Shown here: one piece after another, positions 1 through 64,000 of the stretch | How the letters are laid out: each line of letters begins with the position of its first letter | Position numbering within the stretch: position 1 is the stretch's first letter | The notes under the pieces: generated by a model | What the model was told of the DNA's origin: nothing | Databases searched by the model: none | The model's input: the letters and a program-made list of their open reading frames with translations, nothing else | Made by a program: the position numbers and the translations under genes | Assembly (NCBI GenBank): GCA_964411925.1 | Contig: CAYPNI010000003.1 | Span: forward strand, 2,175 to 66,174 | Direction: 5' to 3' | DNA from: an uncultured Nitrospirales bacterium | GTDB lineage: Bacteria; Hydrogenedentota; Hydrogenedentia; Hydrogenedentales; GCA-2746185 | Length of the DNA: 64,000 nucleotides

Positions 1-2689
1 GCACGAGAAACACGAAAAGCACGGAGAGCGGGAAGACGATCGTCGCCGTGTTGCCCGCCGTCTTCTGCTCGTAGGCGAGACCGGTCCACTCGAAGCCGAA
101 TCCGTGAGGCAGGACGTCGCCCGCCAGCCGTTCCATCGCCGCGAGCCCCTGTCCCGAACTGACCCCCGGCAGCGTGCTACCGTTGACCGTGGCCGAGGGA
201 TACAGGTTGTACCGCGTGACGAGATCCGGCCCGGCCGCGGGGCGGATTCCCAGAACGGAGCCCAGCGGGACCATCGCGCCGGTCGCGCTGCGCGTCCGCA
301 GGTTCATCACATCATCGATCTCCAGCCGGAACGGCGCATCGGCCTGCGCGCGCACCTGGAACGTGCGGCCGAGAAAGTTGAAGTCATTCACGTACGCCGA
401 GCCGAGATAAATCCTGAGCGTTTCGAAGACGCTTTCCACCGGGACATCCAGCATCTGGGCGCGCGTGCGGTCAATGTCGGCGTAGAGCTGCGGCGTGTTC
501 GCCCGGAACGTGGAAAACACCGCGACCAGGCCCGGCTCCGCGTTTGCCCGGCCCACCAATTCGTCGGTCGCGGACTGCAACATCGCGTAGCCGCGGCCCG
601 ACCGATCCTGTAACTGCATCTGGAATCCGCCCGAGGTGCCGATGCCAGGCACCGGCGGTGGGTTCAGCACAAAGATGAAGGCGCCCTTGATCGCGCCGAC
701 GCGGTGCTGCAGGTCCTGAATAATCTGTACCGCGCCCAATCCGTGTTCCACGCGCTCTTCGAAGGGATCGAGGCCGGTGAAAATCGCCGCGGCGTTCGGC
801 GCATTCGTGCGTGACGCACCGGAGAACCCCGCGAACGCGACCGCGTTCCGGATACCGGGGGTCTCCCGGCAAATCTCGGAGACCTGCTTCACGATCTCGT
901 CCGTGCGCTCGAGTGAGGCGCTGTCGGGCAGCTGGATCGAGACGATCAGGTAGCCCTGGTCCTGCTCGGGGACGAATCCCACGGGGACGCGGCCGAACAT
1001 GGAATACGTCGCGCCGAGCAGCGCCACGTAGACGATGAGCACGATGACGCTCACGCGCAACAGCCTCGCGACCGCCCCGGCGTAGAGACTCGTCGAACGG
1101 TCGAAGCCCCAGTTGAACAGCCGGAAAAACCAGCCGAAGAGCGCCGCGCCGAGCCGCGCGGCCGGCGAATGACTCGCCCCTTCGGGCTTGAGCAGGATCG
1201 CGGCGAGCGCGGGGCTCAGCGTGAGCGAATTCACCATCGAGATCAGGGTGGCGCACGCAATGGTGATTGCGAACTGCCGATAGAACTGGCCGGTGATGCC
1301 GCTGATGAAAGCCGTGGGCACGAACACAGAGGTGAGCACCAGCGAAATCGCGACGATGGCGCCGCCGACCTCGTCCATCGCGACGCGCGCGGCCTCACGC
1401 GGCTGAAGCCCCTTCTCGATGTTTCGCTGCACGTTCTCGACAACTACGATGGCATCGTCCACCACGATGCCGATGGCCAGCACGAGACCGAAAAGCGTCA
1501 GATTGTTCAGGGAGAACCCCAGCGCCTGCATGACGGCGAAGGTGCCCACAAGTGAGACCGGAATCGCGAACAGCGGGATGATGGACGCGCGCCAGGACTG
1601 CAGGAATATCACGATGACGAGGACCACGAGCACGACCGCTTCGTAGATCGTTTTGTAGACTTCGTGAATCGATTCCGCGACGAATTCCGTCGGGTCATAC
1701 ACGATGTCGAACGCGAGACCTTCCGGGAAGGACTCCGACAGTCCGGCCATGGTCTCGCGCACCGCTTCGGACGTCGCGAGTGCGTTCGACCCCGGCCGCT
1801 GAAAGATCACCAGTGCGACGGCGGCCTGGTTGTTCAGGTAGCTGTTCGTGACGTAATCCTGCGCCCCGAGCTCGACGTACGCGACGTCGCGCAGTCGCGT
1901 GAACCGCGCGTCCGCGCCGGTCTTGATGATGATCTCCTCGAATTGCTCGGGCTGAATCAGCCGGCCCTGCGCGTTCACCGTGAGCTGGAACGCCGCGCTG
2001 CCCGCCGGAATCGGCGGCTGGCCGAGCGTGCCCGCGGCGACTTGCACGTTTTGCGCCTGCAGCGCGCGGACTACGTCCGGCGCGGTGAGGTCGATGGCGG
2101 CGAGCTTGTCCGGGTCGAGCCAGACGCGCATGCTGTATTCGCGCGCGCCGAACATGTTGATGCTGCCGACCCCCGGGATGCGGGCGAGCACGTCGCGTAC
2201 TTGCAGCAGCGCATAGTTACTGATGTAGAGCTGGTCCAGCGAATCGTCCGGCGAAAGCATGTGGACGACCATGAGGATGTCGGGCGAGCTTTTCGCGGTC
2301 GTCACGCCCAGCCGCCGGACTTCCTCGGGCAGCCGCGTCTCCGCGATCGCAACGCGGTTCTGCACCAGGACCTGCGCCTTGTCCAGGTCGGTGCCGAGCC
2401 GGAACGTAATGGTCAGTTGCATGCGGCCGTCGGTGGTGCAATTCGACTGCATGTAGAGCATGTCTTCGACGCCGTTCACTTCTTGCTCGATGGGCGTGGC
2501 GACCGTTTCCGCCACGGTGGCGGCGTTCGCACCGGGGTAGACCGCGGTGACGACGATCGTGGGTGGCGCGACTTCGGGATACTGGGCGACGGGCAGGCCG
2601 AGGTACGCGATGCCGCCGACGAGGACGACGACAATCGATATCACGAAAGCGAAGATGGGCCGGTCGATGAAGAATCGCGGGATATTCAT
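1..2689 (-). CDS. RND (AcrB/HAE1-type) efflux permease, 3' end lies beyond window start
   Basis: My own minus-strand translation from ATG 2689 gives MNIPRFFIDRPIFAFVISIVVVLVGGIAYLGLPVAQYPEVAPPTIVVTAVYPGANA. An in-frame GLVLAIGIVVDDAIVVVENV motif lies near 1500. The frame is still open at position 1. It is absent from the track because there is no in-window stop. ATGA overlap with the MFP stop. Confidence 0.9.
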   Translation of the reverse strand, partial: MNIPRFFIDRPIFAFVISIVVVLVGGIAYLGLPVAQYPEVAPPTIVVTAVYPGANAATVAETVATPIEQEVNGVEDMLYMQSNCTTDGRMQLTITFRLGTDLDKAQVLVQNRVAIAETRLPEEVRRLGVTTAKSSPDILMVVHMLSPDDSLDQLYISNYALLQVRDVLARIPGVGSINMFGAREYSMRVWLDPDKLAAIDLTAPDVVRALQAQNVQVAAGTLGQPPIPAGSAAFQLTVNAQGRLIQPEQFEEIIIKTGADARFTRLRDVAYVELGAQDYVTNSYLNNQAAVALVIFQRPGSNALATSEAVRETMAGLSESFPEGLAFDIVYDPTEFVAESIHEVYKTIYEAVVLVVLVIVIFLQSWRASIIPLFAIPVSLVGTFAVMQALGFSLNNLTLFGLVLAIGIVVDDAIVVVENVQRNIEKGLQPREAARVAMDEVGGAIVAISLVLTSVFVPTAFISGITGQFYRQFAITIACATLISMVNSLTLSPALAAILLKPEGASHSPAARLGAALFGWFFRLFNWGFDRSTSLYAGAVARLLRVSVIVLIVYVALLGATYSMFGRVPVGFVPEQDQGYLIVSIQLPDSASLERTDEIVKQVSEICRETPGIRNAVAFAGFSGASRTNAPNAAAIFTGLDPFEERVEHGLGAVQIIQDLQHRVGAIKGAFIFVLNPPPVPGIGTSGGFQMQLQDRSGRGYAMLQSATDELVGRANAEPGLVAVFSTFRANTPQLYADIDRTRAQMLDVPVESVFETLRIYLGSAYVNDFNFLGRTFQVRAQADAPFRLEIDDVMNLRTRSATGAMVPLGSVLGIRPAAGPDLVTRYNLYPSATVNGSTLPGVSSGQGLAAMERLAGDVLPHGFGFEWTGLAYEQKTAGNTATIVFPLSVLFVFLV

Positions 2690-3960
2690 GGCGCGGGCGG
2701 TTCCTGTGTCGGATCGGTGAGCGACTCGACAACGGGAAGGCGCCGCATCAGTTCCTCGGGCGTCTCGATGGCCGCGGGTTCAATGTCCACGCGCTCCGCG
2801 GTCACCGTCTGGCCCGGCCGCGCACGCTGCACTCCATCGACAATGACCAGATCGAGCGTGGACAGGCCCTCGTCTACGACGCGCAAGCCGTCGATCATCC
2901 GGCCGAGCTTCACCTCGCGGATGCTGACCGCGTCCGCCTCGTCCACGACGTACACGAAGGTGCGCGACTGGTCCGTCACCACGGCGGAATCGGGGATCTG
3001 AATCGCCGGATACCGGCCCAGACCGATGAGGCGGATGCGGACGAAGAGTCCCGGCAGCAGCAGGTCGTCCGGGTTGCGGAACACGGCACGCCCGCGTAAG
3101 GTGCCCGTATTGGGATCGATCTGATTGTCCACGAAATCCATCACGCCTTCATGACCGAACGCATCCTCGTCGGCGAGTTTGATCAGGACGGTGTTGGGTT
3201 CGGTGCGCGAGCTTTCCCGGACGCCGGAGATGTTGAGCCGTGTGTACTTGAGCATGGCGCGTTCGCTCACGTCGAAGTAGCAGTGAATGGGATCGAGCGA
3301 TACGATGGTAGTGAGCAGCGTGGATTCCGACGAGCCGCCGCTCACGAGATTGCCCACGCTAACATTGTGCCGGCTGACACGGCCGCGGATTGGCGCGCGC
3401 ACGTGCGTGAATTCGACGTCGAGTTCCGCGCTCTGGATGCTCGCGCGGGCCGCCTCGACTTCCGCCGCCGCTTGTTGAACGGACTTGCTTCGTGTGTCGT
3501 AGTCCTCGGCGGAAATCGCCCGGTCCTCGAGCAGCGTCTCCGCGCGTTTGAGGTCGTTGTTCGCGAGATCGAGCCGGGCCTGTGCGCGTGACAGTTCCGC
3601 CCTCGTCGCCCGCAGAACGGCCTCGAACGGCCGCGGATCGATGACGAATAGCAAGTCGCCCTTTTCGACGATCGCGCCATCCTGGAAATGAATCGACTCG
3701 AGGTATCCGCTGACGCGCGCCCGCACCTCGACGCTGTCGATGGCGCGAAGGCGGCCTGTGTATTCGTCCCACTCGACCACCTGGCGCTCGACGGGTCGCG
3801 CGACCGACACGGCCGGCGGCGGCATGGGCGGGGGCGCGGGCGGGGAGCCGCACGCGCCCAGCAACACACTCAGTACAAGCACCGGGGCGGTGCGGACCAC
3901 GTTGCTCAGCACGTTCGCCCTCCCAGGCGTGATTCGCCGCGACGGACAGTGATCAGTCAT
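2686..3960 (-). CDS. RND efflux periplasmic adaptor (membrane fusion protein), lipoprotein
   Basis: 424-aa ORF. Lipobox LLGAC, coiled-coil hairpin (RAELSRAQARLDLANNDLKRAE), and biotinyl-lipoyl-like and beta-barrel segments typical of the AcrA/MexA family. Start overlaps the dps stop (ATGA at 3957-3960). Confidence 0.9.
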   Translation of the reverse strand: MTDHCPSRRITPGRANVLSNVVRTAPVLVLSVLLGACGSPPAPPPMPPPAVSVARPVERQVVEWDEYTGRLRAIDSVEVRARVSGYLESIHFQDGAIVEKGDLLFVIDPRPFEAVLRATRAELSRAQARLDLANNDLKRAETLLEDRAISAEDYDTRSKSVQQAAAEVEAARASIQSAELDVEFTHVRAPIRGRVSRHNVSVGNLVSGGSSESTLLTTIVSLDPIHCYFDVSERAMLKYTRLNISGVRESSRTEPNTVLIKLADEDAFGHEGVMDFVDNQIDPNTGTLRGRAVFRNPDDLLLPGLFVRIRLIGLGRYPAIQIPDSAVVTDQSRTFVYVVDEADAVSIREVKLGRMIDGLRVVDEGLSTLDLVIVDGVQRARPGQTVTAERVDIEPAAIETPEELMRRLPVVESLTDPTQEPPAP

Positions 3961-4466
3961 TCCGCCCTCGTGATTTCCGAAAGATACCAGGCGCGTCCCT
4001 CAGTCTCGTCTATCCAGTTTTCGATCAGACTCGCCGTGGCCACATCGCCGTGCCGCTCGCAAATCTCGTGCGTGGAGCGTAGCGAGCGCGCGAGCTGCCG
4101 GTTGTCGGCCAGCAGTTCCAACAGCATCTCCTCCGGCGCGAGGAACTCGCTGTTGTTGTCTTTCAGGCACTGGTGTCGCGCGATGTCGCCGATGGACCGG
4201 ATTGCCGTGCCCCCGATCTTTCGCGCGCGTTCGGCGATCGGATCGGTCATGGCCATCAGTTCGGATGCATGTTCGTCGAGCAACAGGTGGTAGTCGCGAA
4301 ACGACGGCCCGGACATATGCCAGTGAAAGTTCTTGGTCTTGAGAAAGAGGGTGAACACGTCCGCCAGCAATGGCCGTAGGGCGTCGGATATATTTTCGAC
4401 GCCTTGGTCCCCGAGATCGTTCGGTTGGGGATTCAGATGCATTCTCGCCGATGACGTTCTCTTCAT
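3957..4466 (-). CDS. dps: Dps-family ferritin-like DNA-binding protein
   Basis: LADVFTLFLKTKNFHWHMSGPSFRDYHLLLDEH...IAERARKIGG matches Dps ferroxidase-site helices. I chose the ATG at 4466 because it forms an ATGA overlap with the upstream stop. ATG 4442 is an alternative. Confidence 0.85.
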   Translation of the reverse strand: MKRTSSARMHLNPQPNDLGDQGVENISDALRPLLADVFTLFLKTKNFHWHMSGPSFRDYHLLLDEHASELMAMTDPIAERARKIGGTAIRSIGDIARHQCLKDNNSEFLAPEEMLLELLADNRQLARSLRSTHEICERHGDVATASLIENWIDETEGRAWYLSEITRAE

Positions 4467-6268
4467 AGCCCCGTCCGATCTCCCAGGCTGAGCGACGAAC
4501 CCTGCTGATAGCCGCCGTACACGGCCACGGGCGACCACGCCGGACTCACCGGCGGCGGTGGCGGCGGGGCGAAACTATCGAAGGGGGCCGCCGCGTAGAC
4601 GACGTCGCCGCCGACGACCGTTAGTACCGATTCGATGCCCTTGATCTCTTCCGCGTCGATGGAGAAGTAGTCTGCGGACAGCACGGCGAAGTCGGCGTAT
4701 TGACCCGGAGCGATCCGCCCTTTAATGTCTTCGTCGCCGCTGAACCAGGCACTGCCGGCGGTATACAACGCGAGTGCCTCGGCACGGGTGAGCCGATTCT
4801 GGCGCGCGGCGATTCGCGTACCGCCGACCGTCTTACCCGTGACCATCCAATACAGCGACACCCAGGGGTTGTGGCTGCTCACGCGGGTGGCGTCTGTACC
4901 CGCGCCGATCGGCAGTCCAGCGTCCAGCATTGCGCGCAGGGGCGGCGCGAAGGCCGCGGCCTTCCGGCCATATCTCTCGGCGAATGCTTCGCCCGCGAAG
5001 GCCATGCGGTCCTGAATCGCCACGCCGCCGCCGAGGCGTTTGATGCGCGCGATGTTCCCGGTGCTGACGGTCTCCGCGTGGTCGATGCACCACCGCGCGG
5101 TGTATCCCGTCTCGGCGAAGATGGGCTCGAATACGTCGAGGATCCGCGTAATGGACTCGTCATAGGTCGCATGGATCCGGATCGGCCAATCGCGCTCCGC
5201 GAGCAACCGGACCACGGCGGACAGCTCCGTCTCCATTGACGGTTTCAACTCGGGCCGCGGGGCGAGGAAGTTTTCGTAGTCGCCCGCGGACCACACCAGG
5301 TTTTCACCGGCTCCCTCGGTCAAATAGCCGTTCAACCGCTCAACCGCGAGGTTGTGATTCAGTTTTTCGCTCGTGGTCCAGCGTTCGTAGTCCTGCAGTT
5401 CGGAGCCGGACACTTGCGCGAACAGGTAGTTCGAGATGCGCAGCGGAAGTCCTGGATTTGCCGCCAGGGCCGCCGTCGCCGCATAGTCCGCGGGATACAC
5501 GTGCCCGCCGCCGCCCGTGTCAACGGCGCTGGTGAGCCCGAAACGATTCAGCTCGCGGAAAAAATGCTCCGTAGAGTTCACCTGATCGTCCGCCGAGAGC
5601 TGCGGCAGTCGCGCGATCGTCGTGTAGAGGATCGCCGGACTTGGTTCTGCGTGCAGAATTGCACCGCCGCCCTCGACAAACTCGAAACGGCCTCCTGGCG
5701 GCGGAACGCTTTCCGGTGTCAGCCCAAACGCCCGCACGCCCGCCGCGTTCAGCAATCCCTGGCTGTAGAGGAACAGCACGAACACCGGCGCATCCGGCGA
5801 CGCTTCGTTCAGTTCCGCGACGGTCGGCATGCGACGTTCGCGAAACTGGTAGGGCGACCACCCGCCAATGACGCGCACCCACTGGCCTTCGGGCGTTCGT
5901 TTTGCCTGCTCGCGAATCATTTCGAGTCCACGCTCGAGCGAGTCGACACCGTCCCAGCGCAGTTCGAGGTTGTAGAACCGGCCGCCGCGCACGACGTGCA
6001 GGTGCGAGTCGTTCAAGCCCGGAATGATTGTGCGGCCCCGCGCGTCGATCGTTCGCCCGCTCTCCACGCGGTACGCCGCAACGGCGGCGTCATCGCCCAC
6101 CGCGACGAACAGGCCGTCCTTCACCGCGAACGCTGTCGCGCGCGGCCGCGCGCCGTCCATCGTGTACACGTCCGCATTGACGACGACCAGGTCTGCCGGG
6201 TGCGCCGATGCGCCGACCGCAACGATGGCCATTGCCATCGCGAGCGCGATCAGGAATCGAGCGGTCAT
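4463..6268 (-). CDS. Secreted metal-dependent amidohydrolase (amidohydrolase-3 / YtcJ-like)
   Basis: 601 aa. N-terminal signal peptide (ALAMAMAIVAVGASA). IIPGLNDSHLHV metal-binding motif. C-terminal GTDA...ADFAVL segment typical of the amidohydrolase superfamily. Confidence 0.8.
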   Translation of the reverse strand: MTARFLIALAMAMAIVAVGASAHPADLVVVNADVYTMDGARPRATAFAVKDGLFVAVGDDAAVAAYRVESGRTIDARGRTIIPGLNDSHLHVVRGGRFYNLELRWDGVDSLERGLEMIREQAKRTPEGQWVRVIGGWSPYQFRERRMPTVAELNEASPDAPVFVLFLYSQGLLNAAGVRAFGLTPESVPPPGGRFEFVEGGGAILHAEPSPAILYTTIARLPQLSADDQVNSTEHFFRELNRFGLTSAVDTGGGGHVYPADYAATAALAANPGLPLRISNYLFAQVSGSELQDYERWTTSEKLNHNLAVERLNGYLTEGAGENLVWSAGDYENFLAPRPELKPSMETELSAVVRLLAERDWPIRIHATYDESITRILDVFEPIFAETGYTARWCIDHAETVSTGNIARIKRLGGGVAIQDRMAFAGEAFAERYGRKAAAFAPPLRAMLDAGLPIGAGTDATRVSSHNPWVSLYWMVTGKTVGGTRIAARQNRLTRAEALALYTAGSAWFSGDEDIKGRIAPGQYADFAVLSADYFSIDAEEIKGIESVLTVVGGDVVYAAAPFDSFAPPPPPPVSPAWSPVAVYGGYQQGSSLSLGDRTGL

Positions 6269-6292
6269 GCGCGGGCTCCGTCCGGGTCTCGG

Positions 6293-7051
6293 CTACGACT
6301 TGGCCTTCGCCGCTTCCTGCGCCTTCAGATAGCTCTCGTAGACGGCGCGGTAATTCGGCACGAGATGGTTGTAGATCGCGCCCCATTGCGCCGCATCCGG
6401 CCGGTTCCACGTCCGCTGAAATTCGCACAGCACCGCGTTCGTGGACACCGGAATGATTCCGGCCTGCGCCATCCGCGCAATCGTCGTCTGGGACGCCATC
6501 ACGCTCGGATCGCCCGAGGCGTCCGTGACGAAGTAGACGTTGTATCCGTCCGCCTTCGCCTGCAGCGCGGGGAACGCCACGCACACACTGGTCCACACCC
6601 CGGCGATGACCAGCGTCTTGCGTCCGGTCGCCTCGACCGCCTTCACAAAATCCGCGTTGTCCCACGCGCTAATCTCGCCTTTGCGCGGGACGTATTGCGC
6701 TTTGGAACCCAACTGCAACAGTTCGTCCATCAGCGGACCGTTCGGACCATTGGGTTCGGACGCGGTCATGATAATCGGCGCCTTGGCCTGCTCCGCGATT
6801 TTCACCAGGCCGATGGTGTTGTTGCGCAGTTCCGCGACCGGTACGTCCTTGACCGTCTGAAACAGCCCGGTCTGATGGTCGAGCAGCAGAATCACTGAGT
6901 CGTTCGGATTGAGCAGCACCTTCGACGCCGCTTCGCTGGGCTGGCGAGACAAACCCGGAATCGGCTGTCTCTCGCGGTCCTGTCCCAACACGTCCGGCGC
7001 GAGCGCCAGCATTACCAAAATCACAGTCGCTCCGATCCACATACGGTTCAT
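6293..7051 (-). CDS. Secreted isochorismatase-family (cysteine) hydrolase
   Basis: 252 aa. Signal peptide. LLLDHQ...LVIAGVWTSVCV core matches the isochorismatase-like fold with its catalytic Cys. Confidence 0.8.
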   Translation of the reverse strand: MNRMWIGATVILVMLALAPDVLGQDRERQPIPGLSRQPSEAASKVLLNPNDSVILLLDHQTGLFQTVKDVPVAELRNNTIGLVKIAEQAKAPIIMTASEPNGPNGPLMDELLQLGSKAQYVPRKGEISAWDNADFVKAVEATGRKTLVIAGVWTSVCVAFPALQAKADGYNVYFVTDASGDPSVMASQTTIARMAQAGIIPVSTNAVLCEFQRTWNRPDAAQWGAIYNHLVPNYRAVYESYLKAQEAAKAKS

Positions 7052-7105
7052 TTCAATCTCCTTCCTGGTTGCGTCAAGTCTAGTCTTGTTGGTCAGACGA
7101 GTGGT

Positions 7106-8077
7106 TCAGGATTTGATGAACGCCAACAAGTCCGCGTTCACTTCGTCCGCCTGCGTCGTGCAGATGCCGTGCGATCCGCCCTTGTACACTTTGAGTTGTG
7201 CTCCCTTGACGAGCTTCTCCGTCAGCAGCGCCGAAGCGCCAATCGGCACAATCTGGTCGTCGTCGCCATGCAGTATGAGCGTCGGGACGTCGAACTTCTT
7301 GAGGTCCTCCGTAAAATCCGTTTCGGAAAATGCCTTGATGCAGTCGTACGCGCTCTTGTGTCCCGTCATGACCCCCTGCATCCAGAACTTGTCGATGATG
7401 CCCTGTGACGGCTTCGCGCCGGGCCGGTTGTACCCGTAGAACGGGCCGCTCGCGAAGTCCCTGTAGAGTTGCGACCGATCCTTGAGCGAGGCGGCGCGCA
7501 GTCCATCGAACACTTCGATGGGCGTACCCCCGGGATTCGTCGGCGACTTCACCATGATCGGCGGCACCGCTCCAATGAGGACTGCCTTGGCGACTCGCTT
7601 CGTTCCGTGCCGTCCGATGTAGCGCGCGACTTCGCCGCCACCCGTCGAGTGGCCCACATGCACGGCGTCCTCGAGATCGAGTGATTCGACAAGCGTCGCC
7701 AGGTCGTCCGCATAGGTATCCATCTCGTTGCCGTTCCACGGCTGGCTCGAGCGACCGTGCCCGCGGCGGTCGTGCGCGATGCACCGGTAACCCCGGTCGG
7801 CAAGGAAAATCATCTGCGCTTCCCAGTCGTCCGAGCTCAGCGGAAAACCGTGACTAAACACAACGGGCTGGCCGCTGCCCCAGTCCTTGAAGTAGATCGA
7901 CGTCCCGTCCGCGACCGTCACCGTGTTCACGGTACGATCGCCTTTTTTTGCGCCTCTCGCTGCGCCTTCCGCCGTGCCCGCGGACGACACGGCGAGCGCA
8001 GCGCCGACGGCTGCCGCGCCGCCCATCAGAACGTTTCGACGCGACAAGCCCGGTTGACTCGATGTTTCGTGTGCCAT
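7106..8077 (-). CDS. Alpha/beta hydrolase of the non-haem haloperoxidase / perhydrolase-arylesterase type, with twin-arginine signal
   Basis: 323 aa. [15 protein letters not shown] is a Tat-like leader. FSHGFPLS...HDRRGHGRS...[12 protein letters not shown]...HGDDDQIVP are the hallmark motifs of the CPO/PFE family. Confidence 0.85.
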
Positions 8078-8107
8078 TACACATTTCCTCCCAGGTTGAA
8101 TGGTTTA

Positions 8108-8605
8108 TCAGCGTCCCTTCGCCATGTCGCCGCGCAGCACCATGCACGTACTGAACGACTTGGCGACGAGGCTGCCCTTCTCGTCCGTAATCTCACATTC
8201 GATGAAGCCAATCGACCGCGTCCGGCGCGTCACGCGCGCGCCGGCGAGTATCCGCGCGTCCCAGATCGGCTTGAAAAAATTCATCGAAATGTCCAACGTC
8301 GTAAACGTCTCGTCGTCTTCGAGCGTCGTCGAGAGCGCGATGCCCATGGCGGCATCCGCGAAGTCGCACAGAATCCCGCCGTGCAACGTGCCCATGGGAT
8401 TTGCGTGGCGCCGCTCCGCGTGCATTTCCATGTCACACTCGCCTAGCTCGACCCGCGTCGGGTGGAACCCAATCAGGTCGGCCACCGGCGGGCCCGGCAG
8501 TTCGCCCGTTGCGAGACGTTTCAGCGACTCCAGATGCCGGGTCCCCTTGGGCATCGCAACGGCCGCGCTATGCTTTGATATCGAATCCGGCATCGTGAGG
8601 CCCAA
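8108..8605 (-). CDS. PaaI-family hotdog-fold thioesterase
   Basis: 165 aa. NPMGTLHGGILCDFADAAMG motif of PaaI/YigI-type thioesterases. Confidence 0.8.
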   Translation of the reverse strand: MGLTMPDSISKHSAAVAMPKGTRHLESLKRLATGELPGPPVADLIGFHPTRVELGECDMEMHAERRHANPMGTLHGGILCDFADAAMGIALSTTLEDDETFTTLDISMNFFKPIWDARILAGARVTRRTRSIGFIECEITDEKGSLVAKSFSTCMVLRGDMAKGR

Positions 8606-8614
8606 CGGAGATCG

Positions 8615-9067
8615 TCAAACTACGTTAAGGTCGACTTGGATGTTGCCGCGCGTCGCCTTCGAGTACGGGCAGATTTGGTGCGCGCCCTCGACGATCTCCT
8701 GCGCAACGGTGAGATCCACGCCGGGCAAACTCACGTTGAGTCGCGCCCGCAGAAAATACCCATCGGAACCCGAGCAGAGGTCCACCTCCGCGTCCGTGGC
8801 GAAGGCCGGGGGCAGCTTGATCTTTTTCTTCGACGCCACCAGCTTGATGGCGCTCGTGAAGCAAGCCGACCAGCCAACGGCAAAGAGCTGTTCAGGGTTG
8901 GTCCCCTCGCCGGGCGTACCGGGCACGGTGAGTTTCACATCGAGCCGCCCATCAGACGTACGGGACGTTCCTCCCTCCCGGCCGCCGGTGGTGTGTGTCT
9001 TGGCGGTGTAAATGACCTTTACGCTCTGACCCAACGCGCCTTCCGCTGGATTCGTAGTTGTTGCCAT
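8615..9067 (-). CDS. ohr: Ohr organic hydroperoxide resistance peroxidase (OsmC/Ohr family)
   Basis: Start at internal ATG 9067 (MATTTNPAEG...), preceded by an AGGAG 6 nt upstream. NPEQLFAVGWSACF and ICPYSKATRGNI carry the two conserved Ohr cysteines. Confidence 0.9.
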   Translation of the reverse strand: MATTTNPAEGALGQSVKVIYTAKTHTTGGREGGTSRTSDGRLDVKLTVPGTPGEGTNPEQLFAVGWSACFTSAIKLVASKKKIKLPPAFATDAEVDLCSGSDGYFLRARLNVSLPGVDLTVAQEIVEGAHQICPYSKATRGNIQVDLNVV

Positions 9068-9128
9068 GTCTCGTTCTCCTGCGTAACTCGCATCGGGAAC
9101 ACTCAAACGAATTGCGATCGCGTGTAGG

Positions 9129-9143
9129 GCAATCGCCGTGCCA
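9129..9143 (-). promoter_or_regulatory. Sigma-54 (-24/-12) promoter upstream of ohr
   Basis: Minus strand reads TGGCAC-GGCGA-TTGC, an exact match to the TGGCAC-N5-TTGC consensus. It is intergenic, correctly oriented, and about 60 nt upstream of the ohr ATG. Confidence 0.75.
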
Positions 9144-9193
9144 GTCGTAAGTCGTTTGGTGATGGAAGGGACACGAAAATCGCGGCACGAGAT

Positions 9194-9209
9194 TTCGAAA
9201 ATTTTCGAA
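9194..9209. promoter_or_regulatory. Perfect 16-bp palindrome TTCGAAAATTTTCGAA, candidate activator (UAS) or bending site
   Basis: Self-complementary 16-mer centred about 80 bp upstream of the transcription start predicted from the sigma-54 promoter. It lies between the activator gene and ohr. Confidence 0.45.
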
Positions 9210-9311
9210 AAGCGGTGAGAAATTCGTCGAGAAACCGACGGCACGGTTCTTGAACGATGACCGCTGCGTTAGCGTGGTGTTACGAACGGCAATGTCGCGG
9301 ATCGAATACGT

Positions 9312-12077
9312 TTAGTCCGCGCGAAAGCGATTTTTGTTGATTCGCAAAGAACGAATCTTCGAGTCGAGCGTGGAGGGCGGCATGCCGAGCTTTGCCGCGG
9401 CGCCACGCGGGCCCGCGACGCGGCCCTTCGAATCGGCCAGCGCCTTTTCGATCAGTTGCTTCTGATGATCGGCAACCTTCGTGGAAAGCTTGCGGCTGGC
9501 CGCTCCAGGCAGCGGTGGCTGTTGTGACAGCCAGCTCGCGTCCACGGTGAACTCCTCCGTGTCGCAAACAATCACGGACCTCTCGATCACGTTCTGCAAT
9601 TCGCGAATATTGCCCGGCCAGGGGTACGAGGTGAGCAGCTCCAGCGTCTTCAGGCTGATGCCGCGAAACCGCTTGCCCGCCCGTGCGGCGTACCGGCCTA
9701 CGAAGTACTCCACAAGCAAGGGAATGTCATCCGCGCGATCGGACAACGCGGGAAGATCGATCGGAAAGACGTTCAGCCGGTAGAACAAATCGCTGCGAAA
9801 CTTCCCGCCCACAATCAGGGCCTGCAGATCCCGGTTCGTCGCGGCAATGATGCGCACGTCGATGCGAATTGGGTCGTTTCCGCCGACGCGCTCGAACTCT
9901 CGCTCCTGGAGCACGCGCAACAGCAGAACCTGGGTTTCGATCGGCAACTCGCCCACTTCGTCAAGGAAAAGCGTTCCGCCTTCCGCAAGTTCGAACCGAC
10001 CCAGCCGCCGCTGTACGGCACCCGTGAACGCGCCTTTTTCATGACCGAACAACTCGGAAACGACGAGTGAAGGCGGAAAAGCAGCGCAGTTCACCGTCAC
10101 GAAGGCGCGCCCCGCGCGGTTCGAACGCTTGTGAATCGCGCGGGCGACCAGTTCTTTTCCCGTGCCGGTCTCGCCCGTAATCAGCACGGTCGAATCGGTC
10201 CGCGCGACCTGATCGACCCGCGCCAGTACAGCGCGAAGCGAAGGCGATATGCCCACGATTTCCTCAAACATGTGCTTGGCGTCGAGTTCCTCGCGAAGCG
10301 CCACGTTTTCACTGCGGATGCGTTCTTCTTCCTGCTTTCGCTCGTCGATGTCCACCCCCGAGACATACCACCGAAGCACGCCGCCCTGCTCGTCAAGCAT
10401 CGGCTTGAAGTGGTTCAAATACCACCGGTATCGGCCATCCGCCATCTGCATCCGGTACTCGGACTCGAACGAGAAGGGTTGAGTAATCGCGCGGTTCACG
10501 TGGTCCCGCACGGCGGCGCGATCTTCCGGGTGCATCCGATCGATCAGCGCGCCCGACATCACCTCCTCGTTCGTCAGACCGAACAGCCGCAGCACGGACT
10601 CGTTGGCATATTGCACGTCGCCGGAGATCGAGATGACACTGATCGGATAGGGAATTGCATCGACGATTTCGCGCGATTCGCGCTCGTTCCGCCTGATCCG
10701 CTCCTCTGCATGGACCCGCTCCGTCACGTCCATGACCACGCCGTAGTACTCGCTGAGCTCGCCGGTCTCGGTGGTTCGCGCGCGCAGGAACACACGGATG
10801 TGTTTGATGGCGCCGCTCGGGAATAGAAGCCGGTACTCAATCGAAAAATCGAGTCCGTCACGGGAGCCCCTGGAAAGGAGGTCATCCCACATCGTCCGAT
10901 CTTCAGGATGGATACGCCCGCGGACGAGTTCGAGCGTCGGCGTTGCCGTTTCTTCCACTTCGTATATCCGATACATTTCAGCGGACCACCACAGATTGTC
11001 GCTGTCCGGCCGCCAGGAGAAGCTGCCCGTAAGGCTCAGCCGCTGCCCCTCGGCCAGGTGTGCCTCGCTCCGGGATAGCGCCTCGCGCGCACGCGTACGC
11101 TCGATCGATATGGTCGCCAGGTGGGTGATCTGATCGATGAGTGCGTGATCGTCCGCCGACGGCGAACGGGGCTCGCGCGAATGAATGGCGAACGTCCCCA
11201 GCACCGTACCGTCAGCCGAAATAATCGGAGACGACCAGCACGCGCGCAGACCACTGGCCAGCGCGACCGCGCGAAACCCCGCCCAGTGAGGATCGTTCGC
11301 TATGTCCGCGGAGATGACTTGTTCGCGACGGTGGACCGCAGCGCCACAGGAGCCCAGCGTCGGATCCGCCGGGGCGCCGTCCACCGCCAACTTGTACGTA
11401 TCCGGTAGCGACGGAGCAGCGCCAATCGACAACCGATTCGAGATCGGATCCAGAATCAGAATCGACGCTATCGAACACGTCGAGAATTCCTCCACGACGC
11501 GGCACAGAGCGTCGAGCACGGAGGTGAGCGGATAGCCCTTGCCGATCATGCCGAGGATCTGGTTTTCCGCGTCGAGCAACGCTTCGGACCGCCGCCGGTC
11601 TTGAATGTCGATGCCCGTGCCATACCACTTCGCAGGGGCACCGTTGCTGGAGAGGTCCGGTTTCGCCTGGAACAAAAACCAGCGGTACTCGCCATCCGCG
11701 CGCTTCACCCGCGCTTCGAGCTGGCCGGGCCGCGGCGAAGCCTCCAGCGTGCGCCACGTGTCCACTAGCGATCGCACGTCGTCGGCATGAATCAGGTTGG
11801 ACGAAATCCAGCCCCAGTCCCGGATTTCCCCCGTCGGCAGACCCGTGTAGTCAGCCCAGGCTTGATTCAGAAACTCGATCGACCCGTCCGGCGTCGAACT
11901 CCAAACCAGACCGGGAGCGATATCCACCACGAACCGCGACAGGACATCATTCGCGGAAGTCGTCGGGAGCGAAGAAATCGGCACGGGAGTCTCGTCCATG
12001 CGCCCTCCGACGCGGAATAGACTAGCCGTGCATTCTAGTTCAGAATCGGCCATACCCTCAACAGACCGCCGGTTCAT
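9312..12077 (-). CDS. Sigma-54-dependent transcriptional activator (bEBP) with PAS-GAF-PAS-PAS sensor region, AAA+ domain and C-terminal HTH; no receiver domain
   Basis: 921 aa. GETGTGKE Walker A, GAFTGA loop (EKGAFTGA), RADDIPLLVEYF, WPGNIRELQNVIER, and a C-terminal Fis-type HTH (AAKLGMPPSTLDSKIRSL). Confidence 0.92.
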   Translation of the reverse strand: MNRRSVEGMADSELECTASLFRVGGRMDETPVPISSLPTTSANDVLSRFVVDIAPGLVWSSTPDGSIEFLNQAWADYTGLPTGEIRDWGWISSNLIHADDVRSLVDTWRTLEASPRPGQLEARVKRADGEYRWFLFQAKPDLSSNGAPAKWYGTGIDIQDRRRSEALLDAENQILGMIGKGYPLTSVLDALCRVVEEFSTCSIASILILDPISNRLSIGAAPSLPDTYKLAVDGAPADPTLGSCGAAVHRREQVISADIANDPHWAGFRAVALASGLRACWSSPIISADGTVLGTFAIHSREPRSPSADDHALIDQITHLATISIERTRAREALSRSEAHLAEGQRLSLTGSFSWRPDSDNLWWSAEMYRIYEVEETATPTLELVRGRIHPEDRTMWDDLLSRGSRDGLDFSIEYRLLFPSGAIKHIRVFLRARTTETGELSEYYGVVMDVTERVHAEERIRRNERESREIVDAIPYPISVISISGDVQYANESVLRLFGLTNEEVMSGALIDRMHPEDRAAVRDHVNRAITQPFSFESEYRMQMADGRYRWYLNHFKPMLDEQGGVLRWYVSGVDIDERKQEEERIRSENVALREELDAKHMFEEIVGISPSLRAVLARVDQVARTDSTVLITGETGTGKELVARAIHKRSNRAGRAFVTVNCAAFPPSLVVSELFGHEKGAFTGAVQRRLGRFELAEGGTLFLDEVGELPIETQVLLLRVLQEREFERVGGNDPIRIDVRIIAATNRDLQALIVGGKFRSDLFYRLNVFPIDLPALSDRADDIPLLVEYFVGRYAARAGKRFRGISLKTLELLTSYPWPGNIRELQNVIERSVIVCDTEEFTVDASWLSQQPPLPGAASRKLSTKVADHQKQLIEKALADSKGRVAGPRGAAAKLGMPPSTLDSKIRSLRINKNRFRAD

Positions 12078-12253
12078 TCGATCGACAGCAGCAGCAGTCT
12101 GCTCACGTAACGGCGTCCTCCAATCCGGCGGGAAATCGATTGATTAACCTGTGAGCATCATCGGAATCGCGCGACGCCGAATACTCGGACGATCTCTCAA
12201 TGGCGAATTGATCGTGTTTGAACCGTCGCGTTTCGAGCTCACCTGAGGGAAAA

Positions 12254-12412
12254 ATGACCTCCGCGGAATGCACTCCGATGCGCTGGAAGCCCTGCCGGAT
12301 GACTATCGGTAAACCGTCGATATCAGGGGAAAATCAGCGTGAGTGTTGCAATTCTGGATGCTGCGGATTAGACTGCAACGCAACGAGTTACGAGTCGTCG
12401 CGCGGTCGGTGA
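12254..12412 (+). CDS. Speculative Cys-rich small ORF (52 aa from internal ATG)
   Basis: MTSAECTPMRWKPC...QRECCNSGCCGLDCNATSY has 7 Cys. GAGGG lies 4 nt before the ATG. By hand count only about 61% of codons end in G/C, well below the 80-90% estimated by eye for neighbouring genes, so coding status is doubtful. Confidence 0.15.
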   Translation: MTSAECTPMRWKPCRMTIGKPSISGENQRECCNSGCCGLDCNATSYESSRGR

Positions 12413-12503
12413 GAAACGCCCGGGACTGTTTCGGGACGAAGAGGCCGCTGGTCCAAGTTCTCTCACTCCGTCCAGTTATTCCTCTATACTATCCCCCGAT
12501 CAC

Positions 12504-13517
12504 ATGAAGCACGTTGTCGTCACCCCGGAACTGCATGAGGCGGAGATTCGTCCGCCGGCGTTGCTGTCCGAGTTCAAGCGCCTCTCGGTGAAGGACGCGA
12601 AGCAATTTTTCGGCGATGCGTCGGCGCTGGTCGAAGTGGCCAATCCCGCGACGGACTCGCGGGACAGCAGCTTCGCGTTCGAGAAGGACGGCTTCCGCTA
12701 CAACCTCGCGCACGATTGCGGGAGTGTGTTTGTCTCGCCGCGCCCGACGAAGGCCGCGCTCGCGGAGTATTACCGCAAATCGGCGGCGAGCGCGTATCGC
12801 GTGCAGCATTTTGCCAAGGCGACGCAGGAGGCGCGGCGATCGCGTCTGCTTCGATCGCACGCGAACTGGATGGGCCGGCTGTTCGACGAACACGGCACTA
12901 GCCGGTCGCGCGCATACGTGGACATCGGCACGAACTCGCCGGCGATCTTTGACGAGGTGGCCCGTCTCGATCTCTTCACGAAACTCTACAGTCTCAATCC
13001 ATTGCCGGGATTGGAGGACGAATTCCGCGCGCGCGGCGTCGAGATTCTGAGCGAACCGATCGAGAACGCGGGCGCGGTTACCGCGTTCCAGCAGCTCGAG
13101 AATCAGTTTTCTCCGCTCGAGTTGGTGCGGACGGCGTCGCAGATGCTCGAACCTGGAGGGATGTTCTTCCTGACGACGCGGACGATCAGCGGGTTCGACC
13201 TCCAGGTCTTGTGGGACAAGACGCCATACATTTTTGTGCCGGAGCATCTGAACCTGTTGTCGATTGAAGGCATCACGCGCCTCATCGAGCGCGGGGGGCT
13301 GCATACGGTCGAGCTCAGCACGCCGGGACAGATCGACATTGAGCTGGTCGTGCACGCGGCGCGCAATGATTCGACGATCCAGTTGCCCCGGTTCGTTCGA
13401 TACCTGCTCGAGGAACGCGGCACGCTGGCGCACAGCGATTTCCAGGAGTATTTGCAGAAGCACCGGCTGAGTTCGCACGCGCGGGTTGCTGCGTCGCGCA
13501 GGGAGCCGGCGTCATGA
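12504..13517 (+). CDS. Class I SAM-dependent methyltransferase
   Basis: 337 aa. YVDIGTNSP (motif I-like), LEPGGMFFLTT (post-II/III) and an N-terminal domain resemble Methyltransf_23/C-methyltransferase-type enzymes. TATACT -10-like box just upstream. Confidence 0.7.
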   Translation: MKHVVVTPELHEAEIRPPALLSEFKRLSVKDAKQFFGDASALVEVANPATDSRDSSFAFEKDGFRYNLAHDCGSVFVSPRPTKAALAEYYRKSAASAYRVQHFAKATQEARRSRLLRSHANWMGRLFDEHGTSRSRAYVDIGTNSPAIFDEVARLDLFTKLYSLNPLPGLEDEFRARGVEILSEPIENAGAVTAFQQLENQFSPLELVRTASQMLEPGGMFFLTTRTISGFDLQVLWDKTPYIFVPEHLNLLSIEGITRLIERGGLHTVELSTPGQIDIELVVHAARNDSTIQLPRFVRYLLEERGTLAHSDFQEYLQKHRLSSHARVAASRREPAS

Positions 13518-14572
13518 GCGACTCGATGACGTGCGGCATCATCGGGCTGGGCAAGATGGGCGCGATTCGGTTTCGCGAGTTGCTGCGGCACAAGTCAACG
13601 ACGGTGACGCACGGCGCGGATCCGAACACGGAGTTGTTCCGCGAATACCCGGGCGTCAAGTGTTCGACGGACTGGCGCGACGTCATCGCGTCGGACGTGG
13701 ACGCGGTGTTTGTCGCGACGCCGAACTCGATTACGCCGGTGGCGATCATCGAGGCGCTACAGGCGGGCAAGCACGTTTTCAGCGAGAAGCCGCCGGGGCG
13801 GACCGTGCAAGACATCGAGGAAATCATCCGCGTCGAGCGGCAACACCCGGAACTCAAGCTGAAATTCGGATTCAACCACCGTTATCACGCGGGGATCATG
13901 GAGGCCAAGCGCATCATCGAGGGTGGGCGGCTCGGGCATCTGCTGTGGATGCGTGGCATCTACGGCAAGGCGGGGGGGCATGGATTCGAGCAGGTGTGGC
14001 GCAGTCGCAAGGAAACGGCGGGCGGCGGGATTCTGCTCGATCAGGGCATCCACATGCTCGACCTGTTTCGATACTTCTGCGGCGACTTCATCGAAGTGAA
14101 GGGCATGGTGGGCACGTCGTATTGGCCGATCGAGGTCGAGGACAACGCGTTTGCGCTGTTGCGAGACGCTGAAGGGCGCGTGGCGATGCTGCACAGTTCG
14201 AGCACGCAGTGGAAGCACCGGTTCAATCTCGAGTTGTATCTCTCGCAGGGTTACTTGTCGGTGAACGGCATCCTCTCCTCGTCGCGCAGCTACGGCGACG
14301 AAACGATTACCGTCGCACGGAACCGGTTTGACGAGGGGTTCGCCGTCGGCAAGCCGACGGAGGAGGTCGTGTACTTCGACAATGACCCGTCGTGGGAATT
14401 GGAGATTAACGACTTCGTGGAGAGCTGCCTGACGGGCAAGGCGGTGGCCTGCGGCACGTCGGACGACGCGTATCGCGTGATGAAGCTCGTTTTCGCGATC
14501 TACGAGAGCGACGAGTCGTTCATCGCGACGGGGAATCGGTTCTTCCACAACAACCCATCGGCTCCCCGCTAG
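13514..14572 (+). CDS. Gfo/Idh/MocA-family NAD(P)-dependent oxidoreductase
   Basis: 352 aa. CGIIGLGKMG Rossmann motif, and an EKP motif (VFSEKPPG) typical of the family. ATGA overlap with the methyltransferase stop. Confidence 0.88.
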   Translation: MSDSMTCGIIGLGKMGAIRFRELLRHKSTTVTHGADPNTELFREYPGVKCSTDWRDVIASDVDAVFVATPNSITPVAIIEALQAGKHVFSEKPPGRTVQDIEEIIRVERQHPELKLKFGFNHRYHAGIMEAKRIIEGGRLGHLLWMRGIYGKAGGHGFEQVWRSRKETAGGGILLDQGIHMLDLFRYFCGDFIEVKGMVGTSYWPIEVEDNAFALLRDAEGRVAMLHSSSTQWKHRFNLELYLSQGYLSVNGILSSSRSYGDETITVARNRFDEGFAVGKPTEEVVYFDNDPSWELEINDFVESCLTGKAVACGTSDDAYRVMKLVFAIYESDESFIATGNRFFHNNPSAPR

Positions 14573-14582
14573 GGCTCGCCCG

Positions 14583-15428
14583 GTGGATGCAGGCGCCTTC
14601 CGCGTTCATCGGATCGCCGTCCCGCTGACCGGGATTCTGCTCGCCGCCTTCGTCTCGGCGACGTGGCTGTATTCGCAATTCGGCCACCAATTGGTCCTGG
14701 GCGTGTTCGAGGCCAACCAGGTCCATCGTTTCGAACGGCTCGAGGGCGAGTGGGCCGAGAAACAGCTTCGCGACTACTTGCGAATCGACCCTTCTTCGAC
14801 CCGGGTGCGCGGCCTGTTGATCGACGCCATGATTGCGCGCGGGGACACGGGCGGGGCGATGGACGTTGCGGCGGAAGGGCTTGCCGGTGGCGCAGACGAG
14901 GCGGACGCCGGAGCGCAGCTGCTTCTTGTGCGCGCGCGCATCGCGGACGGAAAACTTCGTGAGGCCGCCGATTCCCTGGCATCCGTAGTCGCACGCCTGC
15001 CGCGTTCCGCGGACGCACACTACTATCTCGCTCAACTGGCGGCTGCTCGCGGCGATTTCGCGGCGATGCGCGCGGAGTTTGAAGAGGTCGCCGAAGCAGG
15101 GACGCGGGATTCGAGCGATTACTTTGCCGCGAAACAACGGGAGGCGCGAAAGACGCTCAGGCCGCTGGACTCGGCCGTGCTCACTCGAACAGACGAAAGT
15201 TCGATCGACTTTGTGCGGGCGCTTCTGGTCCTGGGACGAGTTGACCATGCATTGCGTATAGCGGCGGAGATACAGGAATTTGGCGACGCGGCCGACGTGA
15301 GGTTCTGGAGGGGCGTGCGCGAGGAGGAACTGGGCGAGCGGGAGAACGCCGTTCAGTCCTACTCGATCGCGGCGAACCAGCACAATGCGCTCGCCGCGGC
15401 CGCGCTGGGGCGTTTACAGGGCGGCTGA
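14583..15428 (+). CDS. Membrane-anchored TPR-like repeat protein
   Basis: 281 aa, GTG start, one N-terminal TM helix (LTGILLAAFVSATWLY). Ala/Leu-rich helical repeats (AHYYLAQLAAARGDFAAM, ENAVQSYSIAANQ). Confidence 0.6.
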   Translation: MDAGAFRVHRIAVPLTGILLAAFVSATWLYSQFGHQLVLGVFEANQVHRFERLEGEWAEKQLRDYLRIDPSSTRVRGLLIDAMIARGDTGGAMDVAAEGLAGGADEADAGAQLLLVRARIADGKLREAADSLASVVARLPRSADAHYYLAQLAAARGDFAAMRAEFEEVAEAGTRDSSDYFAAKQREARKTLRPLDSAVLTRTDESSIDFVRALLVLGRVDHALRIAAEIQEFGDAADVRFWRGVREEELGERENAVQSYSIAANQHNALAAAALGRLQGG

Positions 15429-15429
15429 G

Positions 15430-16533
15430 TTACTGGCCCTGAGTGATTAAGCCGGCGACAGCCGCGGCGATCTTGAGATAGCCGTCCGCATTGGGGTGCC
15501 GGGCGTCGCGATACATCTCGGTTTCGCCGGCGAACAACTCCGTGAAATCGTAAACGTAGTCGAGCGATTCGCTTCGTGCCTTCGCGGACTCGTAGAACCC
15601 GTTCAGTTTTTCCAGGTACTGTCCGCCGAAGAGGCGCGTCGCGTCGTCGAAGAGCTCCGCCTCGCGCGTGCTCGGCGAATAATCGCCGATACCCAGGACG
15701 GGTTGCAGTACGCAAATCAGGCGAGCGCCATCGGCCGAGGCGCAGGCGTTCATCATCCGCACGTTGCGCTCCCATTGTTCGGCGTCGGTCTGGTCGCCGG
15801 GCGGCCCGTAATTCACGCCGGAGACGCGGTAGTAGGCCGGCGATCGCGCCGCACGCCAGCGTTGCCACGCGCGGAACAGATTGGGCATGACGATGGGCGA
15901 CCGTTCGCCGCGCAGCTCGCGGAGCATGCGTTCCTGGTACGGATGGACCATGGGATGGCGGGGTACGGCGTGCACGTAACCGGCATCGTTCACGCCATCG
16001 AGCGTCACGACGACGTCCGGCGCGAGCGGAAGCACGTCGCGGATGAGTTTGAACAATTCCTGACTGGATGAGAATCCGGAGACGCCGCCGTTAAACACGA
16101 CACTTTCGACACCGCGGTCAGCCAACAGTTGGTGCAGCCGCTCCGGCCAGTTATTCGGGTCGGTCGGGTCCGTCGTCGATCCGCCAAGGGTGACGATGCG
16201 CAGCGCGGATTCGCTCGCCGGGTCGCCGTAGATTACGAATCCCGGTAGATAGGAGTCGCCGAGTTTGGCGAGGACGTCGTATTCGCGCTCGTAGCCCAGA
16301 TGGGGGTCCAGTAGAGACACCGTTTGCGTCCCCCCTTCCTGCCGGACGGCGCCCCGGGCGCGCAGCAATTCCTTATAGTCGAAGAGGACCGGCCAGACGC
16401 CTTCGCCCGCGGCGCGGTTCATGAACGCGGAGACGCCTTCGACGGCGACGATCAGGCCGAGTGTGACCACGAGCGTCGGGAGGACGAGCAGCCACGACCT
16501 CCGCGGTCGCGGTGTCTGGTGAGGTTCATTCAA
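15430..16533 (-). CDS. Membrane-anchored SGNH/GDSL-family hydrolase
   Basis: LGGSTTD block I, FNGGVSGFSS block II, TLDGVNDAG block III, and DARHPNADGY (the family's DxxH-type block V). The listed ORF start (16719) overlaps the upstream gene. I chose TTG 16533 just before the TM segment, so the start is uncertain. Confidence 0.75.
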   Translation of the reverse strand: MNEPHQTPRPRRSWLLVLPTLVVTLGLIVAVEGVSAFMNRAAGEGVWPVLFDYKELLRARGAVRQEGGTQTVSLLDPHLGYEREYDVLAKLGDSYLPGFVIYGDPASESALRIVTLGGSTTDPTDPNNWPERLHQLLADRGVESVVFNGGVSGFSSSQELFKLIRDVLPLAPDVVVTLDGVNDAGYVHAVPRHPMVHPYQERMLRELRGERSPIVMPNLFRAWQRWRAARSPAYYRVSGVNYGPPGDQTDAEQWERNVRMMNACASADGARLICVLQPVLGIGDYSPSTREAELFDDATRLFGGQYLEKLNGFYESAKARSESLDYVYDFTELFAGETEMYRDARHPNADGYLKIAAAVAGLITQGQ

Positions 16534-16621
16534 CGCCGGCTCTCCACAAACGCGCGTGAGTATAGCGCAAACCTTTGCGGCTTCATTTGCGATGCGGGGG
16601 CGGCGGATCCGTTCGGCGGAA

Positions 16622-17203
16622 TTATCGCGCCGCGGGTTCGCAGGCGGGCTTCGCGTCGGTGCCGAGGTGAACGCCCTGGAACGCGCGCCGGATTTGTTCG
16701 AGTGCGACGTCTCGCGCAAAATTCAATTCTTCGGAAAGCTGTTCGCGCGAGCCGGCGTCCTGCCCGTAATGCGCCTGGGCCTCGGCGACCGATTTATCGA
16801 GCCGGCGAAACGCCTCGGTGATCCGGGTGATGCGCACTTCGAGCCGGCGCGTGTGTTTCATGGCGTCGTTGTATGCCACCAGACTCGCGACCGCCTTGTC
16901 GTATCGCTTCACGAGAGATTCGTTCTCGCGGCGGAACATGCCGATCGCTTCGTCCGTGCGTTCCGCCTCGTCCTGAACGGAATGGACTCGCGACTGCAGC
17001 ATCCTGCACTGGTCCTCGAGATCGATCACGCGGGTCTTGTACTGTTCGATGGTCTCGGCCATGACAGCGTTTTTCTCGCGCGCGCCGCGCACCGCGTCGA
17101 GCGCATCGTCGAGGACCTGTTGCATATACGCCCACGACGCCGTGACGGATGCGTTGTCCGTCGCTTGAAGATCGCACGTGGTCTCGTCGTTGACAGAATT
17201 CAT
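16622..17203 (-). CDS. Coiled-coil hypothetical protein
   Basis: 193 aa, heptad-rich (IEQYKTRVIDLEDQCRMLQSRVHSVQDE). A perfect TATAAT lies on the minus strand at 17253-17248. I recognise no family. Confidence 0.55.
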   Translation of the reverse strand: MNSVNDETTCDLQATDNASVTASWAYMQQVLDDALDAVRGAREKNAVMAETIEQYKTRVIDLEDQCRMLQSRVHSVQDEAERTDEAIGMFRRENESLVKRYDKAVASLVAYNDAMKHTRRLEVRITRITEAFRRLDKSVAEAQAHYGQDAGSREQLSEELNFARDVALEQIRRAFQGVHLGTDAKPACEPAAR

Positions 17204-17368
17204 GCCATCGCTCGCGCGTCAGGGGTGAACGATCCAGCCACCCGGACATTATAGACGGCGGCGGCGCGTCGATGGCATGGAAAAGCGATTCTGCTGCGCG
17301 GCGCGGGCCTGGCAACTCGGAGTTCGATTCACCAATCGGTTACACGACTCTGCGCGTTCGCGGAGCAG

Positions 17369-19159
17369 TCAGGCGAGACGGGCCGCGACCGACTCGGGAA
17401 CGGCGATCGGAATATCGAGCAGAATCTGGGCGTAGGCCTTTCCTTGCGGGTCGTTGCGGAGCGAGGCGATGCCGCCGCCGCCGAGCGACTCATGTAACAG
17501 GAAGTTAACACCGTGGATGCCCGGCAAGTCGTAGCGCTCGACGTCGCCGGTCATCAGGTACGCGAAGTGATCGCGCACGCGCGCGGGGGTGAGTTCGCGA
17601 CGGATGATCCCGTAGTACTCGGGTTTGCGGGCGATGATTCCGATGTTCGAGTCGTTGCCCTTGTCGCCGCTGCGGCCGTGGGCGATTTTCACGAGCGGCA
17701 CTTCGACCGTCTTTCCGGCCGGCGTCGGTTCGAGCGCGATTGACGGACGCTGGACACGCGACGCATCGAATCGCTCGCCTTTCGAGAACGGCCGCGGCGT
17801 GCGTTCGTCGTTCATCACGATCTCGGGTGTCACCGTCGCGCGGTCGACGGTGCATGAGAACAGCCGTACAACCGGGGATGGCTTCGCGCGGTTGCCACCC
17901 ATGCCCGAAGTGCCGGGCGACATGGACGTGCCCGAGGAGGTGAGCTCGCGCAGCAGCAAGCCCAACGCATCCTGCACGGGATGCTTCGCGGCGAGCTTGA
18001 GTATCACTTCGCGCGGTCTTGCGACGCGCGCGTGCGGCCCGTAACCGGCTTCGGTTCCGACAATCTCGATGCTGACCTCGGAAAAATCCGGCGCGCCCAT
18101 CTTCTTCAGGATACCGCGCGTGCGTTTCAGCACGGCGTCGGCGGTCTTCTGCGCCTTGCCCGCGGCATCGATGCCCCGAATGGACAGATATGTCCCGAGA
18201 CGGAAACCGTCGGCATAGGTCGCGGAGACTTTCAAGGTGTCGGTGGGCGGGAGTCCCCTGGCGCCGGAAACCCGCGCGCGGTTCTCCCCCACGTCCTCGA
18301 TGGATACGCCCGCGAAATCGCAGACGACATCCGGCAGGATGTATGCCTGCGGATCGCCGATTTCGTAGACGAGTTGCTCGGCGACAGTCTGGCGGCTGAC
18401 GAGGCCGCCGGTATTGTCCGGCTTGGAGATCGTGAATGACCCGTCCTGCTCGACCTCCGCGATGGGATAGCCGATGTTCGACCAATCGCCGGTCGTGTCC
18501 CAGTCGGTGAACAGGCCGCCCGTCGCCTGCGCGCCGCACTCGATGATGTGGCCCGCGAGGCTGCCCTGCGCGAGCTGGTCGTAGTCGGTCTCCTTCCAGC
18601 CGAACTCGTAGATGCACGGCCCGAGCGTGACCGCGCTGTCCACCACGCGGCCGGTGACGACGATGTCTGCGCCTTTGGCCAGCGCTTCCGCGATTGGGAA
18701 CCCGCCGAGGTAGGCGTTCATGCTCATGAATCTCGAAGGCATCGGCGCGCCGGAGAACATCTCGCGCGTGCCCGCGGCGCGCAGCTCATCTACACGGCCC
18801 ATGAGGTCGTCGCCGACGACCGTCGCGACTTTGAGACCGAGTCCGAGTTCCTTGACCAGCGCCTCGATCGCCTTGCCGCAGGCGATCGGGTTAACGCCGC
18901 CCGCGTTTGAGATGACTTTTACCTTCTGCCGCGCGAGTTCGGGCAGTGCGTTTTTCAGGACCTGCGATACAAAGTCGTGCGCGTAGCCCTGGTCGGGCTC
19001 CTTCGCGCGCGCGCGCGCCATGATGGACATTGTGATCTCGGCGAGGTAATCGAAGACGAGATAGTCCAGCTTGCCCGACGCGAGCAATTGCGGTGTCGAG
19101 ATCGTTGTGTCGCCCCAGAACCCGGATGCGCCGCCGATGTTGATCGTTTTGTTTGGCAT
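17369..19159 (-). CDS. atuA: AtuA-family (DUF1446) acyclic terpene utilisation protein, full length
   Basis: 596 aa. Opens INIGGASGFWGD with DYLVFDYLAE. C-terminal HGRSGDKGNDSNIG segment. 1-nt TAATG overlap with the upstream carboxylase alpha gene. Confidence 0.85.
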   Translation of the reverse strand: MPNKTINIGGASGFWGDTTISTPQLLASGKLDYLVFDYLAEITMSIMARARAKEPDQGYAHDFVSQVLKNALPELARQKVKVISNAGGVNPIACGKAIEALVKELGLGLKVATVVGDDLMGRVDELRAAGTREMFSGAPMPSRFMSMNAYLGGFPIAEALAKGADIVVTGRVVDSAVTLGPCIYEFGWKETDYDQLAQGSLAGHIIECGAQATGGLFTDWDTTGDWSNIGYPIAEVEQDGSFTISKPDNTGGLVSRQTVAEQLVYEIGDPQAYILPDVVCDFAGVSIEDVGENRARVSGARGLPPTDTLKVSATYADGFRLGTYLSIRGIDAAGKAQKTADAVLKRTRGILKKMGAPDFSEVSIEIVGTEAGYGPHARVARPREVILKLAAKHPVQDALGLLLRELTSSGTSMSPGTSGMGGNRAKPSPVVRLFSCTVDRATVTPEIVMNDERTPRPFSKGERFDASRVQRPSIALEPTPAGKTVEVPLVKIAHGRSGDKGNDSNIGIIARKPEYYGIIRRELTPARVRDHFAYLMTGDVERYDLPGIHGVNFLLHESLGGGGIASLRNDPQGKAYAQILLDIPIAVPESVAARLA

Positions 19160-21129
19160 TAGTTCCCCGTCTTCGCCGCGAGTTTCATCAGCAACTGATT
19201 CGCGTCCACCTGGTCGCCCACGGCGACGGATATCGACTCGACTTCGCCGTCGTAGGGCGCAACGATTTGGTTTTCCATTTTCATCGCCTCGATGACGACG
19301 AGTATCGCGCCTTTGGCGACGGCCGCGCCGCGCTGGGCGTTTACGCGCACGACCTGGCCCACCATCGGCGCTTTGATGACACCGTCGCCCGCAGCAGCCG
19401 AAGTCTCCGGCGGGGCATAGGTCACGTCGGTGAACGAGTCTGTCCGGTCGCGGAATCTCAGGTGCAGGCGGTCGCCATCGAAGGCGAAACGGGCGGACTC
19501 TGAATGGTCGCCGGACTGGATGCGCAGCGTGTCGTCGTCGAAATGCGTCACGAGGACTTGGGCACGCTGACCGGCGTGCTCCAGAGCATATGAGTTGTTA
19601 TTCATGGAGATATTCAGCGGACACACCTGATCGTTCCACGCCAGCCGCAACCGTACGAACGCATTCCCGGTCGATCGCCAACCCTTCAACAACCCAGGCA
19701 CGTTGCGCGCCGCTCGCTCGATGTAAGCCGCGCCCGCGACGAGCCAGTGCAACGCGTCCGGAGCGTCGTCGTGCTCGTCGAGAATGCGGGAGTTGTCCAG
19801 GAAGCTCGTGTGCGCGTTGCCCGAAACGAATTCCGGATGCCGGACGATGCGGCGCAGAAGCGCGGCGTTCGTCCGGATTCCCAGCACGAGCGTCTCGCGG
19901 AGCGCCGCATCGAGCTGGTCCAGCGCCTCATCGCGCGTTGCACCGGCGGCGATGATCTTGGCAAGCATTGAATCGTAAAACGGCGAGACCACGTAGCCGT
20001 TTGCGAGGCCGTGATCCACGCGCACGCCGAGCGGCTCCGGCGATTCCCATCGCAGCACGCGGCCGACCTGCGGCGCGAACCCTGCCGACGGGTCTTCGGC
20101 GTACAACCGCACCTCGATGGCGTGGCCGTCGAGTTCGACATCGTCCTGCGCCAGCCGCAGCGGGTCGCCCTGGGCAACGCTCAACTGCAACGCGACTAGA
20201 TCCAATCCCGTGACCATTTCCGTGACCGGGTGTTCAACCTGCAAGCGCGTGTTCACTTCGAGGAAGTAGAATTTGCCGTCGTCGTCGAGCAGGAACTCGA
20301 CGGTGCCGGCGTTCACGTAGCCCGCGGACTGCGCGGCGTTCACCGCGGCGGCGCCCATGGCCTGGCGCAGCTCCGGCGTCATCGCGGGGCACGGCGATTC
20401 CTCGATGATCTTCTGGTGACGGCGCTGGACCGAGCAGTCGCGCTCGCCGAGATGGATGCAGTGGCCGTGCTCGTCGGCGAGGATCTGAATCTCGACGTGC
20501 CGCGCGTGTTCGATGAGTTTTTCGACGATGAGGTCGCCGGAGCCGAACGAGTTTTTCGCCTCGGACCGCGCGCCGCGCAGGGCTTCGTCCAGTTCGTTCT
20601 CCGACGCCACGCGCCGCATGCCGCGTCCACCGCCGCCCGCGGACGCCTTGAGCAAGACGGGGAATCCAATCTTTTTCGCCTCGGCCTTCAGCGTGGCGTC
20701 GTCCTGCTTCTCGCCCTCGTACCCGGGTACGCAAGGCACGCCCGCCGCGCGCACGAGCCGCTTCGCCTCGGCCTTGTTGCCGAGCGCGTGGATGGCGGCG
20801 GGTGGCGGCCCGATGAAGACGATGCCGGCCTGCGCGCAGGCCTCGGCGAAGGCACGGTTCTCGCTCAGGAACCCGTAGCCGGGATGGATCGCCTGCGCGC
20901 CCGTGTGCTTCGCCGCGGCGATGACGCGATCGATGTTCAAGTACGACTGCGCGGCGACGGACGGTCCGAGATGTACAGCCTCGTCCGCCATCGTTACGTG
21001 CGGCGCGCCGGCGTCCGCGTCGCTGTAGACCGCGACGGTGCGGTAACCCTCGGCGCGGGCCGTCCGGATGACGCGGCACGCGATCTCGCCGCGGTTCGCG
21101 ATGAGAATCTTGTCGAAGCGGCGCGTCAT
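19159..21129 (-). CDS. Acyl-CoA carboxylase alpha subunit (biotin carboxylase + BCCP), methylcrotonyl/geranyl-CoA carboxylase type
   Basis: KILIANRGEIACRVIRT, ATP-grasp motifs, and a C-terminal biotinylation motif EAMKMEN. ATG 21129 forms an ATGA overlap with the hydratase stop. Confidence 0.92.
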   Translation of the reverse strand: MTRRFDKILIANRGEIACRVIRTARAEGYRTVAVYSDADAGAPHVTMADEAVHLGPSVAAQSYLNIDRVIAAAKHTGAQAIHPGYGFLSENRAFAEACAQAGIVFIGPPPAAIHALGNKAEAKRLVRAAGVPCVPGYEGEKQDDATLKAEAKKIGFPVLLKASAGGGGRGMRRVASENELDEALRGARSEAKNSFGSGDLIVEKLIEHARHVEIQILADEHGHCIHLGERDCSVQRRHQKIIEESPCPAMTPELRQAMGAAAVNAAQSAGYVNAGTVEFLLDDDGKFYFLEVNTRLQVEHPVTEMVTGLDLVALQLSVAQGDPLRLAQDDVELDGHAIEVRLYAEDPSAGFAPQVGRVLRWESPEPLGVRVDHGLANGYVVSPFYDSMLAKIIAAGATRDEALDQLDAALRETLVLGIRTNAALLRRIVRHPEFVSGNAHTSFLDNSRILDEHDDAPDALHWLVAGAAYIERAARNVPGLLKGWRSTGNAFVRLRLAWNDQVCPLNISMNNNSYALEHAGQRAQVLVTHFDDDTLRIQSGDHSESARFAFDGDRLHLRFRDRTDSFTDVTYAPPETSAAAGDGVIKAPMVGQVVRVNAQRGAAVAKGAILVVIEAMKMENQIVAPYDGEVESISVAVGDQVDANQLLMKLAAKTGN

Positions 21130-21947
21130 TCGACCTTTTCCACCCACGCCGCGGGCCGCTTCTCGAGGAACGCCTTGACCCCCTCCTGCCCCTCGTCGCC
21201 GCGGAGTTGGCCCGCAAACGCGTCGGCGGCCTCATCGAGCACGTCGGGCAGCGCCTTCACCATCGAATCCTGGATCACGCGTTTCGTTGCCGCGTTCGCG
21301 CCGGGCGCGCAGCGGCCGATGTCGTTCAAGACGGATTTCAGTTTCGCTTCGAGATCGGTCGCGTTGTCAGCGACGTAGTGCACGAGGCCTAGTTCCAGCG
21401 CGTGCCGGCCGTCGAAGCGGGCGCCGGACAGCGCGATACACCGCGCCTGCGTGATCCCGATACGCTGGACGACGAAGGGCGCGATTTGCGCCGGCACGAC
21501 GCCGAGGCTGGTTTCGCTGAGCGCGTACTTCGTGTCCGCGAGACTGATCGCGATGTCGGTCACGCAGACGAGGCCCAGCCCACCGCCGAACGCGGAACCT
21601 TCGATGACGCCGACGACGGTCTGCGGAATGGCATTGAATTCGGAGAGAAACTTGCCGAATTTGCGGTTGTTCACGGCGATCGGGTCGCGCTGGCCCTCGT
21701 TGGGTTTGGGCGCGGAGAAACTCTCCTTGAACCCGCGAATGTCGCCGCCCGAGCAAAACGTGCCGTCCGCGCCGCGCAGGACAATTGTGCGCACGGAGCG
21801 ATCCGGCGCGAGCAGCCGCGCGACGCTGGAAAGCTCGTCGACGACTTCGCCGTTGATCGCATTCTTGAATTCAGGCCGGTTAATCGTAACGTAGACGCGC
21901 GAGCCTTCGCGCCGTACGATCAGCGTCTTCAGATCGGGGATCGACAT
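21126..21947 (-). CDS. Enoyl-CoA hydratase/isomerase (crotonase) family protein
   Basis: 273 aa. FCSGGDI oxyanion motif and GSAFGGGLGLV. Confidence 0.9.
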   Translation of the reverse strand: MSIPDLKTLIVRREGSRVYVTINRPEFKNAINGEVVDELSSVARLLAPDRSVRTIVLRGADGTFCSGGDIRGFKESFSAPKPNEGQRDPIAVNNRKFGKFLSEFNAIPQTVVGVIEGSAFGGGLGLVCVTDIAISLADTKYALSETSLGVVPAQIAPFVVQRIGITQARCIALSGARFDGRHALELGLVHYVADNATDLEAKLKSVLNDIGRCAPGANAATKRVIQDSMVKALPDVLDEAADAFAGQLRGDEGQEGVKAFLEKRPAAWVEKVE

Positions 21948-21950
21948 CGT

Positions 21951-23156
21951 TCAGCCACCGCGCGACGGCAAAATGCCCATGTACTTGCAGATGATGCCGA
22001 GCATGATTTCGTCCGCGCCGCCGCCGATCGACGAGAGCCGCGCGTCGCGGTACTTCCGCGAAATGAGCGACTCGTCCATGAAGCCCATGCCGCCCCAGTA
22101 TTGCAGGCAGGCGTCGTTCACTTCGCGGTTGAGTCGGCCGGCCTTCAGCTTGGCCATGGACGCGAGCAGGGTGCAATCGCCGCCGTTGATGTGTATGTCG
22201 ATGGCCTTCCAGGTGAGCGCGTGCAGCGCCTCGACCTCGGTGAGCAGTTCCGCCATGCGGAAGTGGACGACCTGGTTGTGCAGGATCGGCTTGCCGAATG
22301 CGATGCGTTGTTGCGTGTATTTGATCGTGTCCTCAATCGCGCGGCGCTGGCCGGTGGTGGCGCCGCTGGCCGCGTAGAGCCGCTCCTCCTGGAACTGCAT
22401 CATCTGGTAGGTGAAGCCCATGCCCTCTTCGCCGATGAGGTTGCGTGCGGGCACCCGGACGTTCTCAAAATGCAGCTCGGCGGTGTCTGAGCTGTGCATG
22501 CCCATTTTCTTGAGCTTGCGCTCGACCGTGACGCCCTTCGCGCGTTTTCCGTTTTCCATCAGCGGCACGCAGATGAGGCTCTTGTTCCGGTGCGGGTTCG
22601 TCTCGTTGCCCGTATTGCACAACAGACAAATCCAGTCCGCCTGGGTGCCGCTCGTGATCCACATCTTGCCGCCGTTGATGACGTAGTCGCCGCCGTCGCG
22701 CACCGCGCGCGTCTTGATCGAGGCCACGTCCGACCCGGCGCCGACTTCCGAGACGCCAATGCAGGCGACGAGGTCGCCCGCGATAGACGGCGCGAGAAAT
22801 TCCTGACGCAACTCGTCCGAACCGAAACGCGCGAGCGCGGGCGTTGCCATATCCGTCTGCACGCCGATGGCCATGGGCACGCCGCCCGCGTTGCAATAGC
22901 CCAACGTTTCGTTCATCACGGCTTGGTACGAATAATCCAGCCCGAGCCCGCCGAACTGTTCCGGCTTGGTGATACCCAGCAGGCCCAAGTCGCCGAGCTT
23001 CTTGAAGACCTCGTGCGCCGGGAAAATCTCGGCCTCTTCCCATTCATCGATATGCGGGTTGATGTCCGACTCGATGAATTTCTTCAGCGTCCGCCGGATT
23101 TCTTCGTGTTGTTCCGTCAGACGGAATCCTGTGCCCTTATTCGTGTCGGTTGCCAT
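21951..23156 (-). CDS. Acyl-CoA dehydrogenase (isovaleryl/citronellyl-CoA dehydrogenase-like)
   Basis: 401 aa. GVSEVGAGSD, WITSG, and C-terminal YEGTSEI-type IGGGADEIM motifs. Confidence 0.92.
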   Translation of the reverse strand: MATDTNKGTGFRLTEQHEEIRRTLKKFIESDINPHIDEWEEAEIFPAHEVFKKLGDLGLLGITKPEQFGGLGLDYSYQAVMNETLGYCNAGGVPMAIGVQTDMATPALARFGSDELRQEFLAPSIAGDLVACIGVSEVGAGSDVASIKTRAVRDGGDYVINGGKMWITSGTQADWICLLCNTGNETNPHRNKSLICVPLMENGKRAKGVTVERKLKKMGMHSSDTAELHFENVRVPARNLIGEEGMGFTYQMMQFQEERLYAASGATTGQRRAIEDTIKYTQQRIAFGKPILHNQVVHFRMAELLTEVEALHALTWKAIDIHINGGDCTLLASMAKLKAGRLNREVNDACLQYWGGMGFMDESLISRKYRDARLSSIGGGADEIMLGIICKYMGILPSRGG

Positions 23157-23190
23157 GGCGCGTTGTCCTTTCGACTCAATCAGTCTCTGC

Positions 23191-23275
23191 GTGGCAGGTT
23201 TAAGCGGGTTTCAGCTGAAGCCTGTGTCACACTCGCTCGCACCGGCCTAAACACACCCCGTTTAAGCCTGCCACA
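23191..23275. repeat. Palindromic repeat element, copy A (GTGGCAGG-yTTAAGC family)
   Basis: GTGGCAGGTTTAAGCGGG at 23191 pairs with CCCGTTTAAGCCTGCCAC at 23257 (16/18). Internal GCTGAAGCCTGTGTCAC and GGCCTAAAC are degenerate copies. Lies between the acyl-CoA dehydrogenase and carboxyltransferase genes. Confidence 0.7.
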
Positions 23276-23286
23276 CTGCACATGCT

Positions 23287-24906
23287 CTACATTCTCGCCA
23301 CGCCGAAGGTGTTCGGCCGCAGTTTGCGCGCTTCGGCCTCGCGGACCGTGTCCAGACAAAACGCGAGCACCCGCCGGCTGTCGCGCGGGTCGATGAGGCC
23401 GTCGTCCCAGAGGCGTGCGGTCGCGTACAGTGCCTTGCCCTCGGCGTCGTAGGTGTCGATGACCTGTTGCTCCATCATCTTGAGCGCGTCGTAATTCGGC
23501 TCTTCACCCTTGGCCTTCGCGGATTCTTCGGCGACGATGGACATCGTTTTTGCAGCCTGTTGCCCGCCCATGACCGAAATCTGGTTGTTCGGCCACGCGA
23601 ATATGAACCGCGGGTCGTATGCGCGACCGCACATGCCGTAATTACCCGCGCCGAACGACGCACCGATGTGCAGCGTGAACTTGGGCACGGTCGCGTTCGC
23701 GACGGCCTGGATCATCTTCGAGCCGTGCTTGACGATGCCCCCGCGCTCGGCCTTCTTCCCGACGATATATCCGGTCGTGTTCTGCAGGAAGACCAGCGGC
23801 GTGCCGCTCTGGCAACAAATCTGAATGAACTGCCCGGCCTTGGTCGCGCCGTCCGGGTCGATGGGGCCATTGTTCGCCAGAATGCCGACCTCGTGACCGT
23901 GGATGCGCGCGTGCGTCGTGACTGTGTGCGGGCCGTAGGCCGGCTTGAAGTCGAGCAAGTCCGAGTCGTCCACAATGCGCGCGATGACCTCGCGGCAGTC
24001 ATACGGCTGGCGATAGTCCACCGGAACCGCGCCGAGGATTTCATCCGCGTCGTATTTCGGTTCGGGGCCGGAGAGCGGCGGCGGGATCGCGCCCGCGCGG
24101 TTCCAGCCGATCTTGCCGATGACCTCGCGGCACATGCGGATGCCGTCCGCGTCGTCCTCCGCGAGGTACTCCGCCGTACCCGGGCCGAAATAATGCATCT
24201 CGGCGCCGCCGAGTTCTTCGTCCGTCGCGATCTCGCCCGTCGCGGCCTTCAGCAGCGGCGGTCCGGCGAGGAAGATCTTCGAGCGGCCGCGCACGACGAT
24301 GAGGTAGTCGCACAGGCCGGATTGGTAGGCGCCGCCGGCAGTGGACGAGCCGTGCGTGACGCCGATGACGGGAATGCCGGCGGCGGAGAGCCGCGCGAGA
24401 TTCGCGAAACCGCGGCCGCCTTTGACGAACATCTCGGACTGGCGGAACAGGTTCGCGCCCGCGCTCTCGATCAGCTGCACGTAGGGCAGCTTGTTCAGCA
24501 TGGCGATTTCCTGCGCGCGCAGGCCCTTGTCGCCGCCGCGGGGAGTGGCCGCGCCGCCGCGGATGCCGGAATCGCTCGCGCTGATCATGCAGCGCACGCC
24601 GGAGACATAGCCGATGCCACAGATGTTGCCACCGCCGGAGATGTTTTTGTCGCCGTCGTCGTCGTGCATCTTGTAGCCGCAGAGTGTCGAGATCGCAAGA
24701 AACGGCGCGCCGCGGTCCAGCAGCAGGTCGATCCGTTCGCGTGGGAGTAACTGGCCGCGTTTGCGGAACTTGGGTTCGGACCGCGCGGAATTGGCCGCGA
24801 TCTTGGCCTCGAGTTCGCGGAATTCCCGGATCAGCGCGAGATGCGCGTCGCGGTTTGCGCGAAACGCATCGGACTTCAGGTCCACTTTGGATTCGAATCG
24901 GGGCAT
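23287..24906 (-). CDS. Acyl-CoA carboxylase carboxyltransferase (beta) subunit, MCC/GCC type
   Basis: Start at internal ATG 24906 (MPRFESKVDLKSDAFRANRD). The sequence matches the carboxyl_transferase family throughout (GGGNICGIGYVSG, GSSTAGGAY, ASFGAGNYGM). Confidence 0.92.
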   Translation of the reverse strand: MPRFESKVDLKSDAFRANRDAHLALIREFRELEAKIAANSARSEPKFRKRGQLLPRERIDLLLDRGAPFLAISTLCGYKMHDDDGDKNISGGGNICGIGYVSGVRCMISASDSGIRGGAATPRGGDKGLRAQEIAMLNKLPYVQLIESAGANLFRQSEMFVKGGRGFANLARLSAAGIPVIGVTHGSSTAGGAYQSGLCDYLIVVRGRSKIFLAGPPLLKAATGEIATDEELGGAEMHYFGPGTAEYLAEDDADGIRMCREVIGKIGWNRAGAIPPPLSGPEPKYDADEILGAVPVDYRQPYDCREVIARIVDDSDLLDFKPAYGPHTVTTHARIHGHEVGILANNGPIDPDGATKAGQFIQICCQSGTPLVFLQNTTGYIVGKKAERGGIVKHGSKMIQAVANATVPKFTLHIGASFGAGNYGMCGRAYDPRFIFAWPNNQISVMGGQQAAKTMSIVAEESAKAKGEEPNYDALKMMEQQVIDTYDAEGKALYATARLWDDGLIDPRDSRRVLAFCLDTVREAEARKLRPNTFGVARM

Positions 24907-25002
24907 ACGGTCGTGCCGGGACGCCGGCGGATTAGTTGTCAGGTTAACAATCTTGTGATCAAACCACATGGGCGCGGGTGGTTCAAGAATTGTCCCGTGC
25001 GA

Positions 25003-25091
25003 GTGTGGCAGGCCTAAGCGTAGTTTGCTTAGGCCTGTTCGCCGGTTCACGGATGTACAGGCTTAAGCTGAACTTCGCTTAAGCCTGCCAC
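25003..25091. repeat. Palindromic repeat element, copy B (same family as 23191-23275)
   Basis: GTGGCAGGCCTAAGCG at 25005 pairs with CGCTTAAGCCTGCCAC at 25076 (15/16). Two internal hairpins: GGCCTAAGC-gtagttt-GCTTAGGCC and CAGGCTTAAGC-tgaacttc-GCTTAAGCCTG. Lies 100-185 nt upstream of the carboxyltransferase start. Confidence 0.7.
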
Positions 25092-25209
25092 GCGCGAATC
25101 GATCACTGACGAAGGGAGATCCCCGCCTCCGCGGGAATGACAACAGGAAAGTGACGATGTTGAGAGTGGCCTCCCGGCGTGGCAGAGTACGCGCAATCGA
25201 GGAGGGCTG

Positions 25210-26190
25210 ATGATGCGCACGTTTACGATTGGGCTGATCATGTTCGCCGCCGTTGCAGCGGCACAACACAATCCCGCACTCCATCCCCACGACGACATGA
25301 ACAACTGGGGCAAGTGGGGCGCGGAGGACGAATTCGGCGCGACGAACTACATCACTCCGGAGTCGATTGTCGAAGCGGCGAAGCTGATCAAGAAGGGCAA
25401 AGTCTTCAGCCTGGCGATCCCGATCGAGCGCGGCGGGCCGATTTTCCCGACGCGTCACCCGCCGCACCATTTCATGTCCGCGACGGGAGCGGACCCGACG
25501 CGGGTTTCGCAGGGCGCGATGGACGTCGCGTTCACGGACGACTATATCTATATGCCGCTGCAAGGCTCGACGCAGTGGGACGCATTGCCGCACGAGTTCT
25601 ACGGCGGTCAGTTTTACAACGGCCACCCGGCGAGCATCGTCACGGCATCCGGTGCGCAGAAGCTCGGCATCGACAAGGTGCGCGACCGGTTCGTGGGCCG
25701 CGCGGTGTTGATTGACATCGTCGCGTACAAAGGCGGTACGCTCGAGCCGGGCTACGGCATCACGCGCGCGGACATCGAGGGCGCGCTTGCCAGGCAGAAA
25801 TCGAAGGTCAAGACGGGGGACATCGTGCTTGTCCGCACGGGCGCCGTGCCGCATTACTACACGCTGCCGGCGGCGGAGCGGGACAACTGGGTCAACGTGC
25901 AGACGGGGATCACGAAGGACGTGGTCCCGTGGGTACGCGACATGAAAATCGCGGCGATTGCGGCGGACAATCTCGGCGTCGAGCACGCGCCCAACGCCGA
26001 CGGCAAGAACTGGAACCTGCACGGCAACCTGCTGCGCGACCTGGGCGTCTTCCTTGGCGAGATCTGGTGGCTCGAGGATCTCGCGGCCGACTGCGCCGCG
26101 GACGGCCGCTACGAATTCTTTCTGTCGGCGCAGCCCCTGTACATCCCCGGCGCGGTGGGATCGCCACTCAACCCGATGGCGATCAAGTGA
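25210..26190 (+). CDS. Secreted cyclase-family protein (kynurenine formamidase/isatin hydrolase fold)
   Basis: 326 aa, signal peptide. The motif region reads QGSTQWDALPH where the family consensus is HxGTHxDxPxH, so both leading His positions are Gln. GDIVLVRTG follows. Confidence 0.75.
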   Translation: MMRTFTIGLIMFAAVAAAQHNPALHPHDDMNNWGKWGAEDEFGATNYITPESIVEAAKLIKKGKVFSLAIPIERGGPIFPTRHPPHHFMSATGADPTRVSQGAMDVAFTDDYIYMPLQGSTQWDALPHEFYGGQFYNGHPASIVTASGAQKLGIDKVRDRFVGRAVLIDIVAYKGGTLEPGYGITRADIEGALARQKSKVKTGDIVLVRTGAVPHYYTLPAAERDNWVNVQTGITKDVVPWVRDMKIAAIAADNLGVEHAPNADGKNWNLHGNLLRDLGVFLGEIWWLEDLAADCAADGRYEFFLSAQPLYIPGAVGSPLNPMAIK

Positions 26191-26966
26191 AACGCACCGC
26201 AGCTGTTGCGATTGCGATCCTCATCGCGCTTTCGGTCCCGGCGCGGGCAGACAATACGCTCGGACAGGCAGAAGAGGCGCTGAAGCGTTTCATTGCCTCA
26301 GAGCAACCCGCGCGCGCTCCTGCGTTGGTTTGGGGTCGTCAAGGGTTCGAAGTTCACGATGGGCCGCCCTTCTACCTGGAGGTTGCCAACGCCGGCTCCT
26401 ATCGCGTGCTGTCCGCGCCGGTTGTCACTCCGGACCAAGTGCACTTCATCATCGGGCGTAGCGGAAAGGACCCCGACTCCGGTGCGAGTGCGGACGAATT
26501 CAGGATGTACGTCGTCCTGACTCGGCGAGACGGTGAGTGGGCTGTGCAGTTTACGGTCCCGCTCTCAGACTCGGATCTGAACGCCGACTCGACTGAGGCA
26601 GCAAAGTCGACGATCGACAGCTTCTTCACGGCATGGAGCGCAGCGGATAATGACGCGGTTCATCGAAGTATCAACTTTCCTCACGTCTTTCTCGTTCGCG
26701 AGGGCCGCGCTTCCATCGCCAGGACGCCGGACGAACTGATCACCGACTTCGACGGACTGCGCGAGCGCGAGGGTTGGGCGAAGAGCGAGTATCACGGGTT
26801 CGAAGTCGTTCACGCGGACGACACCAAGGTCATTGCAAAACTTACCTTTACCCGCCATCACACTGACGGTGCTGTTTACAGCACGGTGCCGGTGGTCTGG
26901 GTCTTTACGAATCAGGACGGGCATTGGGGACTACAAGTGAGAATGATCCTGCCCTCGTTGAAATGA
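26187..26966 (+). CDS. Secreted NTF2/SnoaL-like (DUF4440-type) domain protein
   Basis: GTG 26187 overlaps the upstream TGA (GTGA). Signal peptide VKRTAAVAIAILIALSVPARA. C-terminal IDSFFTAWSAADNDAV...WVFTNQDGHWGLQ is typical of the NTF2-like fold. Confidence 0.65.
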   Translation: MKRTAAVAIAILIALSVPARADNTLGQAEEALKRFIASEQPARAPALVWGRQGFEVHDGPPFYLEVANAGSYRVLSAPVVTPDQVHFIIGRSGKDPDSGASADEFRMYVVLTRRDGEWAVQFTVPLSDSDLNADSTEAAKSTIDSFFTAWSAADNDAVHRSINFPHVFLVREGRASIARTPDELITDFDGLREREGWAKSEYHGFEVVHADDTKVIAKLTFTRHHTDGAVYSTVPVVWVFTNQDGHWGLQVRMILPSLK

Positions 26967-26970
26967 CAAC

Positions 26971-27032
26971 CGCGCCGAATCGTCGAAACGATTCGGCGCG
27001 ATGCCGCCGTCCGGTTGGCGGGCCCGGACGGC
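26971..27032. terminator. Two adjacent strong hairpins between convergent transcription units (bidirectional terminator candidate)
   Basis: CGCGCCGAATCGT-cgaa-ACGATTCGGCGCG (26971-27000) and GCCGTCCGG-N9-CCGGACGGC (27006-27032). There is no clear U-tract on the plus strand and a short T-run on the minus strand. Confidence 0.45.
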
Positions 27033-27052
27033 CTCCTCCCCCATGGAATGCC

Positions 27053-27241
27053 TTATAGGTGCGCGATGGGCGCGGTCGCGTGCGTGGACGCGACAAGCAC
27101 CCAGCATTTCGAATAGAGAACGGCGCCGAGGAAGGGCATGATGGGCGTCGAATACACGGCGCGCACTTGCATGCGGTAGAACTTCCTCAAGCACCACGCC
27201 AAAATCGGCGATTGCGTGCGAATGACTGTTTCCTGCTCCAC
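27053..27241 (-). CDS. Uncalled 62-codon ORF downstream of an orphan sigma-54 promoter
   Basis: GTG 27241 is preceded by GGGGGAG with a 7-nt spacer. Product: VEQETVIRTQSPILAWCLRKFYRMQVRAVYSTPIMPFLGAVLYSKCWVLVASTHATAPIAHL. About 80% of codons end in G/C by hand count, as estimated by eye for real genes here. I recognise no family. Confidence 0.35.
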   Translation of the reverse strand: MEQETVIRTQSPILAWCLRKFYRMQVRAVYSTPIMPFLGAVLYSKCWVLVASTHATAPIAHL

Positions 27242-27312
27242 GGTCTTTCTCCCCCGTGCCCGGACACTGCCGGGCCTTTCGCTCTCGTCGCTTCTTCCCC
27301 GCGGTCGCATGA

Positions 27313-27327
27313 GCAACGGTTGTGCCA
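27313..27327 (-). promoter_or_regulatory. Sigma-54 (-24/-12) promoter, orphan
   Basis: Minus strand reads TGGCAC-AACCG-TTGC, an exact consensus match, inside a 550-bp region with no called gene. A GCCCGG-N6-CCGGGC hairpin (27258-27275) lies in the predicted leader. Confidence 0.65.
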
Positions 27328-27520
27328 GATCGCGTTCGCGCCGGATTACCGGACTGTTTTGCGTCCACTGCGATTTATGCGCGTCCAAAAATGTCGCGCG
27401 CGGCGCCCAATCGCGCGAGCGTGTACGGAAATGTGCGCAGCCGGAGGCGCGCCTGATAGCATGAGCATGGCCGCGCGGATCGGGCGCGGCCGGGGCCTCA
27501 CTATCCGGGGGGATTCACCG

Positions 27521-28246
27521 ATGCGCGCGCTTTCGTGCATTCAGGCTTCAATTTCCGTCGCGGTACTGGTGTGCGCCGCGGGCTGTCAGACGACGCCCAA
27601 AGAACCGCCGGCACCGGCGGCGATTCCCGTGGCCGACCTGCGGCCGGTCAATCCGGTATCGACGCTTCACCTCGGCGCTGGGCGCTATCCGAACTTGTTT
27701 TCGCCTGAGTCCCGCGCACTTTGGGTCAACGAGGACGTGGCGCAGGCGAAGCTCGACCGTGAAGTCGCCGCCACCGGCGAGGTGAGCCCGATGCTCGCGG
27801 CGGACGGCGCGGCTATCGCGCAGAACTATTACGTCATCGAAATGCAGCTCGGGTCGCAATTCCCCGATGCCAGCATCGCGTATGACGTTGTGGGCCTGCG
27901 GACGATTGACGTCTATCTGCTGCTGCCGGACGGTACGCGCGTTTGGCCGGTGCAGCGCGTGATGGGCTCGCACGCCAGCGAATCGAACGCGGGGGCGCTC
28001 AAGGCGTACGGGCGCACCAACATCGTCGCGTTTCCGAAGATGGACGTGCTGACCGGCCTGCCCACGATTCCCGGGGACGCGTCGGGCGTGCAACTCGTCC
28101 TCGACGGGTTCAGCTCGGCGTTCAACTTTGAGTGGGCCTTCGTGCCCGCGGTGGACACGCCGCCGGCCGAACCGGCCGAGGGCGGCGGCCTGAAGTTCTC
28201 CGATCTTTTCGAAAGTCTTCGCGAGCTATCCCGCATGACGCAGTAA
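27521..28246 (+). CDS. Lipoprotein of unknown function
   Basis: Start at internal ATG 27521. MRALSCIQASISVAVLVCAAGC is a signal with a lipobox. I recognise no family. Confidence 0.6.
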   Translation: MRALSCIQASISVAVLVCAAGCQTTPKEPPAPAAIPVADLRPVNPVSTLHLGAGRYPNLFSPESRALWVNEDVAQAKLDREVAATGEVSPMLAADGAAIAQNYYVIEMQLGSQFPDASIAYDVVGLRTIDVYLLLPDGTRVWPVQRVMGSHASESNAGALKAYGRTNIVAFPKMDVLTGLPTIPGDASGVQLVLDGFSSAFNFEWAFVPAVDTPPAEPAEGGGLKFSDLFESLRELSRMTQ

Positions 28247-28265
28247 GTTTGCCGGAGGGTGGCCG

Positions 28266-28955
28266 ATGCGCTCGTTCCTGAAGTTCACGTTGACCGGAAT
28301 CGGCCTGGTGCTCATCCTGCTCGGCGTAGCGGCGCTTCTGGTATTCACGCAGGCGCAGGATTTCCTCGGCACGCGCGTGGGGCGCATCGTGTCCGAGGCG
28401 CTGGGGTCGGATGCGCGGGTGGGCGGCGTCGGGCTGGACCCGCGGATTCGGGCCGTGCTCCTTAAGGACGTCGCGCTGAAGAACCCGGCCGGCTTCAAGG
28501 AGGGCGAAGCGCTGACATGCGGCAGCGTGCTGGTGGTGTTTTCCTTTCGTACGCTGCTGTCCGAGGAACCCGCGATTCAACTGATCGAATTGCGCGACAC
28601 GCACATCAATAGCCGGCACGAAGCGGGCCGGGGCACGAACCTCGCCGCGCTCGCCAAGCGCTACGGCGAAGCGCCGGCGCAGGACGGGTTGAAGTTCACC
28701 GTAGACAAGCTCGTGTGCGAGGACGCCAAACTGCACCTCAGCACGAACTTGTTGCCCGGCGCGAGCGTGCCGATTAACCTCGCGAAGATCGAGATGGTGG
28801 ACCTTGCCCACGGCAAGCCGATCACGACTGAACACACGACCTCGCTCTTTTTGCGGACGCTGTTGCGCGAAGTCATTACCGTGAAAGGGCTCGGCGCATC
28901 GATTTACGACTCGATCGGCGCTGAACTGAAAGACCTGGAAAAGGAACCCGCCTAG
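28266..28955 (+). CDS. N-terminally membrane-anchored hypothetical protein (possibly AsmA/DUF748-like)
   Basis: 229 aa. TM helix LTGIGLVLILLGVAALLVF. The rest is beta-rich. The family assignment is tentative. Confidence 0.5.
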   Translation: MRSFLKFTLTGIGLVLILLGVAALLVFTQAQDFLGTRVGRIVSEALGSDARVGGVGLDPRIRAVLLKDVALKNPAGFKEGEALTCGSVLVVFSFRTLLSEEPAIQLIELRDTHINSRHEAGRGTNLAALAKRYGEAPAQDGLKFTVDKLVCEDAKLHLSTNLLPGASVPINLAKIEMVDLAHGKPITTEHTTSLFLRTLLREVITVKGLGASIYDSIGAELKDLEKEPA

Positions 28956-28956
28956 C

Positions 28957-30180
28957 TCACGCCCGGGAGAGAAAGTCCGTCGCGAGCCGGGCCATAACCT
29001 CCGCGCCAATCGGCAGCGCGTCGTCGTTGAAGTCGTACTTCGGGCTGTGAAGCGACGGATAAGACCCGGTCTTGCTGGGATTGACGCCGAGCCAGACGTA
29101 TGCGCCGGGCTTCTTCCGCAAGTAGAACGCGAAATCCTCGGCGCCCATTGTCGCGTGCTCGGGTTCGACGAGTTTTTCGCGGCCGAGTGTGCGCGCGACG
29201 ACGTCCGCCGCGAATGCGCTCATCTGCGGGTCGTTGTGCAGGCAGGGATACGGTTCGCCGGGGAATTCGGTGCGCGCTTCAGCGCGGTGGGCCAACGCCA
29301 CGTGCGTGGCGACGCGCGGGATGGCCTGCGCAAGATGATCGCGGACCCGGCCGTCGAGGGCGCGAAACGTCCCCTCGAGCACAGCCCGCTGCGGGATGAC
29401 GTTCCAGGCGAAACCCGACTCGATGCGTGCGACGGTCACGACGGCCGCGTCCCACGGATTGATCTCGCGGCTGACGAGATTCTGCAACGCCGTGACAATG
29501 TGGCTGGCGACTACAATCGGATCGATCCCGGAGCCGGGGTCGGCGGCGTGTGTGCCTTTGCCGGTGACCGTGATTCTGAAGAAATCCGCGCTCGCCATCG
29601 CCGCGCCATGCTTGACGCCGACTGACCCGAGCGGCAGCCACGGCCAACCGTGGAATCCGAAGGCAGCATCCACACCGTCGAGCACGCCCTCTTCGACCAT
29701 GTAGCGGCCGCCGGCGGCGTTTTCTTCGGCGGGCTGAAACACGAAACGGACCCGGCCCTTGACCAGCGGCAAGTTCCGGCGCAAGGCCCTGACCGCGCCG
29801 CAGAGTGCGGCCATGTGGCCGTCGTGGCCGCAGGCGTGCATTCGTTGCGGGATCCGGGAGGCGTATGGCAGGCCGGTTTCCTCCTGGATCTCGAGCGCGT
29901 CCATGTCGGTGCGAAGCAGGACCGTCCTGGCGCCCTGGCCGTCTAGCGTGGCGACGATGCCGGTGCCTTTCGCGAAACCGCGCTGGTACGGCACGTCCGC
30001 GTCGTCGAGAAACCGGGCGATACGATCGGAGGTCCAGCGTTCCTCGAACCGGATCTCGGGATGCTGGTGGAGTTCGTGACGGAGTTGGACCATTTCGGGG
30101 ATGGCCGCGTGGACGGCGGATCGGAGTTCAGCCGCGGCGTTTTTGTCATTCACGACCATGCCATGCGATTCCCGAGACAA
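28957..30180 (-). CDS. M20-family amidohydrolase (N-acyl-amino acid amidohydrolase / hippurate hydrolase-like)
   Basis: 407 aa. LHQHPE, DMDAL, MHACGHDGH and FQPAEE motifs. Confidence 0.9.
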   Translation of the reverse strand: MSRESHGMVVNDKNAAAELRSAVHAAIPEMVQLRHELHQHPEIRFEERWTSDRIARFLDDADVPYQRGFAKGTGIVATLDGQGARTVLLRTDMDALEIQEETGLPYASRIPQRMHACGHDGHMAALCGAVRALRRNLPLVKGRVRFVFQPAEENAAGGRYMVEEGVLDGVDAAFGFHGWPWLPLGSVGVKHGAAMASADFFRITVTGKGTHAADPGSGIDPIVVASHIVTALQNLVSREINPWDAAVVTVARIESGFAWNVIPQRAVLEGTFRALDGRVRDHLAQAIPRVATHVALAHRAEARTEFPGEPYPCLHNDPQMSAFAADVVARTLGREKLVEPEHATMGAEDFAFYLRKKPGAYVWLGVNPSKTGSYPSLHSPKYDFNDDALPIGAEVMARLATDFLSRA

Positions 30181-30216
30181 CGAACACGTGCGAGTTCAGC
30201 ATACCATTCCCGAGGA

Positions 30217-33200
30217 CTAGAGGCCGATGCCGATATCGCGGAAATCGGTGAGGTTCACTTGGAAACCGACGTCCAGGCCGCGATCGCGGTCGCGAACAAA
30301 TAGTTCGAGTTCCCATTTGTGCAGACGACGCCGAATGCCATACGACTGCCGCGTGATTCGATTTTCGTTGATGTCGAACCGCTGTTCGAATCCGACTGAC
30401 CAGTTCTCGCTCAACTTGTAACCGGCTCCGTACAGCACTTCCTGGTTGAGAATGTCGCCGGCCGCCTGCGTATGCGCGAAACCGATACGGGCATTGAGAT
30501 TGTTCTTGTCGAGCTCGTTGTCGTAGAAAAAGTAGGCGAGTACGCGGTTGAAGTCGTCGCCGTCGGCATCGCCGACGCCTTGGACGTCATGGACTTCTCC
30601 GATTGAATGGATGCCCCACCAGGGGCGCGGCCGGATTTCGACTTCGAGCGCGTAGTCGGCCGATTCCGCCGTTTCATTGTAGAAGTCGTTTCCGGTGTAG
30701 ACCGTCATCCGAGCGACCGGCCAGATCGTGTTCGTTGCGGCGTTGCGGCCCAGGATGATGTTGTCAATCGTGTTTTCCAGGCGGAATCGCGAGGGCCGAT
30801 CATCGAGATCGTCGAACCGCGGAATCTCGGAGGCGTCGACGGTGGCGGCGGGCCGGTACAGCAGCGTAGTCGAGGGGATAATGATGTGTTTGAATCCGGA
30901 GAAATTCGCGACGCCGCGGAACCCACGCTGGAGACGGCCCTGCAAAGTAACGCCGACTGTCGCCGAACCGCGAAGGGCGTCATTGTCCTCGTCGAGATCG
31001 CGCGAGTAGTAAGTCCCGTCCACTTCGACGAACGGCAAGATGTTGAAGCCCGGGGCCACGTTCCAGTCGTAGCTCAAGCGGCCGATGGCCAGCGTTCGGG
31101 CGCTCTCGATTTCGTCGGGCTGGGTTCTGTAATAGCCCGCGACGGTGTCGAACGTGCCGTACAGCCCGCCCGCAGCGGAGCGTTCGAGCAGGTGAAACGT
31201 AAGTTCGGGGAGCTTTTCGGTCTCTCGCGTGAACGAGTGTGTGCTGGGAGCGAAGGTGGCGGTGGTGATGTACTCGGGCCGCGTGCGCGTGAGGTTTATG
31301 AAGGATCGGGGGCCCGTGCGATCGGAGTATTCGCTCGGGTAAAAGTCCTTGACGAAATCCGAATCGGACCATTGCTCCCACTGGACCAGGGCATCGGAAT
31401 TGAGCGTCAGTTCCTGACGGTGATACCACTGGAGGTATCCCCGATCTTCGGTGGTGTAGAGGGTCTGGAATTCGCCATCGCTGCGGTAGAACGTGGCGGC
31501 GGGCGAATCCATCAGGTTGTATTCGCCATCGACACCCACGCCAATACCTTGCTGCGTTGTGGCGTAGATTCGGGGTGCGAGGTTGGCGTGGTCTGTCGCT
31601 TTGAACCACTGCGCAACGTTTAGAAAGGTTCCCAGGTCGGCGCGGGTTCCCAGTTCGAGTTCGGTCGCCAGTACGCGGGAATCCGGCTGGAGCGACATCG
31701 CCGCCCACGGCAGATAAAACGGCGTATTCACCTTGCCGACCTGGAGGCGAACATTGCGTGCGGTCACCCGCTCACCATTGTCCACCTCCGCATTCGAAAG
31801 GCGCAGCCGGTAATGCGGCTCGGGCCGATCGCAGGTGGTCACCCAGAGATCGCGGGCGACTAAATTTCCCGCGCCCTCGATGTGCAGCGTTTCGGACCCG
31901 AAAAAGAGCGGCCCGGCCCGGCCTTCGGTATTCGTTAACGTGCCCGCGCGGGTTCGCAGGTCCAATTCGAGGTGGTCCGCGATAATCTCGCGTTTCCCTT
32001 CCTCTTCCCACACGACGTTTTGCGCGATGAGCGTTCCGGCGGTTTCCCCGGGTGCGAAATCATCTGAGGTTTTGCCGTGCGGCAACAGCGGGTGAGGAAC
32101 GCCACGGGAATTGCTCAAGGGCAGCAGCGGCGTGAGAAGGCCTCCGAGCGCGACTGGCGGGTCCACGATGCGCAGGGTATCCGCGGTGAGGAATGCGCCC
32201 GGTCGCTCGAGTCGGACTTCGCCGCGAAGCTCGACTTCGGAGTCCACCGTTGAAATCGACATCGCGTTGGCGCGAACCAGAGTATCGCCCATTCTGAACG
32301 AGGTCGGTTGATCGGCCTCGATCCGTCCGTCGACCAACCGTAATGATCCGAGATCGGACACCACGTCCTCCGGGCTCTGGCTCCAGTCAACGGACAGGAG
32401 ACTGGAGCTGTCCTTTCCAATCTTCAAGGCCTCCGTGAGTTCCCGTTCGAACGATCCCTCCGGATCGCCGAAATATGGCGGATACGGCGATTTCCCGCGA
32501 ATGTTGCTCCGGCTGGGGCGTTTGGAGAACCTCGGGTCAGGCGTGACCGCATCGGCGGCCGGCGCGGTGTCGATCGCCGACGACGAATCTCTAGTTTCGG
32601 GCGCGACCGCGTCTTCGATCGGCACAGACGCGATTCCGTTCGACGGCGGCGAATCCTCGGCCGCGGTAACGTCAGGCACAACGGCGCCATCGGCCGGCGC
32701 AAGCGCTGTGTCGTTCGATTGCGGCGAATCCTCCGTCGCGGCAGCGTCGGGCGCGACAGCGCCATCGACCGGCGCGGGCACTGTCTCGTTCGATGGCGGT
32801 GAGTCCTCGGTCGCGGGAACGTCAGGCGCGGCGGTGCCGATCGGGGGTTCCAATTGTTCAGGTTGCAGCGGCTCGTCCTGCGCGCGTTGAGCTTGCGCGA
32901 CGACCGCCGGTGGCGGCGGCGTGACCGGCTGCGTCAGGTCGGGACGAACGTTCGTCCCCGGGTCCCCGGTGGCGTCCGGTTGGTCCTGCGCCGCGAGAGC
33001 AAGGCTTCCTGACGGCCCAAGCTGCCATAGAAGATTGCTTCCCGGCGCCCATGCGACGAATCCTCCGTGAAGGTCCAGCGCACGCGACGCCCGCTCGGGG
33101 ATGGGCCACGTGGAGGTTGGCGTGAGTCTCGAGCCGTCCCACGCCAATTCTGTGGCCATAGAGCCCGAGACGCCGATCAGACCTGAGCTGACGCGATCAA

Positions 33201-33918
33201 TCGAAACCGATTCCATCGTTAGTTCGTTCACGATGCGCGCTGAGCCTGTATCGAGCATGAGAATTCGATCGGTTGACGCCAGCGCGACCACGGCGGGCGA
33301 CACCACCTTCAACTGGACCACGCCGGACGCGATTGGAATCGTGCGCGCGCTTTCAAGCGACGCGGGATCGAGAAGCCGGACCTGTTCTGGCGCGTGCACG
33401 AGCACGGCGATTCGATCTCCGGCCCTTGCGGCAGTGACCGGTACGCCGTCTGAGATCATCGCGCGCTTGGATACCACCGCGGACTGTGCGTCAACGAGTG
33501 ATATCGATTGGTCGAAGGGATTCACGATACCGAAGCGGGCGTCGCCGGCGTCGAAGACGACAGTGGCCCCGGAATCGAGTTCAACGGCGCCGTGGACCGA
33601 CCTTGTGCTGGCGTCGATGAGCGTGAGCGAACTGTCGTGGCGGTTGAGGACGGCTACCCACGCACCCGACGCCGCGAGCGCAGCCGGACCATCGCCCGTG
33701 GCAATGCGCGTGACGATCTCGCGCGACCGCGGATCGAGACACAGCACTTCGTCTGTGTCGTACGAAGCCAGATAGACGAGCGCGGAATCCGGTTCGAAGA
33801 GTACGTCGCGAACCGGGTTCGGCGCGGTTAGAATGAGCTGTGGCTCTTGCGCAGTACTCGACGCCGTGCAAACACACAACGCGAGCGCGGCTAGCGCATG
33901 CCCCCGACGGGCCCCCAT
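30217..33918 (-). CDS. lptD: LptD/OstA-family outer-membrane LPS-assembly protein with long N-terminal beta-propeller-like and Pro/Ala/Asp-rich repeat extension
   Basis: Start at ATG 33918 (MGARRGHALAALALCVCTASSTAQE, signal peptide). OstA-like segment (LRGEVRLERPGAFLTADTLRI). VTTCDRPEPHYRLRLSNAEVD...VNTPFYLPWAAMSL and a C-terminal barrel. The N-terminal ~350 aa resemble YVTN-type propeller repeats. Confidence 0.8.
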   Translation of the reverse strand: MGARRGHALAALALCVCTASSTAQEPQLILTAPNPVRDVLFEPDSALVYLASYDTDEVLCLDPRSREIVTRIATGDGPAALAASGAWVAVLNRHDSSLTLIDASTRSVHGAVELDSGATVVFDAGDARFGIVNPFDQSISLVDAQSAVVSKRAMISDGVPVTAARAGDRIAVLVHAPEQVRLLDPASLESARTIPIASGVVQLKVVSPAVVALASTDRILMLDTGSARIVNELTMESVSIDRVSSGLIGVSGSMATELAWDGSRLTPTSTWPIPERASRALDLHGGFVAWAPGSNLLWQLGPSGSLALAAQDQPDATGDPGTNVRPDLTQPVTPPPPAVVAQAQRAQDEPLQPEQLEPPIGTAAPDVPATEDSPPSNETVPAPVDGAVAPDAAATEDSPQSNDTALAPADGAVVPDVTAAEDSPPSNGIASVPIEDAVAPETRDSSSAIDTAPAADAVTPDPRFSKRPSRSNIRGKSPYPPYFGDPEGSFERELTEALKIGKDSSSLLSVDWSQSPEDVVSDLGSLRLVDGRIEADQPTSFRMGDTLVRANAMSISTVDSEVELRGEVRLERPGAFLTADTLRIVDPPVALGGLLTPLLPLSNSRGVPHPLLPHGKTSDDFAPGETAGTLIAQNVVWEEEGKREIIADHLELDLRTRAGTLTNTEGRAGPLFFGSETLHIEGAGNLVARDLWVTTCDRPEPHYRLRLSNAEVDNGERVTARNVRLQVGKVNTPFYLPWAAMSLQPDSRVLATELELGTRADLGTFLNVAQWFKATDHANLAPRIYATTQQGIGVGVDGEYNLMDSPAATFYRSDGEFQTLYTTEDRGYLQWYHRQELTLNSDALVQWEQWSDSDFVKDFYPSEYSDRTGPRSFINLTRTRPEYITTATFAPSTHSFTRETEKLPELTFHLLERSAAGGLYGTFDTVAGYYRTQPDEIESARTLAIGRLSYDWNVAPGFNILPFVEVDGTYYSRDLDEDNDALRGSATVGVTLQGRLQRGFRGVANFSGFKHIIIPSTTLLYRPAATVDASEIPRFDDLDDRPSRFRLENTIDNIILGRNAATNTIWPVARMTVYTGNDFYNETAESADYALEVEIRPRPWWGIHSIGEVHDVQGVGDADGDDFNRVLAYFFYDNELDKNNLNARIGFAHTQAAGDILNQEVLYGAGYKLSENWSVGFEQRFDINENRITRQSYGIRRRLHKWELELFVRDRDRGLDVGFQVNLTDFRDIGIGL
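32604..32829 (-). repeat. Three in-frame 75-bp tandem repeats inside the lptD-like gene
   Basis: Unit ends gtcaggcac (32679), gtcgggcgc (32754) and gtcaggcgc (32829), period 75. They encode APDVPATEDSPPSNETVPAPVDGAV / APDAAATEDSPQSNDTALAPADGAV / VPDVTAAEDSPPSNGIASVPIEDAV. Confidence 0.85.
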
Positions 33919-34264
33919 GACCGAATGTCGCTCCCCCGCTGCAGGCCGGTAAATCGCCCCCAAAGGCCCGCATAATCCGTTGTCGCCGCGACAATTAGCC
34001 CAGAAATTGTCCGCGACGCCGCGAGTATAGCACCACGCCAATTGGCCAACAATTTTCGCAGGTCTGTTCCGTTTGGCACACCACCACGCGGTAAGTTCGT
34101 GCGTCTCGGGGATTTACGACCGGTTTTCGCGGCGGTTTCGTAGTCAGAATCCGCAAGTTGCGGGTATAGTTCATAGGGTCTGTCCAGACACCGGCAGCCC
34201 CATGTAATGCCTATTTAACAGCATCGGCCGCAGGGATTTAGGGATCCGGCTGGGGGAACGTACG

Positions 34265-35518
34265 GTGGCGCTCCGCAATTTGCCCGACGGGAAACGTTTG
34301 GGTGACAGCTTGCGTGCGTTGGAGGACATCCAGCGCCGTGCGGACGCGCTCATCTCAGGCAATCCTACCAGCGCTACCGCGACCAAGACTCCGCCTCCCG
34401 ACACCGCCGATGCGCAATTGCAGGAGCACACCGAGTCGGAAGAGCCGCTGATTCGGGTTGAGTTGCAGGTAGAGCACCCCGCCGCGCAGGAACCGCCGGC
34501 GGTCCAGCCGGCACCCAGCCTTGGCGCCTCGGTGACACCGGCACGCGATCCGTTCCTGGCTTCGCTCGAGGCACTGCGACGTACACTCCGGCACGAGGGT
34601 CCGCGGGAGCCTGGTGCTCCGGCCGCTCCGGAGACTTCGGCGCCCGTCCGTGACGCCGCTCCCACGACGCTCGCGGAAGCGCCGGCTTCTGAACAGACGG
34701 CCTCGGCAACGGAGTCCGGTGTCGAATCGGCAGTGGAGTCGTCGTTCTCGGCGCTCGACGACATGCCGCTGCCGGAACTCGAACGGTCGCCGACGCCGCT
34801 CCCTCGTTCCGACGAGCCCAGATCAACCAAGCGCGAGAAGCGCCGGGAGACGCCTGCGCCAGTTGCACAGAGCGCGCCGGAACAGTCGCTCGGCGACGCA
34901 CTCGACGCAGTGCGCGTGAGCGTGGGGTTGCCCAGGCCTGACAACGGCCACCCGCATCCATCCACCCCGCGCCCGCGAAAACGCCGGCCGCTGTCGGACG
35001 GAATTCCGAAATCGGTCAGCGAGGATTTGCCCAAGTTCAGGGGCAAGCCTCGGATGCGAATCTGCAATCGCTGCGGCCACGAGACTAAGTTGCGGGACCC
35101 GGAGTGCAAGAATTGCGGCAAGGTGGACGAGAGCCTGGGAATTCTGGACGCGGTGATCTCCGGCGACCTGACGAAAGTGGAACAAATCCTACTGGTGCGG
35201 CCGCATTTGATCGCCGTGCAGACCAACCGCCACGCGTGGACGCTGCTGCACATGGCCGCGAGCGGTGGAAACCCGAAGATGACCGAATTGCTCATCTCGA
35301 AGGGCGCGGCGGTCAACGCCACGAACCGGGACGGGAAGTCTCCCCTGCACTACGCTGCCGGGAAGGGCCACCTCAACGTGGTGGAAGCGCTGTTGGCGCA
35401 TTTCGCGGACCCGGACGCGAAGTACAACGGCAAGACGGCGGCAGACCTCGCTCACGAGCACGGCCACCTGGAAGTCGAAACGTACCTGCGGTCGACGAAT
35501 CGTCCAAAACCCGAGTGA
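34265..35518 (+). CDS. Ankyrin-repeat protein with CxxC...CxxC zinc ribbon and long disordered N-terminal region
   Basis: 417 aa, GTG start. ICNRCGHETKLRDPECKNCG zinc ribbon. ANK repeats (WTLLHMAASGGNPKMTELLISKGAAVNATNRDGKSPLHYAAGKGHLNVVEALL). Confidence 0.8.
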   Translation: MALRNLPDGKRLGDSLRALEDIQRRADALISGNPTSATATKTPPPDTADAQLQEHTESEEPLIRVELQVEHPAAQEPPAVQPAPSLGASVTPARDPFLASLEALRRTLRHEGPREPGAPAAPETSAPVRDAAPTTLAEAPASEQTASATESGVESAVESSFSALDDMPLPELERSPTPLPRSDEPRSTKREKRRETPAPVAQSAPEQSLGDALDAVRVSVGLPRPDNGHPHPSTPRPRKRRPLSDGIPKSVSEDLPKFRGKPRMRICNRCGHETKLRDPECKNCGKVDESLGILDAVISGDLTKVEQILLVRPHLIAVQTNRHAWTLLHMAASGGNPKMTELLISKGAAVNATNRDGKSPLHYAAGKGHLNVVEALLAHFADPDAKYNGKTAADLAHEHGHLEVETYLRSTNRPKPE

Positions 35519-35566
35519 CGACCCAAGCGGCTCCAGGCCGCGAAACAGTCCCGGAACACTCCCGTA

Positions 35567-37531
35567 TCACGAGAGCATGAAGGCGAGCGCGGCGAGCGCG
35601 AGCAGCCCGAAGCCGCCCAACGAGATAAAGATGGCGATCAGCGGCCACGCAGACTGAAACGCGAGCGACTGTTCCACTTCGCGTTGCACGGCCGAATTCG
35701 CCTGGAATTTCGAGACGTCGAAGGCCCCGGCATCTACGGAGATCACTCGCTTTGCGGGCGGCGTTTGTTTCGCTGGAACAACTCCTGCCACAGGCCGTTC
35801 TGGTGTTGTCGGGCCTGTTTCAGAGTGTTTCAAACCATCGCCGGCGTGTTTTTCGCGCAGTGCACGACGCAAGAACTCGACACGATCTCGAGTGCGCGCC
35901 AAATCGGCTTCCCGGTTGCGAAGCACGGCTTCGAGTTCGGTGGTATCGCCCGCCGGAGCCGCGGTCCGCTGACGGAGCTGCGCGAGCTCGGCGCGCAAAC
36001 GCCGGACGACGGCGTCCTTGTCCTCCACGCGCTGACGAAGGAGCACCAACTCGCGATTGAGCGTTTCCCGGTCCGGCCCGTCGGCCTCGGCGGCTGCATC
36101 CAATTCAAGCCGTGTCGCGGCGTCGAGTTGCTGACCCTGGTGGTGGATGACGAAGTCGTGCTCTTTTGCCAATTCCCGGAGGTTGTCCACCTCGGCCTTG
36201 AGGGCCCTCGTGAGCAGCCGCTGGTCCATTTGGTGACAGTTCAGCGACTCCCGGGCCTCGTCGAGCTCGCGCCGAAGCGCCTGGACCAGGTACTCCTGCC
36301 CCACCGCGTCCGATTCCAGGGCTTCGATCGCGGCGGTCAGTTCCGCGGCCTCGGCCGCGCCGGCATGGGTCGTGTTCGCGGGATGCGCATCCGTGACTTC
36401 CGCGCGAAGCCTCTCAAGCTCGTGATCGCGCGCGACGATTTCGCTCTGGAGCGCGGCGACCTCGTCACGGAGCGTCATGTGCGAGGCCGCGAGAGCGTCG
36501 AAATTGTCAGAGAGCACTGCGGACTCGGCAATGGTCTCGCTGATCCGCTCGTGGGCGACGCGTTCCGCCGACTCCAGGGCGGCCGCGAGCTCCGCGCTAC
36601 GCCGTTCGGACAGCTGTAGTTTAAGTTCAATCTCGGCGTAGTCAGACGCCGGCTGGGCGTCCACAACGTTTTTCGGCCGGTTCGGATGGGCCAGCGCGGC
36701 GCGCGCCTCGTCCAGTTCGCGCCCGGCCTCGCGCAATTGTTCGGCGTACCGCGAAACCTCCGCCGAGAGTCCTTCGACGATCTCGGCGGTTTGAACGGCG
36801 TCGTCCTCGAGTTTCCGCCGGCGCTGATCGGCCAGGGACGCGGCCTCCTGTTCCCGCGCGGCGTGATCCCGGGCGGCCTGAAGTTCCGCGGTCAGCGTCT
36901 CGAGGCGGGAATGCAGTCCACTCGCCTCGCGCTGCAACTCTTCGACGGCGGGCGCCGTCAGGGGTTGACCGGCCGCATCGTCCTCGACGTCGCCCTTCGC
37001 CTTCTCCAGCGCCCATTCCTTGCCGCGGAGTTGACGGCGCATGTCGTCGAGCGAAATCTGCGCGCGGCCCAACGCGTGGACTGTCGCTTCGCGTTCACGC
37101 TCGGACTCGACCCATTTTTTTTCTGACTCGCCGCGCAGCCGATTTTGCAGGTGCAACTGTTCGCGGGCGAATTCCAGTTCAGCGGTCAGGCGTTCGAGTT
37201 GCTGGTGCGCATCGCGCGCGCGCTGTTCGGATTCCGTCACGCGCAGGAGGAACAACTTGCGCGCGTCGTCTTTTGGGACGGGTTCGTAAGCAGTCTCTGC
37301 GGGCGCGACGGCCGCCGCGCGGCCGGGAGCCTCGGGCAGCCGGAACGCGGGCCGGCGGGACTGATGCAGACTGAGCGACTGCGCGAGCGCGGACCGTGCG
37401 CGGGTCACTTCTTCGACCCACTCATCCACGGATTGCGCTAATCGAGAATAGTCGTCGCCGCGCCCCGAAACCACGCGATTTCCCCCTGAGGCAGTGAGCC
37501 CGTCAGCACGGAACCCCCCAACGCGGCGCAT
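35567..37531 (-). CDS. Long coiled-coil protein with C-terminal transmembrane anchor
   Basis: 654 aa. Extended heptad-rich Glu/Arg/Leu/Ala sequence. C-terminus WPLIAIFISLGGFGLLALAALAFMLS. I recognise no family. Confidence 0.6.
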   Translation of the reverse strand: MRRVGGFRADGLTASGGNRVVSGRGDDYSRLAQSVDEWVEEVTRARSALAQSLSLHQSRRPAFRLPEAPGRAAAVAPAETAYEPVPKDDARKLFLLRVTESEQRARDAHQQLERLTAELEFAREQLHLQNRLRGESEKKWVESEREREATVHALGRAQISLDDMRRQLRGKEWALEKAKGDVEDDAAGQPLTAPAVEELQREASGLHSRLETLTAELQAARDHAAREQEAASLADQRRRKLEDDAVQTAEIVEGLSAEVSRYAEQLREAGRELDEARAALAHPNRPKNVVDAQPASDYAEIELKLQLSERRSAELAAALESAERVAHERISETIAESAVLSDNFDALAASHMTLRDEVAALQSEIVARDHELERLRAEVTDAHPANTTHAGAAEAAELTAAIEALESDAVGQEYLVQALRRELDEARESLNCHQMDQRLLTRALKAEVDNLRELAKEHDFVIHHQGQQLDAATRLELDAAAEADGPDRETLNRELVLLRQRVEDKDAVVRRLRAELAQLRQRTAAPAGDTTELEAVLRNREADLARTRDRVEFLRRALREKHAGDGLKHSETGPTTPERPVAGVVPAKQTPPAKRVISVDAGAFDVSKFQANSAVQREVEQSLAFQSAWPLIAIFISLGGFGLLALAALAFMLS

Positions 37532-37743
37532 TATAGATTGGCGCTAAACAACCGTCAACAGGCGTGCGCGCTCCTTACTAAATTGCGTCCGTGTACGGCC
37601 GATTCGTTGACCCGATTTCGGCCCTGTGGTAGCGTTTAGTGGCAGGATCTGAGGCGTAATCGGCGCTTGTTCGCGCGACAAGCAGTCGGGGATCCGGCGA
37701 GGCGTTGCACGACCCGGCGACGATTCAATCGGGAGTGTGGTGG

Positions 37744-38124
37744 ATGGTCAAGAGATGTATCAGCGCGCCGGGTGCGCCGCCGGCCATGGGCCCCTATTCG
37801 CATGCGGTCGAATCCGGCGGGTTCTTGTTCCTCTCCGGCCAGGTGCCGCTGCGTCCGGATGGAAGCGGGCTGCTTCGCGGGACGATCGAAGAAGAGACCC
37901 GACAGGTCTTCTCGAACATTGAAGCGGTTCTCAAGGCGGGCGGATCAACGTTGGCGAATGTCGTGAAGGCGATGGTCTTCCTCGACGACATCGGTAATTT
38001 CGCCGCGTTCAACAAGGTGTATAGCGAGTACTTTCCGCAGAACCCTCCAGCGCGGAGCTGTGTCCAGGTGGCGCGGCTCCCCGGAGACGCGAAGGTTGAA
38101 ATCGAAGTCATCGCAAAGTTGTAA
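37744..38124 (+). CDS. ridA: RidA-family reactive enamine/imine deaminase (YjgF/TdcF)
   Basis: Internal ATG 37744. GPYSHAV...LFLSGQ...ARSCVQVARLPGDAKVEIEVIA are hallmark RidA motifs. Confidence 0.9.
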   Translation: MVKRCISAPGAPPAMGPYSHAVESGGFLFLSGQVPLRPDGSGLLRGTIEEETRQVFSNIEAVLKAGGSTLANVVKAMVFLDDIGNFAAFNKVYSEYFPQNPPARSCVQVARLPGDAKVEIEVIAKL

Positions 38125-38140
38125 CGCGCGGGGGCGCACG

Positions 38141-39406
38141 ATGTTTGAGGGGGCCGCAACGGCTTGGTTCCGCCACTCGCTGGCGGCGGTGTGTATGCTT
38201 GCCGCGGTGCCGGCGTTCGCCCAGAACGCGAGCGAGCTGAACGCGCTTGGCGTGGCTCGGTATGAAGCCGAGGATTTCCAGCGGGCGCGGGACCACTTCG
38301 AAGCCGCTCTCCAGCTCGATCCGCACAACGGGGTCATCAAGAAGAACTACACGAACGCGTGCCAGGCGCTGGCGGGGACGCTGGCCGAGTCGGGCAACTA
38401 CAGCGACGCGATCGGCCACGTCGAACATGCGGTCCAGAGCGACCCGACCAACCCGATGCCGTTGATTCAGCTCGGCGCGTATTACCTTCACGAAGGGCGC
38501 ACGCGCGAAGCGATATACCGGCTCGAAGAAGCGATCGAACTCGCGCCGAAGGACGTTGATGCTCACTACTTGTTGGGCGAGGCGTACTACCGGGACAACG
38601 ATGTCGTGTCGGCGCTCGAGCAGTGGACGTGGGTCGAGCGTGTGCAGCCGGATCGCGCGGGGCTCGCCGAACGGCTCGAAGCGGCGCGCCGCGAGGAGCA
38701 GGTCGAGGCGGACTACTCCGGCCGCACGTCCCGTCATTTCAATGTGACGTACAACCGCGAGGCGGAAGGCGCGGTCGTCCGCGATGTGCTGGCGATTCTC
38801 GAACAGGCATACCGCGACGTGGGCCGCATGCTCGGCAACAATTATCCGCCGACGCCGGTACAGGTCTCGTTGTATACGCAGGAAGGGTTTCAGCAGACGA
38901 CGCAGATGGATTCGCATGTGGGCGCGCTGTACGACGGCAGCAAGATTCGATGCCCGGTAATCGGCCCGGACGGCAAACCGCTGCCGCGGGAAGAGCTGCG
39001 GCGGCGGCTCTACCATGAATATGTGCACGTTGTGGTGCGGCACATCGCCAAAGACGGCGTACCGTGGTGGCTCAACGAAGGCCTGGCGGAGGCGTTGACC
39101 ATTGAACTCACGCCGCGCGAGCGGGCGTTTCTGCGCCACGCGAACCAGAACGACGCGCTGTTCGATCTCGAACAGCTCGCCGACGGCCAACTCGACAAGC
39201 TGGACGCGCAGGGCCTCTACCTTGCCTACAAACAATCGCAGGCGACGGTGTCGTATTTGAAACAGCGCTTCGGCACGCGGCGGCTTGCGCAAATGCTTGC
39301 CGCGATCGGCGGCGGCGAAGACGTCGAGGTTGCGCTGCGCCGGACGCTTCGGTGTTCGTATTCGACGCTTCAGTTGGCCGTCGCCGAGTACGTGCAAAAC
39401 GGCTAG
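38141..39406 (+). CDS. Secreted TPR-repeat protein fused to a peptidase-MA (HExxH zincin) domain
   Basis: Internal ATG 38141. Signal peptide AVCMLAAVPAFA. TPR repeats. HEYVH followed by PWWLNEGLAEAL (gluzincin HExxH...E pattern, Peptidase_MA_2-like). Confidence 0.75.
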   Translation: MFEGAATAWFRHSLAAVCMLAAVPAFAQNASELNALGVARYEAEDFQRARDHFEAALQLDPHNGVIKKNYTNACQALAGTLAESGNYSDAIGHVEHAVQSDPTNPMPLIQLGAYYLHEGRTREAIYRLEEAIELAPKDVDAHYLLGEAYYRDNDVVSALEQWTWVERVQPDRAGLAERLEAARREEQVEADYSGRTSRHFNVTYNREAEGAVVRDVLAILEQAYRDVGRMLGNNYPPTPVQVSLYTQEGFQQTTQMDSHVGALYDGSKIRCPVIGPDGKPLPREELRRRLYHEYVHVVVRHIAKDGVPWWLNEGLAEALTIELTPRERAFLRHANQNDALFDLEQLADGQLDKLDAQGLYLAYKQSQATVSYLKQRFGTRRLAQMLAAIGGGEDVEVALRRTLRCSYSTLQLAVAEYVQNG

Positions 39407-39472
39407 CGGTCTGCCGCGCGGACTTGTTACCATGCCTTGGTACAGGCGAATCACGTCTTGCGCGGGGGTCCA

Positions 39473-41533
39473 ATGCGCGTCCGGCACGGGTTGATCATGG
39501 TCGCAGTCGCCGGGGCGATCGCCTCCTTGCCTGCCGCGGCGCATGCGGAGGGCGGCTTCGCGACGGTCAAGGGCCGCGTCCTGGGACCGGACGGGCCGAT
39601 TGGCGGCGCGCGTGTCTTCCTCGAAGGCGGACTCGAAGGCCCGCTGACCGTCACCGAGACGGACTCGACGGGCGCCTATACGTTCGAGGGCGTCGTGCCT
39701 GGACTGGTCGGCGTGTTCGCCCAAGCGCCGGGACTCGCGCTGGACGGGCGCGGAACGCAGCTGGCGCTTGACCAGGTCGTTGACTCGCTCGACCTGCGCC
39801 TCGCCAAAGCAGGGTCCATCTCCGGCACGGTGACCAGCGAATCCGACGGCGCGGTTTCAGGCGCGTTGATCTCGCGCGCGGTGATTCTCGGGTCGAGCAA
39901 GGTCGGCATTCCGTTCTCCAAACTCGAGCCCTACGGCGTCGCGCTGCCGAAGACCGACAACCGCGGCCAGTTCTCCATTGCGTCACTGCCGCAAGGTGCG
40001 GAGGTCGCGCTCAAAGTCTCGCATCCATCCTACGCGCAGGGCGTCATTGGCAACGCGCGTGTCGGGGCGCACAAGGTCAGCGTGACGCTGAGCCCGGGCG
40101 TGCTGCTCACGGGGACTGTCCTTGCGCGGGGGCGCGAATTGCCCGTACCGAACGCGAGCCTCGAGTTTCGCAGCGTCGATCCTCCGAACGATACGGTGGT
40201 AACGCGATCGCAGGCGGACGGCGCCTACGCCGTGCGGTTGCGGCCGGGCGAATGGCTGTACCAGGCGAGCGGTTATAACTTCCGGACGCCGAACTGGCAG
40301 CGCATCGCGCTCGACGTGAAATTTCCAGCGCAGAGCATGCCGCTGCACGTCGCGGGCACGGCCACACTACGCGGCACGGTCAAGGACGCCAAGTCCGGCG
40401 GGCCGATTGCGGGCGCGCACGTATTGCTGCTCTCCTCGGGCATACCCTCGGCGTCGACGCGTACCGGGCCGGCGGGCACCTACGAATTCACCGCGACCGA
40501 GGGTGAAAACGTCGTGCAACTGGGCCTGACGCCAGGCTTCCTGTTGCCGCCCGAGCCGGCGTTTCGCGTATCGCTGACGGCCGGCCAGGCGATGGACCTT
40601 CCGATGTTCTGGGTGGCGCCGCTGCCGAAGTACTCGCTCGAAGTCGTGGACCAGGACGAACAACCCGTCGCGGGAGCGATCGTGCGTGTCGCGGAACCCG
40701 CGCAATTCGGCTGGTACGCGACGGACGAGAACGGGCTCGTCGAGTTGTCATTCGCGACGCTGCCCTCGGACGGCACCGTCATCGGTCTCGCCGAGCATCC
40801 CACGCTACCGCGCGCGGCGCTGTTCGCGATTACGCGGGAGCGTTCCGACGACGCGATTGTTCAACTGCAGCCGCTGGCGACCTTGTCCGGCAAGGTCGTG
40901 AACGAGAAGGGTTCGGGCGTGGGCGGGGCGTTGGTCGAGGCACAGACGATGCTCGAAGGGTTCGACCGCACGGCGGTGCTGTGGCGAGTGATGACGAATG
41001 CGAACGGAGTCTGGACGTGGACTGCCGCGGTGCCTCACGTGCCCCTCGTCTGCATCGCGAACGCGTTCGACGAGACCGGCGCGCTGATTCCGGAGTCGCC
41101 TTCCGCGGCCGTGCTGCCGGCGTCGACGACGGCGGTCGATGCAGGTTCACTTGCGATCGCCGGCGGGAAGACGCAAAAGACCTCGCTCGGCCGTAAATAC
41201 GAATGGCGGCGGTTCGAGGTGGTTTGCGGCACCCTGCCTGCAAGCGCGGACGCGCTCTCGCTCGTCGTGCACGCTCCGGCCAACCAATTTGACGCCTACG
41301 CCGACAGCCTGGCGAACATCGGGCGAATTCTCGCGCCGCACCGCGTGACGGTTGCCCTGGTGGTTCCGGGCACAGTGTCGTGCGACGAAGCGACGCCGCT
41401 CACGCTGCGGGGTGAGGCGCCGTCTCCCGCGACCGTGTACATGACGGGCCGCGATTCGACAGTCCTGTACGAAGGCGTGGAACTCCCGCCGCTCGCTTCT
41501 ATCCAGGCGTTCGCCGCGGCGTCGGGATCCTGA
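39473..41533 (+). CDS. Secreted multi-repeat protein with carboxypeptidase-regulatory-like (prealbumin fold) domains
   Basis: Internal ATG 39473, signal peptide. Repeated G-x-V-x-D/G...G-x-P-[IV]-x-G-A-x-V...T-D-x-x-G-x-[YF] units (e.g. KGRVLGPDGPIGGARVFL...TDSTGAYTF). Confidence 0.7.
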   Translation: MRVRHGLIMVAVAGAIASLPAAAHAEGGFATVKGRVLGPDGPIGGARVFLEGGLEGPLTVTETDSTGAYTFEGVVPGLVGVFAQAPGLALDGRGTQLALDQVVDSLDLRLAKAGSISGTVTSESDGAVSGALISRAVILGSSKVGIPFSKLEPYGVALPKTDNRGQFSIASLPQGAEVALKVSHPSYAQGVIGNARVGAHKVSVTLSPGVLLTGTVLARGRELPVPNASLEFRSVDPPNDTVVTRSQADGAYAVRLRPGEWLYQASGYNFRTPNWQRIALDVKFPAQSMPLHVAGTATLRGTVKDAKSGGPIAGAHVLLLSSGIPSASTRTGPAGTYEFTATEGENVVQLGLTPGFLLPPEPAFRVSLTAGQAMDLPMFWVAPLPKYSLEVVDQDEQPVAGAIVRVAEPAQFGWYATDENGLVELSFATLPSDGTVIGLAEHPTLPRAALFAITRERSDDAIVQLQPLATLSGKVVNEKGSGVGGALVEAQTMLEGFDRTAVLWRVMTNANGVWTWTAAVPHVPLVCIANAFDETGALIPESPSAAVLPASTTAVDAGSLAIAGGKTQKTSLGRKYEWRRFEVVCGTLPASADALSLVVHAPANQFDAYADSLANIGRILAPHRVTVALVVPGTVSCDEATPLTLRGEAPSPATVYMTGRDSTVLYEGVELPPLASIQAFAAASGS

Positions 41534-41536
41534 TTC

Positions 41537-43402
41537 ATGCGATCCCGCGCGGGCCGGCTCGTGGTGGTCGCCGCGATGGCCGCGTCGGCGGTGAGCATGG
41601 AGGCGGTAGCCTATTCGGTCCGCGGGACGGTCCTCGATGTGGAGGGCGCGCCCATCGCCGGCGCGCGGGCCTGGCTCACCGTATCGCGCGAAAGCCGCGT
41701 CGCGAATACCGGCATCGACGGCCGGTTCAATTTCGACGATGTGTCGTCGGGCCCGGCGCAACTCGTGGTGTACGCGGACACCTTTGCCCTGGGAGGGATG
41801 GAAGGGCCGATCATCCGCAACGAAGACGTCTCGATTGTGCTGGAGCCACCGCGATCGACGCGCGTCCGCGTGATCAACATGCGGTACGAGGCCATCGAAG
41901 GCGCGCGCGTGTCCCGCATGACGGTGAACGACCGGTTCACTGCGTACGTTGAGGACCTCGCCGAACTCGGGTTCCCGGTGAACCGCAGCGACGAGGACGG
42001 CTTCCTCGATCTGCCTCCCCTTCCTCGTGACGCGTTTCTGTCCGTCACATTCGCGGGCGCCGGATACGCGGATGCGCAGTTGCCGGCGCTGCCCGCGGGC
42101 ATCGAAAACCTGGACGTGCCGCTGCCGGACGGCGTTGCTGTGGTCGGCCGCGTGATGGATGCAGACGGCGGCGGCGTCGCGCGGGCGCGCGTTTCGATCT
42201 ACCGGCCGCGGGAAGAGGGCGGCGCCGTGCACGCTGCCGAGGCGCTCACCGGGCCCGAGGGCTTCTACCGCGCGCTCGTGCCGCCGGGCGCGTATTTCGC
42301 CGCCGCGCGCCATCCGGACTTTGCCATGCCCGATCCGGCGCCGATCGACGTGCGCGCGCTGGACGCGGAAACCGTCGCCGATCTGCGCTTGCGTGACCCG
42401 CATCGCATCGACGGGCGAGCGCTCGACATGACGGGGTCGCCCGTGGCGCTGGCCCGGTTCGAGTATCACTCGGGCGATTTTGTCGTGGACGAGACGGTCA
42501 GCGATGTGCGGGGTCATTTCGAGCTGACCGTGCCCGAGGGACCGGGCGCGATCCACGTGACGCCGCCGTATCGCATGGCGACAAAAGAATTTCCGCGCGT
42601 CTACCTCGACATTCGGGCGGCTGAAGCCGTGGTGCGCCCGTCGGCCATCGAGTTTCGACCCTTGCCCGAACTTGAGAGCCGCGTCCTGCTCGCGGACGGC
42701 TCGCCGGCCACACGCGCACTGATCGAATCGCTCGATCTGGATCCGCCGGTCTTCGTGCTGACCGGAGACGACGGGGCGTTCACCATCGCGCTCGACGCGT
42801 TTCCGGAAGCGAAGATTCGGTTTCGGGTCGAAGACGCGCTGCAGCTCCAGCGCGCTGAAATCGAACTCGATCCCAAGAAACTGGCGTTGTCCGAGGTCAG
42901 GCTTCGTCCATTCGAACCCGAGGCCGCACTCGAACCTGAAAAAGCGGCGAACGATCTGCGCGCGCTTGTGGGACGACCCGCGCCGGAGTTTGCGTGCGAC
43001 GCCTGGTTCAACCTGCCGCCCGGCGCGGATTCGCCGAGCGTGGCGTCACTGCGGGGCAAGGTCGTCGTGGTGACGATGTGGGCCGGTTTCGATTTCCTGG
43101 GCCCGAGCCGTGCACGCGCCAACGAATTGAACGCGATCCATGCGTTGTACGAGGGCGTCGAGGACGTCGCGTTCGTCGGAATCCACGACTCGACCGTCGA
43201 GCCGGGCGATGTCGCGCGTTATGTTCGCCAGCTCGGCGTCGCGTATCCCGTGGGTTGCGACCAGGAACCGTACGAGACGTTTGCGCGATATCTCACGCGG
43301 CAGATACCGCAGACGGTGTTGATCGACAAGCGGGGCCTGCTGCGGTACTACTCGACGGATGGGCGGCTCGTCGAACTGATCAAGGTCCTGCGGAACGAGT
43401 GA
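41537..43402 (+). CDS. Secreted carboxypeptidase-regulatory-like repeat protein with C-terminal Cys-less TlpA/redoxin-like thioredoxin fold
   Basis: 621 aa. N-terminal prealbumin-type repeats. C-terminal GRPAPEF...LRGKVVVVTMWAGFDFLGPSRARANEL...IPQTVLIDKRG aligns with TlpA (FWATWCGPC), but the CxxC is LGPS. Confidence 0.7.
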   Translation: MRSRAGRLVVVAAMAASAVSMEAVAYSVRGTVLDVEGAPIAGARAWLTVSRESRVANTGIDGRFNFDDVSSGPAQLVVYADTFALGGMEGPIIRNEDVSIVLEPPRSTRVRVINMRYEAIEGARVSRMTVNDRFTAYVEDLAELGFPVNRSDEDGFLDLPPLPRDAFLSVTFAGAGYADAQLPALPAGIENLDVPLPDGVAVVGRVMDADGGGVARARVSIYRPREEGGAVHAAEALTGPEGFYRALVPPGAYFAAARHPDFAMPDPAPIDVRALDAETVADLRLRDPHRIDGRALDMTGSPVALARFEYHSGDFVVDETVSDVRGHFELTVPEGPGAIHVTPPYRMATKEFPRVYLDIRAAEAVVRPSAIEFRPLPELESRVLLADGSPATRALIESLDLDPPVFVLTGDDGAFTIALDAFPEAKIRFRVEDALQLQRAEIELDPKKLALSEVRLRPFEPEAALEPEKAANDLRALVGRPAPEFACDAWFNLPPGADSPSVASLRGKVVVVTMWAGFDFLGPSRARANELNAIHALYEGVEDVAFVGIHDSTVEPGDVARYVRQLGVAYPVGCDQEPYETFARYLTRQIPQTVLIDKRGLLRYYSTDGRLVELIKVLRNE

Positions 43403-43403
43403 G

Positions 43404-43838
43404 TCAGCGTCTCGCCGTGGTGCGCACCTGGCAATTGACCCAGCCCGAATCGCCGTCGGCGTAGTGTTCCTTCTTCCAGATCGGCAGGCGGTGTTTGATC
43501 TCGTCGATGATGTAGCGGCAACCGTCGAACGCGACGCCGCGATGGCCCGCGCTGACGCCGGCCCAAACCGCGAGATCCCCGATCGCGAGCGAACCCACGC
43601 GGTGGACGCAGACCGCGCGCGTCAACCCGAATTTTTCGCGCGCCTCGGCCAACACGGCCTCCCCCTCCTTCACGGCGACGGCTTCGTAGCCCTCGTAGTC
43701 GAGGCGGACAACCCCGCGCCCCTCGTTCTCGTTGCGCACCCAGCCTTCGAACACAACGCAGGCACCGGCGGAATCGTCGGCGAGCGCGGCGTGCAGCACG
43801 GCGGCGTCAATCGGCTCGGGACTCAGGGAGAATTTCAC
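43404..43838 (-). CDS. moaE: Molybdopterin synthase catalytic subunit MoaE
   Basis: GTG 43838 overlaps the moaD stop (GTGA). FEGWVRNENEGR...HRVG.L.IGD..V...VS..HR...F...RYIIDEIKHRLPIWKKE pattern. Confidence 0.9.
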   Translation of the reverse strand: MKFSLSPEPIDAAVLHAALADDSAGACVVFEGWVRNENEGRGVVRLDYEGYEAVAVKEGEAVLAEAREKFGLTRAVCVHRVGSLAIGDLAVWAGVSAGHRGVAFDGCRYIIDEIKHRLPIWKKEHYADGDSGWVNCQVRTTARR

Positions 43839-44104
43839 GGCCCGCAGCCTCCGGCGACGGGCGGGATGAACACGATGGTGTCTCCCTCGGTAATCTCCGA
43901 CGACCAATCGGCGAATTCTTCGTTGATCACGAGTTTGAGCCGGCCGCGTTCGAGTTCGAAACCGTGCCGCGCGTCGAGTTCATCGTAGACGTCCGCGGCG
44001 GTGCGCGCCGAGGTCCAGACGTGCTCCTCCGCCATGCCGCGCCGCTCGCGCAACAGCGCAAAGTACTGCACGGTGATGCGGCGCGATTCAGCGGTCGCCG
44101 TCAT
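43835..44104 (-). CDS. moaD: Molybdopterin synthase sulfur-carrier subunit MoaD (ThiS/MoaD fold) with 3-residue extension after the Gly-Gly
   Basis: 89 aa. ITVQYFALLRE...GDTIVFIPPVAGG-CGP. Position between mobA and moaE. Confidence 0.85.
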   Translation of the reverse strand: MTATAESRRITVQYFALLRERRGMAEEHVWTSARTAADVYDELDARHGFELERGRLKLVINEEFADWSSEITEGDTIVFIPPVAGGCGP

Positions 44105-44715
44105 CGGACGGGCCCGCTTTCGCGCAGGAGCCGCTCGGCCGCGGCGAGGTCGTCCGGCGTGTTGATGTTGAAGAGCATGCGGTCCTCGGGCGGGCAGAGC
44201 AGGCGCACGTCGGCGTCGCCCAGCGCCTCGCGCAGGCTGGAGAGGCCGCTCTCGAACCGCGCGCGGAGCGGTTCACGGAGCGACGGCTCGTAAATGGCGA
44301 AGAGCGGCTCGAAATGGCCGTCGGACGCCATGAACGCCGTCCCCTGGCGGTGCGGGTCGCGGCTCATCAGCAGCGTGCGGATGCCGCGCGCATCGGCAAA
44401 CGGCAGGTCGCACGCGAGGACGAGCCAGGCGACTCCGGGGTGCGCCTCCATCGCGGAGAGGACGCCGCCGATCGGGCCCGCGGATTCGTAGCCATCGTCG
44501 ATCGCGGGAAGATCTTTCAGCGCGGCCACGCCGTGTTGGTCTGGCCGCACGCTGACGAAGGCCTTGCCGGTCACACTGCGCAACAGGTCGTAGGCGTGGC
44601 GCGCTTGCGGTACGCCGTGCACCGAAATGGCGGCCTTGTCGCAGCCCATCCGGCGGCTGTGTCCGCCCGCGAGCACGAGGCCCCAGACGGGAGGCGCATC
44701 AGTCTGCGGCGACAT
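44101..44715 (-). CDS. mobA: Molybdenum cofactor guanylyltransferase MobA
   Basis: GLVLAGGHSRRMGCDKA motif and LACDLPF. I chose ATG 44715, which overlaps the moaC end by 17 nt. ATG 44733 is an alternative. Confidence 0.85.
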   Translation of the reverse strand: MSPQTDAPPVWGLVLAGGHSRRMGCDKAAISVHGVPQARHAYDLLRSVTGKAFVSVRPDQHGVAALKDLPAIDDGYESAGPIGGVLSAMEAHPGVAWLVLACDLPFADARGIRTLLMSRDPHRQGTAFMASDGHFEPLFAIYEPSLREPLRARFESGLSSLREALGDADVRLLCPPEDRMLFNINTPDDLAAAERLLRESGPVR

Positions 44716-45172
44716 AGTCGCTCTTGCCTCCACGCTTCTCGATGAGCCGCAGGTCGCGCACGACGATGCCGTGCGAGAGGCCCTTGCACATGTCGTAGAC
44801 GGTGAGCGCCGCGACGGACGCGCCGGTCAGCGCTTCCATTTCGACGCCGGTCTTGTGCGTAACCGCGCAGCGACAGTCGATTGCCAGCGTGCCGTCCGCG
44901 CCGGGCGTGATGTCGATGCGGCAATCGTCGAGGCCGATGGGATGGCACATCGGGATGAGTTCGCTGGTCTTCTTGGCCGCCATGATTCCCGCGACAATCG
45001 CCGTCTGGAACACAGGGCCCTTTGGACTCGTCAACTCGCCGTTGGAAATCGCGGCGGCCACTTCGGCGGGCAGCGCGACGATCGCGCGCGCGTGCGCCGT
45101 GCGGCGCGTGGGCGTCTTGCCGCCGACGTCCACCATGCCGGGCTGGTTCCTGTCGTTGATATGCGAGAGCAT
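44699..45172 (-). CDS. moaC: Cyclic pyranopterin monophosphate synthase MoaC
   Basis: 157 aa. MVDVGGK, IPMCHPI and TGVEMEALT motifs. Confidence 0.93.
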   Translation of the reverse strand: MLSHINDRNQPGMVDVGGKTPTRRTAHARAIVALPAEVAAAISNGELTSPKGPVFQTAIVAGIMAAKKTSELIPMCHPIGLDDCRIDITPGADGTLAIDCRCAVTHKTGVEMEALTGASVAALTVYDMCKGLSHGIVVRDLRLIEKRGGKSDYVAAD

Positions 45173-46213
45173 TCAGCCGCCCATCCGATACATTTCGACT
45201 TTGGTGCCGAGTTGAGCGCCCGCCGAGGCGCGCAGTTCCGAGTATCGATCGTCGCGCATGGACCACACGCCCCGCAGCAGCCGGTCGAGCCCGGCGGCGT
45301 CCGCTCCCGCGCGCAGCGGCCCGCGGAGATCGGTGCCGGTGGAAGCAAACAGGCAGGTGTAAAACACGCCGTCCGCTGAAATGCGCGCGCGCGTGCAATC
45401 GCCGCAGAAGGTTTCCGTGACGCTCGAAATGAAACCGACCTCGCCCCGGCCGTCCTCGAACACGTAGCGCGACGCGACCTCGCCGGTGTAGTTCGCGTCC
45501 GCGGCGCGCAACGGATACCTCGCGTGGATGCGGTCGCGCAGCTCGCGCGACGACACAACCTCATCGAGTTTCCAATGATTGCGCGTGCCGACGTCCATGT
45601 ACTCGATGAACCGGATGACGATGCCCGTCCCGCGGAAATGTTCGACCAGATCGAGCACAGTATGATCGTTCACGCCGCGCTGCACGACGGCGTTCACCTT
45701 AATCGACTCGAAGCCCGCGGCCTGCGCGGCTGCGATGCCGTCGAGGACGTTGGCCACCGGCGCGCCCCGGCCGTTCATGCGGCCCGAAACCTCGTCGTCG
45801 AGCGAATCGAGGCTCACCGTCACGCGGCGCAATCCGGCCTCGCGCAGCGCGGCGGCCTGGCGGCGGAGCAACAGCCCGTTCGTGGTCAGGGCGAGGTCCT
45901 CGACGCCGTCGATCGACTGGAGGCGACCGATGAGGTCGGGCAACTCCTTGCGCAAGAGCGGTTCGCCGCCGGTGATGCGCAGCTTGGTGACGCCGAGACG
46001 GACGAACGCGCGCGCGAGCGTTTCGATCTCGTCAAACGTGAGCAACTCGGTCTCGGGCAGGAACTTGTAGCCCTCTCCGAAGCGATCGAGCGGCATGCAA
46101 TACGGACAACGCAGGTTGCACTGATCGATGACGGAGATGCGCAGGTCGTGCAGCGTGCGGCCGAGTCGATCGGCAACGCGCGGCTGGGTATGAGCGGATC
46201 GAACGGTAGCCAT
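45173..46213 (-). CDS. moaA: GTP 3',8-cyclase MoaA (radical SAM)
   Basis: Internal ATG 46213. LRISVIDQCNLRCPYCMP (CX3CX2C), and a C-terminal CGDCTRARISADG cluster motif. Confidence 0.93.
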   Translation of the reverse strand: MATVRSAHTQPRVADRLGRTLHDLRISVIDQCNLRCPYCMPLDRFGEGYKFLPETELLTFDEIETLARAFVRLGVTKLRITGGEPLLRKELPDLIGRLQSIDGVEDLALTTNGLLLRRQAAALREAGLRRVTVSLDSLDDEVSGRMNGRGAPVANVLDGIAAAQAAGFESIKVNAVVQRGVNDHTVLDLVEHFRGTGIVIRFIEYMDVGTRNHWKLDEVVSSRELRDRIHARYPLRAADANYTGEVASRYVFEDGRGEVGFISSVTETFCGDCTRARISADGVFYTCLFASTGTDLRGPLRAGADAAGLDRLLRGVWSMRDDRYSELRASAGAQLGTKVEMYRMGG

Positions 46214-46356
46214 CGGATACGTCCAGACGGACATGATACTAAACAGCCGGGGCGCGATGATGATTTCGGCCGGCGCGCATCGAGGCACGCCCGTGGACTC
46301 TGTTATTCTGCGCGCGCCGCCGCGGGAGGCGCCGCGGTGCGGCCCTGGAGGACCTG

Positions 46357-46815
46357 ATGGACGCGACGCTCATCCTGCCTGCGCTGATGCGCTGGATTCA
46401 CATGCTTGCCGCCGTCTCGGTGGCGGGCAGCATCTTCTTTTTCATGCTTGTGCTTCGCCCCGCGGCGACGAAGGCGCTCACGGCCGAACAACACGCGGCG
46501 CTGCGCGAACCACTGATGCGCCGTTGGAAGATGATCATCCACCCGTCGATCGTGCTGTTCCTGCTGAGCGGGTTCTACAATTACATCACCGTGACCAGCC
46601 CGTTGCACGAGGGCCAGGGACTGTATCATGCGCTGTTCGGCGTGAAGTTTCTGCTCGCGTTGGTCGTGTTCGCGCTGGCGATCGTGCTCACCTCGACGCG
46701 GAACTGGTCGGTCCGCTGGCGCGAGAGCCGCGGCGCGTGGCTCGCGCTGGCCATAGTCACGCTGGCAGTGGTGCTGATCGGCGGCGTGATGAAGGTGATG
46801 CCGGCGGCGGAGTGA
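46357..46815 (+). CDS. Small integral membrane protein (4 TM, CopD/HemJ-like topology)
   Basis: 152 aa with four hydrophobic helices (WIHMLAAVSVAGSIFFFMLVL etc.). The family assignment is tentative. Confidence 0.55.
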   Translation: MDATLILPALMRWIHMLAAVSVAGSIFFFMLVLRPAATKALTAEQHAALREPLMRRWKMIIHPSIVLFLLSGFYNYITVTSPLHEGQGLYHALFGVKFLLALVVFALAIVLTSTRNWSVRWRESRGAWLALAIVTLAVVLIGGVMKVMPAAE

Positions 46816-46824
46816 CTTTCCCCG

Positions 46825-49086
46825 CTACGACGCGGTCCCGCGCAGCACGTTGGCCGTTTCCTGGGGCGCTTGCCGGTGCGATTCGTGGGCAACACGGAGC
46901 GCGGCGTGCGGGCGTTGTTCCTGCGCCCACAGCAGGAACCGGTAGACGCGCTCGAAGACCTCCGGCGCGCGCGGGCCGTTGACAATGCCGTGGTTTTCGC
47001 GCTCGAAGATGGTCAGTTCCTTCAGGGGCGTGCCGACCTTCGAGAAAATGTCCATCGCGCTCGCGGGATCCACGACGGGGTCCTTTGACGACTGTACGAC
47101 CAGCGTCGGGACGACGATATCCGGAAGAACGCGCTCCATCGCTTCCATTGCACGGTTGAGTTCGCGCACGCCGGTGATGGGATTGCGTTTGTAGTTGATG
47201 TTCTCGTTCTCAGGCGAATTCTGGACGTATTCCCAACCGGTATCGCCCCCGCGGATCCGCTGGATGAGGCTGTTAAAGCCGACGACGGAGGGCACGAGCC
47301 GCGCGGCGAACTGCCGCAGCTTGAGCGGCGCGCACACGGAGAACACGGCCTTGAGTTTGTCACGCTTGAGCCCGGCGCCGAGCAGGGCGAGCGTGCCGCC
47401 GGTCGAAAACCCGCCAAGGATGACGTCGTCCGTCAGTGTCTTCACCACGACGTAGCCGCGGTTGAGCGATTCGTACCATTCGCTCCAGTTGGTCTGCGCA
47501 AGGTCTTCGGGCGCGGTGCCGTGCCCGCGCAGTCGCACGACATAAACGAGGTAACCGCGTTCGTAGAGGAACTGCGCGAGGGCCTGCACTTCGCGGGGCG
47601 CGGCGAGGTAGCCGTGCACGAGCACGATGCCCGCGCGGTATCGCTCGGGCACTAGCAGATACGGCCGCCCGACGTCCATCGGGTGGCTCTCCGCGGTGCG
47701 GAACTTGAGATAGTCCGACTCGAACAGGCGCTGGTCCTCGTCGAGGTACATCTTGCGGAGCTTCTCCGACAGCTCGGAGCGTGGCATTTCCGCGATGCGT
47801 TGCACGCGCTCGACAAAGCCTTCGAGCGGCTCCACTTCGTTCGCAATGACGTACGTCATCTCCATCGCGCGAATCGTATGGAAATCGGATTGTCCCGGAG
47901 TCACGCCGGGCGTGCGCCGGTAGAGCGGCCCCTCCTTTTCGAGTACGCCCTCGCGCAGGCACAGTTGGAGGAAATCGTCAAACTTCGCGCTCGGGTCCTC
48001 GTACAGCACGTCCTTGTAGGTGCTGCGGAGCAGGCTGTGCAGCTTGTGCTTGTTCTCCTGGACCATCTCGTGCGTGGCGAGGAACACGCGGTTGCGGTAA
48101 CGGCGCTCGGTGAACGGCGTCGCGCCCTGGTAGCGCACGATGGTCGCGAATACGTGGTCGTAGTTGACGCGCGTGAGCCGGTAGATGCTCTCCATGTACC
48201 GGTGCATGAGCTCGTCCGCGGCCTCGTGGAACATCGAGCGCGGGTCGGCCTCGAGCTTGTGCAGATCGTCGCCACAGGCCATGAGCTCGGCATAGCGCGG
48301 GTCGTACAGATAGCCGCGCACGTCGATCGGCTCGCCCATCGTGACGTCGATGTCCGTGTCTTCGGAGAGCAGCGTCCCTTCGACGGACAGCTCTTCCAGG
48401 GCGCGTTCGCTGAGGTCTTTGGACATGGCCGACGCCATGCGCAGAATGACGTTGTCCCGCGCGCGGATCGGGTAATAGGTGATGTTGATCGGGACCACGA
48501 CCGTGCGCCGGCCGATGATGGCCGCGACGTCTTCGTCCTCGCCGATGCCGAATTTGGCGCGCGCTTCTTCCAGGCCTTCCTTCTTCGGGTTGTTGTAAAT
48601 GCACTCGAGCTTGTGCCGGTAGAACTCGGCGCGCAGCGCGAGCAGTCCCGCGCCCTTGTGCGGAGGGCGCCGTTCTCCGCGGTTGTAGACGTTGAACGAG
48701 CCCGCGGGATCGATAACTTTCTTGTCCTTGATCATCTGCCCTTCGGGGAAGATGACCCAGGGGTGATCACCCTTGAGGAGCGACCGCACGATGACTTTGT
48801 CCCGGTCGGGATCCTGCGTCGAGACCGTTCCCATGCTCCGCAGGAACTTTCCGATGCGCCCGACGAAGAGTTCGTCCGCGGCGAGCGACCACACTTCTTT
48901 CCCCGTGTGTTTGTGAATTTGGTACGGCAGGAGGATGGTCTCAAGGCGGGTAAAGTGGTTCACGGCGAAAATGATCGCCATGTCGTCCTTGATTACGTCC
49001 GCGTTGTGGAGGCGCACGTCGGCCTTGATGAGCCGCGACGCCAGGCGCAACGCCCACTTGGTCGATGTAAACGCAAACGACGGCAT
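46825..49086 (-). CDS. Fusion protein: N-terminal PlsC-type acyltransferase, central helical region, C-terminal alpha/beta hydrolase (lysophospholipase/monoacylglycerol-lipase-like)
   Basis: 753 aa. AVNHFTRLE (HX4D-type box with E), FPEG block. C-terminal VLVHGYLAAP...GGFSTGGTLAL (GxSxG)...SKDPVVD...ENHGI. Confidence 0.75.
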   Translation of the reverse strand: MPSFAFTSTKWALRLASRLIKADVRLHNADVIKDDMAIIFAVNHFTRLETILLPYQIHKHTGKEVWSLAADELFVGRIGKFLRSMGTVSTQDPDRDKVIVRSLLKGDHPWVIFPEGQMIKDKKVIDPAGSFNVYNRGERRPPHKGAGLLALRAEFYRHKLECIYNNPKKEGLEEARAKFGIGEDEDVAAIIGRRTVVVPINITYYPIRARDNVILRMASAMSKDLSERALEELSVEGTLLSEDTDIDVTMGEPIDVRGYLYDPRYAELMACGDDLHKLEADPRSMFHEAADELMHRYMESIYRLTRVNYDHVFATIVRYQGATPFTERRYRNRVFLATHEMVQENKHKLHSLLRSTYKDVLYEDPSAKFDDFLQLCLREGVLEKEGPLYRRTPGVTPGQSDFHTIRAMEMTYVIANEVEPLEGFVERVQRIAEMPRSELSEKLRKMYLDEDQRLFESDYLKFRTAESHPMDVGRPYLLVPERYRAGIVLVHGYLAAPREVQALAQFLYERGYLVYVVRLRGHGTAPEDLAQTNWSEWYESLNRGYVVVKTLTDDVILGGFSTGGTLALLGAGLKRDKLKAVFSVCAPLKLRQFAARLVPSVVGFNSLIQRIRGGDTGWEYVQNSPENENINYKRNPITGVRELNRAMEAMERVLPDIVVPTLVVQSSKDPVVDPASAMDIFSKVGTPLKELTIFERENHGIVNGPRAPEVFERVYRFLLWAQEQRPHAALRVAHESHRQAPQETANVLRGTAS

Positions 49087-49250
49087 ACTCTCCCCCGGCG
49101 GCCTCAGGCGCGAGGCGAACCGACCACCCGCGTAAGTGTACCGTATTGGACGCCCGGCGCGGGAGCGATATTCACTGATTCAGATGGATGGACTCGCGCG
49201 GATAAGAATCGCTGCGTCGCGAACTTCACTCCTCCCCGTGACGGGCGGCG

Positions 49251-49544
49251 TCAGTGCGCAGTGCGGGCCGCGCGGTTTACGCGGTAGACGAAAGCCAGGA
49301 CTTCGGCCACCGCGCGATAGAGCGGTTCGGGGATTTCGGTGCCGAGATCTAGCGCGGCCAGGGTCTGCGTGAGGTCGGCGTCTTCGTGAATTGCGATGCC
49401 CTGTTCGCGGGCGATCTCGATGATGCGCTGGGCGATCAGTCCCGACCCGCTGGCGACCACGCGCGGGGCCTGCTCCTTCGCAGCGTCGTAGCGTAGCGCC
49501 ACCGCGCGCTTTCGGACGGGCTCCGATTCCTCGGGGGTGGGCAT
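49251..49544 (-). CDS. Stand-alone FlhB C-terminal-domain protein (EscU/YscU/HrcU-family export switch-like)
   Basis: Internal ATG 49544. AVALRYDAAKEQAPRVVASGSGLIAQRIIEIAREQGIAIHED...IPEPLYRAVAEVLAFVYRV closely follows the FlhB-CTD-only family pattern. Confidence 0.85.
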   Translation of the reverse strand: MPTPEESEPVRKRAVALRYDAAKEQAPRVVASGSGLIAQRIIEIAREQGIAIHEDADLTQTLAALDLGTEIPEPLYRAVAEVLAFVYRVNRAARTAH

Positions 49545-49545
49545 A

Positions 49546-50721
49546 TCAGGCCGACGCCTCGAATCCGGCGAAGCGCGATGACATGGAGACCAGCGCAGCA
49601 ACGCGGTCGCCGTCCCAGGATTCCGCGCGGACGGTGGCGCCATCGTACCCCGCTGCGCGCAATGCGTCTTCGAGTGACGGCGCGGCGTCGCTGAGGGCTT
49701 GCCGGGCGGCATCGGAGGCGATCCGCATGACGCAGGCGCAGGTGCGGCCCGTGGCCAGAAGGGCTATCCAGACCGGGCCGAGTTGGGACAGATCGAGATC
49801 GAGCACGACGGAATGCGCCCCGGGCTTACCCGCCGCGCCCCGCGATTCGTCGCCGAAGAAATGCACCTGCGCTCGATTAAACCCCGTCTGCTTCGCGAGC
49901 GGGACCTCGATGAACTGGTACGGCGTTTCGAAGCCGCGCACATTCTGCATGCGGGCCGCATCAAAGCGTTCGACCAGCGCGTCGATTGTCTTCAATACGT
50001 GATCAATCTGGGACCCGCCGGCGCCGCGAGACAAGATCTGTTCGCGCAGCGCGATCAACTCATCGAGCAAGGAAGCGTCCGCATTCCCGCGAGGCGACTG
50101 GGTCGCGGTTCCGTGTCCGCGGAGCAGTTCGCGGGCGGCCGCGACGACGCGTTCGAACTCCGCGGTGTTCTCCGCCAACATGCGGCCGGCCATCGCAGCG
50201 AACTGTTCCCGGATGGCCGCGGGAAGACGGCCCGATGTCACCGCGACGTCAATTGCGTCCGCGAGTTGTGCGAGGGCCGCACCGAGGCGTTCGCGGCCGA
50301 CGAGCAGTCCCAGCAGCGCGCGAACCGCCTCCTTGGGCAACCCGTCCGCCTGTGGCAGGAGGGCGATCGCCTGTTCGCGCGGGACGGGGGACGGCAACAG
50401 CGAGAGGATTTCGTTCAGCAACGTCGCGGATGCCGCAGCAGCCGGCGAGGACGCGGCCGCGATCGCGGCGCGGGGCTGCAACTGCAATTGCTTTACGCTG
50501 TTGTCCTCGACGACGCGAACATCGACCAAAGTGCCCGGCGCCAGCGGCGTGTCCTTGGGCAATGGGAGACGAAACTGCGGGAGTGCCAGGGCCAGGCCTG
50601 CGCCATCCGCGACGATGCGTCCCGGAACGGATGCACCGGCGCTCAGGAGGTTCAGAAGGGTCTCGGCGTTCGAGAATCGGCTGAGCGGGAACGTCTGAAC
50701 GGCCCCCGCGCCGAACATCAC
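49546..50721 (-). CDS. FliK-like flagellar hook-length control protein
   Basis: 391 aa. Ala/Pro/Leu-rich N-terminal part. C-terminal Flg_hook-like block (VHFFGD...VVLDLDLSQLGPVWIALL...MRIASDAARQAL...LEDALRAAGY). Sits immediately upstream of the FlhB-CTD gene. Confidence 0.65.
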   Translation of the reverse strand: MMFGAGAVQTFPLSRFSNAETLLNLLSAGASVPGRIVADGAGLALALPQFRLPLPKDTPLAPGTLVDVRVVEDNSVKQLQLQPRAAIAAASSPAAAASATLLNEILSLLPSPVPREQAIALLPQADGLPKEAVRALLGLLVGRERLGAALAQLADAIDVAVTSGRLPAAIREQFAAMAGRMLAENTAEFERVVAAARELLRGHGTATQSPRGNADASLLDELIALREQILSRGAGGSQIDHVLKTIDALVERFDAARMQNVRGFETPYQFIEVPLAKQTGFNRAQVHFFGDESRGAAGKPGAHSVVLDLDLSQLGPVWIALLATGRTCACVMRIASDAARQALSDAAPSLEDALRAAGYDGATVRAESWDGDRVAALVSMSSRFAGFEASA

Positions 50722-50736
50722 GCCCGCGGCCCGCGG

Positions 50737-51645
50737 CTAGCGCTCGCGATCGTGGCGCAGGCTGAGTATCAGGCGCACTTCGCCTTTGCCGACGCCGAGC
50801 TCTCGCGCGATTTCGGGAACGCGCATGCCGGCGTCGCTGTACTCGTAGACGCGCTTCTGAATCGGCGTGAGATACTGGCCGCCGTTGCCGCCCTCGCGCC
50901 CCCGATCGATGATCTCGGACGACGACGGTCCGCGCATGTCTTTCGCGGCGGGCTGCAGATTGAGGAGATCGCGGTAGGCTGCGCGCGTACCTTCGACTTC
51001 GTCTTCGGACAACGGCTCGTCGTGACCGTTCGAGTGCTCGCCGTCGTCGTAATCGTAGTCTTCTTCGATCTCGATGCCGTCGGCTTCTTCATCCTCGACG
51101 GTCTTCATGTCGGCAAACCGCCACCGGTCGATCAGATCCGGCTTGCGCGCAGGCTCCTCTTCGGGAAGGATTTCGAGCGGCGGCTCGATGTTCTGCAGCG
51201 GCTCGAGTTCATGCACCTCCGTATCATCGCCGGATTCTTCCGAATCCGCCTCGGGTTCGTCGAGGTCCGTCTGCGCATCGACGCCCTGCAGGCGCCGCTC
51301 GAGCGCGGAGACATCGCGGCGGGTGCGCGTGGCGAGCGCGGCGAGTTCGCGCTTGGTGCGTTCGAGCTCGGAACGGACATCGCCCGTGGACTGGATGAGC
51401 CGGCGTACTTCGTTGACCTTTTTGTCGATGCTGATATTGAACTCGCGTGCGAGATCTTTCTGCTGCGTCAGGATGTCGCGCATGGTCTGGAACAGGATCA
51501 TCATGTTCGTCAAATCGGACTGGGCCTGGGCGGACGCTGCGCCGCGGCCCGCGCCCCGATCGCTGAACAGGATGTAGAGCAGCGTCAGGAAACTCGTGAC
51601 GACGAGCCCGATCAGTCCCACGATCAAGTAAATGTCGTTTTGCAT
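50737..51645 (-). CDS. Membrane-anchored coiled-coil/acidic protein with C-terminal HTH (DUF2802-like, flagellar-cluster associated)
   Basis: 302 aa. N-terminal TM (IYLIVGLIGLVVTSFLTLLYILF), coiled coil, Asp/Glu-rich tract. C-terminal LTPIQKRVYEYSDAGMRVPEIARELGVGKGEVRLILSL. Confidence 0.55.
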   Translation of the reverse strand: MQNDIYLIVGLIGLVVTSFLTLLYILFSDRGAGRGAASAQAQSDLTNMMILFQTMRDILTQQKDLAREFNISIDKKVNEVRRLIQSTGDVRSELERTKRELAALATRTRRDVSALERRLQGVDAQTDLDEPEADSEESGDDTEVHELEPLQNIEPPLEILPEEEPARKPDLIDRWRFADMKTVEDEEADGIEIEEDYDYDDGEHSNGHDEPLSEDEVEGTRAAYRDLLNLQPAAKDMRGPSSSEIIDRGREGGNGGQYLTPIQKRVYEYSDAGMRVPEIARELGVGKGEVRLILSLRHDRER

Positions 51646-51702
51646 CGGTAGTCCTTTGCTACAACCGTACTGCCTGTCCCGGCCAATGTCCGGCCGGCCG
51701 CG

Positions 51703-52017
51703 CTACACGGTCACGTCGAGCGTGTGACCCTCTCCGGAGTCACGCGCCGTTCGCGGCGCATCAGGCTGGGCCGGCTTCGTTGTGGCGCTCCGGCCCCGGC
51801 GCGGGGGCGGCTGCTTTCCGCGGCCGTCCTGGTCTACGCCTTCGCTCTCCGTTTCGTGTGTCTGGGCGACTTCGTGTTCCCGCGCCGCGCGTTGCCGTTC
51901 CGCGTCCACCTGCGCACGCTGTTGCGCGAGCAATGTCGCACGGACGGCCGCATCCTGGATGCGCTCTGCGGCCAGGGTCCGGCCGAGTTCGCTTTGCATG
52001 TCAATCGGCTGCGGCAT
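51703..52017 (-). CDS. Hypothetical 104-aa protein directly downstream of fliA
   Basis: MPQPIDMQSELGRTLAAERIQDAAVRATLLAQQRAQVDAERQ... is a helical N-terminus followed by a disordered basic/Pro-rich tail. I recognise no family. Confidence 0.5.
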   Translation of the reverse strand: MPQPIDMQSELGRTLAAERIQDAAVRATLLAQQRAQVDAERQRAAREHEVAQTHETESEGVDQDGRGKQPPPRRGRSATTKPAQPDAPRTARDSGEGHTLDVTV

Positions 52018-52043
52018 TCGGGTCGCCTTCTACCCTGTCGTGC

Positions 52044-52805
52044 CTATATGTCCGAGCGCACTACCCGGCGGAGCTGCTTCAGCGCGGCGCCGTGAATCTG
52101 GCAAATGCGCGATTCGGATACCTCTAAGACGGCTCCTATCTCTTTCAGGGTTAATTCTTCGTAGTAGTATAAATTTAACACTTTCTGCTGCTGATCTGCC
52201 AAATCCAGGATGGCTTGCACCAGTTTTTCTTGCCTTTCAATGGCTGCTGCCTCGGATTCCGGGGAGCGCGCGGCATGGTCCTGAATCAGGTTGGCCTTGC
52301 GCGCTTCCTCGCGATCTTCTTGCGGCAGATAGTCGTCGAGCGAGAGAACCTGGGCGGTTTGGAGTTGCGCCATGGTGTCTTCAACCTGGTCCGTCGGGAT
52401 ACCCAGGGACTGCGCAACCTCGTCGTTGGAGGGTTCCTCGCCTTGTTGGTGGCGTAAGGTATCGCGAACATTTCCAATCTTGCGGGCCATCGCCCGCAGG
52501 GACCGGGGCGCCCAATCCAGCGAGCGGATCTCGTCGAGGATCGCGCCGCGGATGCGGATGGTCGCATAGGTGGAAAATTTGATGTCCTGCGCAGGGTCGA
52601 ACTTCTCGATGGCATCCAACAGGCCGAGCACGCCCCAGCCGACGAGATCGTCGAGTTCGATAACGGGCGGAATGTGGATTGCCATGCGGCCGGCGACGAA
52701 CCGGACGACGCCCATGTGGCTGACGATGAGTTCGTCTCGCGCGGCATCGTCGCCGTGTTTCTTGAATCGGGTCCAGAGATCTTTTTCGGCGGCGGCGGTG
52801 ATCAA
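52044..52805 (-). CDS. fliA: Flagellar sigma-28 factor FliA/WhiG
   Basis: 253 aa. Region 2 (GLLDAIEKFDP...KFSTYATIRIRGAILDEIR), region 3, and region 4 (LYYYEELTLKEIGAVLEVSESRICQIH). Confidence 0.92.
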   Translation of the reverse strand: MITAAAEKDLWTRFKKHGDDAARDELIVSHMGVVRFVAGRMAIHIPPVIELDDLVGWGVLGLLDAIEKFDPAQDIKFSTYATIRIRGAILDEIRSLDWAPRSLRAMARKIGNVRDTLRHQQGEEPSNDEVAQSLGIPTDQVEDTMAQLQTAQVLSLDDYLPQEDREEARKANLIQDHAARSPESEAAAIERQEKLVQAILDLADQQQKVLNLYYYEELTLKEIGAVLEVSESRICQIHGAALKQLRRVVRSDI

Positions 52806-53695
52806 CGCAGGCTCTCGATGCGCTCCCGCGGACTGACGATTTCGGTGATGCGGAGGCCGAAGCGTTCGTCCACCACGACAACATCCCCGCGGGCGATGAG
52901 TTTTCCGTTCACGAGCAGTTCGATGGGCTCATCGACCACGTGGCCGAGCTCAATGATCGATCCCGGGCCGTAGTTGAGCACTTCAGCAATCGGCACTTCG
53001 ACGCGGCCCAGGCGCGCCGTGGCGACGAGCTCGATGTCCATCACGACGTCGAGGTTGTCCGGCAGCGGACCGCCGTTGCCGCGGGCGGTGTGGTCGGCCT
53101 CGTCGTCCGGGGTGAAGTCCTTGAGAATGTCTTTCATTTCCTCGTCGCTCACCAACGGTCCCTCCACGCCCGAGGCGCGCTGCCCCAAGGCGTCCGTAAA
53201 AATCAGCACCGCGTTTCCGCGGCCCGTTTCGTCCTCAAAACTGACTTCTGCGCCGGTCAGTCCGGCGCCCAGCTTGGCGGTCAACGCCGCCGCGGCCTCG
53301 CCGATGCTGAACGCGGCCTGGTCCATCGACGCGCCGCCAATCACGGCTGCGAGACCCGACAGGCCGCCGCCGATCATCGTCTCGCAAAGTTCCTGAAGCA
53401 CGGCGGAATCGCCGGCGGAGACCGCCGCCTTCTTCGCCGGGTCCTCCCCGCCCACGCGCGCGACGAGCGAAGCGGCGCTATCGTTCGTCAGCAACAGTGC
53501 CGCGGCGCCGCCGCCTTCGATCCGCGCATGGAGCCAGACGGGGTGCGTTTCAGTCCACTTCGCGAGCATGCCGGCGTCGGCCGCGGTGGGCACGCCGGCC
53601 TTTTGCTTGAATTTCGCGCCCAGGAGTGCGCCGAGCGCCGCGAATGCGCCATCGATGAATCCGGCGGCGATTTGTTGTGCGCGTTTCGCGTCCAC
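52802..53695 (-). CDS. fliN: Flagellar motor switch protein FliN/FliY (CheC-like N-terminal part + FliN C-terminal domain)
   Basis: 297 aa. C-terminal LDVVMDIELVATARLGRVEVPIAEVLNYGPGSIIELGHVVDEPIELLVNGKLIARGDVVVVDERFGLRITEI is a canonical FliN/SpoA domain. Stop overlaps the fliA ATG (ATGA). Confidence 0.88.
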   Translation of the reverse strand: MDAKRAQQIAAGFIDGAFAALGALLGAKFKQKAGVPTAADAGMLAKWTETHPVWLHARIEGGGAAALLLTNDSAASLVARVGGEDPAKKAAVSAGDSAVLQELCETMIGGGLSGLAAVIGGASMDQAAFSIGEAAAALTAKLGAGLTGAEVSFEDETGRGNAVLIFTDALGQRASGVEGPLVSDEEMKDILKDFTPDDEADHTARGNGGPLPDNLDVVMDIELVATARLGRVEVPIAEVLNYGPGSIIELGHVVDEPIELLVNGKLIARGDVVVVDERFGLRITEIVSPRERIESLR

Positions 53696-53707
53696 GTCCT
53701 GCCGGCC

Positions 53708-54694
53708 TCAGTCGTCCCGCACAATCGAGACCAGTTGCACGGAACTCTGTTCGCCGCGTTTCCCGGGCCGGCCCATAAACCGCGTGATGCCGCCGACCCG
53801 CACCGGGATGGCTTCGGCGTGGTACGTGTCCAGCGTAACGACGTCGCCGCGCTGCAAGCGCCAGATCTCGCTCAGCGGCAGACGCGTGCTGCCCAACACG
53901 GGTTCAACGGTCACGTGCGTACGGCGCACGACGTTCTCGAGCTGCCGCCGGTTTTGCGCGAGGATTTCTGGAGCCACCTGGCGCTGGTAATGCGCCTGTG
54001 TCGAAATCTGGTCGAGAATCGGGTTGACGACGACGAGCGGCACGCACATGTTCATCGAGCCGACGGTCTCTCCGATGTAGACCTCATAGCCGACGAGAAT
54101 GACCATTTCGCTGCCGGCGACGATCTGGACGATGAGCGGGTCGCTTTCCTGGTTGACCACGCCCATCTTGAACTCGACCAGATGTTCCCACGCGCGCTTC
54201 CAACTGTCGAGGATCATCAGGATGATGCGATAGACGATGCGATCTTCGATCTCGGTCAATTCGCGCGGCGTCCCCATCGCCTGGCCGCGGCCGCCGAGCA
54301 CGCGATCGACGATCGGGAAGACCATCGACGGACTCATTTCGATGACCGCGTGGCCGTCCAGCGGCGACATGTCGATAATCGACATCGATGTCGGGCGGGC
54401 TACGGAGAGAATGAATTCGTCGTAGGTCAACTGGTCGATCGATACGAGGTCAACGCGGACGACGGTGCGCAGAAACGGCGGCAGGACGATGCCCAGCTCG
54501 CGCGAGAAAGCTTCGAACAGGCTCTGCAGCCCCTTGAGCTGGTCCTTGGAGACGCGCTCGGGCCGGCGAAAATCGTACGTGGAGAGGACGGGGCCGTCCT
54601 CCGGACTGCGCGACGCGAGATCCTCGCCACCGGAGGATTCATCGACGGACGAGAGCAGCAGGTCGACTTCTTCCTGACTGAGAATGTCGGCCAT
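53708..54694 (-). CDS. fliM: Flagellar motor switch protein FliM
   Basis: 328 aa. N-terminal LSQEEVDLLL CheY-P-binding motif, YDFRRPERVSKDQL, and a C-terminal SpoA-like domain. Confidence 0.93.
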   Translation of the reverse strand: MADILSQEEVDLLLSSVDESSGGEDLASRSPEDGPVLSTYDFRRPERVSKDQLKGLQSLFEAFSRELGIVLPPFLRTVVRVDLVSIDQLTYDEFILSVARPTSMSIIDMSPLDGHAVIEMSPSMVFPIVDRVLGGRGQAMGTPRELTEIEDRIVYRIILMILDSWKRAWEHLVEFKMGVVNQESDPLIVQIVAGSEMVILVGYEVYIGETVGSMNMCVPLVVVNPILDQISTQAHYQRQVAPEILAQNRRQLENVVRRTHVTVEPVLGSTRLPLSEIWRLQRGDVVTLDTYHAEAIPVRVGGITRFMGRPGKRGEQSSVQLVSIVRDD

Positions 54695-54802
54695 GGCCCC
54701 TCGGCCCCCGTTAAGTCGTTACAACGACTGTGCTTCCGCCCCCGGAAGCGCAGGCACTATAACATAACGCCCCCGACAACACAGTGCCCCGGGCAACGGC
54801 GC

Positions 54803-54817
54803 GCATCGACTCCGCCA
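54803..54817 (-). promoter_or_regulatory. Weak sigma-54-like promoter candidate upstream of fliM
   Basis: Minus strand reads TGGCGG-AGTCG-ATGC. The GG and GC dinucleotides are at the consensus spacing and 7 of 10 conserved positions match. About 110 nt upstream of the fliM ATG. A GCTTCCG-N4-CGGAAGC hairpin (54732-54749) lies in the leader. Confidence 0.3.
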
Positions 54818-54846
54818 ACGCCGCCGGGCCGCTGCGAAACCGTTCG

Positions 54847-55674
54847 CTATGCGCTGCGCAGTAGCCGATTCGCCCACCGCCGCGCGCGAATGCCTGCGGC
54901 GGAATCGAGCCAGGCCAATCGGTCCAGACGTCCTTCGACTTTGGCGGCAAATGATGTGAGCGAATCGCTGCGATCGATCCAGATTCGGCGCAGTTCGAAG
55001 CGATCGCCATCCGCGGCGTTCGCGCCGAAGCGATTGGTCAATGCATAGGCGAACCCCGCTTCGCGCGCGAGCCCGACGCTCGTGGTGGAGTAATCGAGCG
55101 CGGATCCGAAGGGATAGGCGAAGCCCTCGGCAGCGACGCCGAGCTGGGTTTCAATCGCGCGTTTGCATTCGAAGATTTCCGCGCGTTGCGTCGCCGGATC
55201 GCGCGTGGACAGCCGGCAGTGCGTCATCGTGTGGCCGCCGACCGACCAGCCGCTTCGCGCGAGTTGCGCGAGCTCGTCCCACGTCATCAAGCGCGCAGTT
55301 TCGTCTGCGGGATCGTCGTGGTCGAGATGACCGCCGACGCGCCCCGGCACGGCGAACACCGCCGCGACTAGTCCGAGTCTATCGATGACGGGGGCGGCCT
55401 CCGTCAGGTTGTCGCGATAGCCGTCGTCGAACGTAATCGCGACGCCGGTCTCGGCCTCCGCGGCGCGCGCGATGGAGACGACTTCGCGATGGTCCGCGAG
55501 CCAGCGCATCTGCTCGGCGAAGTCCGCGGGCGTCACGTTCATTTCATGGTCACGACGGCCCACGCTGTGATACGTGAGAATGACCGAGCGGGTGTCGGGC
55601 GGCTGCGGCGGCGACGCAGCTGCGCGGCGTACCGCTCGTTTCAGGCGGCCCTTGAATCGTTCCCCGGCGTGCAC
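54847..55674 (-). CDS. Polysaccharide deacetylase (NodB/CE4 family)
   Basis: ILTYHSV, ITFDDGYRDN and GGHTMTHCRL motifs. The listed ORF start (56136) lies inside the upstream gene. I chose GTG 55674, so the start is uncertain. Confidence 0.8.
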   Translation of the reverse strand: MHAGERFKGRLKRAVRRAAASPPQPPDTRSVILTYHSVGRRDHEMNVTPADFAEQMRWLADHREVVSIARAAEAETGVAITFDDGYRDNLTEAAPVIDRLGLVAAVFAVPGRVGGHLDHDDPADETARLMTWDELAQLARSGWSVGGHTMTHCRLSTRDPATQRAEIFECKRAIETQLGVAAEGFAYPFGSALDYSTTSVGLAREAGFAYALTNRFGANAADGDRFELRRIWIDRSDSLTSFAAKVEGRLDRLAWLDSAAGIRARRWANRLLRSA

Positions 55675-56531
55675 GCGGGCGTCCCTTCGCGAGTTGACAC
55701 GGCCGTCATGCGGCGCGCGCGCAGCAGTCCATAGGCGTAGCCGCCGGCGTAGACGACGTACGCGACGAGCCGGATGATTTGACCGCGCAGCGCGGCGGCA
55801 ATCAATCGCGCGGGATAACGCGCGATACGGCGCGCAAACGACGTCCGCGGTTGAAACCGATCGGACGATACCGCCTCGTGCGTGTCGTACACCGATTCCG
55901 GCTCGAACTTCTGCGCGTACGCCGACCCGAATCCGTTTCGGAAAAAGGTCTTCGCGAGTGCGCTCCAGCCGTCGGGCAGGGGGTGATAGATCCGGGCGCC
56001 GGGTACCAGCACGACGCGACGGCCCGCCGCCCGGATACGGACGCGCAAATCCGGATCGAGCCCGCGCAGGATGTCCTCGCGCTCCCCCCCCACTTCGTCG
56101 AAAACGCGCCGCGGAATAGCGCAACACCCGTGGCACGCGAGATCGCTGTCGGTGACGCGCGCGACGTCGGGCGTGTGGAGCCGTGGAAATTGACCGGCCG
56201 CGCGGCGCTGAAACGGCGACGATTCAGGATCGACCGCGATGCTCGCGCCGGCCATCCCGATACGCGGATCGGCATCCAGGCAGTCCACCAGCCGTTGGAC
56301 GACGTCGTCCGCGGCAAGACGGCTGTCGTCGTCCAGGATGATGAGGTAGGCACCGTGCGAGCGGCGCACGCCGTCGTTGATCGCGCGGCCCTGCGGAGAG
56401 ACACCCTTCACGAGGACGACTTCGAAATCGCGGAACGTCTGCCGCTCGATACTCTCCAGCAGTTTCGGCACGGCCCCGCCTCGAAATCCATCCGAACTCG
56501 GGATGATGAGCGAAACGCGCGGAATCCCCAT
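55641..56531 (-). CDS. Family-2 glycosyltransferase
   Basis: VSLIIPSSDG...LLESIERQTF.DFEVVLV and ILDDD (DxD) motifs. Start taken at ATG 56531; 56567 is also possible. Confidence 0.85.
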   Translation of the reverse strand: MGIPRVSLIIPSSDGFRGGAVPKLLESIERQTFRDFEVVLVKGVSPQGRAINDGVRRSHGAYLIILDDDSRLAADDVVQRLVDCLDADPRIGMAGASIAVDPESSPFQRRAAGQFPRLHTPDVARVTDSDLACHGCCAIPRRVFDEVGGEREDILRGLDPDLRVRIRAAGRRVVLVPGARIYHPLPDGWSALAKTFFRNGFGSAYAQKFEPESVYDTHEAVSSDRFQPRTSFARRIARYPARLIAAALRGQIIRLVAYVVYAGGYAYGLLRARRMTAVSTREGTPACTPGNDSRAA

Positions 56532-56687
56532 TGCGTATCCCCCCGGCGGGGCCAAGATACCGTCCAATAGCTCGTGACCGCAATCCGCGTGGAAAATCGT
56601 GCCGCCAGTGGCATCTCTTGAAGACGCATTCCGGATCGTTCAACAGAAATACTCTGTACGGAAGTGAGTAACCTTTTGGAACACAAA

Positions 56688-56758
56688 ATATTGGGTCATG
56701 TACGTTTTACTTGAATACATATAGGTTTATTGATACCATGCACGCAACATATTGGGTC
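56688..56758. promoter_or_regulatory. AT-rich divergent control region with two copies of ATATTGGGTC
   Basis: Exact 10-mer at 56688-56697 and 56749-56758 (13 of 15 identical over AnATATTGGGTCnTG), 61 bp apart. It sits in the only markedly AT-rich stretch of the window, between divergent operons. Confidence 0.4.
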
Positions 56759-56835
56759 GTGGGACAGATCGCATACATGTCGTGACGGGTCCGGCATGTC
56801 TGCTGATTGGCGTCCTGCCATGCGGGAGGGGAAGG

Positions 56836-58389
56836 ATGTCGGGGCCCATTCTGGTTGCACGAATCGCAGGTACACCATTCACTCTCAACGACTTACGCCC
56901 AGATACGCGCTTGATGGAGATCCCGGGCGCGTTGCTCCATACGGGTCATGGTGTAGCCGTGCTGGATGCTGCGAATTTCGAAACCTACGAGATGCTCTAC
57001 CCGGAAGAGAGCCGCGCGGACACGTACGAATGGGCGTTGCGCCAGCTTCAATCCGCGTACTCGAGCTTATTCGTGCGGGGTGGCGGGGCGGACTTCGCAT
57101 TGCCCTCGAAACTCATCAAGCATCAACGCGCGGTGTTCGAGAAACTCGGAGAACGGATTGTCGCGCGGACCGATCCGGCGGCGGTCTGTTTCAAGGTCAA
57201 TTCGCGCAAGGACCTGAGGCCGACGATGCTTGCGGCAGCGCGGGTGCGTGCGACACGCCCGCGGGCGCGCATCTTCGCGTTCGGGGACGCCTTCCATGAC
57301 GATCAGACCCTCAGCCGTGCCCTGGAGGCGTTCGATGCGGTGATGCTGGGGCCCGATCTGCCGATCGCTGAATTGTGCGCGGCGGCGAATCGCCGGGCGT
57401 GGCGGCCGATCGCGAATTTGGCCTACTACGAGGGGTCGCAACTGGTCTTGACCCGCCGGGACGGCGATGCATCTCCGGCGCGCGGCGCACATTTGGAAAG
57501 ATTTCTGTACACCGCAAGTCCCGCATATAGTAAAATACGCGTCTTTGATGTTTTCGCAGTACGGTCGGGAGTAGGCGCGGGCAGTATGGACGCCGGTATT
57601 GCAACGGACCACGCCGAAACAATCGGCGCCATCCGCGCGACCATCGACGCGTTTGGCTCGCACACGATGTGCATCCGGCCGAGCGGCGGGAACGACGCCG
57701 GGCTCGAGCGCGCACTGCTCTCCAACGACCTCGGGATTTCGTACAGCACGACGATCGATCCGGCTGAGACCGCGCGCACCCGCCTTGGGCTGCTCTCCGC
57801 GTGCGGCTGCGCCGCGATCGACATCCCGGTGCATTCGGGCAGCCAGCGCCTGCTCGATACGCACTACCAGGAGAATTTTACCGTCACTCAGGTCGAGCGG
57901 CTTGCGCGCGCGGCGAAGTTTTCCGGATTGTTCACGTCGATGCACTTCACCTTTCCGTGCCGCGAGGACGATTATCACACCGAAGACGAAACCGTGCGGC
58001 TCGTCCGCCGGGCGAATCCAAATTCGGCGGTGATTTCGCCGCCGCCGTCACACGATGTACCCGGAGGCGGCGCACTCGCGCTCGAGTTTGCCCCGCTGCG
58101 CCGCCGCGCGGTGGCCCGCGCGCGCAAGCAGAACGCCGAGCTGGGCCGGAAACTGCGCGAACTGAATGTTCCGGTGGGCGTGGACGCTACGACTGCGCTG
58201 GTCGCGGGCCTGGCGGGATTTCGCGGCCGCGAATCCGCCTTCGTCGAGCTGGTGGGGCTCCAGTTGCTCTCGGGCGACACCACGGGGCTCGCGGAGACCA
58301 TCGAACAAATCAACGACGCGGCACGCAGGCCGGCGCGAGCACTGGTGTTCAAGCCGTTCGTCGCCGCGCAAAACGCCGCGGCAAACTGA
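56836..58389 (+). CDS. B12-binding-domain/radical-SAM-like protein lacking the CX3CX2C iron-sulfur motif (probable pseudoenzyme or repurposed fold)
   Basis: ATG 56836 after GGGAGGGGAAGG. Layout follows B12-rSAM enzymes (IFAFGDAF...DAVMLGPD; ...IDIPVHSGSQRLLD...FTVTQVERL...MHFTFPCREDDYHTEDET). Where SRGCPxxCxFC is expected it reads AVRSGVGAGSMDAG. No CxxxCxxC occurs anywhere in the protein. Confidence 0.6.
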   Translation: MSGPILVARIAGTPFTLNDLRPDTRLMEIPGALLHTGHGVAVLDAANFETYEMLYPEESRADTYEWALRQLQSAYSSLFVRGGGADFALPSKLIKHQRAVFEKLGERIVARTDPAAVCFKVNSRKDLRPTMLAAARVRATRPRARIFAFGDAFHDDQTLSRALEAFDAVMLGPDLPIAELCAAANRRAWRPIANLAYYEGSQLVLTRRDGDASPARGAHLERFLYTASPAYSKIRVFDVFAVRSGVGAGSMDAGIATDHAETIGAIRATIDAFGSHTMCIRPSGGNDAGLERALLSNDLGISYSTTIDPAETARTRLGLLSACGCAAIDIPVHSGSQRLLDTHYQENFTVTQVERLARAAKFSGLFTSMHFTFPCREDDYHTEDETVRLVRRANPNSAVISPPPSHDVPGGGALALEFAPLRRRAVARARKQNAELGRKLRELNVPVGVDATTALVAGLAGFRGRESAFVELVGLQLLSGDTTGLAETIEQINDAARRPARALVFKPFVAAQNAAAN

Positions 58390-58399
58390 GGAGACGCTG

Positions 58400-59653
58400 T
58401 TGAGACCGGTGACACCCCAACCCGCCGTGATCACGGGCATCGGGGTGCTCGCGTGCAACGGCATCGGCCGCGAAGCGTTCTGGGGCGCGCTGGAGGCGGG
58501 CCGTTCGGGCATTCGGTTCATCGATCGCTTCGACACGAGCGAAATGCCGTGTCACATTGCGGGCCAGCTGTGGGACTTCAACCCGCTCGACTTCATCAGC
58601 AAGGCGAATCACAAACGTTGGCACCGCGCGGTTCACCAATCGATCGCGGCGGCCAAACTCGCGATCGACGACGCCGGGTTCGAACCGTGCCCCTATACCA
58701 ACGAACGCGTAGCCGTGGGCGTGGGCACGAGTGTGGGAAACCCCGACGAAACCTACCAACACTGGATGGAAGTCTACAAGGACAAAGGGTGGAAACACAT
58801 TGACAAGCTCGCCTCGACGGCGAATTCGGGGCACGCCTCGACCGCGAACGTGTCCGCCCATTTCGGATACCGGGGCCCGGCCGTGACCATTGCGAGCGGA
58901 TGTGCGACCGGACTCGACATGCTTCATTGGGGGCGGGAACAGATCCGGCAAGGCCTGGCGGACGCCGCGCTCGTAGGCGCGACCGAGGCGCCGCTGGAAG
59001 AACTCGGATTCGCGGGCACGTGTTCGCTGGGCATTTTGTCGCAGGAGTCCAGCGAACCAGGGACGGCCATGAAGCCATTCGATTGCCGCAGCGACGGACT
59101 CGTGCTCGCGGAAGCGGCGGTCGTCCTCGTCCTCGAACGGGCAGACCACGCGCAGGCGCGCGGCGCGCGGATTCTCGGCGAAGTGGCGGGGTGCGGGTCG
59201 GCGGCGGAAGGCAACAACGCGATCGTGCTCGAGCGCGAGGGCGGCGCGGTGGCGCGTGCGATCACGGCCGCCGTGAATGACGCGGGGATGCGCCCGGAGG
59301 ACATCGACTGCGCGCATTGCCACGGCGTGTCGTTGACGAATTACGACCGCTGCGAGACGCACGGCTACAAGCTCGCGCTGGGCGACCACGCCTACCGCAT
59401 TCCGATCACGGCGACGAAATCGATGATCGGGCAGGCCTACTCGTGCGGCGGGTTGCTGAGCGTGGCGGGCGCGCTGCTCTCGCTCGACCGCGGCATCGTG
59501 CCCGCGACGATCAATCACAACGAGCCCGACGCGGAATGCGATCTGGACTATGTGCCGGGTTTGGCGCGCGTGAACGACGCAAAATCGGCGCTGGTGACGG
59601 CGCTGAGTTTTGGAGGAACGCACGCGGCAACGGTCGTCCGGTGTTGGAATTGA
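58400..59653 (+). CDS. FabF-like beta-ketoacyl synthase with Cys-His-Gln in place of Cys-His-His
   Basis: TTG 58400 (or CTG 58397), 7 nt after GAGGAG. AVITGIGVLACNG, active-site IASGCATG and CHGVS (first His) are present. The second His motif reads TKSMIGQAYSCGG (Gln where GH is expected). Confidence 0.8.
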   Translation: MRPVTPQPAVITGIGVLACNGIGREAFWGALEAGRSGIRFIDRFDTSEMPCHIAGQLWDFNPLDFISKANHKRWHRAVHQSIAAAKLAIDDAGFEPCPYTNERVAVGVGTSVGNPDETYQHWMEVYKDKGWKHIDKLASTANSGHASTANVSAHFGYRGPAVTIASGCATGLDMLHWGREQIRQGLADAALVGATEAPLEELGFAGTCSLGILSQESSEPGTAMKPFDCRSDGLVLAEAAVVLVLERADHAQARGARILGEVAGCGSAAEGNNAIVLEREGGAVARAITAAVNDAGMRPEDIDCAHCHGVSLTNYDRCETHGYKLALGDHAYRIPITATKSMIGQAYSCGGLLSVAGALLSLDRGIVPATINHNEPDAECDLDYVPGLARVNDAKSALVTALSFGGTHAATVVRCWN

Positions 59654-59711
59654 CCGCCTGCGCGCGAAGGAGACGCGATAGGCGCGCGAGCGCGTGCCTC
59701 GAGCGAACACG

Positions 59712-62243
59712 ATGGACTTACTGATTCCATCCATATTGAACGGGTTGACGGCGCTGGTCTGCTTCGGACTGGCGGTGATGGTGCTCGTGCGCAACTGGAC
59801 CAAGCGCACGCACCAAACCTTCGCCATACTCGCGCTCGTCTTCATGACCTGGGCGGTCGCCGTGTTCGGCGCGTTGCAATCGCGCGACGAAGGCGTGCTC
59901 ATCGTCTGGGTGCACATCGCCGAGTTCGTGGTGTGCTTCGGCTCGGCGGTCTTCTATCACTTCGTGGGCTACTTCCCGCGCGGCAAGTTCGACGGCGACG
60001 TGCGCATCCTGCGAATCCTGTATGCGGTCGGCATCCTCATGGCGCTCAACTCCCTGGGCCCGTGGTTTGTCGAGATCGTCGACATCACTCCTGGAAAACC
60101 GCCGATCATCCGCCACGACGACAGCATTCTTGCGCTGCCGATTGTGCAACTGCTCGCGCTCATTCTGATTCACACCAACCTGCGCCGGAAATTCCGCGAA
60201 ACGCAGGGCCTCGGGCGCCGCCAGATTCAGTTCGTGATGACGGGCATTTACGGGATCGCGATCCTGTCCACGATCACGGCGGGGATCGAGCCGATCTTCG
60301 ACATTCCGGTGTTCCAGGCCTACGGCCCGGTCGCCGTCATGCTGGTCATGGGCTTCTTTGCGTACGCCATGGTCCGGTATCACCTGCTGGATACGCGGGC
60401 GATGATCTCGCGGGCGTTCGTGTACACGTTGGCGACGGCCTTCGTCATCGTGGTTTTCATCTCGTCTACCTATCTCGTCCGCTGGTTCCTCGATGAATCG
60501 ACCGCGCTTGTCGATGTGTTTCCCGGAATACTGACGGCGTTCGTCGTCGCTCTCGTGTTCCAGGCGGTGAAGGAACAAGTCGCCAATCTGATCGAGGTCA
60601 GTTTCCTTCGCCAGCGATACAACGTGCGCGAGCTGTATACCCGGCTCGCCCAGCGATCGGCGGAAGTCATCGATCTCGAGTTGTTTCTCGCGAACGTTAC
60701 CGCGGACATTCAACAAACGATCGGCGTGCGCACCGTGCGCGTATTGCTATTGGATCCGGATGACGCGTCAACATTGGTCACCGAGTTCACCAGCGTGCCG
60801 GACGAGCCTCCGATGCGTACGCGCGAACACACGGTCCTGCTGGACTTTCTGCGCGAATACTCGCAACCGCTCATCCTCGAGCAGATCCTCCACGGCCGGC
60901 CGGACGAACGCATGGTGCGCGTGGCGAGTTGCCTCGCGGACCTCGAGGCCTTCTTCTGCCTTCCGCTCAAGACGGGCGACGGCCTGGTGGGCATCCTCAC
61001 GCTCGGGCACAAGGACACGCACGACATCTACTCCGAGCAGGAAATGGCCGCATTCCAGGCATTGGCCGGCCCGCTCGGAACGGCGATCGCCAACGCGCGG
61101 CTTTATCGCGCGCTGGCGCGCGTCCACCTGCACCAGACCAACGTCTTCGGCCAGATGCGCGAGGGCGTGATCGCGGTGGATACCGCGGGCCGCGTGACGG
61201 TCGCGAACGACTCGGTGCGCCAGTGGCTGCCCAAGGTCTCGTTCGGGCAGCACCTGAACGATTTGCCGCCGGAGATCGCGGACCTGTTGCGCACGACGCT
61301 CGATCGCGAACTGCCCGTGAGCGACTTTGAAACGGCGATCCCCGGGCACGACGGCGAATCGATCCCGTTCATTATGTCGAGCTCGTGCCTGAAGACCGAG
61401 GACGGAAAGACGACGGGCGCGGTCGCGTTGCTGTACGACCTCTCGCTCATCAAGCGGCTCGAACGGAACGTGCAGCGCGCGGATCGCCTGTCCTCCATTG
61501 GCACGCTCGCGGCCGGCATGGCGCACGAGATCAAGAACCCGCTCGTTTCGATTAAGACATTCACGCAGCTCCTGGCCGATCGCTACAAGGACCCCGAGTT
61601 CCGCGCGACGTTTGAGGAAGTGGTCCCGCACGAGGTGGACCGGATCGACACGATCGTGTCGCGCCTGCTCGATTTCGCGCGGCCGCGGCCCGTCGCATAC
61701 ACGCAGGTGAATCTGCGCCGCACGCTCGAGGAAGTGCTGGCGCTGCTGGAGAACCAGTTGCGCAAGGGGTTCGTCGAGATCAAGCTCGATTTTCCGGAAA
61801 AGCCGCTGTACGTGCTCGGCGACGACCAACAATTGCATCAGGCGTTTCTGAACCTCTCGCTGAACGCGATCGACGCAATGAAACACAAGAACGAAGGCAC
61901 GCTGACGATTCGCGCGCGCCAGAGCTATCTGTTCAAACGGCGGACGAACGTGTCCAGCCTGGTCGAGCGCAAGTGCGCGCGCATTACGGTTACGGACACC
62001 GGATGCGGCATTCCGACTGACAAGTTGCCTGATGTGTTCACGCCGTTCTTCACGACCAAACCCGAAGGGTGCGGTCTGGGACTGGCGGTGGTGCATGGGA
62101 TCATCGAAGAGCATGGGGGCGAGATCGACGTTTCGAGCGTCGAGAACGAAGGCACGACGTTCACCGTGTCGTTGCCGCTGTCCACGATGGCCGAGAAGGT
62201 GGAGGAACCGGTAGTCGAAGAAGGGGCGGAGTCCAAATCGTAG
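59712..62243 (+). CDS. Sensor histidine kinase: multi-TM N-terminal domain, GAF, PAS, HisKA, HATPase
   Basis: Six or more N-terminal hydrophobic helices. GAF (LPLKTGDGLVGILTLGHK). H-box LAAGMAHEIKNPL. N/G boxes (LNLSLNAIDAM, DTGCGI, GCGLGLAVV). Confidence 0.9.
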   Translation: MDLLIPSILNGLTALVCFGLAVMVLVRNWTKRTHQTFAILALVFMTWAVAVFGALQSRDEGVLIVWVHIAEFVVCFGSAVFYHFVGYFPRGKFDGDVRILRILYAVGILMALNSLGPWFVEIVDITPGKPPIIRHDDSILALPIVQLLALILIHTNLRRKFRETQGLGRRQIQFVMTGIYGIAILSTITAGIEPIFDIPVFQAYGPVAVMLVMGFFAYAMVRYHLLDTRAMISRAFVYTLATAFVIVVFISSTYLVRWFLDESTALVDVFPGILTAFVVALVFQAVKEQVANLIEVSFLRQRYNVRELYTRLAQRSAEVIDLELFLANVTADIQQTIGVRTVRVLLLDPDDASTLVTEFTSVPDEPPMRTREHTVLLDFLREYSQPLILEQILHGRPDERMVRVASCLADLEAFFCLPLKTGDGLVGILTLGHKDTHDIYSEQEMAAFQALAGPLGTAIANARLYRALARVHLHQTNVFGQMREGVIAVDTAGRVTVANDSVRQWLPKVSFGQHLNDLPPEIADLLRTTLDRELPVSDFETAIPGHDGESIPFIMSSSCLKTEDGKTTGAVALLYDLSLIKRLERNVQRADRLSSIGTLAAGMAHEIKNPLVSIKTFTQLLADRYKDPEFRATFEEVVPHEVDRIDTIVSRLLDFARPRPVAYTQVNLRRTLEEVLALLENQLRKGFVEIKLDFPEKPLYVLGDDQQLHQAFLNLSLNAIDAMKHKNEGTLTIRARQSYLFKRRTNVSSLVERKCARITVTDTGCGIPTDKLPDVFTPFFTTKPEGCGLGLAVVHGIIEEHGGEIDVSSVENEGTTFTVSLPLSTMAEKVEEPVVEEGAESKS

Positions 62244-62261
62244 TAGGATAGGTGCTGTACA

Positions 62262-64000
62262 ATGAATATCATCATCGCTCTCGCCGACGACCGAACCATC
62301 GTGGAGTCCCTTCGCGCCGCGCTGCCGAAGATTGACCTCCTGGTAGTGGAGAAGACCGTCCCGGACGCGCTGCGGCGGCTTGTGAGCATGCGACCCGATG
62401 CGATCGTGCTCGACGATTCGCGGAGTCTCGGCCTGGACGCGCTGCGCCAGATCATGGACTCCGCGCCGACCGTTCCGGTGGTCGCATTGCTGTCCAACGC
62501 GCATGGGGACACCGCATCGGCGTACTTCATGGCGGGGGCGCGGGCGTGCATTGCAAAACCGTTCAGCCTCGAAGAACTTGAAGAGGCCTTCGAGCGCTGC
62601 CGCGCGCCCGAGCCCGCGGCCGAGACACCGTTGGAGCCGGCGCCTTCGTTCACGCAGGCAAACTCGATAACGCAGCACCAGATGGCGCTTCGGTGGATGG
62701 GCCGGACGCTCGGCCACGCCGAGGACACCGCGCGGCTTGCGCAAGGCTTGATCGACGTGCTCGTTGACGCCTTCGACGCCGTACGCGCGTGCGTCCTGCT
62801 TCAAGCCAATAACGCCGTGCGGGTGGCCGCCAACCACGGCATCCCCCCCGCAGTGGCGAACGGCGTGCAGCTACGCTTCGACCAGGGCGTGATGCGGCGG
62901 CTCGAACAACAGCCCGCGCTGGTGGATCGGCGCCGCCTCTCCGCGAACGATTCCGCGGAGCGTGAGTTGTCGGTCCTGGGCGGCCGGTTCGCGCTACCGC
63001 TGATGACGGGCGGGCGCGTCTGCGGCGCGATCGTCGTCGGCGAGAAGGCCACCGGCACGGATTACGACCGGGACGAAATCGATCTGCTGCTCACGCTGGC
63101 CCGCGCGACATCCTCGTGCCTCGAGCGCGCGCAACGGCATCGGGACACCTCGCGCCAGCAATCGCGGCTCGACGCGGTGCTCGCCAATATCACCGCGGGC
63201 GTCGTGACGGTGGGCGCGGACAAGAAGATCACGATGATGAACGAGAGCGCGGAGCGAATTCTGCGCCTGAACGCGGCGGACCTTCTCGGACGGAGCGTAC
63301 AGAAACTGGGCTCCGCATTCGCCGATATCGTCCTGCGGACGATGAGAGATGCTACGCCGCGCGTGCGCCAGCGCGTGCGCGACGCGGCATTGCGCGCGGA
63401 ACTTGGCGTGAGCGTCACGCCGCTCGGCGCGGAGGGCGCGGTCGCAATATTCTCCGTGCTCACCTCGGACGACCGCGAGACCGAAGAAGAGATCGGGTTC
63501 AGCCCATTGTGGAAGTTCCTCGCAAACCGGGTCGCGCAGGAGATCAAAAACCCGATGGTGGCGATCAACACGTTCGCGCAGTTATTGCCGACCCGGTACG
63601 AGTCCGACGAATTCCGGCGGGAGTTTTCGGAGGTCGTCCAGGGTGAGGTGGGGCGCATCAACCAGGTGGTCGAGGCGCTGTACGAGTTTGCCGCCCAGCC
63701 ACGGCTCGAGTTCGCCGTCTCAGACCTGACCCGCGACGTCCAGGGCATCCTGAGCGATTTCGAGCATATCTTGAAGGAAAAGGGAATCCAGCTTCAGGCG
63801 CAGTACGAAACGAGCGAGATGCCCGTCCGCGTAGACAACCACCAATTCGCGCGAGCAGTGCGAAATGTGATACAAAACTCCATCGAAGCGATGCCTCACG
63901 GGGGAACGTTGAAGGTATCGACGCGCCGCGACAATGGCCGTTGCGAGTTGATCGTCGGCGATACCGGTACGGGGATCAACGAGGGCGATCGGCCGCTCGT
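62262..64000 (+). CDS. Receiver-GAF-PAS-kinase-like protein with Gln at the H-box histidine position; 3' end beyond window
   Basis: My own translation from ATG 62262: MNIIIALADDRTIVESL...DAIVLDDSRSLGLDAL...AKPF (REC); GAF (LPLMTGGRVCGAIVVGEK); PAS; H-box reads RVAQEIKNPMVAINTFAQLL. N-box NVIQNSIEAM and G1 GDTGTGI are present. Not in the track because there is no in-window stop. Confidence 0.8.
   Translation, partial: MNIIIALADDRTIVESLRAALPKIDLLVVEKTVPDALRRLVSMRPDAIVLDDSRSLGLDALRQIMDSAPTVPVVALLSNAHGDTASAYFMAGARACIAKPFSLEELEEAFERCRAPEPAAETPLEPAPSFTQANSITQHQMALRWMGRTLGHAEDTARLAQGLIDVLVDAFDAVRACVLLQANNAVRVAANHGIPPAVANGVQLRFDQGVMRRLEQQPALVDRRRLSANDSAERELSVLGGRFALPLMTGGRVCGAIVVGEKATGTDYDRDEIDLLLTLARATSSCLERAQRHRDTSRQQSRLDAVLANITAGVVTVGADKKITMMNESAERILRLNAADLLGRSVQKLGSAFADIVLRTMRDATPRVRQRVRDAALRAELGVSVTPLGAEGAVAIFSVLTSDDRETEEEIGFSPLWKFLANRVAQEIKNPMVAINTFAQLLPTRYESDEFRREFSEVVQGEVGRINQVVEALYEFAAQPRLEFAVSDLTRDVQGILSDFEHILKEKGIQLQAQYETSEMPVRVDNHQFARAVRNVIQNSIEAMPHGGTLKVSTRRDNGRCELIVGDTGTGINEGDRPL

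Follow-up and report, generated by a model that had tools for sequence, protein, structure and literature searches.

A predicted sigma-54 promoter and an 18-bp palindrome between ohr and a PAS/GAF-type activator gene in the genome of an uncultured bacterium

Introduction

The Ohr thiol peroxidase gene, ohr, is known from Xanthomonas, Bacillus, Pseudomonas and others as a target of OhrR, a MarR-family repressor sensitive to cysteine oxidation, which acts at a housekeeping-type promoter and is usually encoded beside ohr. The locus described here raises the question of whether an ohr gene can be placed under a promoter of the -24/-12 class, i.e., one that is silent without an ATP-dependent activator, and, if so, which protein might activate it, from which site, and in response to what. 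The window (the whole stretch of DNA that was analyzed, 64,000 nt) belongs to a MAG of an uncultured organism (273 contigs, 88% complete, 4.48 Mb), and a sequence-only reading of it had proposed that ohr is transcribed from a sigma-54 promoter, that a palindrome further upstream serves as the enhancer of a sigma-54 activator (bEBP) encoded next to it, and that this would be a regulatory logic different from the one known for ohr.

Results

The promoter region upstream of ohr

The gap between the activator gene and ohr is 244 nt long (9068-9311) and contains the predicted promoter cassette. Within it, TGGCACGGCGATTGC at 9143-9129 of the minus strand agrees with TGGCAC-N5-TTGC at 10 of the 10 core positions (TGGCAC-GGCGA-TTGC, with the -24 GG at 9142-9141 and the -12 GC at 9130-9129), the GG and GC being 10 nt apart, as in YTGGCACG-N4-TTGCW-like sigma-54 sites. 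The exact core that had been read in front of ohr is therefore indeed there, intergenic and pointing at ohr, with 62 nt from the C of the -12 GC to the ohr ATG; a 12-nt offset after the GC would place the predicted start near 9118-9117 and leave a leader of about 50 nt. The sigma factor such a site calls for is encoded in the genome (rpoN, a 503-aa open frame on contig C9, Sigma54_DBD 216 bits). As to chance, the window has two exact matches, against 0.18 expected from shuffles and the 0.1 estimated earlier, while genome-wide 24 exact matches stand against the approximately 10 expected from base composition in the 4.48-Mb assembly, a 2.4-fold excess, which makes a lone exact match modest evidence at best, and not a decisive one.

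Directly upstream of the -24 element lies a block, AAACGACTTACGAC (9144..9157, minus strand), which is conserved in alignments A1 and A3 and whose version in the relatives described below reads TTTTCAA-N4-TTACG-N2-TGGC, with TTA, TGGC and TTG invariant in six loci; the TTTCAA-N4-TTA part resembles an IHF core, the copy in the window being degenerate. A simple scan of 9068-9311 found no sigma-70-like -35/-10 pair (the consensus used is of the E. coli type and may not fit this phylum), and a terminator scan of the same gap yielded only a weak hairpin, located at the -12 element. An Rfam search of 8400-9500 gave no match, and the predicted folding of the leader was no better than that of shuffles (z=0.12).

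Two further features of the region are worth recording in their own right. An inverted repeat, GCGATTGC-N7-GCGATCGC (9114-9136, minus strand), flagged by the terminator scan, covers both the -12 element and the predicted start, and may act as an operator or fold into a leader hairpin; its conservation among the relatives is not obvious. Another exact sigma-54 promoter match is found in the same genome outside the window, on contig C11 (approximately 8827-9300), and is followed by what appear to be short ORFs in tandem that share a motif (...GQRNEYA...AFALLS.LALLP..FA, then a stop). The match at position 8827 of that contig was considered as a similar cassette and rejected, having no matching dyad and unrelated downstream ORFs.

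The palindrome and other candidate activator sites

The palindrome reported as 16 bp long (TTCGAAAATTTTCGAA, 9209-9194) is in fact a perfect 18-mer, TTTCGAAAATTTTCGAAA (9210-9193), which is the proposed upstream activating sequence. Its center (9201.5) lies exactly 60 bp upstream of the center of the -24 GG; measured from the predicted start, the distance is approximately 84 bp (about 80 bp was given before), which falls within the 70-150 bp expected of an enhancer. The palindrome occurs once in the 4.48-Mb assembly, where the next best site has three mismatches, and when the upstream 120 nt were shuffled, a dyad matching at least 7 of 8 arm positions turned up at its position in one of 500 shuffles. 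The enhancer region has a GC content of 52.5%, compared with 64% for the window.

Between the palindrome and the promoter, GATTTTCGTG (9172..9181, minus strand; alignments A1 and A3) includes a third TTTTCG half-site (9179-9174), which is 22 nt past the second and 32 nt past the first, i.e., roughly in helical phase with them. This block aligns with GATTCGTG of the relatives' loci L172 and L173, and the half-site in it may be an additional one for the activator. On the other side, just past the activator stop, AACCGTGCCGTCGGTT and CGTCGGTTTCTCGACG (9225-9248, minus strand), a pair of dyads that overlap each other 90-98 bp ahead of the GG, could be a weak terminator of the activator transcript or extra binding sites.

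The activator gene

The next gene upstream on the same strand (9312..12077, minus strand) encodes a sigma-54 activator of 921 aa, for which the public gene call starts at Met27 (11999), and which is laid out as PAS-GAF-PAS-PAS-AAA+(GAFTGA)-HTH, without a receiver domain. The identification of this neighbor as a GAFTGA-containing activator is borne out by a Sigma54_activat match (PF00158, 239 bits, residues 607-773), the GAFTGA motif in the translation, three PAS domains and a GAF domain. The C-terminal HTH, putatively of the Fis type, scores just under the cut-off (PF02954, 19.6 bits vs. 22), the matches to the FhlA model and to a NifA structure extend to residues 916-917, and the segment GAAAKLGMPPSTLDSKIRSL is highly conserved among homologs. 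Approximately 14 bEBPs are encoded in the genome, the sensor and the HTH of this one being present in one copy; with the palindrome, the sensor and the HTH each unique in the genome, the arrangement fits a dedicated local regulator.

Among nine homologs of the same architecture, C192, C244, C280, D258 and D262 (P0002 numbering) are invariant in the GAF domain, and no His is, which makes the three cysteines candidates for sensing, judging by their conservation. Assignment of the GAF domain to the free-methionine-sulfoxide-reductase type was dropped, the PDB sequence search returning marginal, unrelated GAF matches (E=0.054), and a single-sequence AlphaFold2 model of the domain was too poor for a fold search (mean pLDDT of 54.8).

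Relatives of the activator and their promoters

Searches of 60 same-order genomes recovered neither ohr nor the activator, and among 134 further genomes of the phylum none gave a match to the activator, so that orthologous gaps from close relatives are not available for alignment; a scan of genome contigs with the activator gave only partial relatives (PAS-AAA-HTH, approximately 57%), with no ohr nearby. This patchy distribution of the two genes suggests horizontal acquisition, and the base composition (59-66% GC for the genes vs. 64% for the genome) carries no sign of a recent transfer.

Comparison thus relies on homologs from a search of 5.8 billion proteins, which are of the same or an extended architecture, 54-60% identical to the activator, and come mostly from soil metagenomes and Acidobacteria MAGs. 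DNA was retrieved for ten homologs, and the tallies refer to ten loci of nine proteins (L086, L087, L089, L090, L091, L172, L173, L174, L176 and L178); L175 (P0012, 1516 aa) was left out of them, as it has no convincing cassette. All ten loci have a GG-N10-GC promoter with 8-10 of the 10 core positions in the intergenic region adjoining the activator gene, eight of them downstream of that gene and in its direction, and two (L090 and L174) divergent from it, against a background of 0.074 matches at 8 or more of the 10 core positions per 250 nt per strand in the fetched DNA. In six loci, the promoter flanks can be aligned (TTTTCAA-N4-TTACG-N2-TGGC...TTGC), despite activators that are only 54-60% identical and downstream genes that differ.

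The relatives preserve the position and the symmetry of the palindrome, though not its sequence. In six of 11 loci when the window is counted (the window, L176, L086, L089, L091 and L174), a strong dyad with 7 or 8 of 8 arm positions is centered at -60 to -62 from the GG, each being matched by fewer than 1% of shuffles, and weaker dyads are seen in the same -60 region of L173 and L172. The dyad arms, moreover, sort with the HTH of the adjacent activator: PRSTLESKIRSLK activators go with TCGCCA..TGGCGA, the PP/PA/AP-STL activators, that of the window included, with TTCG or CACGAA-type arms, and the PRQTLDSRIK activators with TTCAGAA..TTCTGAA. Such co-variation is what a dyad recognized by its neighboring activator would be expected to show; it is suggestive and not proof, because the sequences fall into three related phylogenetic groups that may owe their resemblance to shared ancestry.

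The ohr gene

The product of ohr (8615..9067, minus strand; ATG at 9067-9065) is an Ohr-family thiol peroxidase of 150 aa, which counts as a true Ohr by TIGR03561 (157.7 bits vs. a cut-off of 88.85) and matches solved structures (PDB 4mh4, E=5e-53; P. aeruginosa Ohr 1n2f, E=2e-34). It contains R30, E59, C69 and C133, which we take to be the catalytic set, with a C-C spacing of 64 and an E-C spacing of 10, as in the P. aeruginosa protein. The AGGAG Shine-Dalgarno sequence noted earlier is found at 9080-9076, 8 nt before the ATG. A longer frame from GTG 9244 (8615-9244, minus strand, 209 aa), which would span both the promoter and the palindrome, was rejected as spurious, since neither homologs nor solved Ohr proteins extend upstream of ATG 9067 and the AGGAG stands before this ATG; gene callers could well mis-start ohr at that GTG.

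It is apparently the single Ohr-family gene of the genome, and no MarR-type gene is found in its immediate flanks, the neighbors being the bEBP upstream and a 4HBT thioesterase downstream. Eighty close Ohr homologs from soil metagenomes (64-82% identical) were compared, and none had a bEBP in the flanking DNA that could be inspected (up to 3.5 kb) or a comparable promoter just upstream; sigma-54-like matches 296-360 nt upstream of homologous ohr genes were discarded, as they lie inside cytochrome P460 coding sequence. Many of these soil-metagenome homologs follow a same-strand cytochrome P460 or hydrolase gene. In loci such as L100, L104, L107, L110, L115, L119, L122 and L132-L134, a P460 gene stands ahead of ohr on the same strand, and 10 of 12 loci have 8-113 nt between the two genes, which suggests a P460-Ohr operon, as yet unstudied; cytochrome P460 and hydrolase genes are also among the cargo of the activator locus L087.

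Genes downstream of ohr

Downstream of ohr, seven genes follow on the same strand, spaced by approximately 9-54 nt or overlapping, and a scan found no convincing terminator between the genes of the string. The second gene of the string encodes a hotdog-fold (4HBT/PaaI-type) thioesterase (8108..8593, minus strand; Pfam 4HBT, 59.8 bits), at a distance from ohr of 9 nt if counted to a TTG start at 8605 or 21 nt to the ATG at 8593, which is the one used here. It is followed, all on the minus strand, by a cofactor-free perhydrolase, an alpha/beta hydrolase of the non-heme chloroperoxidase type (7106..8077; PDB 1a8s, chloroperoxidase F, E=3.8e-138), an isochorismatase-family hydrolase (6293..7051; Pfam, 85.7 bits), an amidohydrolase (4463..6268; Amidohydro_3, Pfam, 345.7 bits), a Dps/ferritin-like protein (3957..4466; Pfam Ferritin, 92.4 bits), the start of which overlaps the amidohydrolase stop, an RND membrane-fusion protein (2686..3960; Pfam HlyD_D23) and an RND (AcrB-type) transporter (1..2689; Pfam ACR_tran, 935 bits) that runs off the window. 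The perhydrolase has approximately 50 extra N-terminal residues, the solved chloroperoxidase F beginning at its residue 52, and in the translation these look, by eye, like a Tat-type signal; an exported cofactor-free haloperoxidase would be an unusual member of an ohr operon.

Cargo of the activator family

What the relatives place behind the promoter differs from one locus to another within a common theme of antioxidant genes, the perhydrolase being the most conserved and recurrent item: in L086, L087, L089 and L178 it is 66-76% identical to that of the window, i.e., more conserved than the activators themselves, and more distant alpha/beta hydrolases occur in L090, L091 and L174. The cargo of L178 also includes an OsmC peroxidase, and that of L172, the locus with the closest relative of the activator, a catalase, Dps and a membrane-fusion protein (an efflux-pump subunit). 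Most relatives have, as the first gene behind the promoter, one for a small STAS-like (anti-sigma-antagonist-like) protein of 88-96 aa (L086, 7960-8226; L089, 3722-3988; L091, 4960-5250; L178, 6457-6726), which is absent from the window; L172 seems, by eye, to have kept a truncated copy at approximately 5377-5497.

In none of the relatives' loci is ohr the first gene, and, as the 80 Ohr homologs have no such promoter either, the link to ohr comes from this single locus. Conservation of the motifs in relatives, which the sequence-only reading had put forward as a test, thus holds for the cassette together with its activator (10 loci) and not for the cassette together with ohr (none of the relatives and none of the 80 homologs). 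The placement of ohr first behind the cassette, so far particular to this genome, looks like a recruitment into a pre-existing sigma-54 module, and the activator, enhancer and promoter, as compared across these loci, appear to travel together as a modular cassette whose cargo is exchanged.

Discussion

The proposal made from the sequence alone, that ohr is served by a sigma-54 promoter and that the palindrome is the enhancer site of the neighboring activator, gains support from the presence of rpoN, the ten loci, the position of the dyads and their co-variation with the HTH. We regard it as likely that this promoter is functional, is activated by the adjacent PAS/GAF activator via the palindrome, and drives ohr and probably the string of eight genes that begins with it. 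What the sequences show directly is the motifs, the domain architecture, rpoN and, in relatives, a conserved promoter and dyad position; binding of the activator, dependence on sigma-54 and the extent of the operon are inferred. Sigma-54 RNA polymerase would form a closed complex at TGGCAC-N5-TTGC (9143-9129); the adjacent activator, as dimers, would occupy the 18-bp palindrome, and probably also the extra TTTTCG half-site, approximately 85 bp upstream of the start; upon a signal received by the N-terminal PAS/GAF modules, the AAA+ ring would open the promoter using ATP; and transcription would enter ohr and probably continue into the genes for the thioesterase, perhydrolase, isochorismatase, amidohydrolase, Dps and RND pump. 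That the signal is an oxidant, an organic peroxide or a peracid-related cue is a guess made because of the cargo, and one to which we would give somewhat less than even chances.

The rival explanations, which are dual control, service by a different activator, and a chance match combined with read-through, amount to a clear minority view even when pooled, and each of them is improbable. Dual control would mean that the resting activator keeps a basal housekeeping promoter, which overlaps the enhancer, repressed, leaving the sigma-54 promoter to provide an induced burst; such an arrangement is documented for PexR and ahpC (PMC12754779), the AT-richness of the enhancer region (52.5% GC vs. 64% for the window) would suit it, and some basal expression of the single apparent Ohr-family gene would be useful, whereas the absence of a -35/-10-like pair from 9068-9311 speaks against it, as far as an E. 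coli-type consensus fits this phylum. Alternatively, the promoter could be real and served by another of the approximately 14 bEBPs that the genome encodes, the palindrome being bound by a different protein, e.g., a repressor. Across a huge protein family the recognition helix hardly changes, yet the dyad arms do, which casts doubt over which bases the HTH reads; however, the activator gene and the cassette are adjacent in every relative, even in the divergent L090 and L174, the HTH variants correlate with the dyad arms, and the palindrome is unique in the genome. That the match is there by chance and the palindrome unrelated, with transcription of ohr starting at an unrecognized promoter of the housekeeping type or reading through from the activator gene (possible, as no clear terminator separates the two), is improbable too: approximately 10 of the genome's 24 exact matches are indeed expected by chance, and close Ohr homologs elsewhere do without a sigma-54 promoter, but promoters at the homologous position in 10 of 10 relatives' loci with aligned flanks, dyads at a conserved distance and the lack of a sigma-70-like site in the gap scanned speak against it.

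If, as we consider likely, ohr is activated from the sigma-54 promoter by its neighbor, the locus shares with OhrR systems the target, i.e., the Ohr thiol peroxidase, and presumably the purpose, induction under organic-peroxide stress; it differs from them in that a MarR-type gene is usually adjacent in OhrR loci and none flanks ohr here, and in that the promoter is of the -24/-12 class. Receiver-less, GAF-containing bEBPs that sense a ligand directly are well known in NorR, FhlA and NifA, and it is the FhlA and NifA models that the AAA+-HTH part of the activator resembles most (NF011958, 376.8 bits; TIGR01817, 365.8 bits; NifA structure PDB 9qq6, E=3e-86), with scores that are far under the equivalog cut-offs (376.8 vs. 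830 bits for FhlA and 365.8 vs. 528.85 bits for NifA), a sensor region that is unrelated in arrangement to those of NorR, FhlA and NifA, and different target genes. Our literature searches found no paper linking ohr or OsmC to sigma-54, none on a link between chloroperoxidase and sigma-54, and none giving an FhlA binding site for comparison.

The closest parallel in mechanism is PexR of Myxococcus xanthus, a receiver-less GAF-AAA+-HTH bEBP that binds dyad-symmetric sites and places ahpC and katB, which adjoin its own gene, under sigma-54 control (PMC12754779). In 2025, PexR became the first experimental case of sigma-54 control of peroxide defense. PexR senses H2O2 via a Zn/Fe site (H102, H120, C122 and D140), has an enhancer, CACCG-n6-CGGTG, that is present in three copies, and is reported to have homologs in phyla that include Acidobacteriota and Nitrospirota; the paper makes no mention of ohr (PMC12754779). 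In Burkholderia pseudomallei, RpoN2 affects the expression of katE (PMC4745423). The regulatory logic proposed here is different when set against OhrR, and is not without a precedent in sigma-54 control, which PexR provides.

Like PexR, the activator of the window is a bEBP without a receiver, has a GAF sensor, and is accompanied by dyad sites and by sigma-54 promoters of adjoining defense genes, and by analogy it probably works like PexR. It is not itself a PexR, because the architecture (a single N-terminal GAF in PexR vs. PAS-GAF-PAS-PAS before the AAA+ domain), the enhancer (CACCG-n6-CGGTG being absent from the window gap, which holds TTTCGAAAATTTTCGAAA and the TTTTCG half-sites) and the targets (ahpC and katB vs. 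ohr, perhydrolase, Dps and an RND pump) all differ, as probably do the conserved GAF residues: set beside the published His/His/Cys/Asp site of PexR, the window family shows three invariant cysteines and no invariant His. This suggests a second, architecturally different activator family acting like PexR, in this case for organic-peroxide or xenobiotic defense.

A broader and decidedly tentative proposal, which we hold to be rather unlikely as it stands, is that the PAS-GAF-PAS-PAS family, widespread in soil bacteria and unstudied, amounts to a portable cassette of sensor, enhancer and promoter that senses an organic peroxide, a peracid or a related oxidant directly, perhaps via the invariant GAF cysteines, and drives a perhydrolase-centered defense module into which Ohr, OsmC and catalase have been recruited. 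If true, organic peroxides would be sensed by a sigma-54 route that is neither that of OhrR nor that of PexR. For the organism itself, an ohr gene behind an activator-gated promoter would imply tight, signal-gated expression, as opposed to the textbook derepression by OhrR. The locus, with the activator, its presumed 18-bp site and the promoter brought together within 250 bp, is a well-defined test system and could offer a route to the ligand of an abundant PAS/GAF family; a clue to the physiological signal may lie in the conserved association of the activators with a cofactor-free perhydrolase.

Follow-up and report, generated by a model that had tools for sequence, protein, structure and literature searches.

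The gap considered here lies within a 64-kb stretch of DNA, referred to below as the window (GC content 64%). It separates two plus-strand genes, the first encoding an unclassified product with a signal-peptide-like N-terminus and the second a lipoprotein-like product, and neither of these has a match in Pfam or NCBIfam. In a preliminary description the gap was regarded as otherwise empty apart from an orphan sigma-54 promoter and a possible short transcript or reading frame, a view that has to be abandoned since a conserved gene for a 62-aa protein, with regulatory parts of its own, is found there (Table 1). The frame is also called by gene finders in a protein collection (entry P0001). As both flanking genes are plus-strand genes, the small-gene unit is oriented antisense to each of its neighbours.

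Table 1. Features of the gap, its flanking genes and related elements elsewhere in the window
Feature	Position	Strand	Sequence or detail	Basis
Flanking gene, unclassified product	26187..26966	plus	ends at 26966	
Gap	26967-27520		between the two plus-strand flanking genes	
Intrinsic terminator	26958..27002	minus	16-bp hairpin 2 (27002-26969) and U-rich tail	terminator scan, covariation
Perfect inverted repeat of hairpin 2	27000-26988 / 26983-26971	minus		
3' UTR hairpin 1	27006..27032	minus	GCCGTCCGG ... CCGGACGGC; arms 27032-27024 / 27014-27006	
SD-like G-box	27033..27046	minus	CCATGGGGGAGGAG / CCAnGGGGGAGGAG; in the 3' UTR	conserved in close loci
62-codon gene	27053..27241	minus	GTG start, TAA stop (27055-27053); product MEQETVIRTQSPILAWCLRKFYRMQVRAVYSTPIMPFLGAVLYSKCWVLVASTHATAPIAHL	homologues, dN/dS, GC3
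SD	27255-27249	minus	GGGGGAG, 7-nt spacer, then GTG at 27241	
Leader hairpin	27275-27270 / 27263-27258	minus	GCCCGG-N6-CCGGGC	inverted repeat
Predicted 5' leader	27242..27301	minus	about 60 nt; predicted start near 27301-27299 at conserved GGGGAA	
Sigma-54 (-24/-12) promoter	27313..27327	minus	TGGCAC-AACCG-TTGC = TGGCACAACCGTTGC	exact consensus; conserved blocks
Candidate activator site B (proximal)	27383..27394	minus	ACATTTTTGGAC; centre about -88 from predicted start	conserved box
Candidate activator site A (distal)	27423..27434	minus	ACATTTCCGTAC; centre about -128 from predicted start	conserved ACAWTTYTGNAC box
TGnTAnCAT box	27454-27462	plus		conserved
Flanking gene, lipoprotein-like product	27521..28246	plus	start at 27521	
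Other exact promoter match	9143-9129		after a bEBP gene, before an Ohr/OsmC-like ORF	

The frame shows coding-like periodicity, with GC contents of 0.53, 0.47 and 0.81 at the first, second and third codon positions, and the last of these values confirms an earlier count of G or C at about 80% of third positions. When the extended frame was compared with 5.8 billion predicted proteins, 11 homologues of 62-64 aa were recovered, which are 72-89% identical and align only downstream of the GTG. A genome scan and a metagenome scan with the family alignment found two loci each. The close set, assembled from homologue contigs and the two collection scans, comprises 15 further loci, and there are 12 distinct coding sequences when that of the window is included. 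Across this close subfamily the ORF is 61-64 codons long and its start position is conserved. With the start codon left out, the numbers of variable columns at codon positions 1, 2 and 3 are 32, 17 and 55 of 61, and dN/dS between pairs of sequences is 0.20 at the median and 0.41 at most, with dS values of 0.4-1.3 relative to the window. Analysis of synonymous versus non-synonymous change, which the preliminary description had proposed, therefore reveals purifying selection, and on this substitution pattern the minus-strand ORF is judged to be a genuine protein-coding gene. A comparison with relatives had also been proposed, and here the promoter, the ORF, the leader hairpin and both 3' hairpins are kept wherever the contigs of the close loci extend.

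The promoter ahead of this gene was originally noted as the second exact sigma-54 match in the window, again intergenic, and it is present as described. Exact matches to TGGCAC-N5-TTGC number two in the 64 kb against 0.18 expected, a count reached by one of 100 shuffles; when one mismatch is allowed the pattern occurs four times, which is the level expected by chance. Two invariant blocks that flank a variable spacer with a fixed length of 5 nt are the signature of sigma-54, and 15 of 15 close loci have TGGCAC and TTGC(T) unchanged with exactly 5 nt between them, the N5 bases themselves varying (AACCG, AGCAG, AGGCG, GGCCG, ACCTG, ATGCG and others). The distance from promoter to start codon in these loci is 70-83 nt. 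A scan of the minus strand of the gap for sigma-70-like promoters found none. With regard to the regulatory proteins, a bEBP whose sequence contains GAFTGA and ELFGH is encoded elsewhere in the window, at about 10.0 kb, rpoN was not found within the 64 kb, and no linked activator (bEBP) gene stands beside the small gene in any locus.

Two boxes upstream of a -24/-12 promoter form the classic layout of enhancer-binding-protein sites, and two conserved ACAWTTYTGNAC boxes, at which binding is predicted, occupy such positions here with both spacing and phase conserved. They start at -67 and -107 relative to the T of TGGCAC, are 40-41 nt apart, and are kept in all close loci whose contig extends there, with the exception of the divergent locus L016. 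Among the close loci 13 have the distal box (site A), which stands at -106 to -108 (or -119) relative to the start of TGGCAC. Of its columns 44% are invariant, compared with 0% in the stretch that separates site B from the promoter; in one locus, L001, it is the full palindrome GCACAA-TT-TTGTGC. The proximal box (site B) has the form (TTG)ACAATTTTGGACGC in relatives, invariably 40-41 nt downstream of site A, and in the window it is the sole zero-mismatch match to the ACAWTTYTGNAC motif. In L004 and L005 an 11-nt insertion, equal to one helical turn, between site B and the promoter shifts both boxes and would preserve their helical phase, an argument that draws on two independent indel events only. 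The repeats GCGTCCA and TCGCGCG that had been pointed out upstream of the promoter overlap these conserved boxes but are not themselves the conserved boxes. It is reasonable to suppose, as was suggested, that the activator is not the one acting at the ohr promoter, since the palindrome upstream of the other exact promoter match is unlike the conserved boxes. The TGnTAnCAT box further upstream probably serves the divergent lipoprotein operon, and since site A abuts the putative -35 region of that operon at a fixed distance, site A may also act at the divergent promoter; the ACAWTTYTGNAC boxes could instead, or additionally, serve it.

Downstream of the promoter, the start of transcription was placed from the standard -12 spacing. 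The leader hairpin and the GGGGGAG-N7-GTG arrangement that follows it are both present in the form first reported. Fourteen sequences retain the hairpin, two of whose six pairs show compensatory changes, and a purine run resembling an SD occurs 6-8 nt upstream of the start codon in all loci. The mRNA predicted from these elements would be about 340 nt in length, running from near 27301 to the hairpin and U-tail at 27002-26958. As a whole it is not unusually structured (z = -1.1), as is expected of an mRNA.

The two strong hairpins described after the TAA are likewise present and covary in relatives. Hairpin 1 has eight pairs, two of them with compensatory change, and a stem whose sequence is nearly invariant, while hairpin 2 has compensatory changes in six of 16 pairs. 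Taken together, 96.9% of cells in the two hairpins are paired, against 24-46% in slid-partner controls, and eight pairs show compensatory changes, a level of covariation equalled in none of 500 shuffles. The terminator scan reports the minus strand only, a T-run follows hairpin 2 in all relatives, and the frequent G.U pairs in the 3' hairpins would not pair on the opposite strand, where they become A.C. Because the G.U pairs and the U-tail fit the minus strand only, the terminator is assigned to the small gene. Its assignment to the convergent plus-strand gene was considered and rejected on these grounds, and also because that flank differs among loci.

Between the stop codon and hairpin 1 lies the G-box, which resembles the SD region of the small gene itself (repeat D11). 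Its columns are 47% invariant, and those of the 3' UTR overall 44-47%, compared with 15% for third positions of the ORF and 0% beyond the terminator. The box and the 3' element are kept despite inserts after the stop codon of 45 nt in L007 and about 118 nt in L009. Neither ATG, GTG nor TTG follows the G-box within reach, and a second ORF behind it was rejected as it would have no start codon, the ATG within CCATGG in the window not being conserved. Searches likewise led us to discard the box as a repeated genomic element or as one with a local antisense partner, and no complementary target of the G-box or 3' element was found in the window. A covariance model of the 3' UTR finds exactly one copy per close locus, with no further copy in 137 kb and none in the distant locus L017. 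Rfam gives no family at gathering score over the whole window, and with permissive E-values the region 26800-27700 returns chance-level matches only (E above 3).

The genomic setting of the small gene is partly conserved. In the 62-aa subfamily it is divergent from the lipoprotein gene in every sufficiently long locus, and in the longer loci a DUF748 (AsmA-like) gene, a convergent M20 peptidase gene and LptD follow beyond the lipoprotein gene; the opposite flank of the small gene varies between loci. From synteny, this neighbouring envelope cluster hints at a role in the envelope or in stress. Two loci, L016 and L017, break the synteny. The former is without the lipoprotein neighbour and retains the promoter, leader, ORF and start of the G-box up to the contig end, from which it follows that the unit is autonomous. 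The latter carries a distant member of the family (64 aa, 42% identity) with sulfatase genes on either side. Its gene is preceded by the promoter TGGCACGGTACTGGC, which has one mismatch to the consensus and lies 63 nt before the ATG, by the upstream boxes ACAAATATGTAC and ACATTTTCGGAC, which are 39 nt apart, and is followed by a terminator-like hairpin. As the same design recurs in L017, sigma-54 control seems to belong to the family rather than to a single locus, L017 being the one distant case examined.

The wider protein family was collected by profile searches. Among 1.84 billion representatives at 50% identity, 26 proteins scored at E <= 0.001, one of them a spurious match to a repetitive 756-aa protein, and among clusters at 90% identity 78 proteins of 55-111 aa were found. 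The core common to 36 aligned members is IRTxSPIxAWYLTxFRGxxVRAVxxTPxxxxxGxxxYSxxWVLV. When these 36 members were compared with Pfam, NCBIfam, PHROGs and PADLOC, nothing better than E = 0.026 was obtained, and a profile search of the PDB gave E-values of 0.69 or worse. Two family members are named at NCBI, both from MAGs of Candidatus Hydrogenedentota, and one contig, that of L017, is labelled Hydrogenedentiales_JAEUWI01. The MAG labels of relatives conflict with one another, being variously Rhodothermaeota, Nitrospirales and Hydrogenedentota.

AlphaFold2 predicted the same topology from alignments of 36 and 89 sequences, namely beta(6-9), alpha(12-21), beta(24-37) and beta(40-51), with a nearly invariant Gly39 at the turn of the predicted long beta-hairpin 24-37/40-51. 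Confidence in the model is moderate (mean pLDDT about 70, core blocks 73-82, pTM 0.41), and Foldseek against the PDB gave no significant neighbour for it (best E = 0.9). The weak top matches, uL23, S6, Alba and dodecin, were set aside as they reflect generic beta-alpha-beta-beta topology only. Every one of the 36 members scanned carries a net positive charge, which amounts to +4 to +6 within the 62-aa subfamily. The hydrophobic C-terminal half remarked upon in the preliminary description is real, but it is borderline for a membrane span, with a maximum Kyte-Doolittle value over 19 residues of 1.56 in the window protein. The subfamily ranges from 1.3 to 1.7, close to the threshold of 1.6.

Several other explanations of the unit have to be weighed. 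One is that the 62-codon frame is fortuitous and the unit a non-coding sRNA under sigma-54 control. Its size of about 340 nt, stand-alone sigma-54 promoter and strong terminator do resemble sRNA genes of the Qrr, GlmY and Pxr type. The conserved ORF length and start position, protein-level homologues that reach down to about 30% identity and an unremarkable fold energy speak against this, and a pure non-coding RNA is excluded by the pattern of codon-position variability together with the median dN/dS; the sRNA option offered in the preliminary description is thus rejected by codon-level selection, and we regard its chance of being correct as negligible. The promoter could also be questioned, on the argument that TGGCAC-N5-TTGC serves some other purpose and that another sigma factor transcribes the gene. 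Use of the promoter is predicted from sequence, and a perfect TTGACA is found inside site B of relatives. No -10-like element follows 16-18 nt after this TTGACA in any locus, which led to the rejection of a sigma-70 promoter at site B; the invariant blocks with their variable spacer of fixed length fit sigma-54, and the 42%-identical paralogue or orthologue in L017 shows the same arrangement in a different context. We consider such an alternative very improbable.

More room is left for doubt over what the product is and whether the mRNA does more than encode it. On the reading of a tail-anchored small membrane protein, the membrane-spanning part would be residues about 33-52, and the product would have a mode of action like that of PspG and other sigma-54-dependent proteins of envelope stress. 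The hydrophobic stretch IMPFLGAVLYSKCWVLVAS, which reaches 1.6-1.7 in some orthologues, the positively charged N-terminal half and the adjoining LptD, AsmA-like and lipoprotein cluster in every 62-aa-subfamily locus long enough would suit this idea. It is countered by a median maximum hydrophobicity of 1.35 across the family, in which only five of 36 members reach 1.6, by the conserved Lys/Arg and polar Tyr-Ser in the middle of the stretch, by the placement of that stretch in the long C-terminal beta-hairpin in both AlphaFold runs, and by the loss of synteny in L016 and L017. We therefore find the membrane protein first proposed to be unsupported and its tail-anchored form unlikely, if still worth keeping in mind. 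The product is probably not an integral membrane protein, and given the borderline hydrophobicity, the conserved Lys/Arg in the segment, the net positive charge and the predicted fold, a small basic protein that is soluble or peripheral is favoured, at low confidence. Since the 3' UTR is unusually conserved, a dual-function mRNA also has to be entertained, in which about 90 nt of 3' UTR (G-box, hairpin 1 and terminator) would act as an RNA element in addition to the encoded protein. This element could be a processed 3'UTR-derived sRNA comparable to GlnZ, a protein-binding site, possibly for autoregulation by the 62-aa protein, or an SD-like stabiliser. Conservation of the 3' UTR well above that of ORF third positions, a hairpin 1 stem conserved in sequence and not merely in pairing, the survival of the element as a single copy per locus next to inserts, and the similarity of the G-box to the gene's own SD region are all consistent with such a role. 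Against this can be set the lack of an Rfam match and of a complementary target in the window, a G-rich box that is unlike the typical C/U-rich seeds of sRNAs, and the absence of the element from L017, and the requirements of termination and stability in closely related genomes could explain the conservation. On balance an additional RNA function seems quite unlikely. A more specific version, and one that we hold to be improbable, combines both uncertainties in a sigma-54-controlled dual-function locus whose basic beta-alpha-beta-beta protein would bind RNA (or the ribosome), with purine-rich boxes of the transcript as its sites or as part of a released regulatory 3'UTR RNA. Three boxes would be concerned, namely the 5'-terminal GGGGAA, the SD (GGGGGAG) and, beside hairpin 1, the invariant 3' box GGGGGAGGAG. 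If this were true, the locus would specify a post-transcriptional regulator particular to one lineage, whose named examples so far all come from Hydrogenedentota and which is activated by an enhancer-binding protein.

The reading that we prefer is that of a sigma-54-dependent, monocistronic gene that encodes a 62-aa protein and has its own candidate activator boxes, leader and terminator, and on comparative grounds we consider it very probably correct. It retains the core of the original proposal, a stand-alone sigma-54 promoter driving a unit of about 0.33 kb with a 62-codon ORF, for which the comparisons provide strong support. In bacteria generally, opening of the sigma-54 closed complex is driven by a bEBP, and here an unlinked bEBP would bind the two dyad-like ACAWTTYTGNAC boxes and, through DNA looping and ATP hydrolysis, would open the closed complex of sigma-54 holoenzyme at TGGCAC-N5-TTGC. 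Transcription would then proceed to the terminator, with both ends of the mRNA placed from sequence and conservation, and the SD and GTG would direct translation of the small basic protein, on which selection acts at the protein level. More tentatively, the product may be a beta-alpha-beta-beta unit, soluble or peripheral, that acts by binding a partner.

Comparison with known systems places this gene among familiar types. The pspG gene of Escherichia coli is a stand-alone sigma-54/PspF-dependent small-protein gene, and PspG is an integral membrane protein. The gene described here, like pspG, is small and monocistronic and has a -24/-12 promoter of its own, upstream activator sites (here candidate sites) and an activator encoded elsewhere (here a predicted one). 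Unlike PspG, its product is basic and predicted to be beta-alpha-beta-beta, with no similarity in sequence or predicted fold, and the motif of the activator sites and the lineage (the named members being Candidatus Hydrogenedentota) are also different. The NtrC sites at glnAp2 form a pair of dyads upstream of -100, separated by about three helical turns, with the motif TGCACC-N5-GGTGCA. The present boxes are likewise two, dyad-like and on the same helix face, 40-41 nt apart near -88 and -128, but their motif is ACAWTTYTGNAC, with GCACAA-TT-TTGTGC as the most symmetric copy.

Sigma-54-dependent sRNAs include Qrr1-5 (LuxO), GlmY/GlmZ (GlrR), Pxr of Myxococcus and CJnc230 of Campylobacter. The unit shares with such genes a layout only, that of a short intergenic unit in which an exact sigma-54 promoter is combined with upstream sites and an intrinsic terminator; its transcript differs in that it contains an ORF under purifying selection with a strong SD, and has no Rfam match. 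As the ORF is under clear purifying selection and has a strong SD, the transcript is read as an mRNA, even though sigma-54-dependent small RNAs are known in other bacteria (PMC2680268, PMC11187230). For the 3' UTR a parallel is GlnZ, a 3'UTR-derived sRNA released from the sigma-54/NtrC-dependent glnA mRNA (PMC9731577). In both cases a sigma-54-driven mRNA has a 3' UTR and terminator conserved beyond the needs of termination. The conserved box here differs in being G-rich and SD-like rather than a C/U-rich seed and in having no target found in the window.

Since the promoter, boxes, leader, terminator and 3' tail are all kept in relatives, we regard the unit as a tidy but fairly ordinary regulated gene and not as a new kind of system. 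It is textbook sigma-54 architecture attached to an uncharacterised, lineage-restricted small-protein family, and current understanding is not overturned. What is gained is a well-defined gene with a complete and conserved regulatory anatomy in a supposedly empty gap, from a poorly known and largely uncultured lineage, together with a small-protein family that stands outside all curated libraries (about 80 clusters at 90% identity, mostly of 50-90 aa). The candidate enhancer motif, two ACAWTTYTGNAC boxes 40 nt apart, could define a sigma-54 regulon and be paired with an orphan enhancer-binding protein of the lineage, and the strongly conserved SD-like box in the 3' UTR is a concrete and testable oddity.

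The small gene is flanked by a divergent operon encoding a lipoprotein and a DUF748-like protein, and the conserved TGATAGCAT box (see table), located about 58 nt upstream of the lipoprotein gene's ATG start codon at 27521, is probably the extended -10 element of that operon. As the -35 region of this putative promoter abuts the small gene's candidate distal activator box, the two transcription units may be under shared regulation. The DUF748-like protein and a long LptD homologue form a conserved envelope cluster adjoining the small gene, the LptD homologue having an ORF of 1274 aa in the window compared with 1113-1136 aa as called in relatives.

Features near the small gene and the second sigma-54 promoter
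Feature	Position	Strand	Remarks
Enhancer-binding-protein gene	about 9313-10900	-	GAFTGA; just upstream of 9143-9129 promoter
Ohr/OsmC-looking ORF	start about 9066	-	about 60 nt downstream of 9143-9129 promoter
TGATAGCAT box	27454-27462	+	conserved; TGnTAnCAT in relatives
229-aa protein	28266-28955	+	matches only N-terminal part of DUF748 (AsmA-like), under Pfam's cut-off
LptD homologue	30217-34041	-	unusually long

The window's other exact sigma-54 promoter match (9143-9129, minus strand) is preceded by a palindrome-rich stretch, TTTTCGAAAATTTTCGAAA.

In two loci an insertion separates the stop codon from the 3' G-box, of about 118 nt in one (L009:335-452) and about 45 nt in the other (L007:1281-1325). 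In L009 a further insertion, an additional GC-rich hairpin, follows the G-box and precedes hairpin 1, and in one relative tandem 9-nt repeats, GGACGAAG(C/T)G, lie immediately 3' of the terminator (L001:3420-3500).

The metagenome-assembled genomes carrying the family (loci L005 and L006, the distant member L017, and proteins P0064 and P0096) bear conflicting taxon labels, among them Rhodothermaeota bacterium Bin_8_9, uncultured Nitrospirales, Candidatus Hydrogenedentota and Hydrogenedentiales_JAEUWI01, and some of these submitter labels are probably wrong.

Follow-up and report, generated by a model that had tools for sequence, protein, structure and literature searches.

A Cys-His-Gln ketosynthase and a cluster-free descendant of B12-binding radical SAM enzymes open a conserved five-gene cassette with two kinases and a sigma-54-dependent regulator

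What do two adjacent genes do when one encodes a relative of radical SAM enzymes without the cluster-binding cysteines and the other a ketosynthase with an unusual catalytic triad? The pair, here ORF1 and ORF2, lies in a stretch of 64,000 nucleotides (the window, meaning the whole stretch of DNA analysed). ORF1 is currently labelled "hypothetical protein" and ORF2, misleadingly, "3-oxoacyl-ACP synthase II". A preliminary description had proposed a free-standing module of two catalytically altered partners, possibly serving a polysaccharide-linked acyl chain.

ORF1 (56836–58389, + strand) starts with ATG, just downstream of GGGAGGGGAAGG, and ends in a TGA codon at 58387–58389. Its 517-aa product comprises an N-terminal Rossmann-like domain (aa 1–205), a partial TIM barrel (aa ~237–401), and a C-terminal helical domain. 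No Pfam match is obtained, neither to Radical_SAM (PF04055) nor to B12-binding (PF02310), whereas the latter is matched by the relatives P0137 and P0160. The only NCBIfam model touching the protein is TIGR04072, at 15.7 bits (E 0.0045), below its cut-off of 360. Comparison with the canonical, intact sister family by hhalign, however, returns a probability of 100% with an E of 1.3e-40 over 499 columns, and profile matches lead on to proteins that pass PF04055. ORF1 is thus homologous to radical SAM proteins but fails the family model.

Structure prediction agrees with this descent. The AlphaFold model (pLDDT 88, pTM 0.89) and its PDB matches display the partial (beta/alpha)6 TIM-barrel fold, and nearly all of the 38 matches at E ≤ 1e-3 are radical SAM enzymes. 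Foldseek ranks TsrM, AprD4, and MgmA as the best matches, and OxsB, TokK, and CysS also stand near the top, with E values of 1e-12 to 1e-6. The Rossmann-like fold of aa 1–205 is of the cobalamin-binding type, with pLDDT mostly 80–98 (block means 63–98) and matches to TsrM, OxsB, and TokK. To our knowledge, class B radical SAM enzymes have no diagnostic sequence motif for cobalamin binding. ORF1 is a full-length descendant of B12-binding radical SAM enzymes, the origin that the preliminary description had assigned to it.

The catalytic signature of that family is missing. Alignments place VRSGVGAGSMDAG (aa 242–254) where intact relatives read SRGCPxxCxFC, and the former cluster-binding loop (VRSGVGAGSMDAGIATDHAET, aa 242–262, 57559–57621, + strand) has low pLDDT and is hypervariable, with indels, among close homologues. 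A motif scan found neither CX3CX2C, as had been noticed at the outset, nor CX2-8CX2C in ORF1, and the Cys triad is absent from all 16 ORF1-family proteins (ORF1 and 15 close homologues); the cysteines of ORF1 themselves number six (118, 181, 279, 323, 325, and 375), not five as first counted. Judged by its residues, ORF1 cannot bind the canonical radical-SAM 4Fe-4S cluster.

Other landmarks of the barrel persist in modified form. The HSGSQRLLD block (aa 333–341, 57832–57858, + strand) lies at the end of barrel strand beta4 as the counterpart of canonical GIESGS, and its G335 and S336 show no variation among 95 family members. After strand beta5, the FPCREDDYHTEDET block (aa 373–386, 57952–57993, + strand) corresponds to the P-x-P-F-E-T region. 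Its P374, D379, and E385 are invariant in the same 95 proteins, as is R388 just past the block, and D378, H381, and T382 are nearly so. Relative to the sister family, the SAM-motif sites change from AGSSTP to RPSGGND, from GIESGSQ to PVHSGSQ, and from PxPFET to PCREDDYHTEDET.

ORF2 (58400–59653, + strand) begins with TTG 10 nt after the ORF1 stop, and a GAGGAG precedes it; both details had been reported, and the GAGGAG proves to overlap that stop. The 417-aa product, equal in length to its orthologues, belongs to a cassette-specific subfamily of the KAS I/II fold. Pfam recognises both thiolase-fold ketosynthase domains (PF00109, 5.5e-39; PF02801, 5.8e-21). Aligned to the FabF structures 4ls5 and 1j3n, ASGC168ATG provides the catalytic Cys and CH308GVS the first His, while TKSMIGQ345 sits on the GH of the second His. 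Instead of the FabF-type Cys-His-His triad, ORF2 therefore carries Cys168 (58901–58903), His308 (59321–59323), and Gln345 (CAG, 59432–59434), with Lys340 at 59417–59419, all on the + strand. The Cys-His-Gln reading of the preliminary description is borne out; its view of the enzyme as catalytically altered is not. Gln occupies the second-His position in 120 of the 120 best ketosynthase homologues, and Cys168, His308, Lys340, and Gln345 are invariant across deep divergence (~37% identity). Gln is an old, invariant trait of the whole ketosynthase subfamily, not a lesion, and because members of this subfamily are also found with radical SAM partners that are fully intact, the residue is no sign of a crippled enzyme. 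A role as chain-length factor (KS-beta), in which the catalytic Cys is replaced, usually by Gln, and the protein is the inactive partner of another ketosynthase, was considered and rejected, Cys168 being invariant and the cassette holding no second ketosynthase gene.

A second departure from FabF concerns the substrate carrier. The threonines of the FabF H-G-T-x-T motif hold the phosphopantetheine arm, and the two histidines form the oxyanion hole (bioRxiv 10.64898/2026.05.19.726425). ORF2 reads HGVSL at this motif and SFGG for GFGG. Both phosphopantetheine-binding threonines are replaced by non-hydroxyl residues in every cassette ketosynthase, whereas FabF-type controls read HATST, HGSST, and HGTST. 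Such ketosynthases point to a carrier that may be unusual.

Could the explanation be trivial, with errors in the sequence, decayed genes, or a housekeeping FabF in which this lineage has neutrally exchanged His for Gln? CAG is one base away from the His codons CAC and CAT, which is all that was found in favour of this explanation. The same residues recur in all homologues, and both ORFs are intact and under strong purifying conservation. A housekeeping FabF is further contradicted by the score of ORF2 against the NCBIfam fabF model (TIGR03150), 318.5 bits under a cut-off of 493.75, and by a genomic context that is always the cassette and never that of fab genes. The probability left to it is vanishingly small, and sequencing error as such is ruled out by the 16 of 16 triad-less ORF1-family proteins and the 120 of 120 Gln-bearing ketosynthases.

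Gene context then defines the unit of function. ORF1 and ORF2 open a conserved and self-contained five-gene cassette that encodes a radical SAM-family protein, a Cys-His-Gln ketosynthase, a HisKA_7TM-GAF-PAS kinase, a REC-containing kinase, and a sigma-54-dependent response regulator. In the window, ORF2 is followed by a sensor histidine kinase gene (59694–62243, + strand; 849 aa with HisKA_7TM, GAF, PAS, HisKA, and HATPase_c) and by a second kinase gene with an N-terminal receiver (62262–64000, + strand, cut by the window end), whose orthologues have the arrangement REC-GAF-PAS-HisKA-HATPase. In orthologous loci (L001–L011), the sigma-54-dependent regulator comes after this REC-kinase.

A radical SAM-family gene lies directly upstream of the Gln-type ketosynthase gene at 58 of 60 distinct metagenomic loci, so that the two genes are indeed kept together, as first noted; Gln-ketosynthase loci without such a gene nearby are L043 and L066. 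The HisKA_7TM kinase gene is directly downstream of all 62 Gln-type ketosynthase genes with downstream DNA available, whereas ordinary FabF loci have these partners in 0 of 11 and 0 of 12 cases. Among 35 long loci, the REC-kinase occurs in at least 27 and the sigma-54 regulator in at least 29; these are minima, because the strict cut-off (>300 bits) misses divergent clade-2 copies. The ketosynthase is linked most tightly to the 7TM histidine kinase gene downstream of it, not to the ORF1 gene. Because that linkage holds in 62 of 62 cases, the unit comprises five genes and is a signalling cassette, not the two-gene tailoring module initially envisaged.

The cassette occurs in at least three deep branches and in many phyla of uncultured bacteria, with source labels that include Hydrogenedentota, Armatimonadota, Omnitrophica, Aureabacteria, Chlamydiota, and the FCB group. 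A second branch (L074) holds the same five components in permuted order between unrelated flanks, and its radical SAM protein has a CX4CX2C motif and Pfam matches to B12-binding and Radical_SAM. In the canonical sister family (L092–L094), the same components surround the radical SAM gene. Genes in most of the loci inspected are spaced by −1 to 82 nt, as in an operon, and the stop and start codons of the ketosynthase and 7TM kinase genes often overlap. Gaps reach ~440 nt at L092, and at L093 and L094 the radical SAM gene runs convergently towards the genes for the kinase and ketosynthase. By sequence, the response regulator is similar to AtoC, NtrC, and LuxO, with 339 bits against the LuxO model, below every equivalog cut-off. 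No published description of the cassette was found in the literature, and it appears to be undescribed, as the preliminary description had supposed.

Upstream of ORF1, a GT2 glycosyltransferase gene (55641–56567, − strand) and a polysaccharide deacetylase gene (PF01522; 54847–56136, − strand) lie outside the core cassette. The listed deacetylase start is probably too far upstream, given orthologues of 274–277 aa that overlap the GT2 gene by only ~34 nt. The divergent intergenic region (56568–56835) has lower GC and contains a 20-nt direct repeat, ACACAAAATATTGGGTCATG (56681–56700) and ACGCAACATATTGGGTCGTG (56742–56761); a search of it yielded neither a riboswitch nor a convincing sigma-54 or sigma-70 consensus. 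The preliminary description had listed this pair and the two sensor kinases as neighbours, correctly, and the proximity invites a reading in which the two enzymes form a condensation or tailoring module with the GT2 and deacetylase for an acylated polysaccharide or unusual lipid. The pair is divergently adjacent in the window and in several related loci, with GT2 present at L001–L009, L014, L015, L021, L045, and L053. No such pair flanks the cassette at L010 and L011, both from Hydrogenedentota, nor in the second branch or at the sister loci, whereas the kinases are always present. The pair is a lineage-specific neighbour, which leaves this module reading highly improbable and a polysaccharide-linked acyl chain without support.

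Comparison of the branches also dates the loss of the cluster. The motif is intact in two older cassette branches, as CX3CX2C or CX4CX2C. The window's own branch has lost the triad many times independently, and there an AVGN C-terminal tail is near-universal; this tail type occurs in 138 of 168 family sequences and is absent from the canonical sister and second branches. ORF1 has the local form QNAAAN-COOH (58369–58386, + strand), predicted to be disordered (aa 512–517, pLDDT <50). A neighbour-joining tree gives the triad as the ancestral state, with at least 13 state changes. Within this branch, the tail was gained, the aromatic residue before the third Cys was lost, and the triad was lost thereafter. 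Motif-bearing members with the tail read CSGMCYGC, CGRGCCAC, or similar, against CPxxCAFC in the sister family. Despite triad loss, the remainder of the protein is under strong constraint. Because the loss is recurrent, the contribution of the radical step, whatever it was, is dispensable. The earlier suggestion of a ketosynthase regulated by a pseudoenzyme scaffold is possible in the window's lineage, but the ancestral partner was a real radical SAM enzyme. Triad loss of this frequency is explained by a regulatory or scaffolding role no less well than by a biosynthetic one.

How, then, might the cassette work? The best explanation of the whole, held tentatively and a little short of even confidence, is that the 7TM kinase senses a lipid-like ligand which the cassette's enzymes produce or process, with ORF1 as a non-radical partner in this lineage. 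This functional reading draws wholly on gene linkage and residue conservation. The ketosynthase would be catalytically active, the Gln amide doing the hydrogen-bonding job of Asn in Cys-His-Asn condensing enzymes. It would take acyl thioesters from general metabolism and make or process a lipid-like beta-keto compound, which in ancestral cassettes the B12-radical SAM enzyme would have tailored. The neighbouring 7TM kinase may take this compound as its ligand, or as its input, and the signal would then pass through the REC-kinase to the sigma-54 activator, acting on targets elsewhere. ORF1, past radical chemistry, would serve as a scaffold or as a ligand- or cofactor-binding subunit of a ketosynthase/kinase complex. 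As a counterpoint to ligand production, a lone ketosynthase acting on ordinary acyl- and malonyl-ACP would yield only ordinary beta-ketoacyl-ACP.

The absolute ketosynthase-kinase linkage, often with overlapping codons, would also suit two enzyme-derived sensor subunits that form no product. Their targets would be a metabolite or cofactor (an acyl thioester, SAM, cobalamin, or, in motif-bearing members, an Fe-S cluster responsive to redox state or oxygen), and they would act on the kinase through protein-protein contact. The radical SAM partner survives repeated cluster loss with its other invariant surface or active-site blocks, its conserved flexible tail is suited to docking, and the aromatic of the SAM-binding motif is already gone in motif-bearing AVGN-tail members. 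Yet invariance of all four catalytic positions at ~37% identity exceeds the need of a mere binding protein, and the radical SAM partners of the older branches look fully catalytic. We regard product-free sensing as decidedly unlikely.

Membrane-lipid homeostasis in the manner of DesK/DesR is an alternative that is improbable but deserves weight. The 7TM kinase would sense a physical membrane state, and the ketosynthase, with ancestral radical SAM tailoring, would remodel housekeeping acyl chains as an effector. All of the HisKA_7TM sensor lies within the membrane, and no ligand is known for it (PMC5847659), and B12-radical SAM genes stand beside FabF homologues in lipid clusters (the TIGR04072 family and the ladderane cluster). 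As the preliminary description noted for this locus, no ACP, acyltransferase, or reductase gene is adjacent, here or in any related locus examined, and the cassettes contain no gene for ACP, AT, KR, or TE; housekeeping ACP could serve, so that homeostasis would require no such genes in the cassette. However, an ACP-dependent elongating enzyme would be expected to keep the phosphopantetheine-binding threonines, and triad loss would abolish the proposed tailoring in most of the window's branch. The enzymes also share an operon with the kinases and regulator rather than forming a separate target, and a crude consensus search gave no enrichment of sigma-54 promoters ahead of the enzyme genes (1 of 45, with a background of 1.75%). 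Because this signal is lacking, the enzymes look like the regulator's input, not its output.

A broader form of the ligand-producing reading is possible, if doubtful. The cassette would represent an unrecognised, widespread signalling class, mostly of uncultured phyla, in which a Cys-His-Gln ketosynthase makes a lipid-derived 7TM-kinase ligand, originally with B12-radical SAM tailoring; the radical SAM partner would have turned repeatedly into a cluster-free pseudoenzyme, with the AVGN tail and an acidic DDYHTxxE site giving it a new, non-radical role within the complex. If true, cassettes of this kind would form a new family of two-component systems coupled to enzymes, with hundreds to thousands of members, in phyla with almost no known signalling biology, and would provide the first candidate input for the HisKA_7TM sensor domain. 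They would add to the KAS I/II-fold ketosynthases a class with Cys-His-Gln and without the threonines that bind phosphopantetheine. They would further offer a rare natural record of a radical SAM enzyme shedding its defining cluster again and again while still under selection, useful for asking what this scaffold does without radical chemistry.

Known systems share parts of this arrangement. With class B radical SAM enzymes (TsrM, 6wte; AprD4, 6fd2; MgmA, 9ccb; TokK; CysS; OxsB), ORF1 has in common the two-domain architecture of a Rossmann-like fold followed by a partial TIM barrel. It differs in the absent Cys triad and an E-to-H/T change in the ESGS block, and its family has the new acidic DDYHTxxE block and the conserved AVGN tail. 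Within this class, TsrM can work without radical SAM cleavage, and the N-terminal domain of AprD4 shows that such a domain need not bind cobalamin. ORF2 shares ~35–40% identity with FabF/KAS II (and FabB and KasA), together with the catalytic Cys, first His, Lys, and gating Phe (SFGG). Unlike FabF, it has Gln for the second His, HGVSL for H-G-T-x-T, N-to-Y at 315, and G-to-S at 403, and cassette ketosynthases are never found beside acpP or fab genes.

An amide in place of the second His, as hydrogen-bond donor, also occurs in Cys-His-Asn enzymes (FabH/KAS III, chalcone synthases, OleA, and PpyS), where it is Asn; by analogy, we infer that the Gln of ORF2 is functionally equivalent. Those enzymes belong to the KAS III-type branch of the thiolase fold, whereas ORF2 is of KAS I/II type by sequence. 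Photopyrone synthase PpyS is a ketosynthase-type enzyme that synthesises a signalling molecule (PMC4578411). Lipid clusters with a TIGR04072 "lipid biosynthesis B12-binding/radical SAM protein", and the anammox ladderane cluster, likewise hold a radical SAM gene beside an atypical FabF homologue and include FabF homologues with altered triads. They contain ACP and other FAS genes but no sensor kinases, the reverse of the cassette, and their mutated FabF without Cys is a chain-length factor, whereas the cassette ketosynthase keeps its Cys.

Parallels in circuit design come from signalling. The Vibrio circuits CqsA/CqsS and LuxM/LuxN link an autoinducer synthase and a sensor kinase to LuxO, CqsA being PLP-dependent and LuxM an AHL synthase. 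Shared features are an enzyme gene beside a polytopic membrane kinase and a phosphorelay to an NtrC/LuxO-type sigma-54 activator, and the cassette displays this quorum-sensing-type gene arrangement of an enzyme gene linked to a membrane sensor kinase and regulator. Its enzymes, however, are unrelated to CqsA or LuxM, and its kinase sensor is HisKA_7TM. In Bacillus, DesK/DesR couples a membrane sensor kinase to a fatty-acid desaturase; the cassette resembles it in the genetic linkage of such a membrane-embedded kinase to an enzyme that would act on lipids. The two systems differ in their kinase family, type of regulator, and enzyme, and the desaturase is a separate regulated target, whereas the cassette enzymes are co-operonic with their kinases.

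ORF1 (56836-58389, + strand) encodes 517 aa from an ATG start preceded by GGGAGGGGAAGG. Its stop codon, overlapped by a GAGGAG, is separated by 10 nt from the start of ORF2 (58400-59653, + strand; 417 aa, TTG start). Downstream of ORF2 lie a HisKA_7TM-GAF-PAS histidine kinase of 849 aa (59694-62243) and a second kinase with an N-terminal receiver domain, which begins at 62262 and runs past the window end. The coordinates, residues and neighbouring genes reported for this pair in the preliminary description were confirmed. Orthologous loci display the order ORF1 homologue, ketosynthase, 7TM kinase, REC-hybrid kinase and sigma-54 response regulator, with spacing that ranges from a 1-base overlap to ~80 nt. 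In two Hydrogenedentota contigs (loci L010 and L011), the five genes remain together though all flanking genes differ.

Scanning metagenomes with the ketosynthase alignment as seed yielded 80 loci, which were analysed by script. Among distinct loci with a Gln-type ketosynthase, a radical SAM (rSAM)-family gene lies directly upstream in 58/60 and a HisKA_7TM kinase directly downstream in 62/62. The corresponding counts for His-type ketosynthases (ordinary FabF) are 0/11 and 0/12. The earlier suggestion that the two genes are kept together is thus borne out in other loci. Where Gln-type loci included enough downstream DNA, the hybrid kinase was present in at least 27 of 35 and the sigma-54 regulator in at least 29 of 35, at a cut-off of >300 bits that under-counts the divergent clade-2 loci, in which both genes lie upstream. 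Two metagenomic loci, L043 and L066, are genuine exceptions that carry a Gln-type ketosynthase and a 7TM kinase without an rSAM-family gene, and tblastn of the fetched DNA for such a gene was negative. In L066, two 7TM kinases flank the ketosynthase, as in L092, a locus of the canonical sister family. No cassette contains an acyl carrier protein, acyltransferase, reductase or thioesterase gene. In the branch that holds the window, a PfkB-family sugar/nucleoside kinase (298 aa) without an equivalog match usually follows the sigma-54 regulator (L001, 18950-19846; also L003, L004, L009, L016, L017, L019, L028, L029 and others); it does not do so in second-branch or sister cassettes.

ORF1 descends from B12-binding radical SAM enzymes. 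Direct comparisons convey little of this ancestry: Pfam gave no match, NCBIfam a sole match to TIGR04072 ('lipid biosynthesis B12-binding/radical SAM', 15.7 bits), a phmmer search of PDB sequences one chance match and none of significance, and a PDB profile search only AprD4 (E 0.26). Just 15 close homologues (47-66% identity) were recovered from 5.8 billion proteins. All of them retain the GSQ.LLD and PC.(E/D)DDYHTEDET blocks, and none carries the Cys triad. A profile built from ORF1 and these homologues (16 sequences) was run against 1.8 billion representative proteins and retrieved 486 relatives, of which 126 scored E<1e-30. Among the matches listed, about a quarter of the relatives bear SRGCxxxCxxC near residue 250, and several of these bearers match the Pfam Radical_SAM and B12-binding models. 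Profile-profile comparison of the ORF1 family with its closest fully canonical family, in which C255, C259 and C262 are invariant, gave 100% probability (E 1.3e-40) over 499 aligned columns; hence, homology reaches all three ORF1 domains. The 16-sequence alignment produced an AlphaFold model with a pLDDT of only 62, and a 95-sequence alignment was used instead (pLDDT 88, pTM 0.89). The top PDB fold matches of the latter model are TsrM, AprD4, MgmA, OxsB, TokK and CysS (E 1e-12 to 1e-6), all cobalamin-dependent radical SAM enzymes.

The sequence blocks quoted in the preliminary description are all present: VRSGVGAGSMDAG (aa 242-254), HSGSQRLLD (aa 333-341) and FPCREDDYHTEDET (aa 373-386). That account counted five cysteines and no CX3CX2C motif. 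ORF1 has six (118, 181, 279, 323, 325 and 375), and its second point stands, as none of the six forms CX3CX2C or a similar motif. The stretch that aligns with the cluster-binding loop of relatives (aa 242-262) varies more, and carries more indels, than any other part of the protein among close homologues, and is predicted by AlphaFold at low confidence.

Loss of the triad has been a recurrent event. When 168 family sequences are placed on a neighbour-joining tree with the canonical sister family as root, the triad is ancestral and parsimony counts at least 13 state changes; the tree is rough but clearly shows that loss occurred many times independently. Alignments capture every stage of the decay, from SRGCxxxCxxC through SRGxxxxGxxx to deletions. 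A C-terminal tail ending in A-V-G-N-COOH occurs in 138 of the 168 sequences; it is near-universal in the window's branch and missing from the other two, the sister and second branches. The local form in ORF1 is QNAAAN (58369-58386, + strand; aa 512-517). The tail is predicted by AlphaFold to be disordered and might serve as a docking peptide or represent a modified C-terminus. Triad-bearing members of the AVGN-tail branch have no aromatic residue before the third Cys (e.g., CSGMCYGC or CGRGCCAC), and the sister family reads CPxxCAFC at the same loop. Hence, SAM handling may have been altered before the cysteines were lost. Across 95 ORF1-family sequences, D44, G324, G335, S336, P374, D379, E385 and R388 are invariant, and this retention indicates selection for something besides radical chemistry.

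ORF2 matches both Pfam ketosynthase domains. Residue alignment to solved FabF structures places the catalytic Cys at 168, the first His at 308 and Lys at 340, and upholds the Cys-His-Gln active site described earlier: Gln345 (codon CAG, 59432-59434) occupies the position of FabF's second His. In FabF-type enzymes, two histidines form the oxyanion hole and the threonines of the H-G-T-x-T motif hydrogen-bond the phosphopantetheine arm (bioRxiv 10.64898/2026.05.19.726425). Both hydroxyl residues of this motif are replaced in every cassette ketosynthase, the counterpart being HGVSL in the window and HGNAI, HGISN and similar in other members; FabF controls read HATST, HGSST or HGTST. The same scan also recovered ordinary FabF genes, and the subfamily departs from these by T166S, T312L, N315Y, H345Q, A350G and G403S, all at active-site positions that are otherwise invariant. 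Cassette ketosynthases also cluster together in a neighbour-joining tree, separate from the FabF controls. ORF2 scores 318.5 bits against the NCBIfam fabF model (cut-off 493.75) and is therefore not a housekeeping FabF.

The Cys, His, Lys and Gln residues are kept in 120/120 of the best ORF2 homologues (58-100% identity). By this alignment, Gln345 is a trait of the subfamily and no lesion, nor is it a neutral variant of housekeeping FabF. An explanation by sequencing error, pseudogene formation or housekeeping variation was rejected, since the residues recur in homologues and the cassette context is constant; with Gln universal among those 120 and the triad missing from all 15 close ORF1 homologues, its probability is negligible. 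Strict conservation of the four residues over deep divergence argues that the subfamily is catalytic. Set against this, the idea that both proteins are enzyme-derived sensor subunits without turnover appears rather doubtful. A chain-length factor role for ORF2 was also rejected, given the retained Cys and the absence of a second ketosynthase gene.

Related cassettes extend beyond the AVGN-tail branch. Second-branch loci (ketosynthases 37-40% identical, GC 0.42-0.46) also contain all five components, arranged as REC-GAF-PAS protein, sigma-54 regulator, B12-radical SAM protein, ketosynthase and 7TM kinase, with unrelated flanks. Their radical SAM protein bears CX4CX2C (CYYGKCNFC) and matches the Pfam B12-binding and Radical_SAM models. 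The canonical sister family exceeds 800 proteins, with source labels that include Chlamydiota, Aureabacteria, Armatimonadota and Omnitrophica. In its loci L092-L094, the radical SAM gene is accompanied by relay proteins, a ketosynthase and either one or two 7TM kinases; L093 and L094 have a Cys-His-Gln ketosynthase, L092 a Cys-His-His one. The latter locus (4014-12230, Aureabacteria) has two paralogous 7TM kinases, one on either side of the ketosynthase, together with an intact radical SAM gene; the second His of its ketosynthase (KSMMGH) may be the ancestral state. The genomes with the closest ORF1 orthologues (L005-L008) are variously labelled uncultured Nitrospirales, Rhodothermaeota and Candidatus Hydrogenedentales, and some MAG labels are probably wrong, given that Hydrogenedentota is the label of many ketosynthase homologues.

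Upstream of ORF1, in divergent orientation, are genes for a GT2 glycosyltransferase and a polysaccharide deacetylase. The listed deacetylase ORF (54847-56136, - strand; 429 aa, GTG start) overlaps GT2 by ~500 nt, and its true start is probably near 55680, since orthologues have 274-277 aa. The preliminary description suggested a condensation or tailoring module, e.g., for a polysaccharide-linked acyl chain. Outside this lineage, only a few relatives have the GT2 and deacetylase genes next to the cassette, and a functional tie to them was rejected for this lack of wider conservation; a GT2-linked tailoring role is thus quite improbable. Immediately upstream of the GT2/deacetylase pair are FliM, FliN-like, FliA-type sigma factor, DUF6115 and hook-length genes (50737-54694, - strand), and flagellar or motility genes occupy the same position in orthologous loci of this lineage. 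This places the cassette between motility and exopolysaccharide-type genes.

The intergenic region upstream of ORF1 holds no good sigma-54 promoter, and a consensus scan upstream of the enzyme genes found sites in 1/45 loci against a background of 1.75%, i.e., no enrichment. Autoregulation of the enzyme genes by the cassette activator is thus unsupported, and the pattern weakly favours the enzymes as input rather than output of the regulator. A DesK-like circuit for membrane-lipid homeostasis is unlikely, though it merits some weight. Scans for sigma-70 promoters and terminators (56400-60000) returned nothing useful, and no cobalamin or SAM riboswitch was matched upstream of ORF1 in Rfam at E<=1. 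The lower-GC divergent region between GT2 and ORF1 contains a 20-nt direct repeat, ACACAAAATATTGGGTCATG (56681-56700) and ACGCAACATATTGGGTCGTG (56742-56761), spaced by 61 nt; at the corresponding site in L004, the closest relative, CAACATATT forms part of an inverted repeat. The element may be a regulator binding site. Perfect sigma-54 -24/-12 consensus sites (TGGCAC-N5-TTGC) occur at 9129-9143 and 27313-27327, both on the - strand. The former is located immediately before an OsmC-like gene or within its annotated 5' end; genes for a 4HBT thioesterase and an alpha/beta hydrolase come next on the - strand. These are candidate targets of a sigma-54 activator.

From the observed cassette, homologies, residue patterns and repeated motif loss, we infer a signaling scheme, held tentatively at a little under even confidence, in which the ketosynthase product is the input of the 7TM kinase. 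The ketosynthase would be active and draw its acyl thioesters from general metabolism; as the H-G-T-x-T threonines are lost, their carrier may be unusual. In ancestral cassettes, the radical SAM enzyme would tailor this product, which would feed the adjacent 7TM kinase and, through the REC-kinase, the sigma-54 activator. In the window's lineage, ORF1 would serve as a non-radical partner. The literature mentions HisKA_7TM solely as a sensor domain and reports no ligand for it (PMC5847659). Searches of full-text literature turned up no account of the gene pair or its cassette, nor of a Cys-His-Gln ketosynthase or such a cluster-less radical SAM family, in line with the initial view of an undescribed system. 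Every cassette part belongs to a known superfamily; the combination and the serial cluster loss are, as far as we can tell, undescribed.

Comparison with known systems delimits these assignments. ORF1 shares homology and fold with class B radical SAM enzymes but fails their defining cluster motif and Pfam model, and is hence named a radical SAM-derived protein rather than a radical SAM enzyme. ORF2 shares the KAS I/II fold with FabF but lacks its triad and phosphopantetheine-binding threonines and falls below its NCBIfam cut-off. KAS III and chalcone-synthase-type enzymes use a Cys-His-Asn triad, whose Asn amide may be likened to the Gln that replaces the second His in ORF2. The cassette regulator scores 339 bits with the LuxO model and 413 bits with the AtoC model, both under their cut-offs. 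The layout of the cassette resembles that of autoinducer synthase/receptor pairs which feed a LuxO-type sigma-54 regulator.
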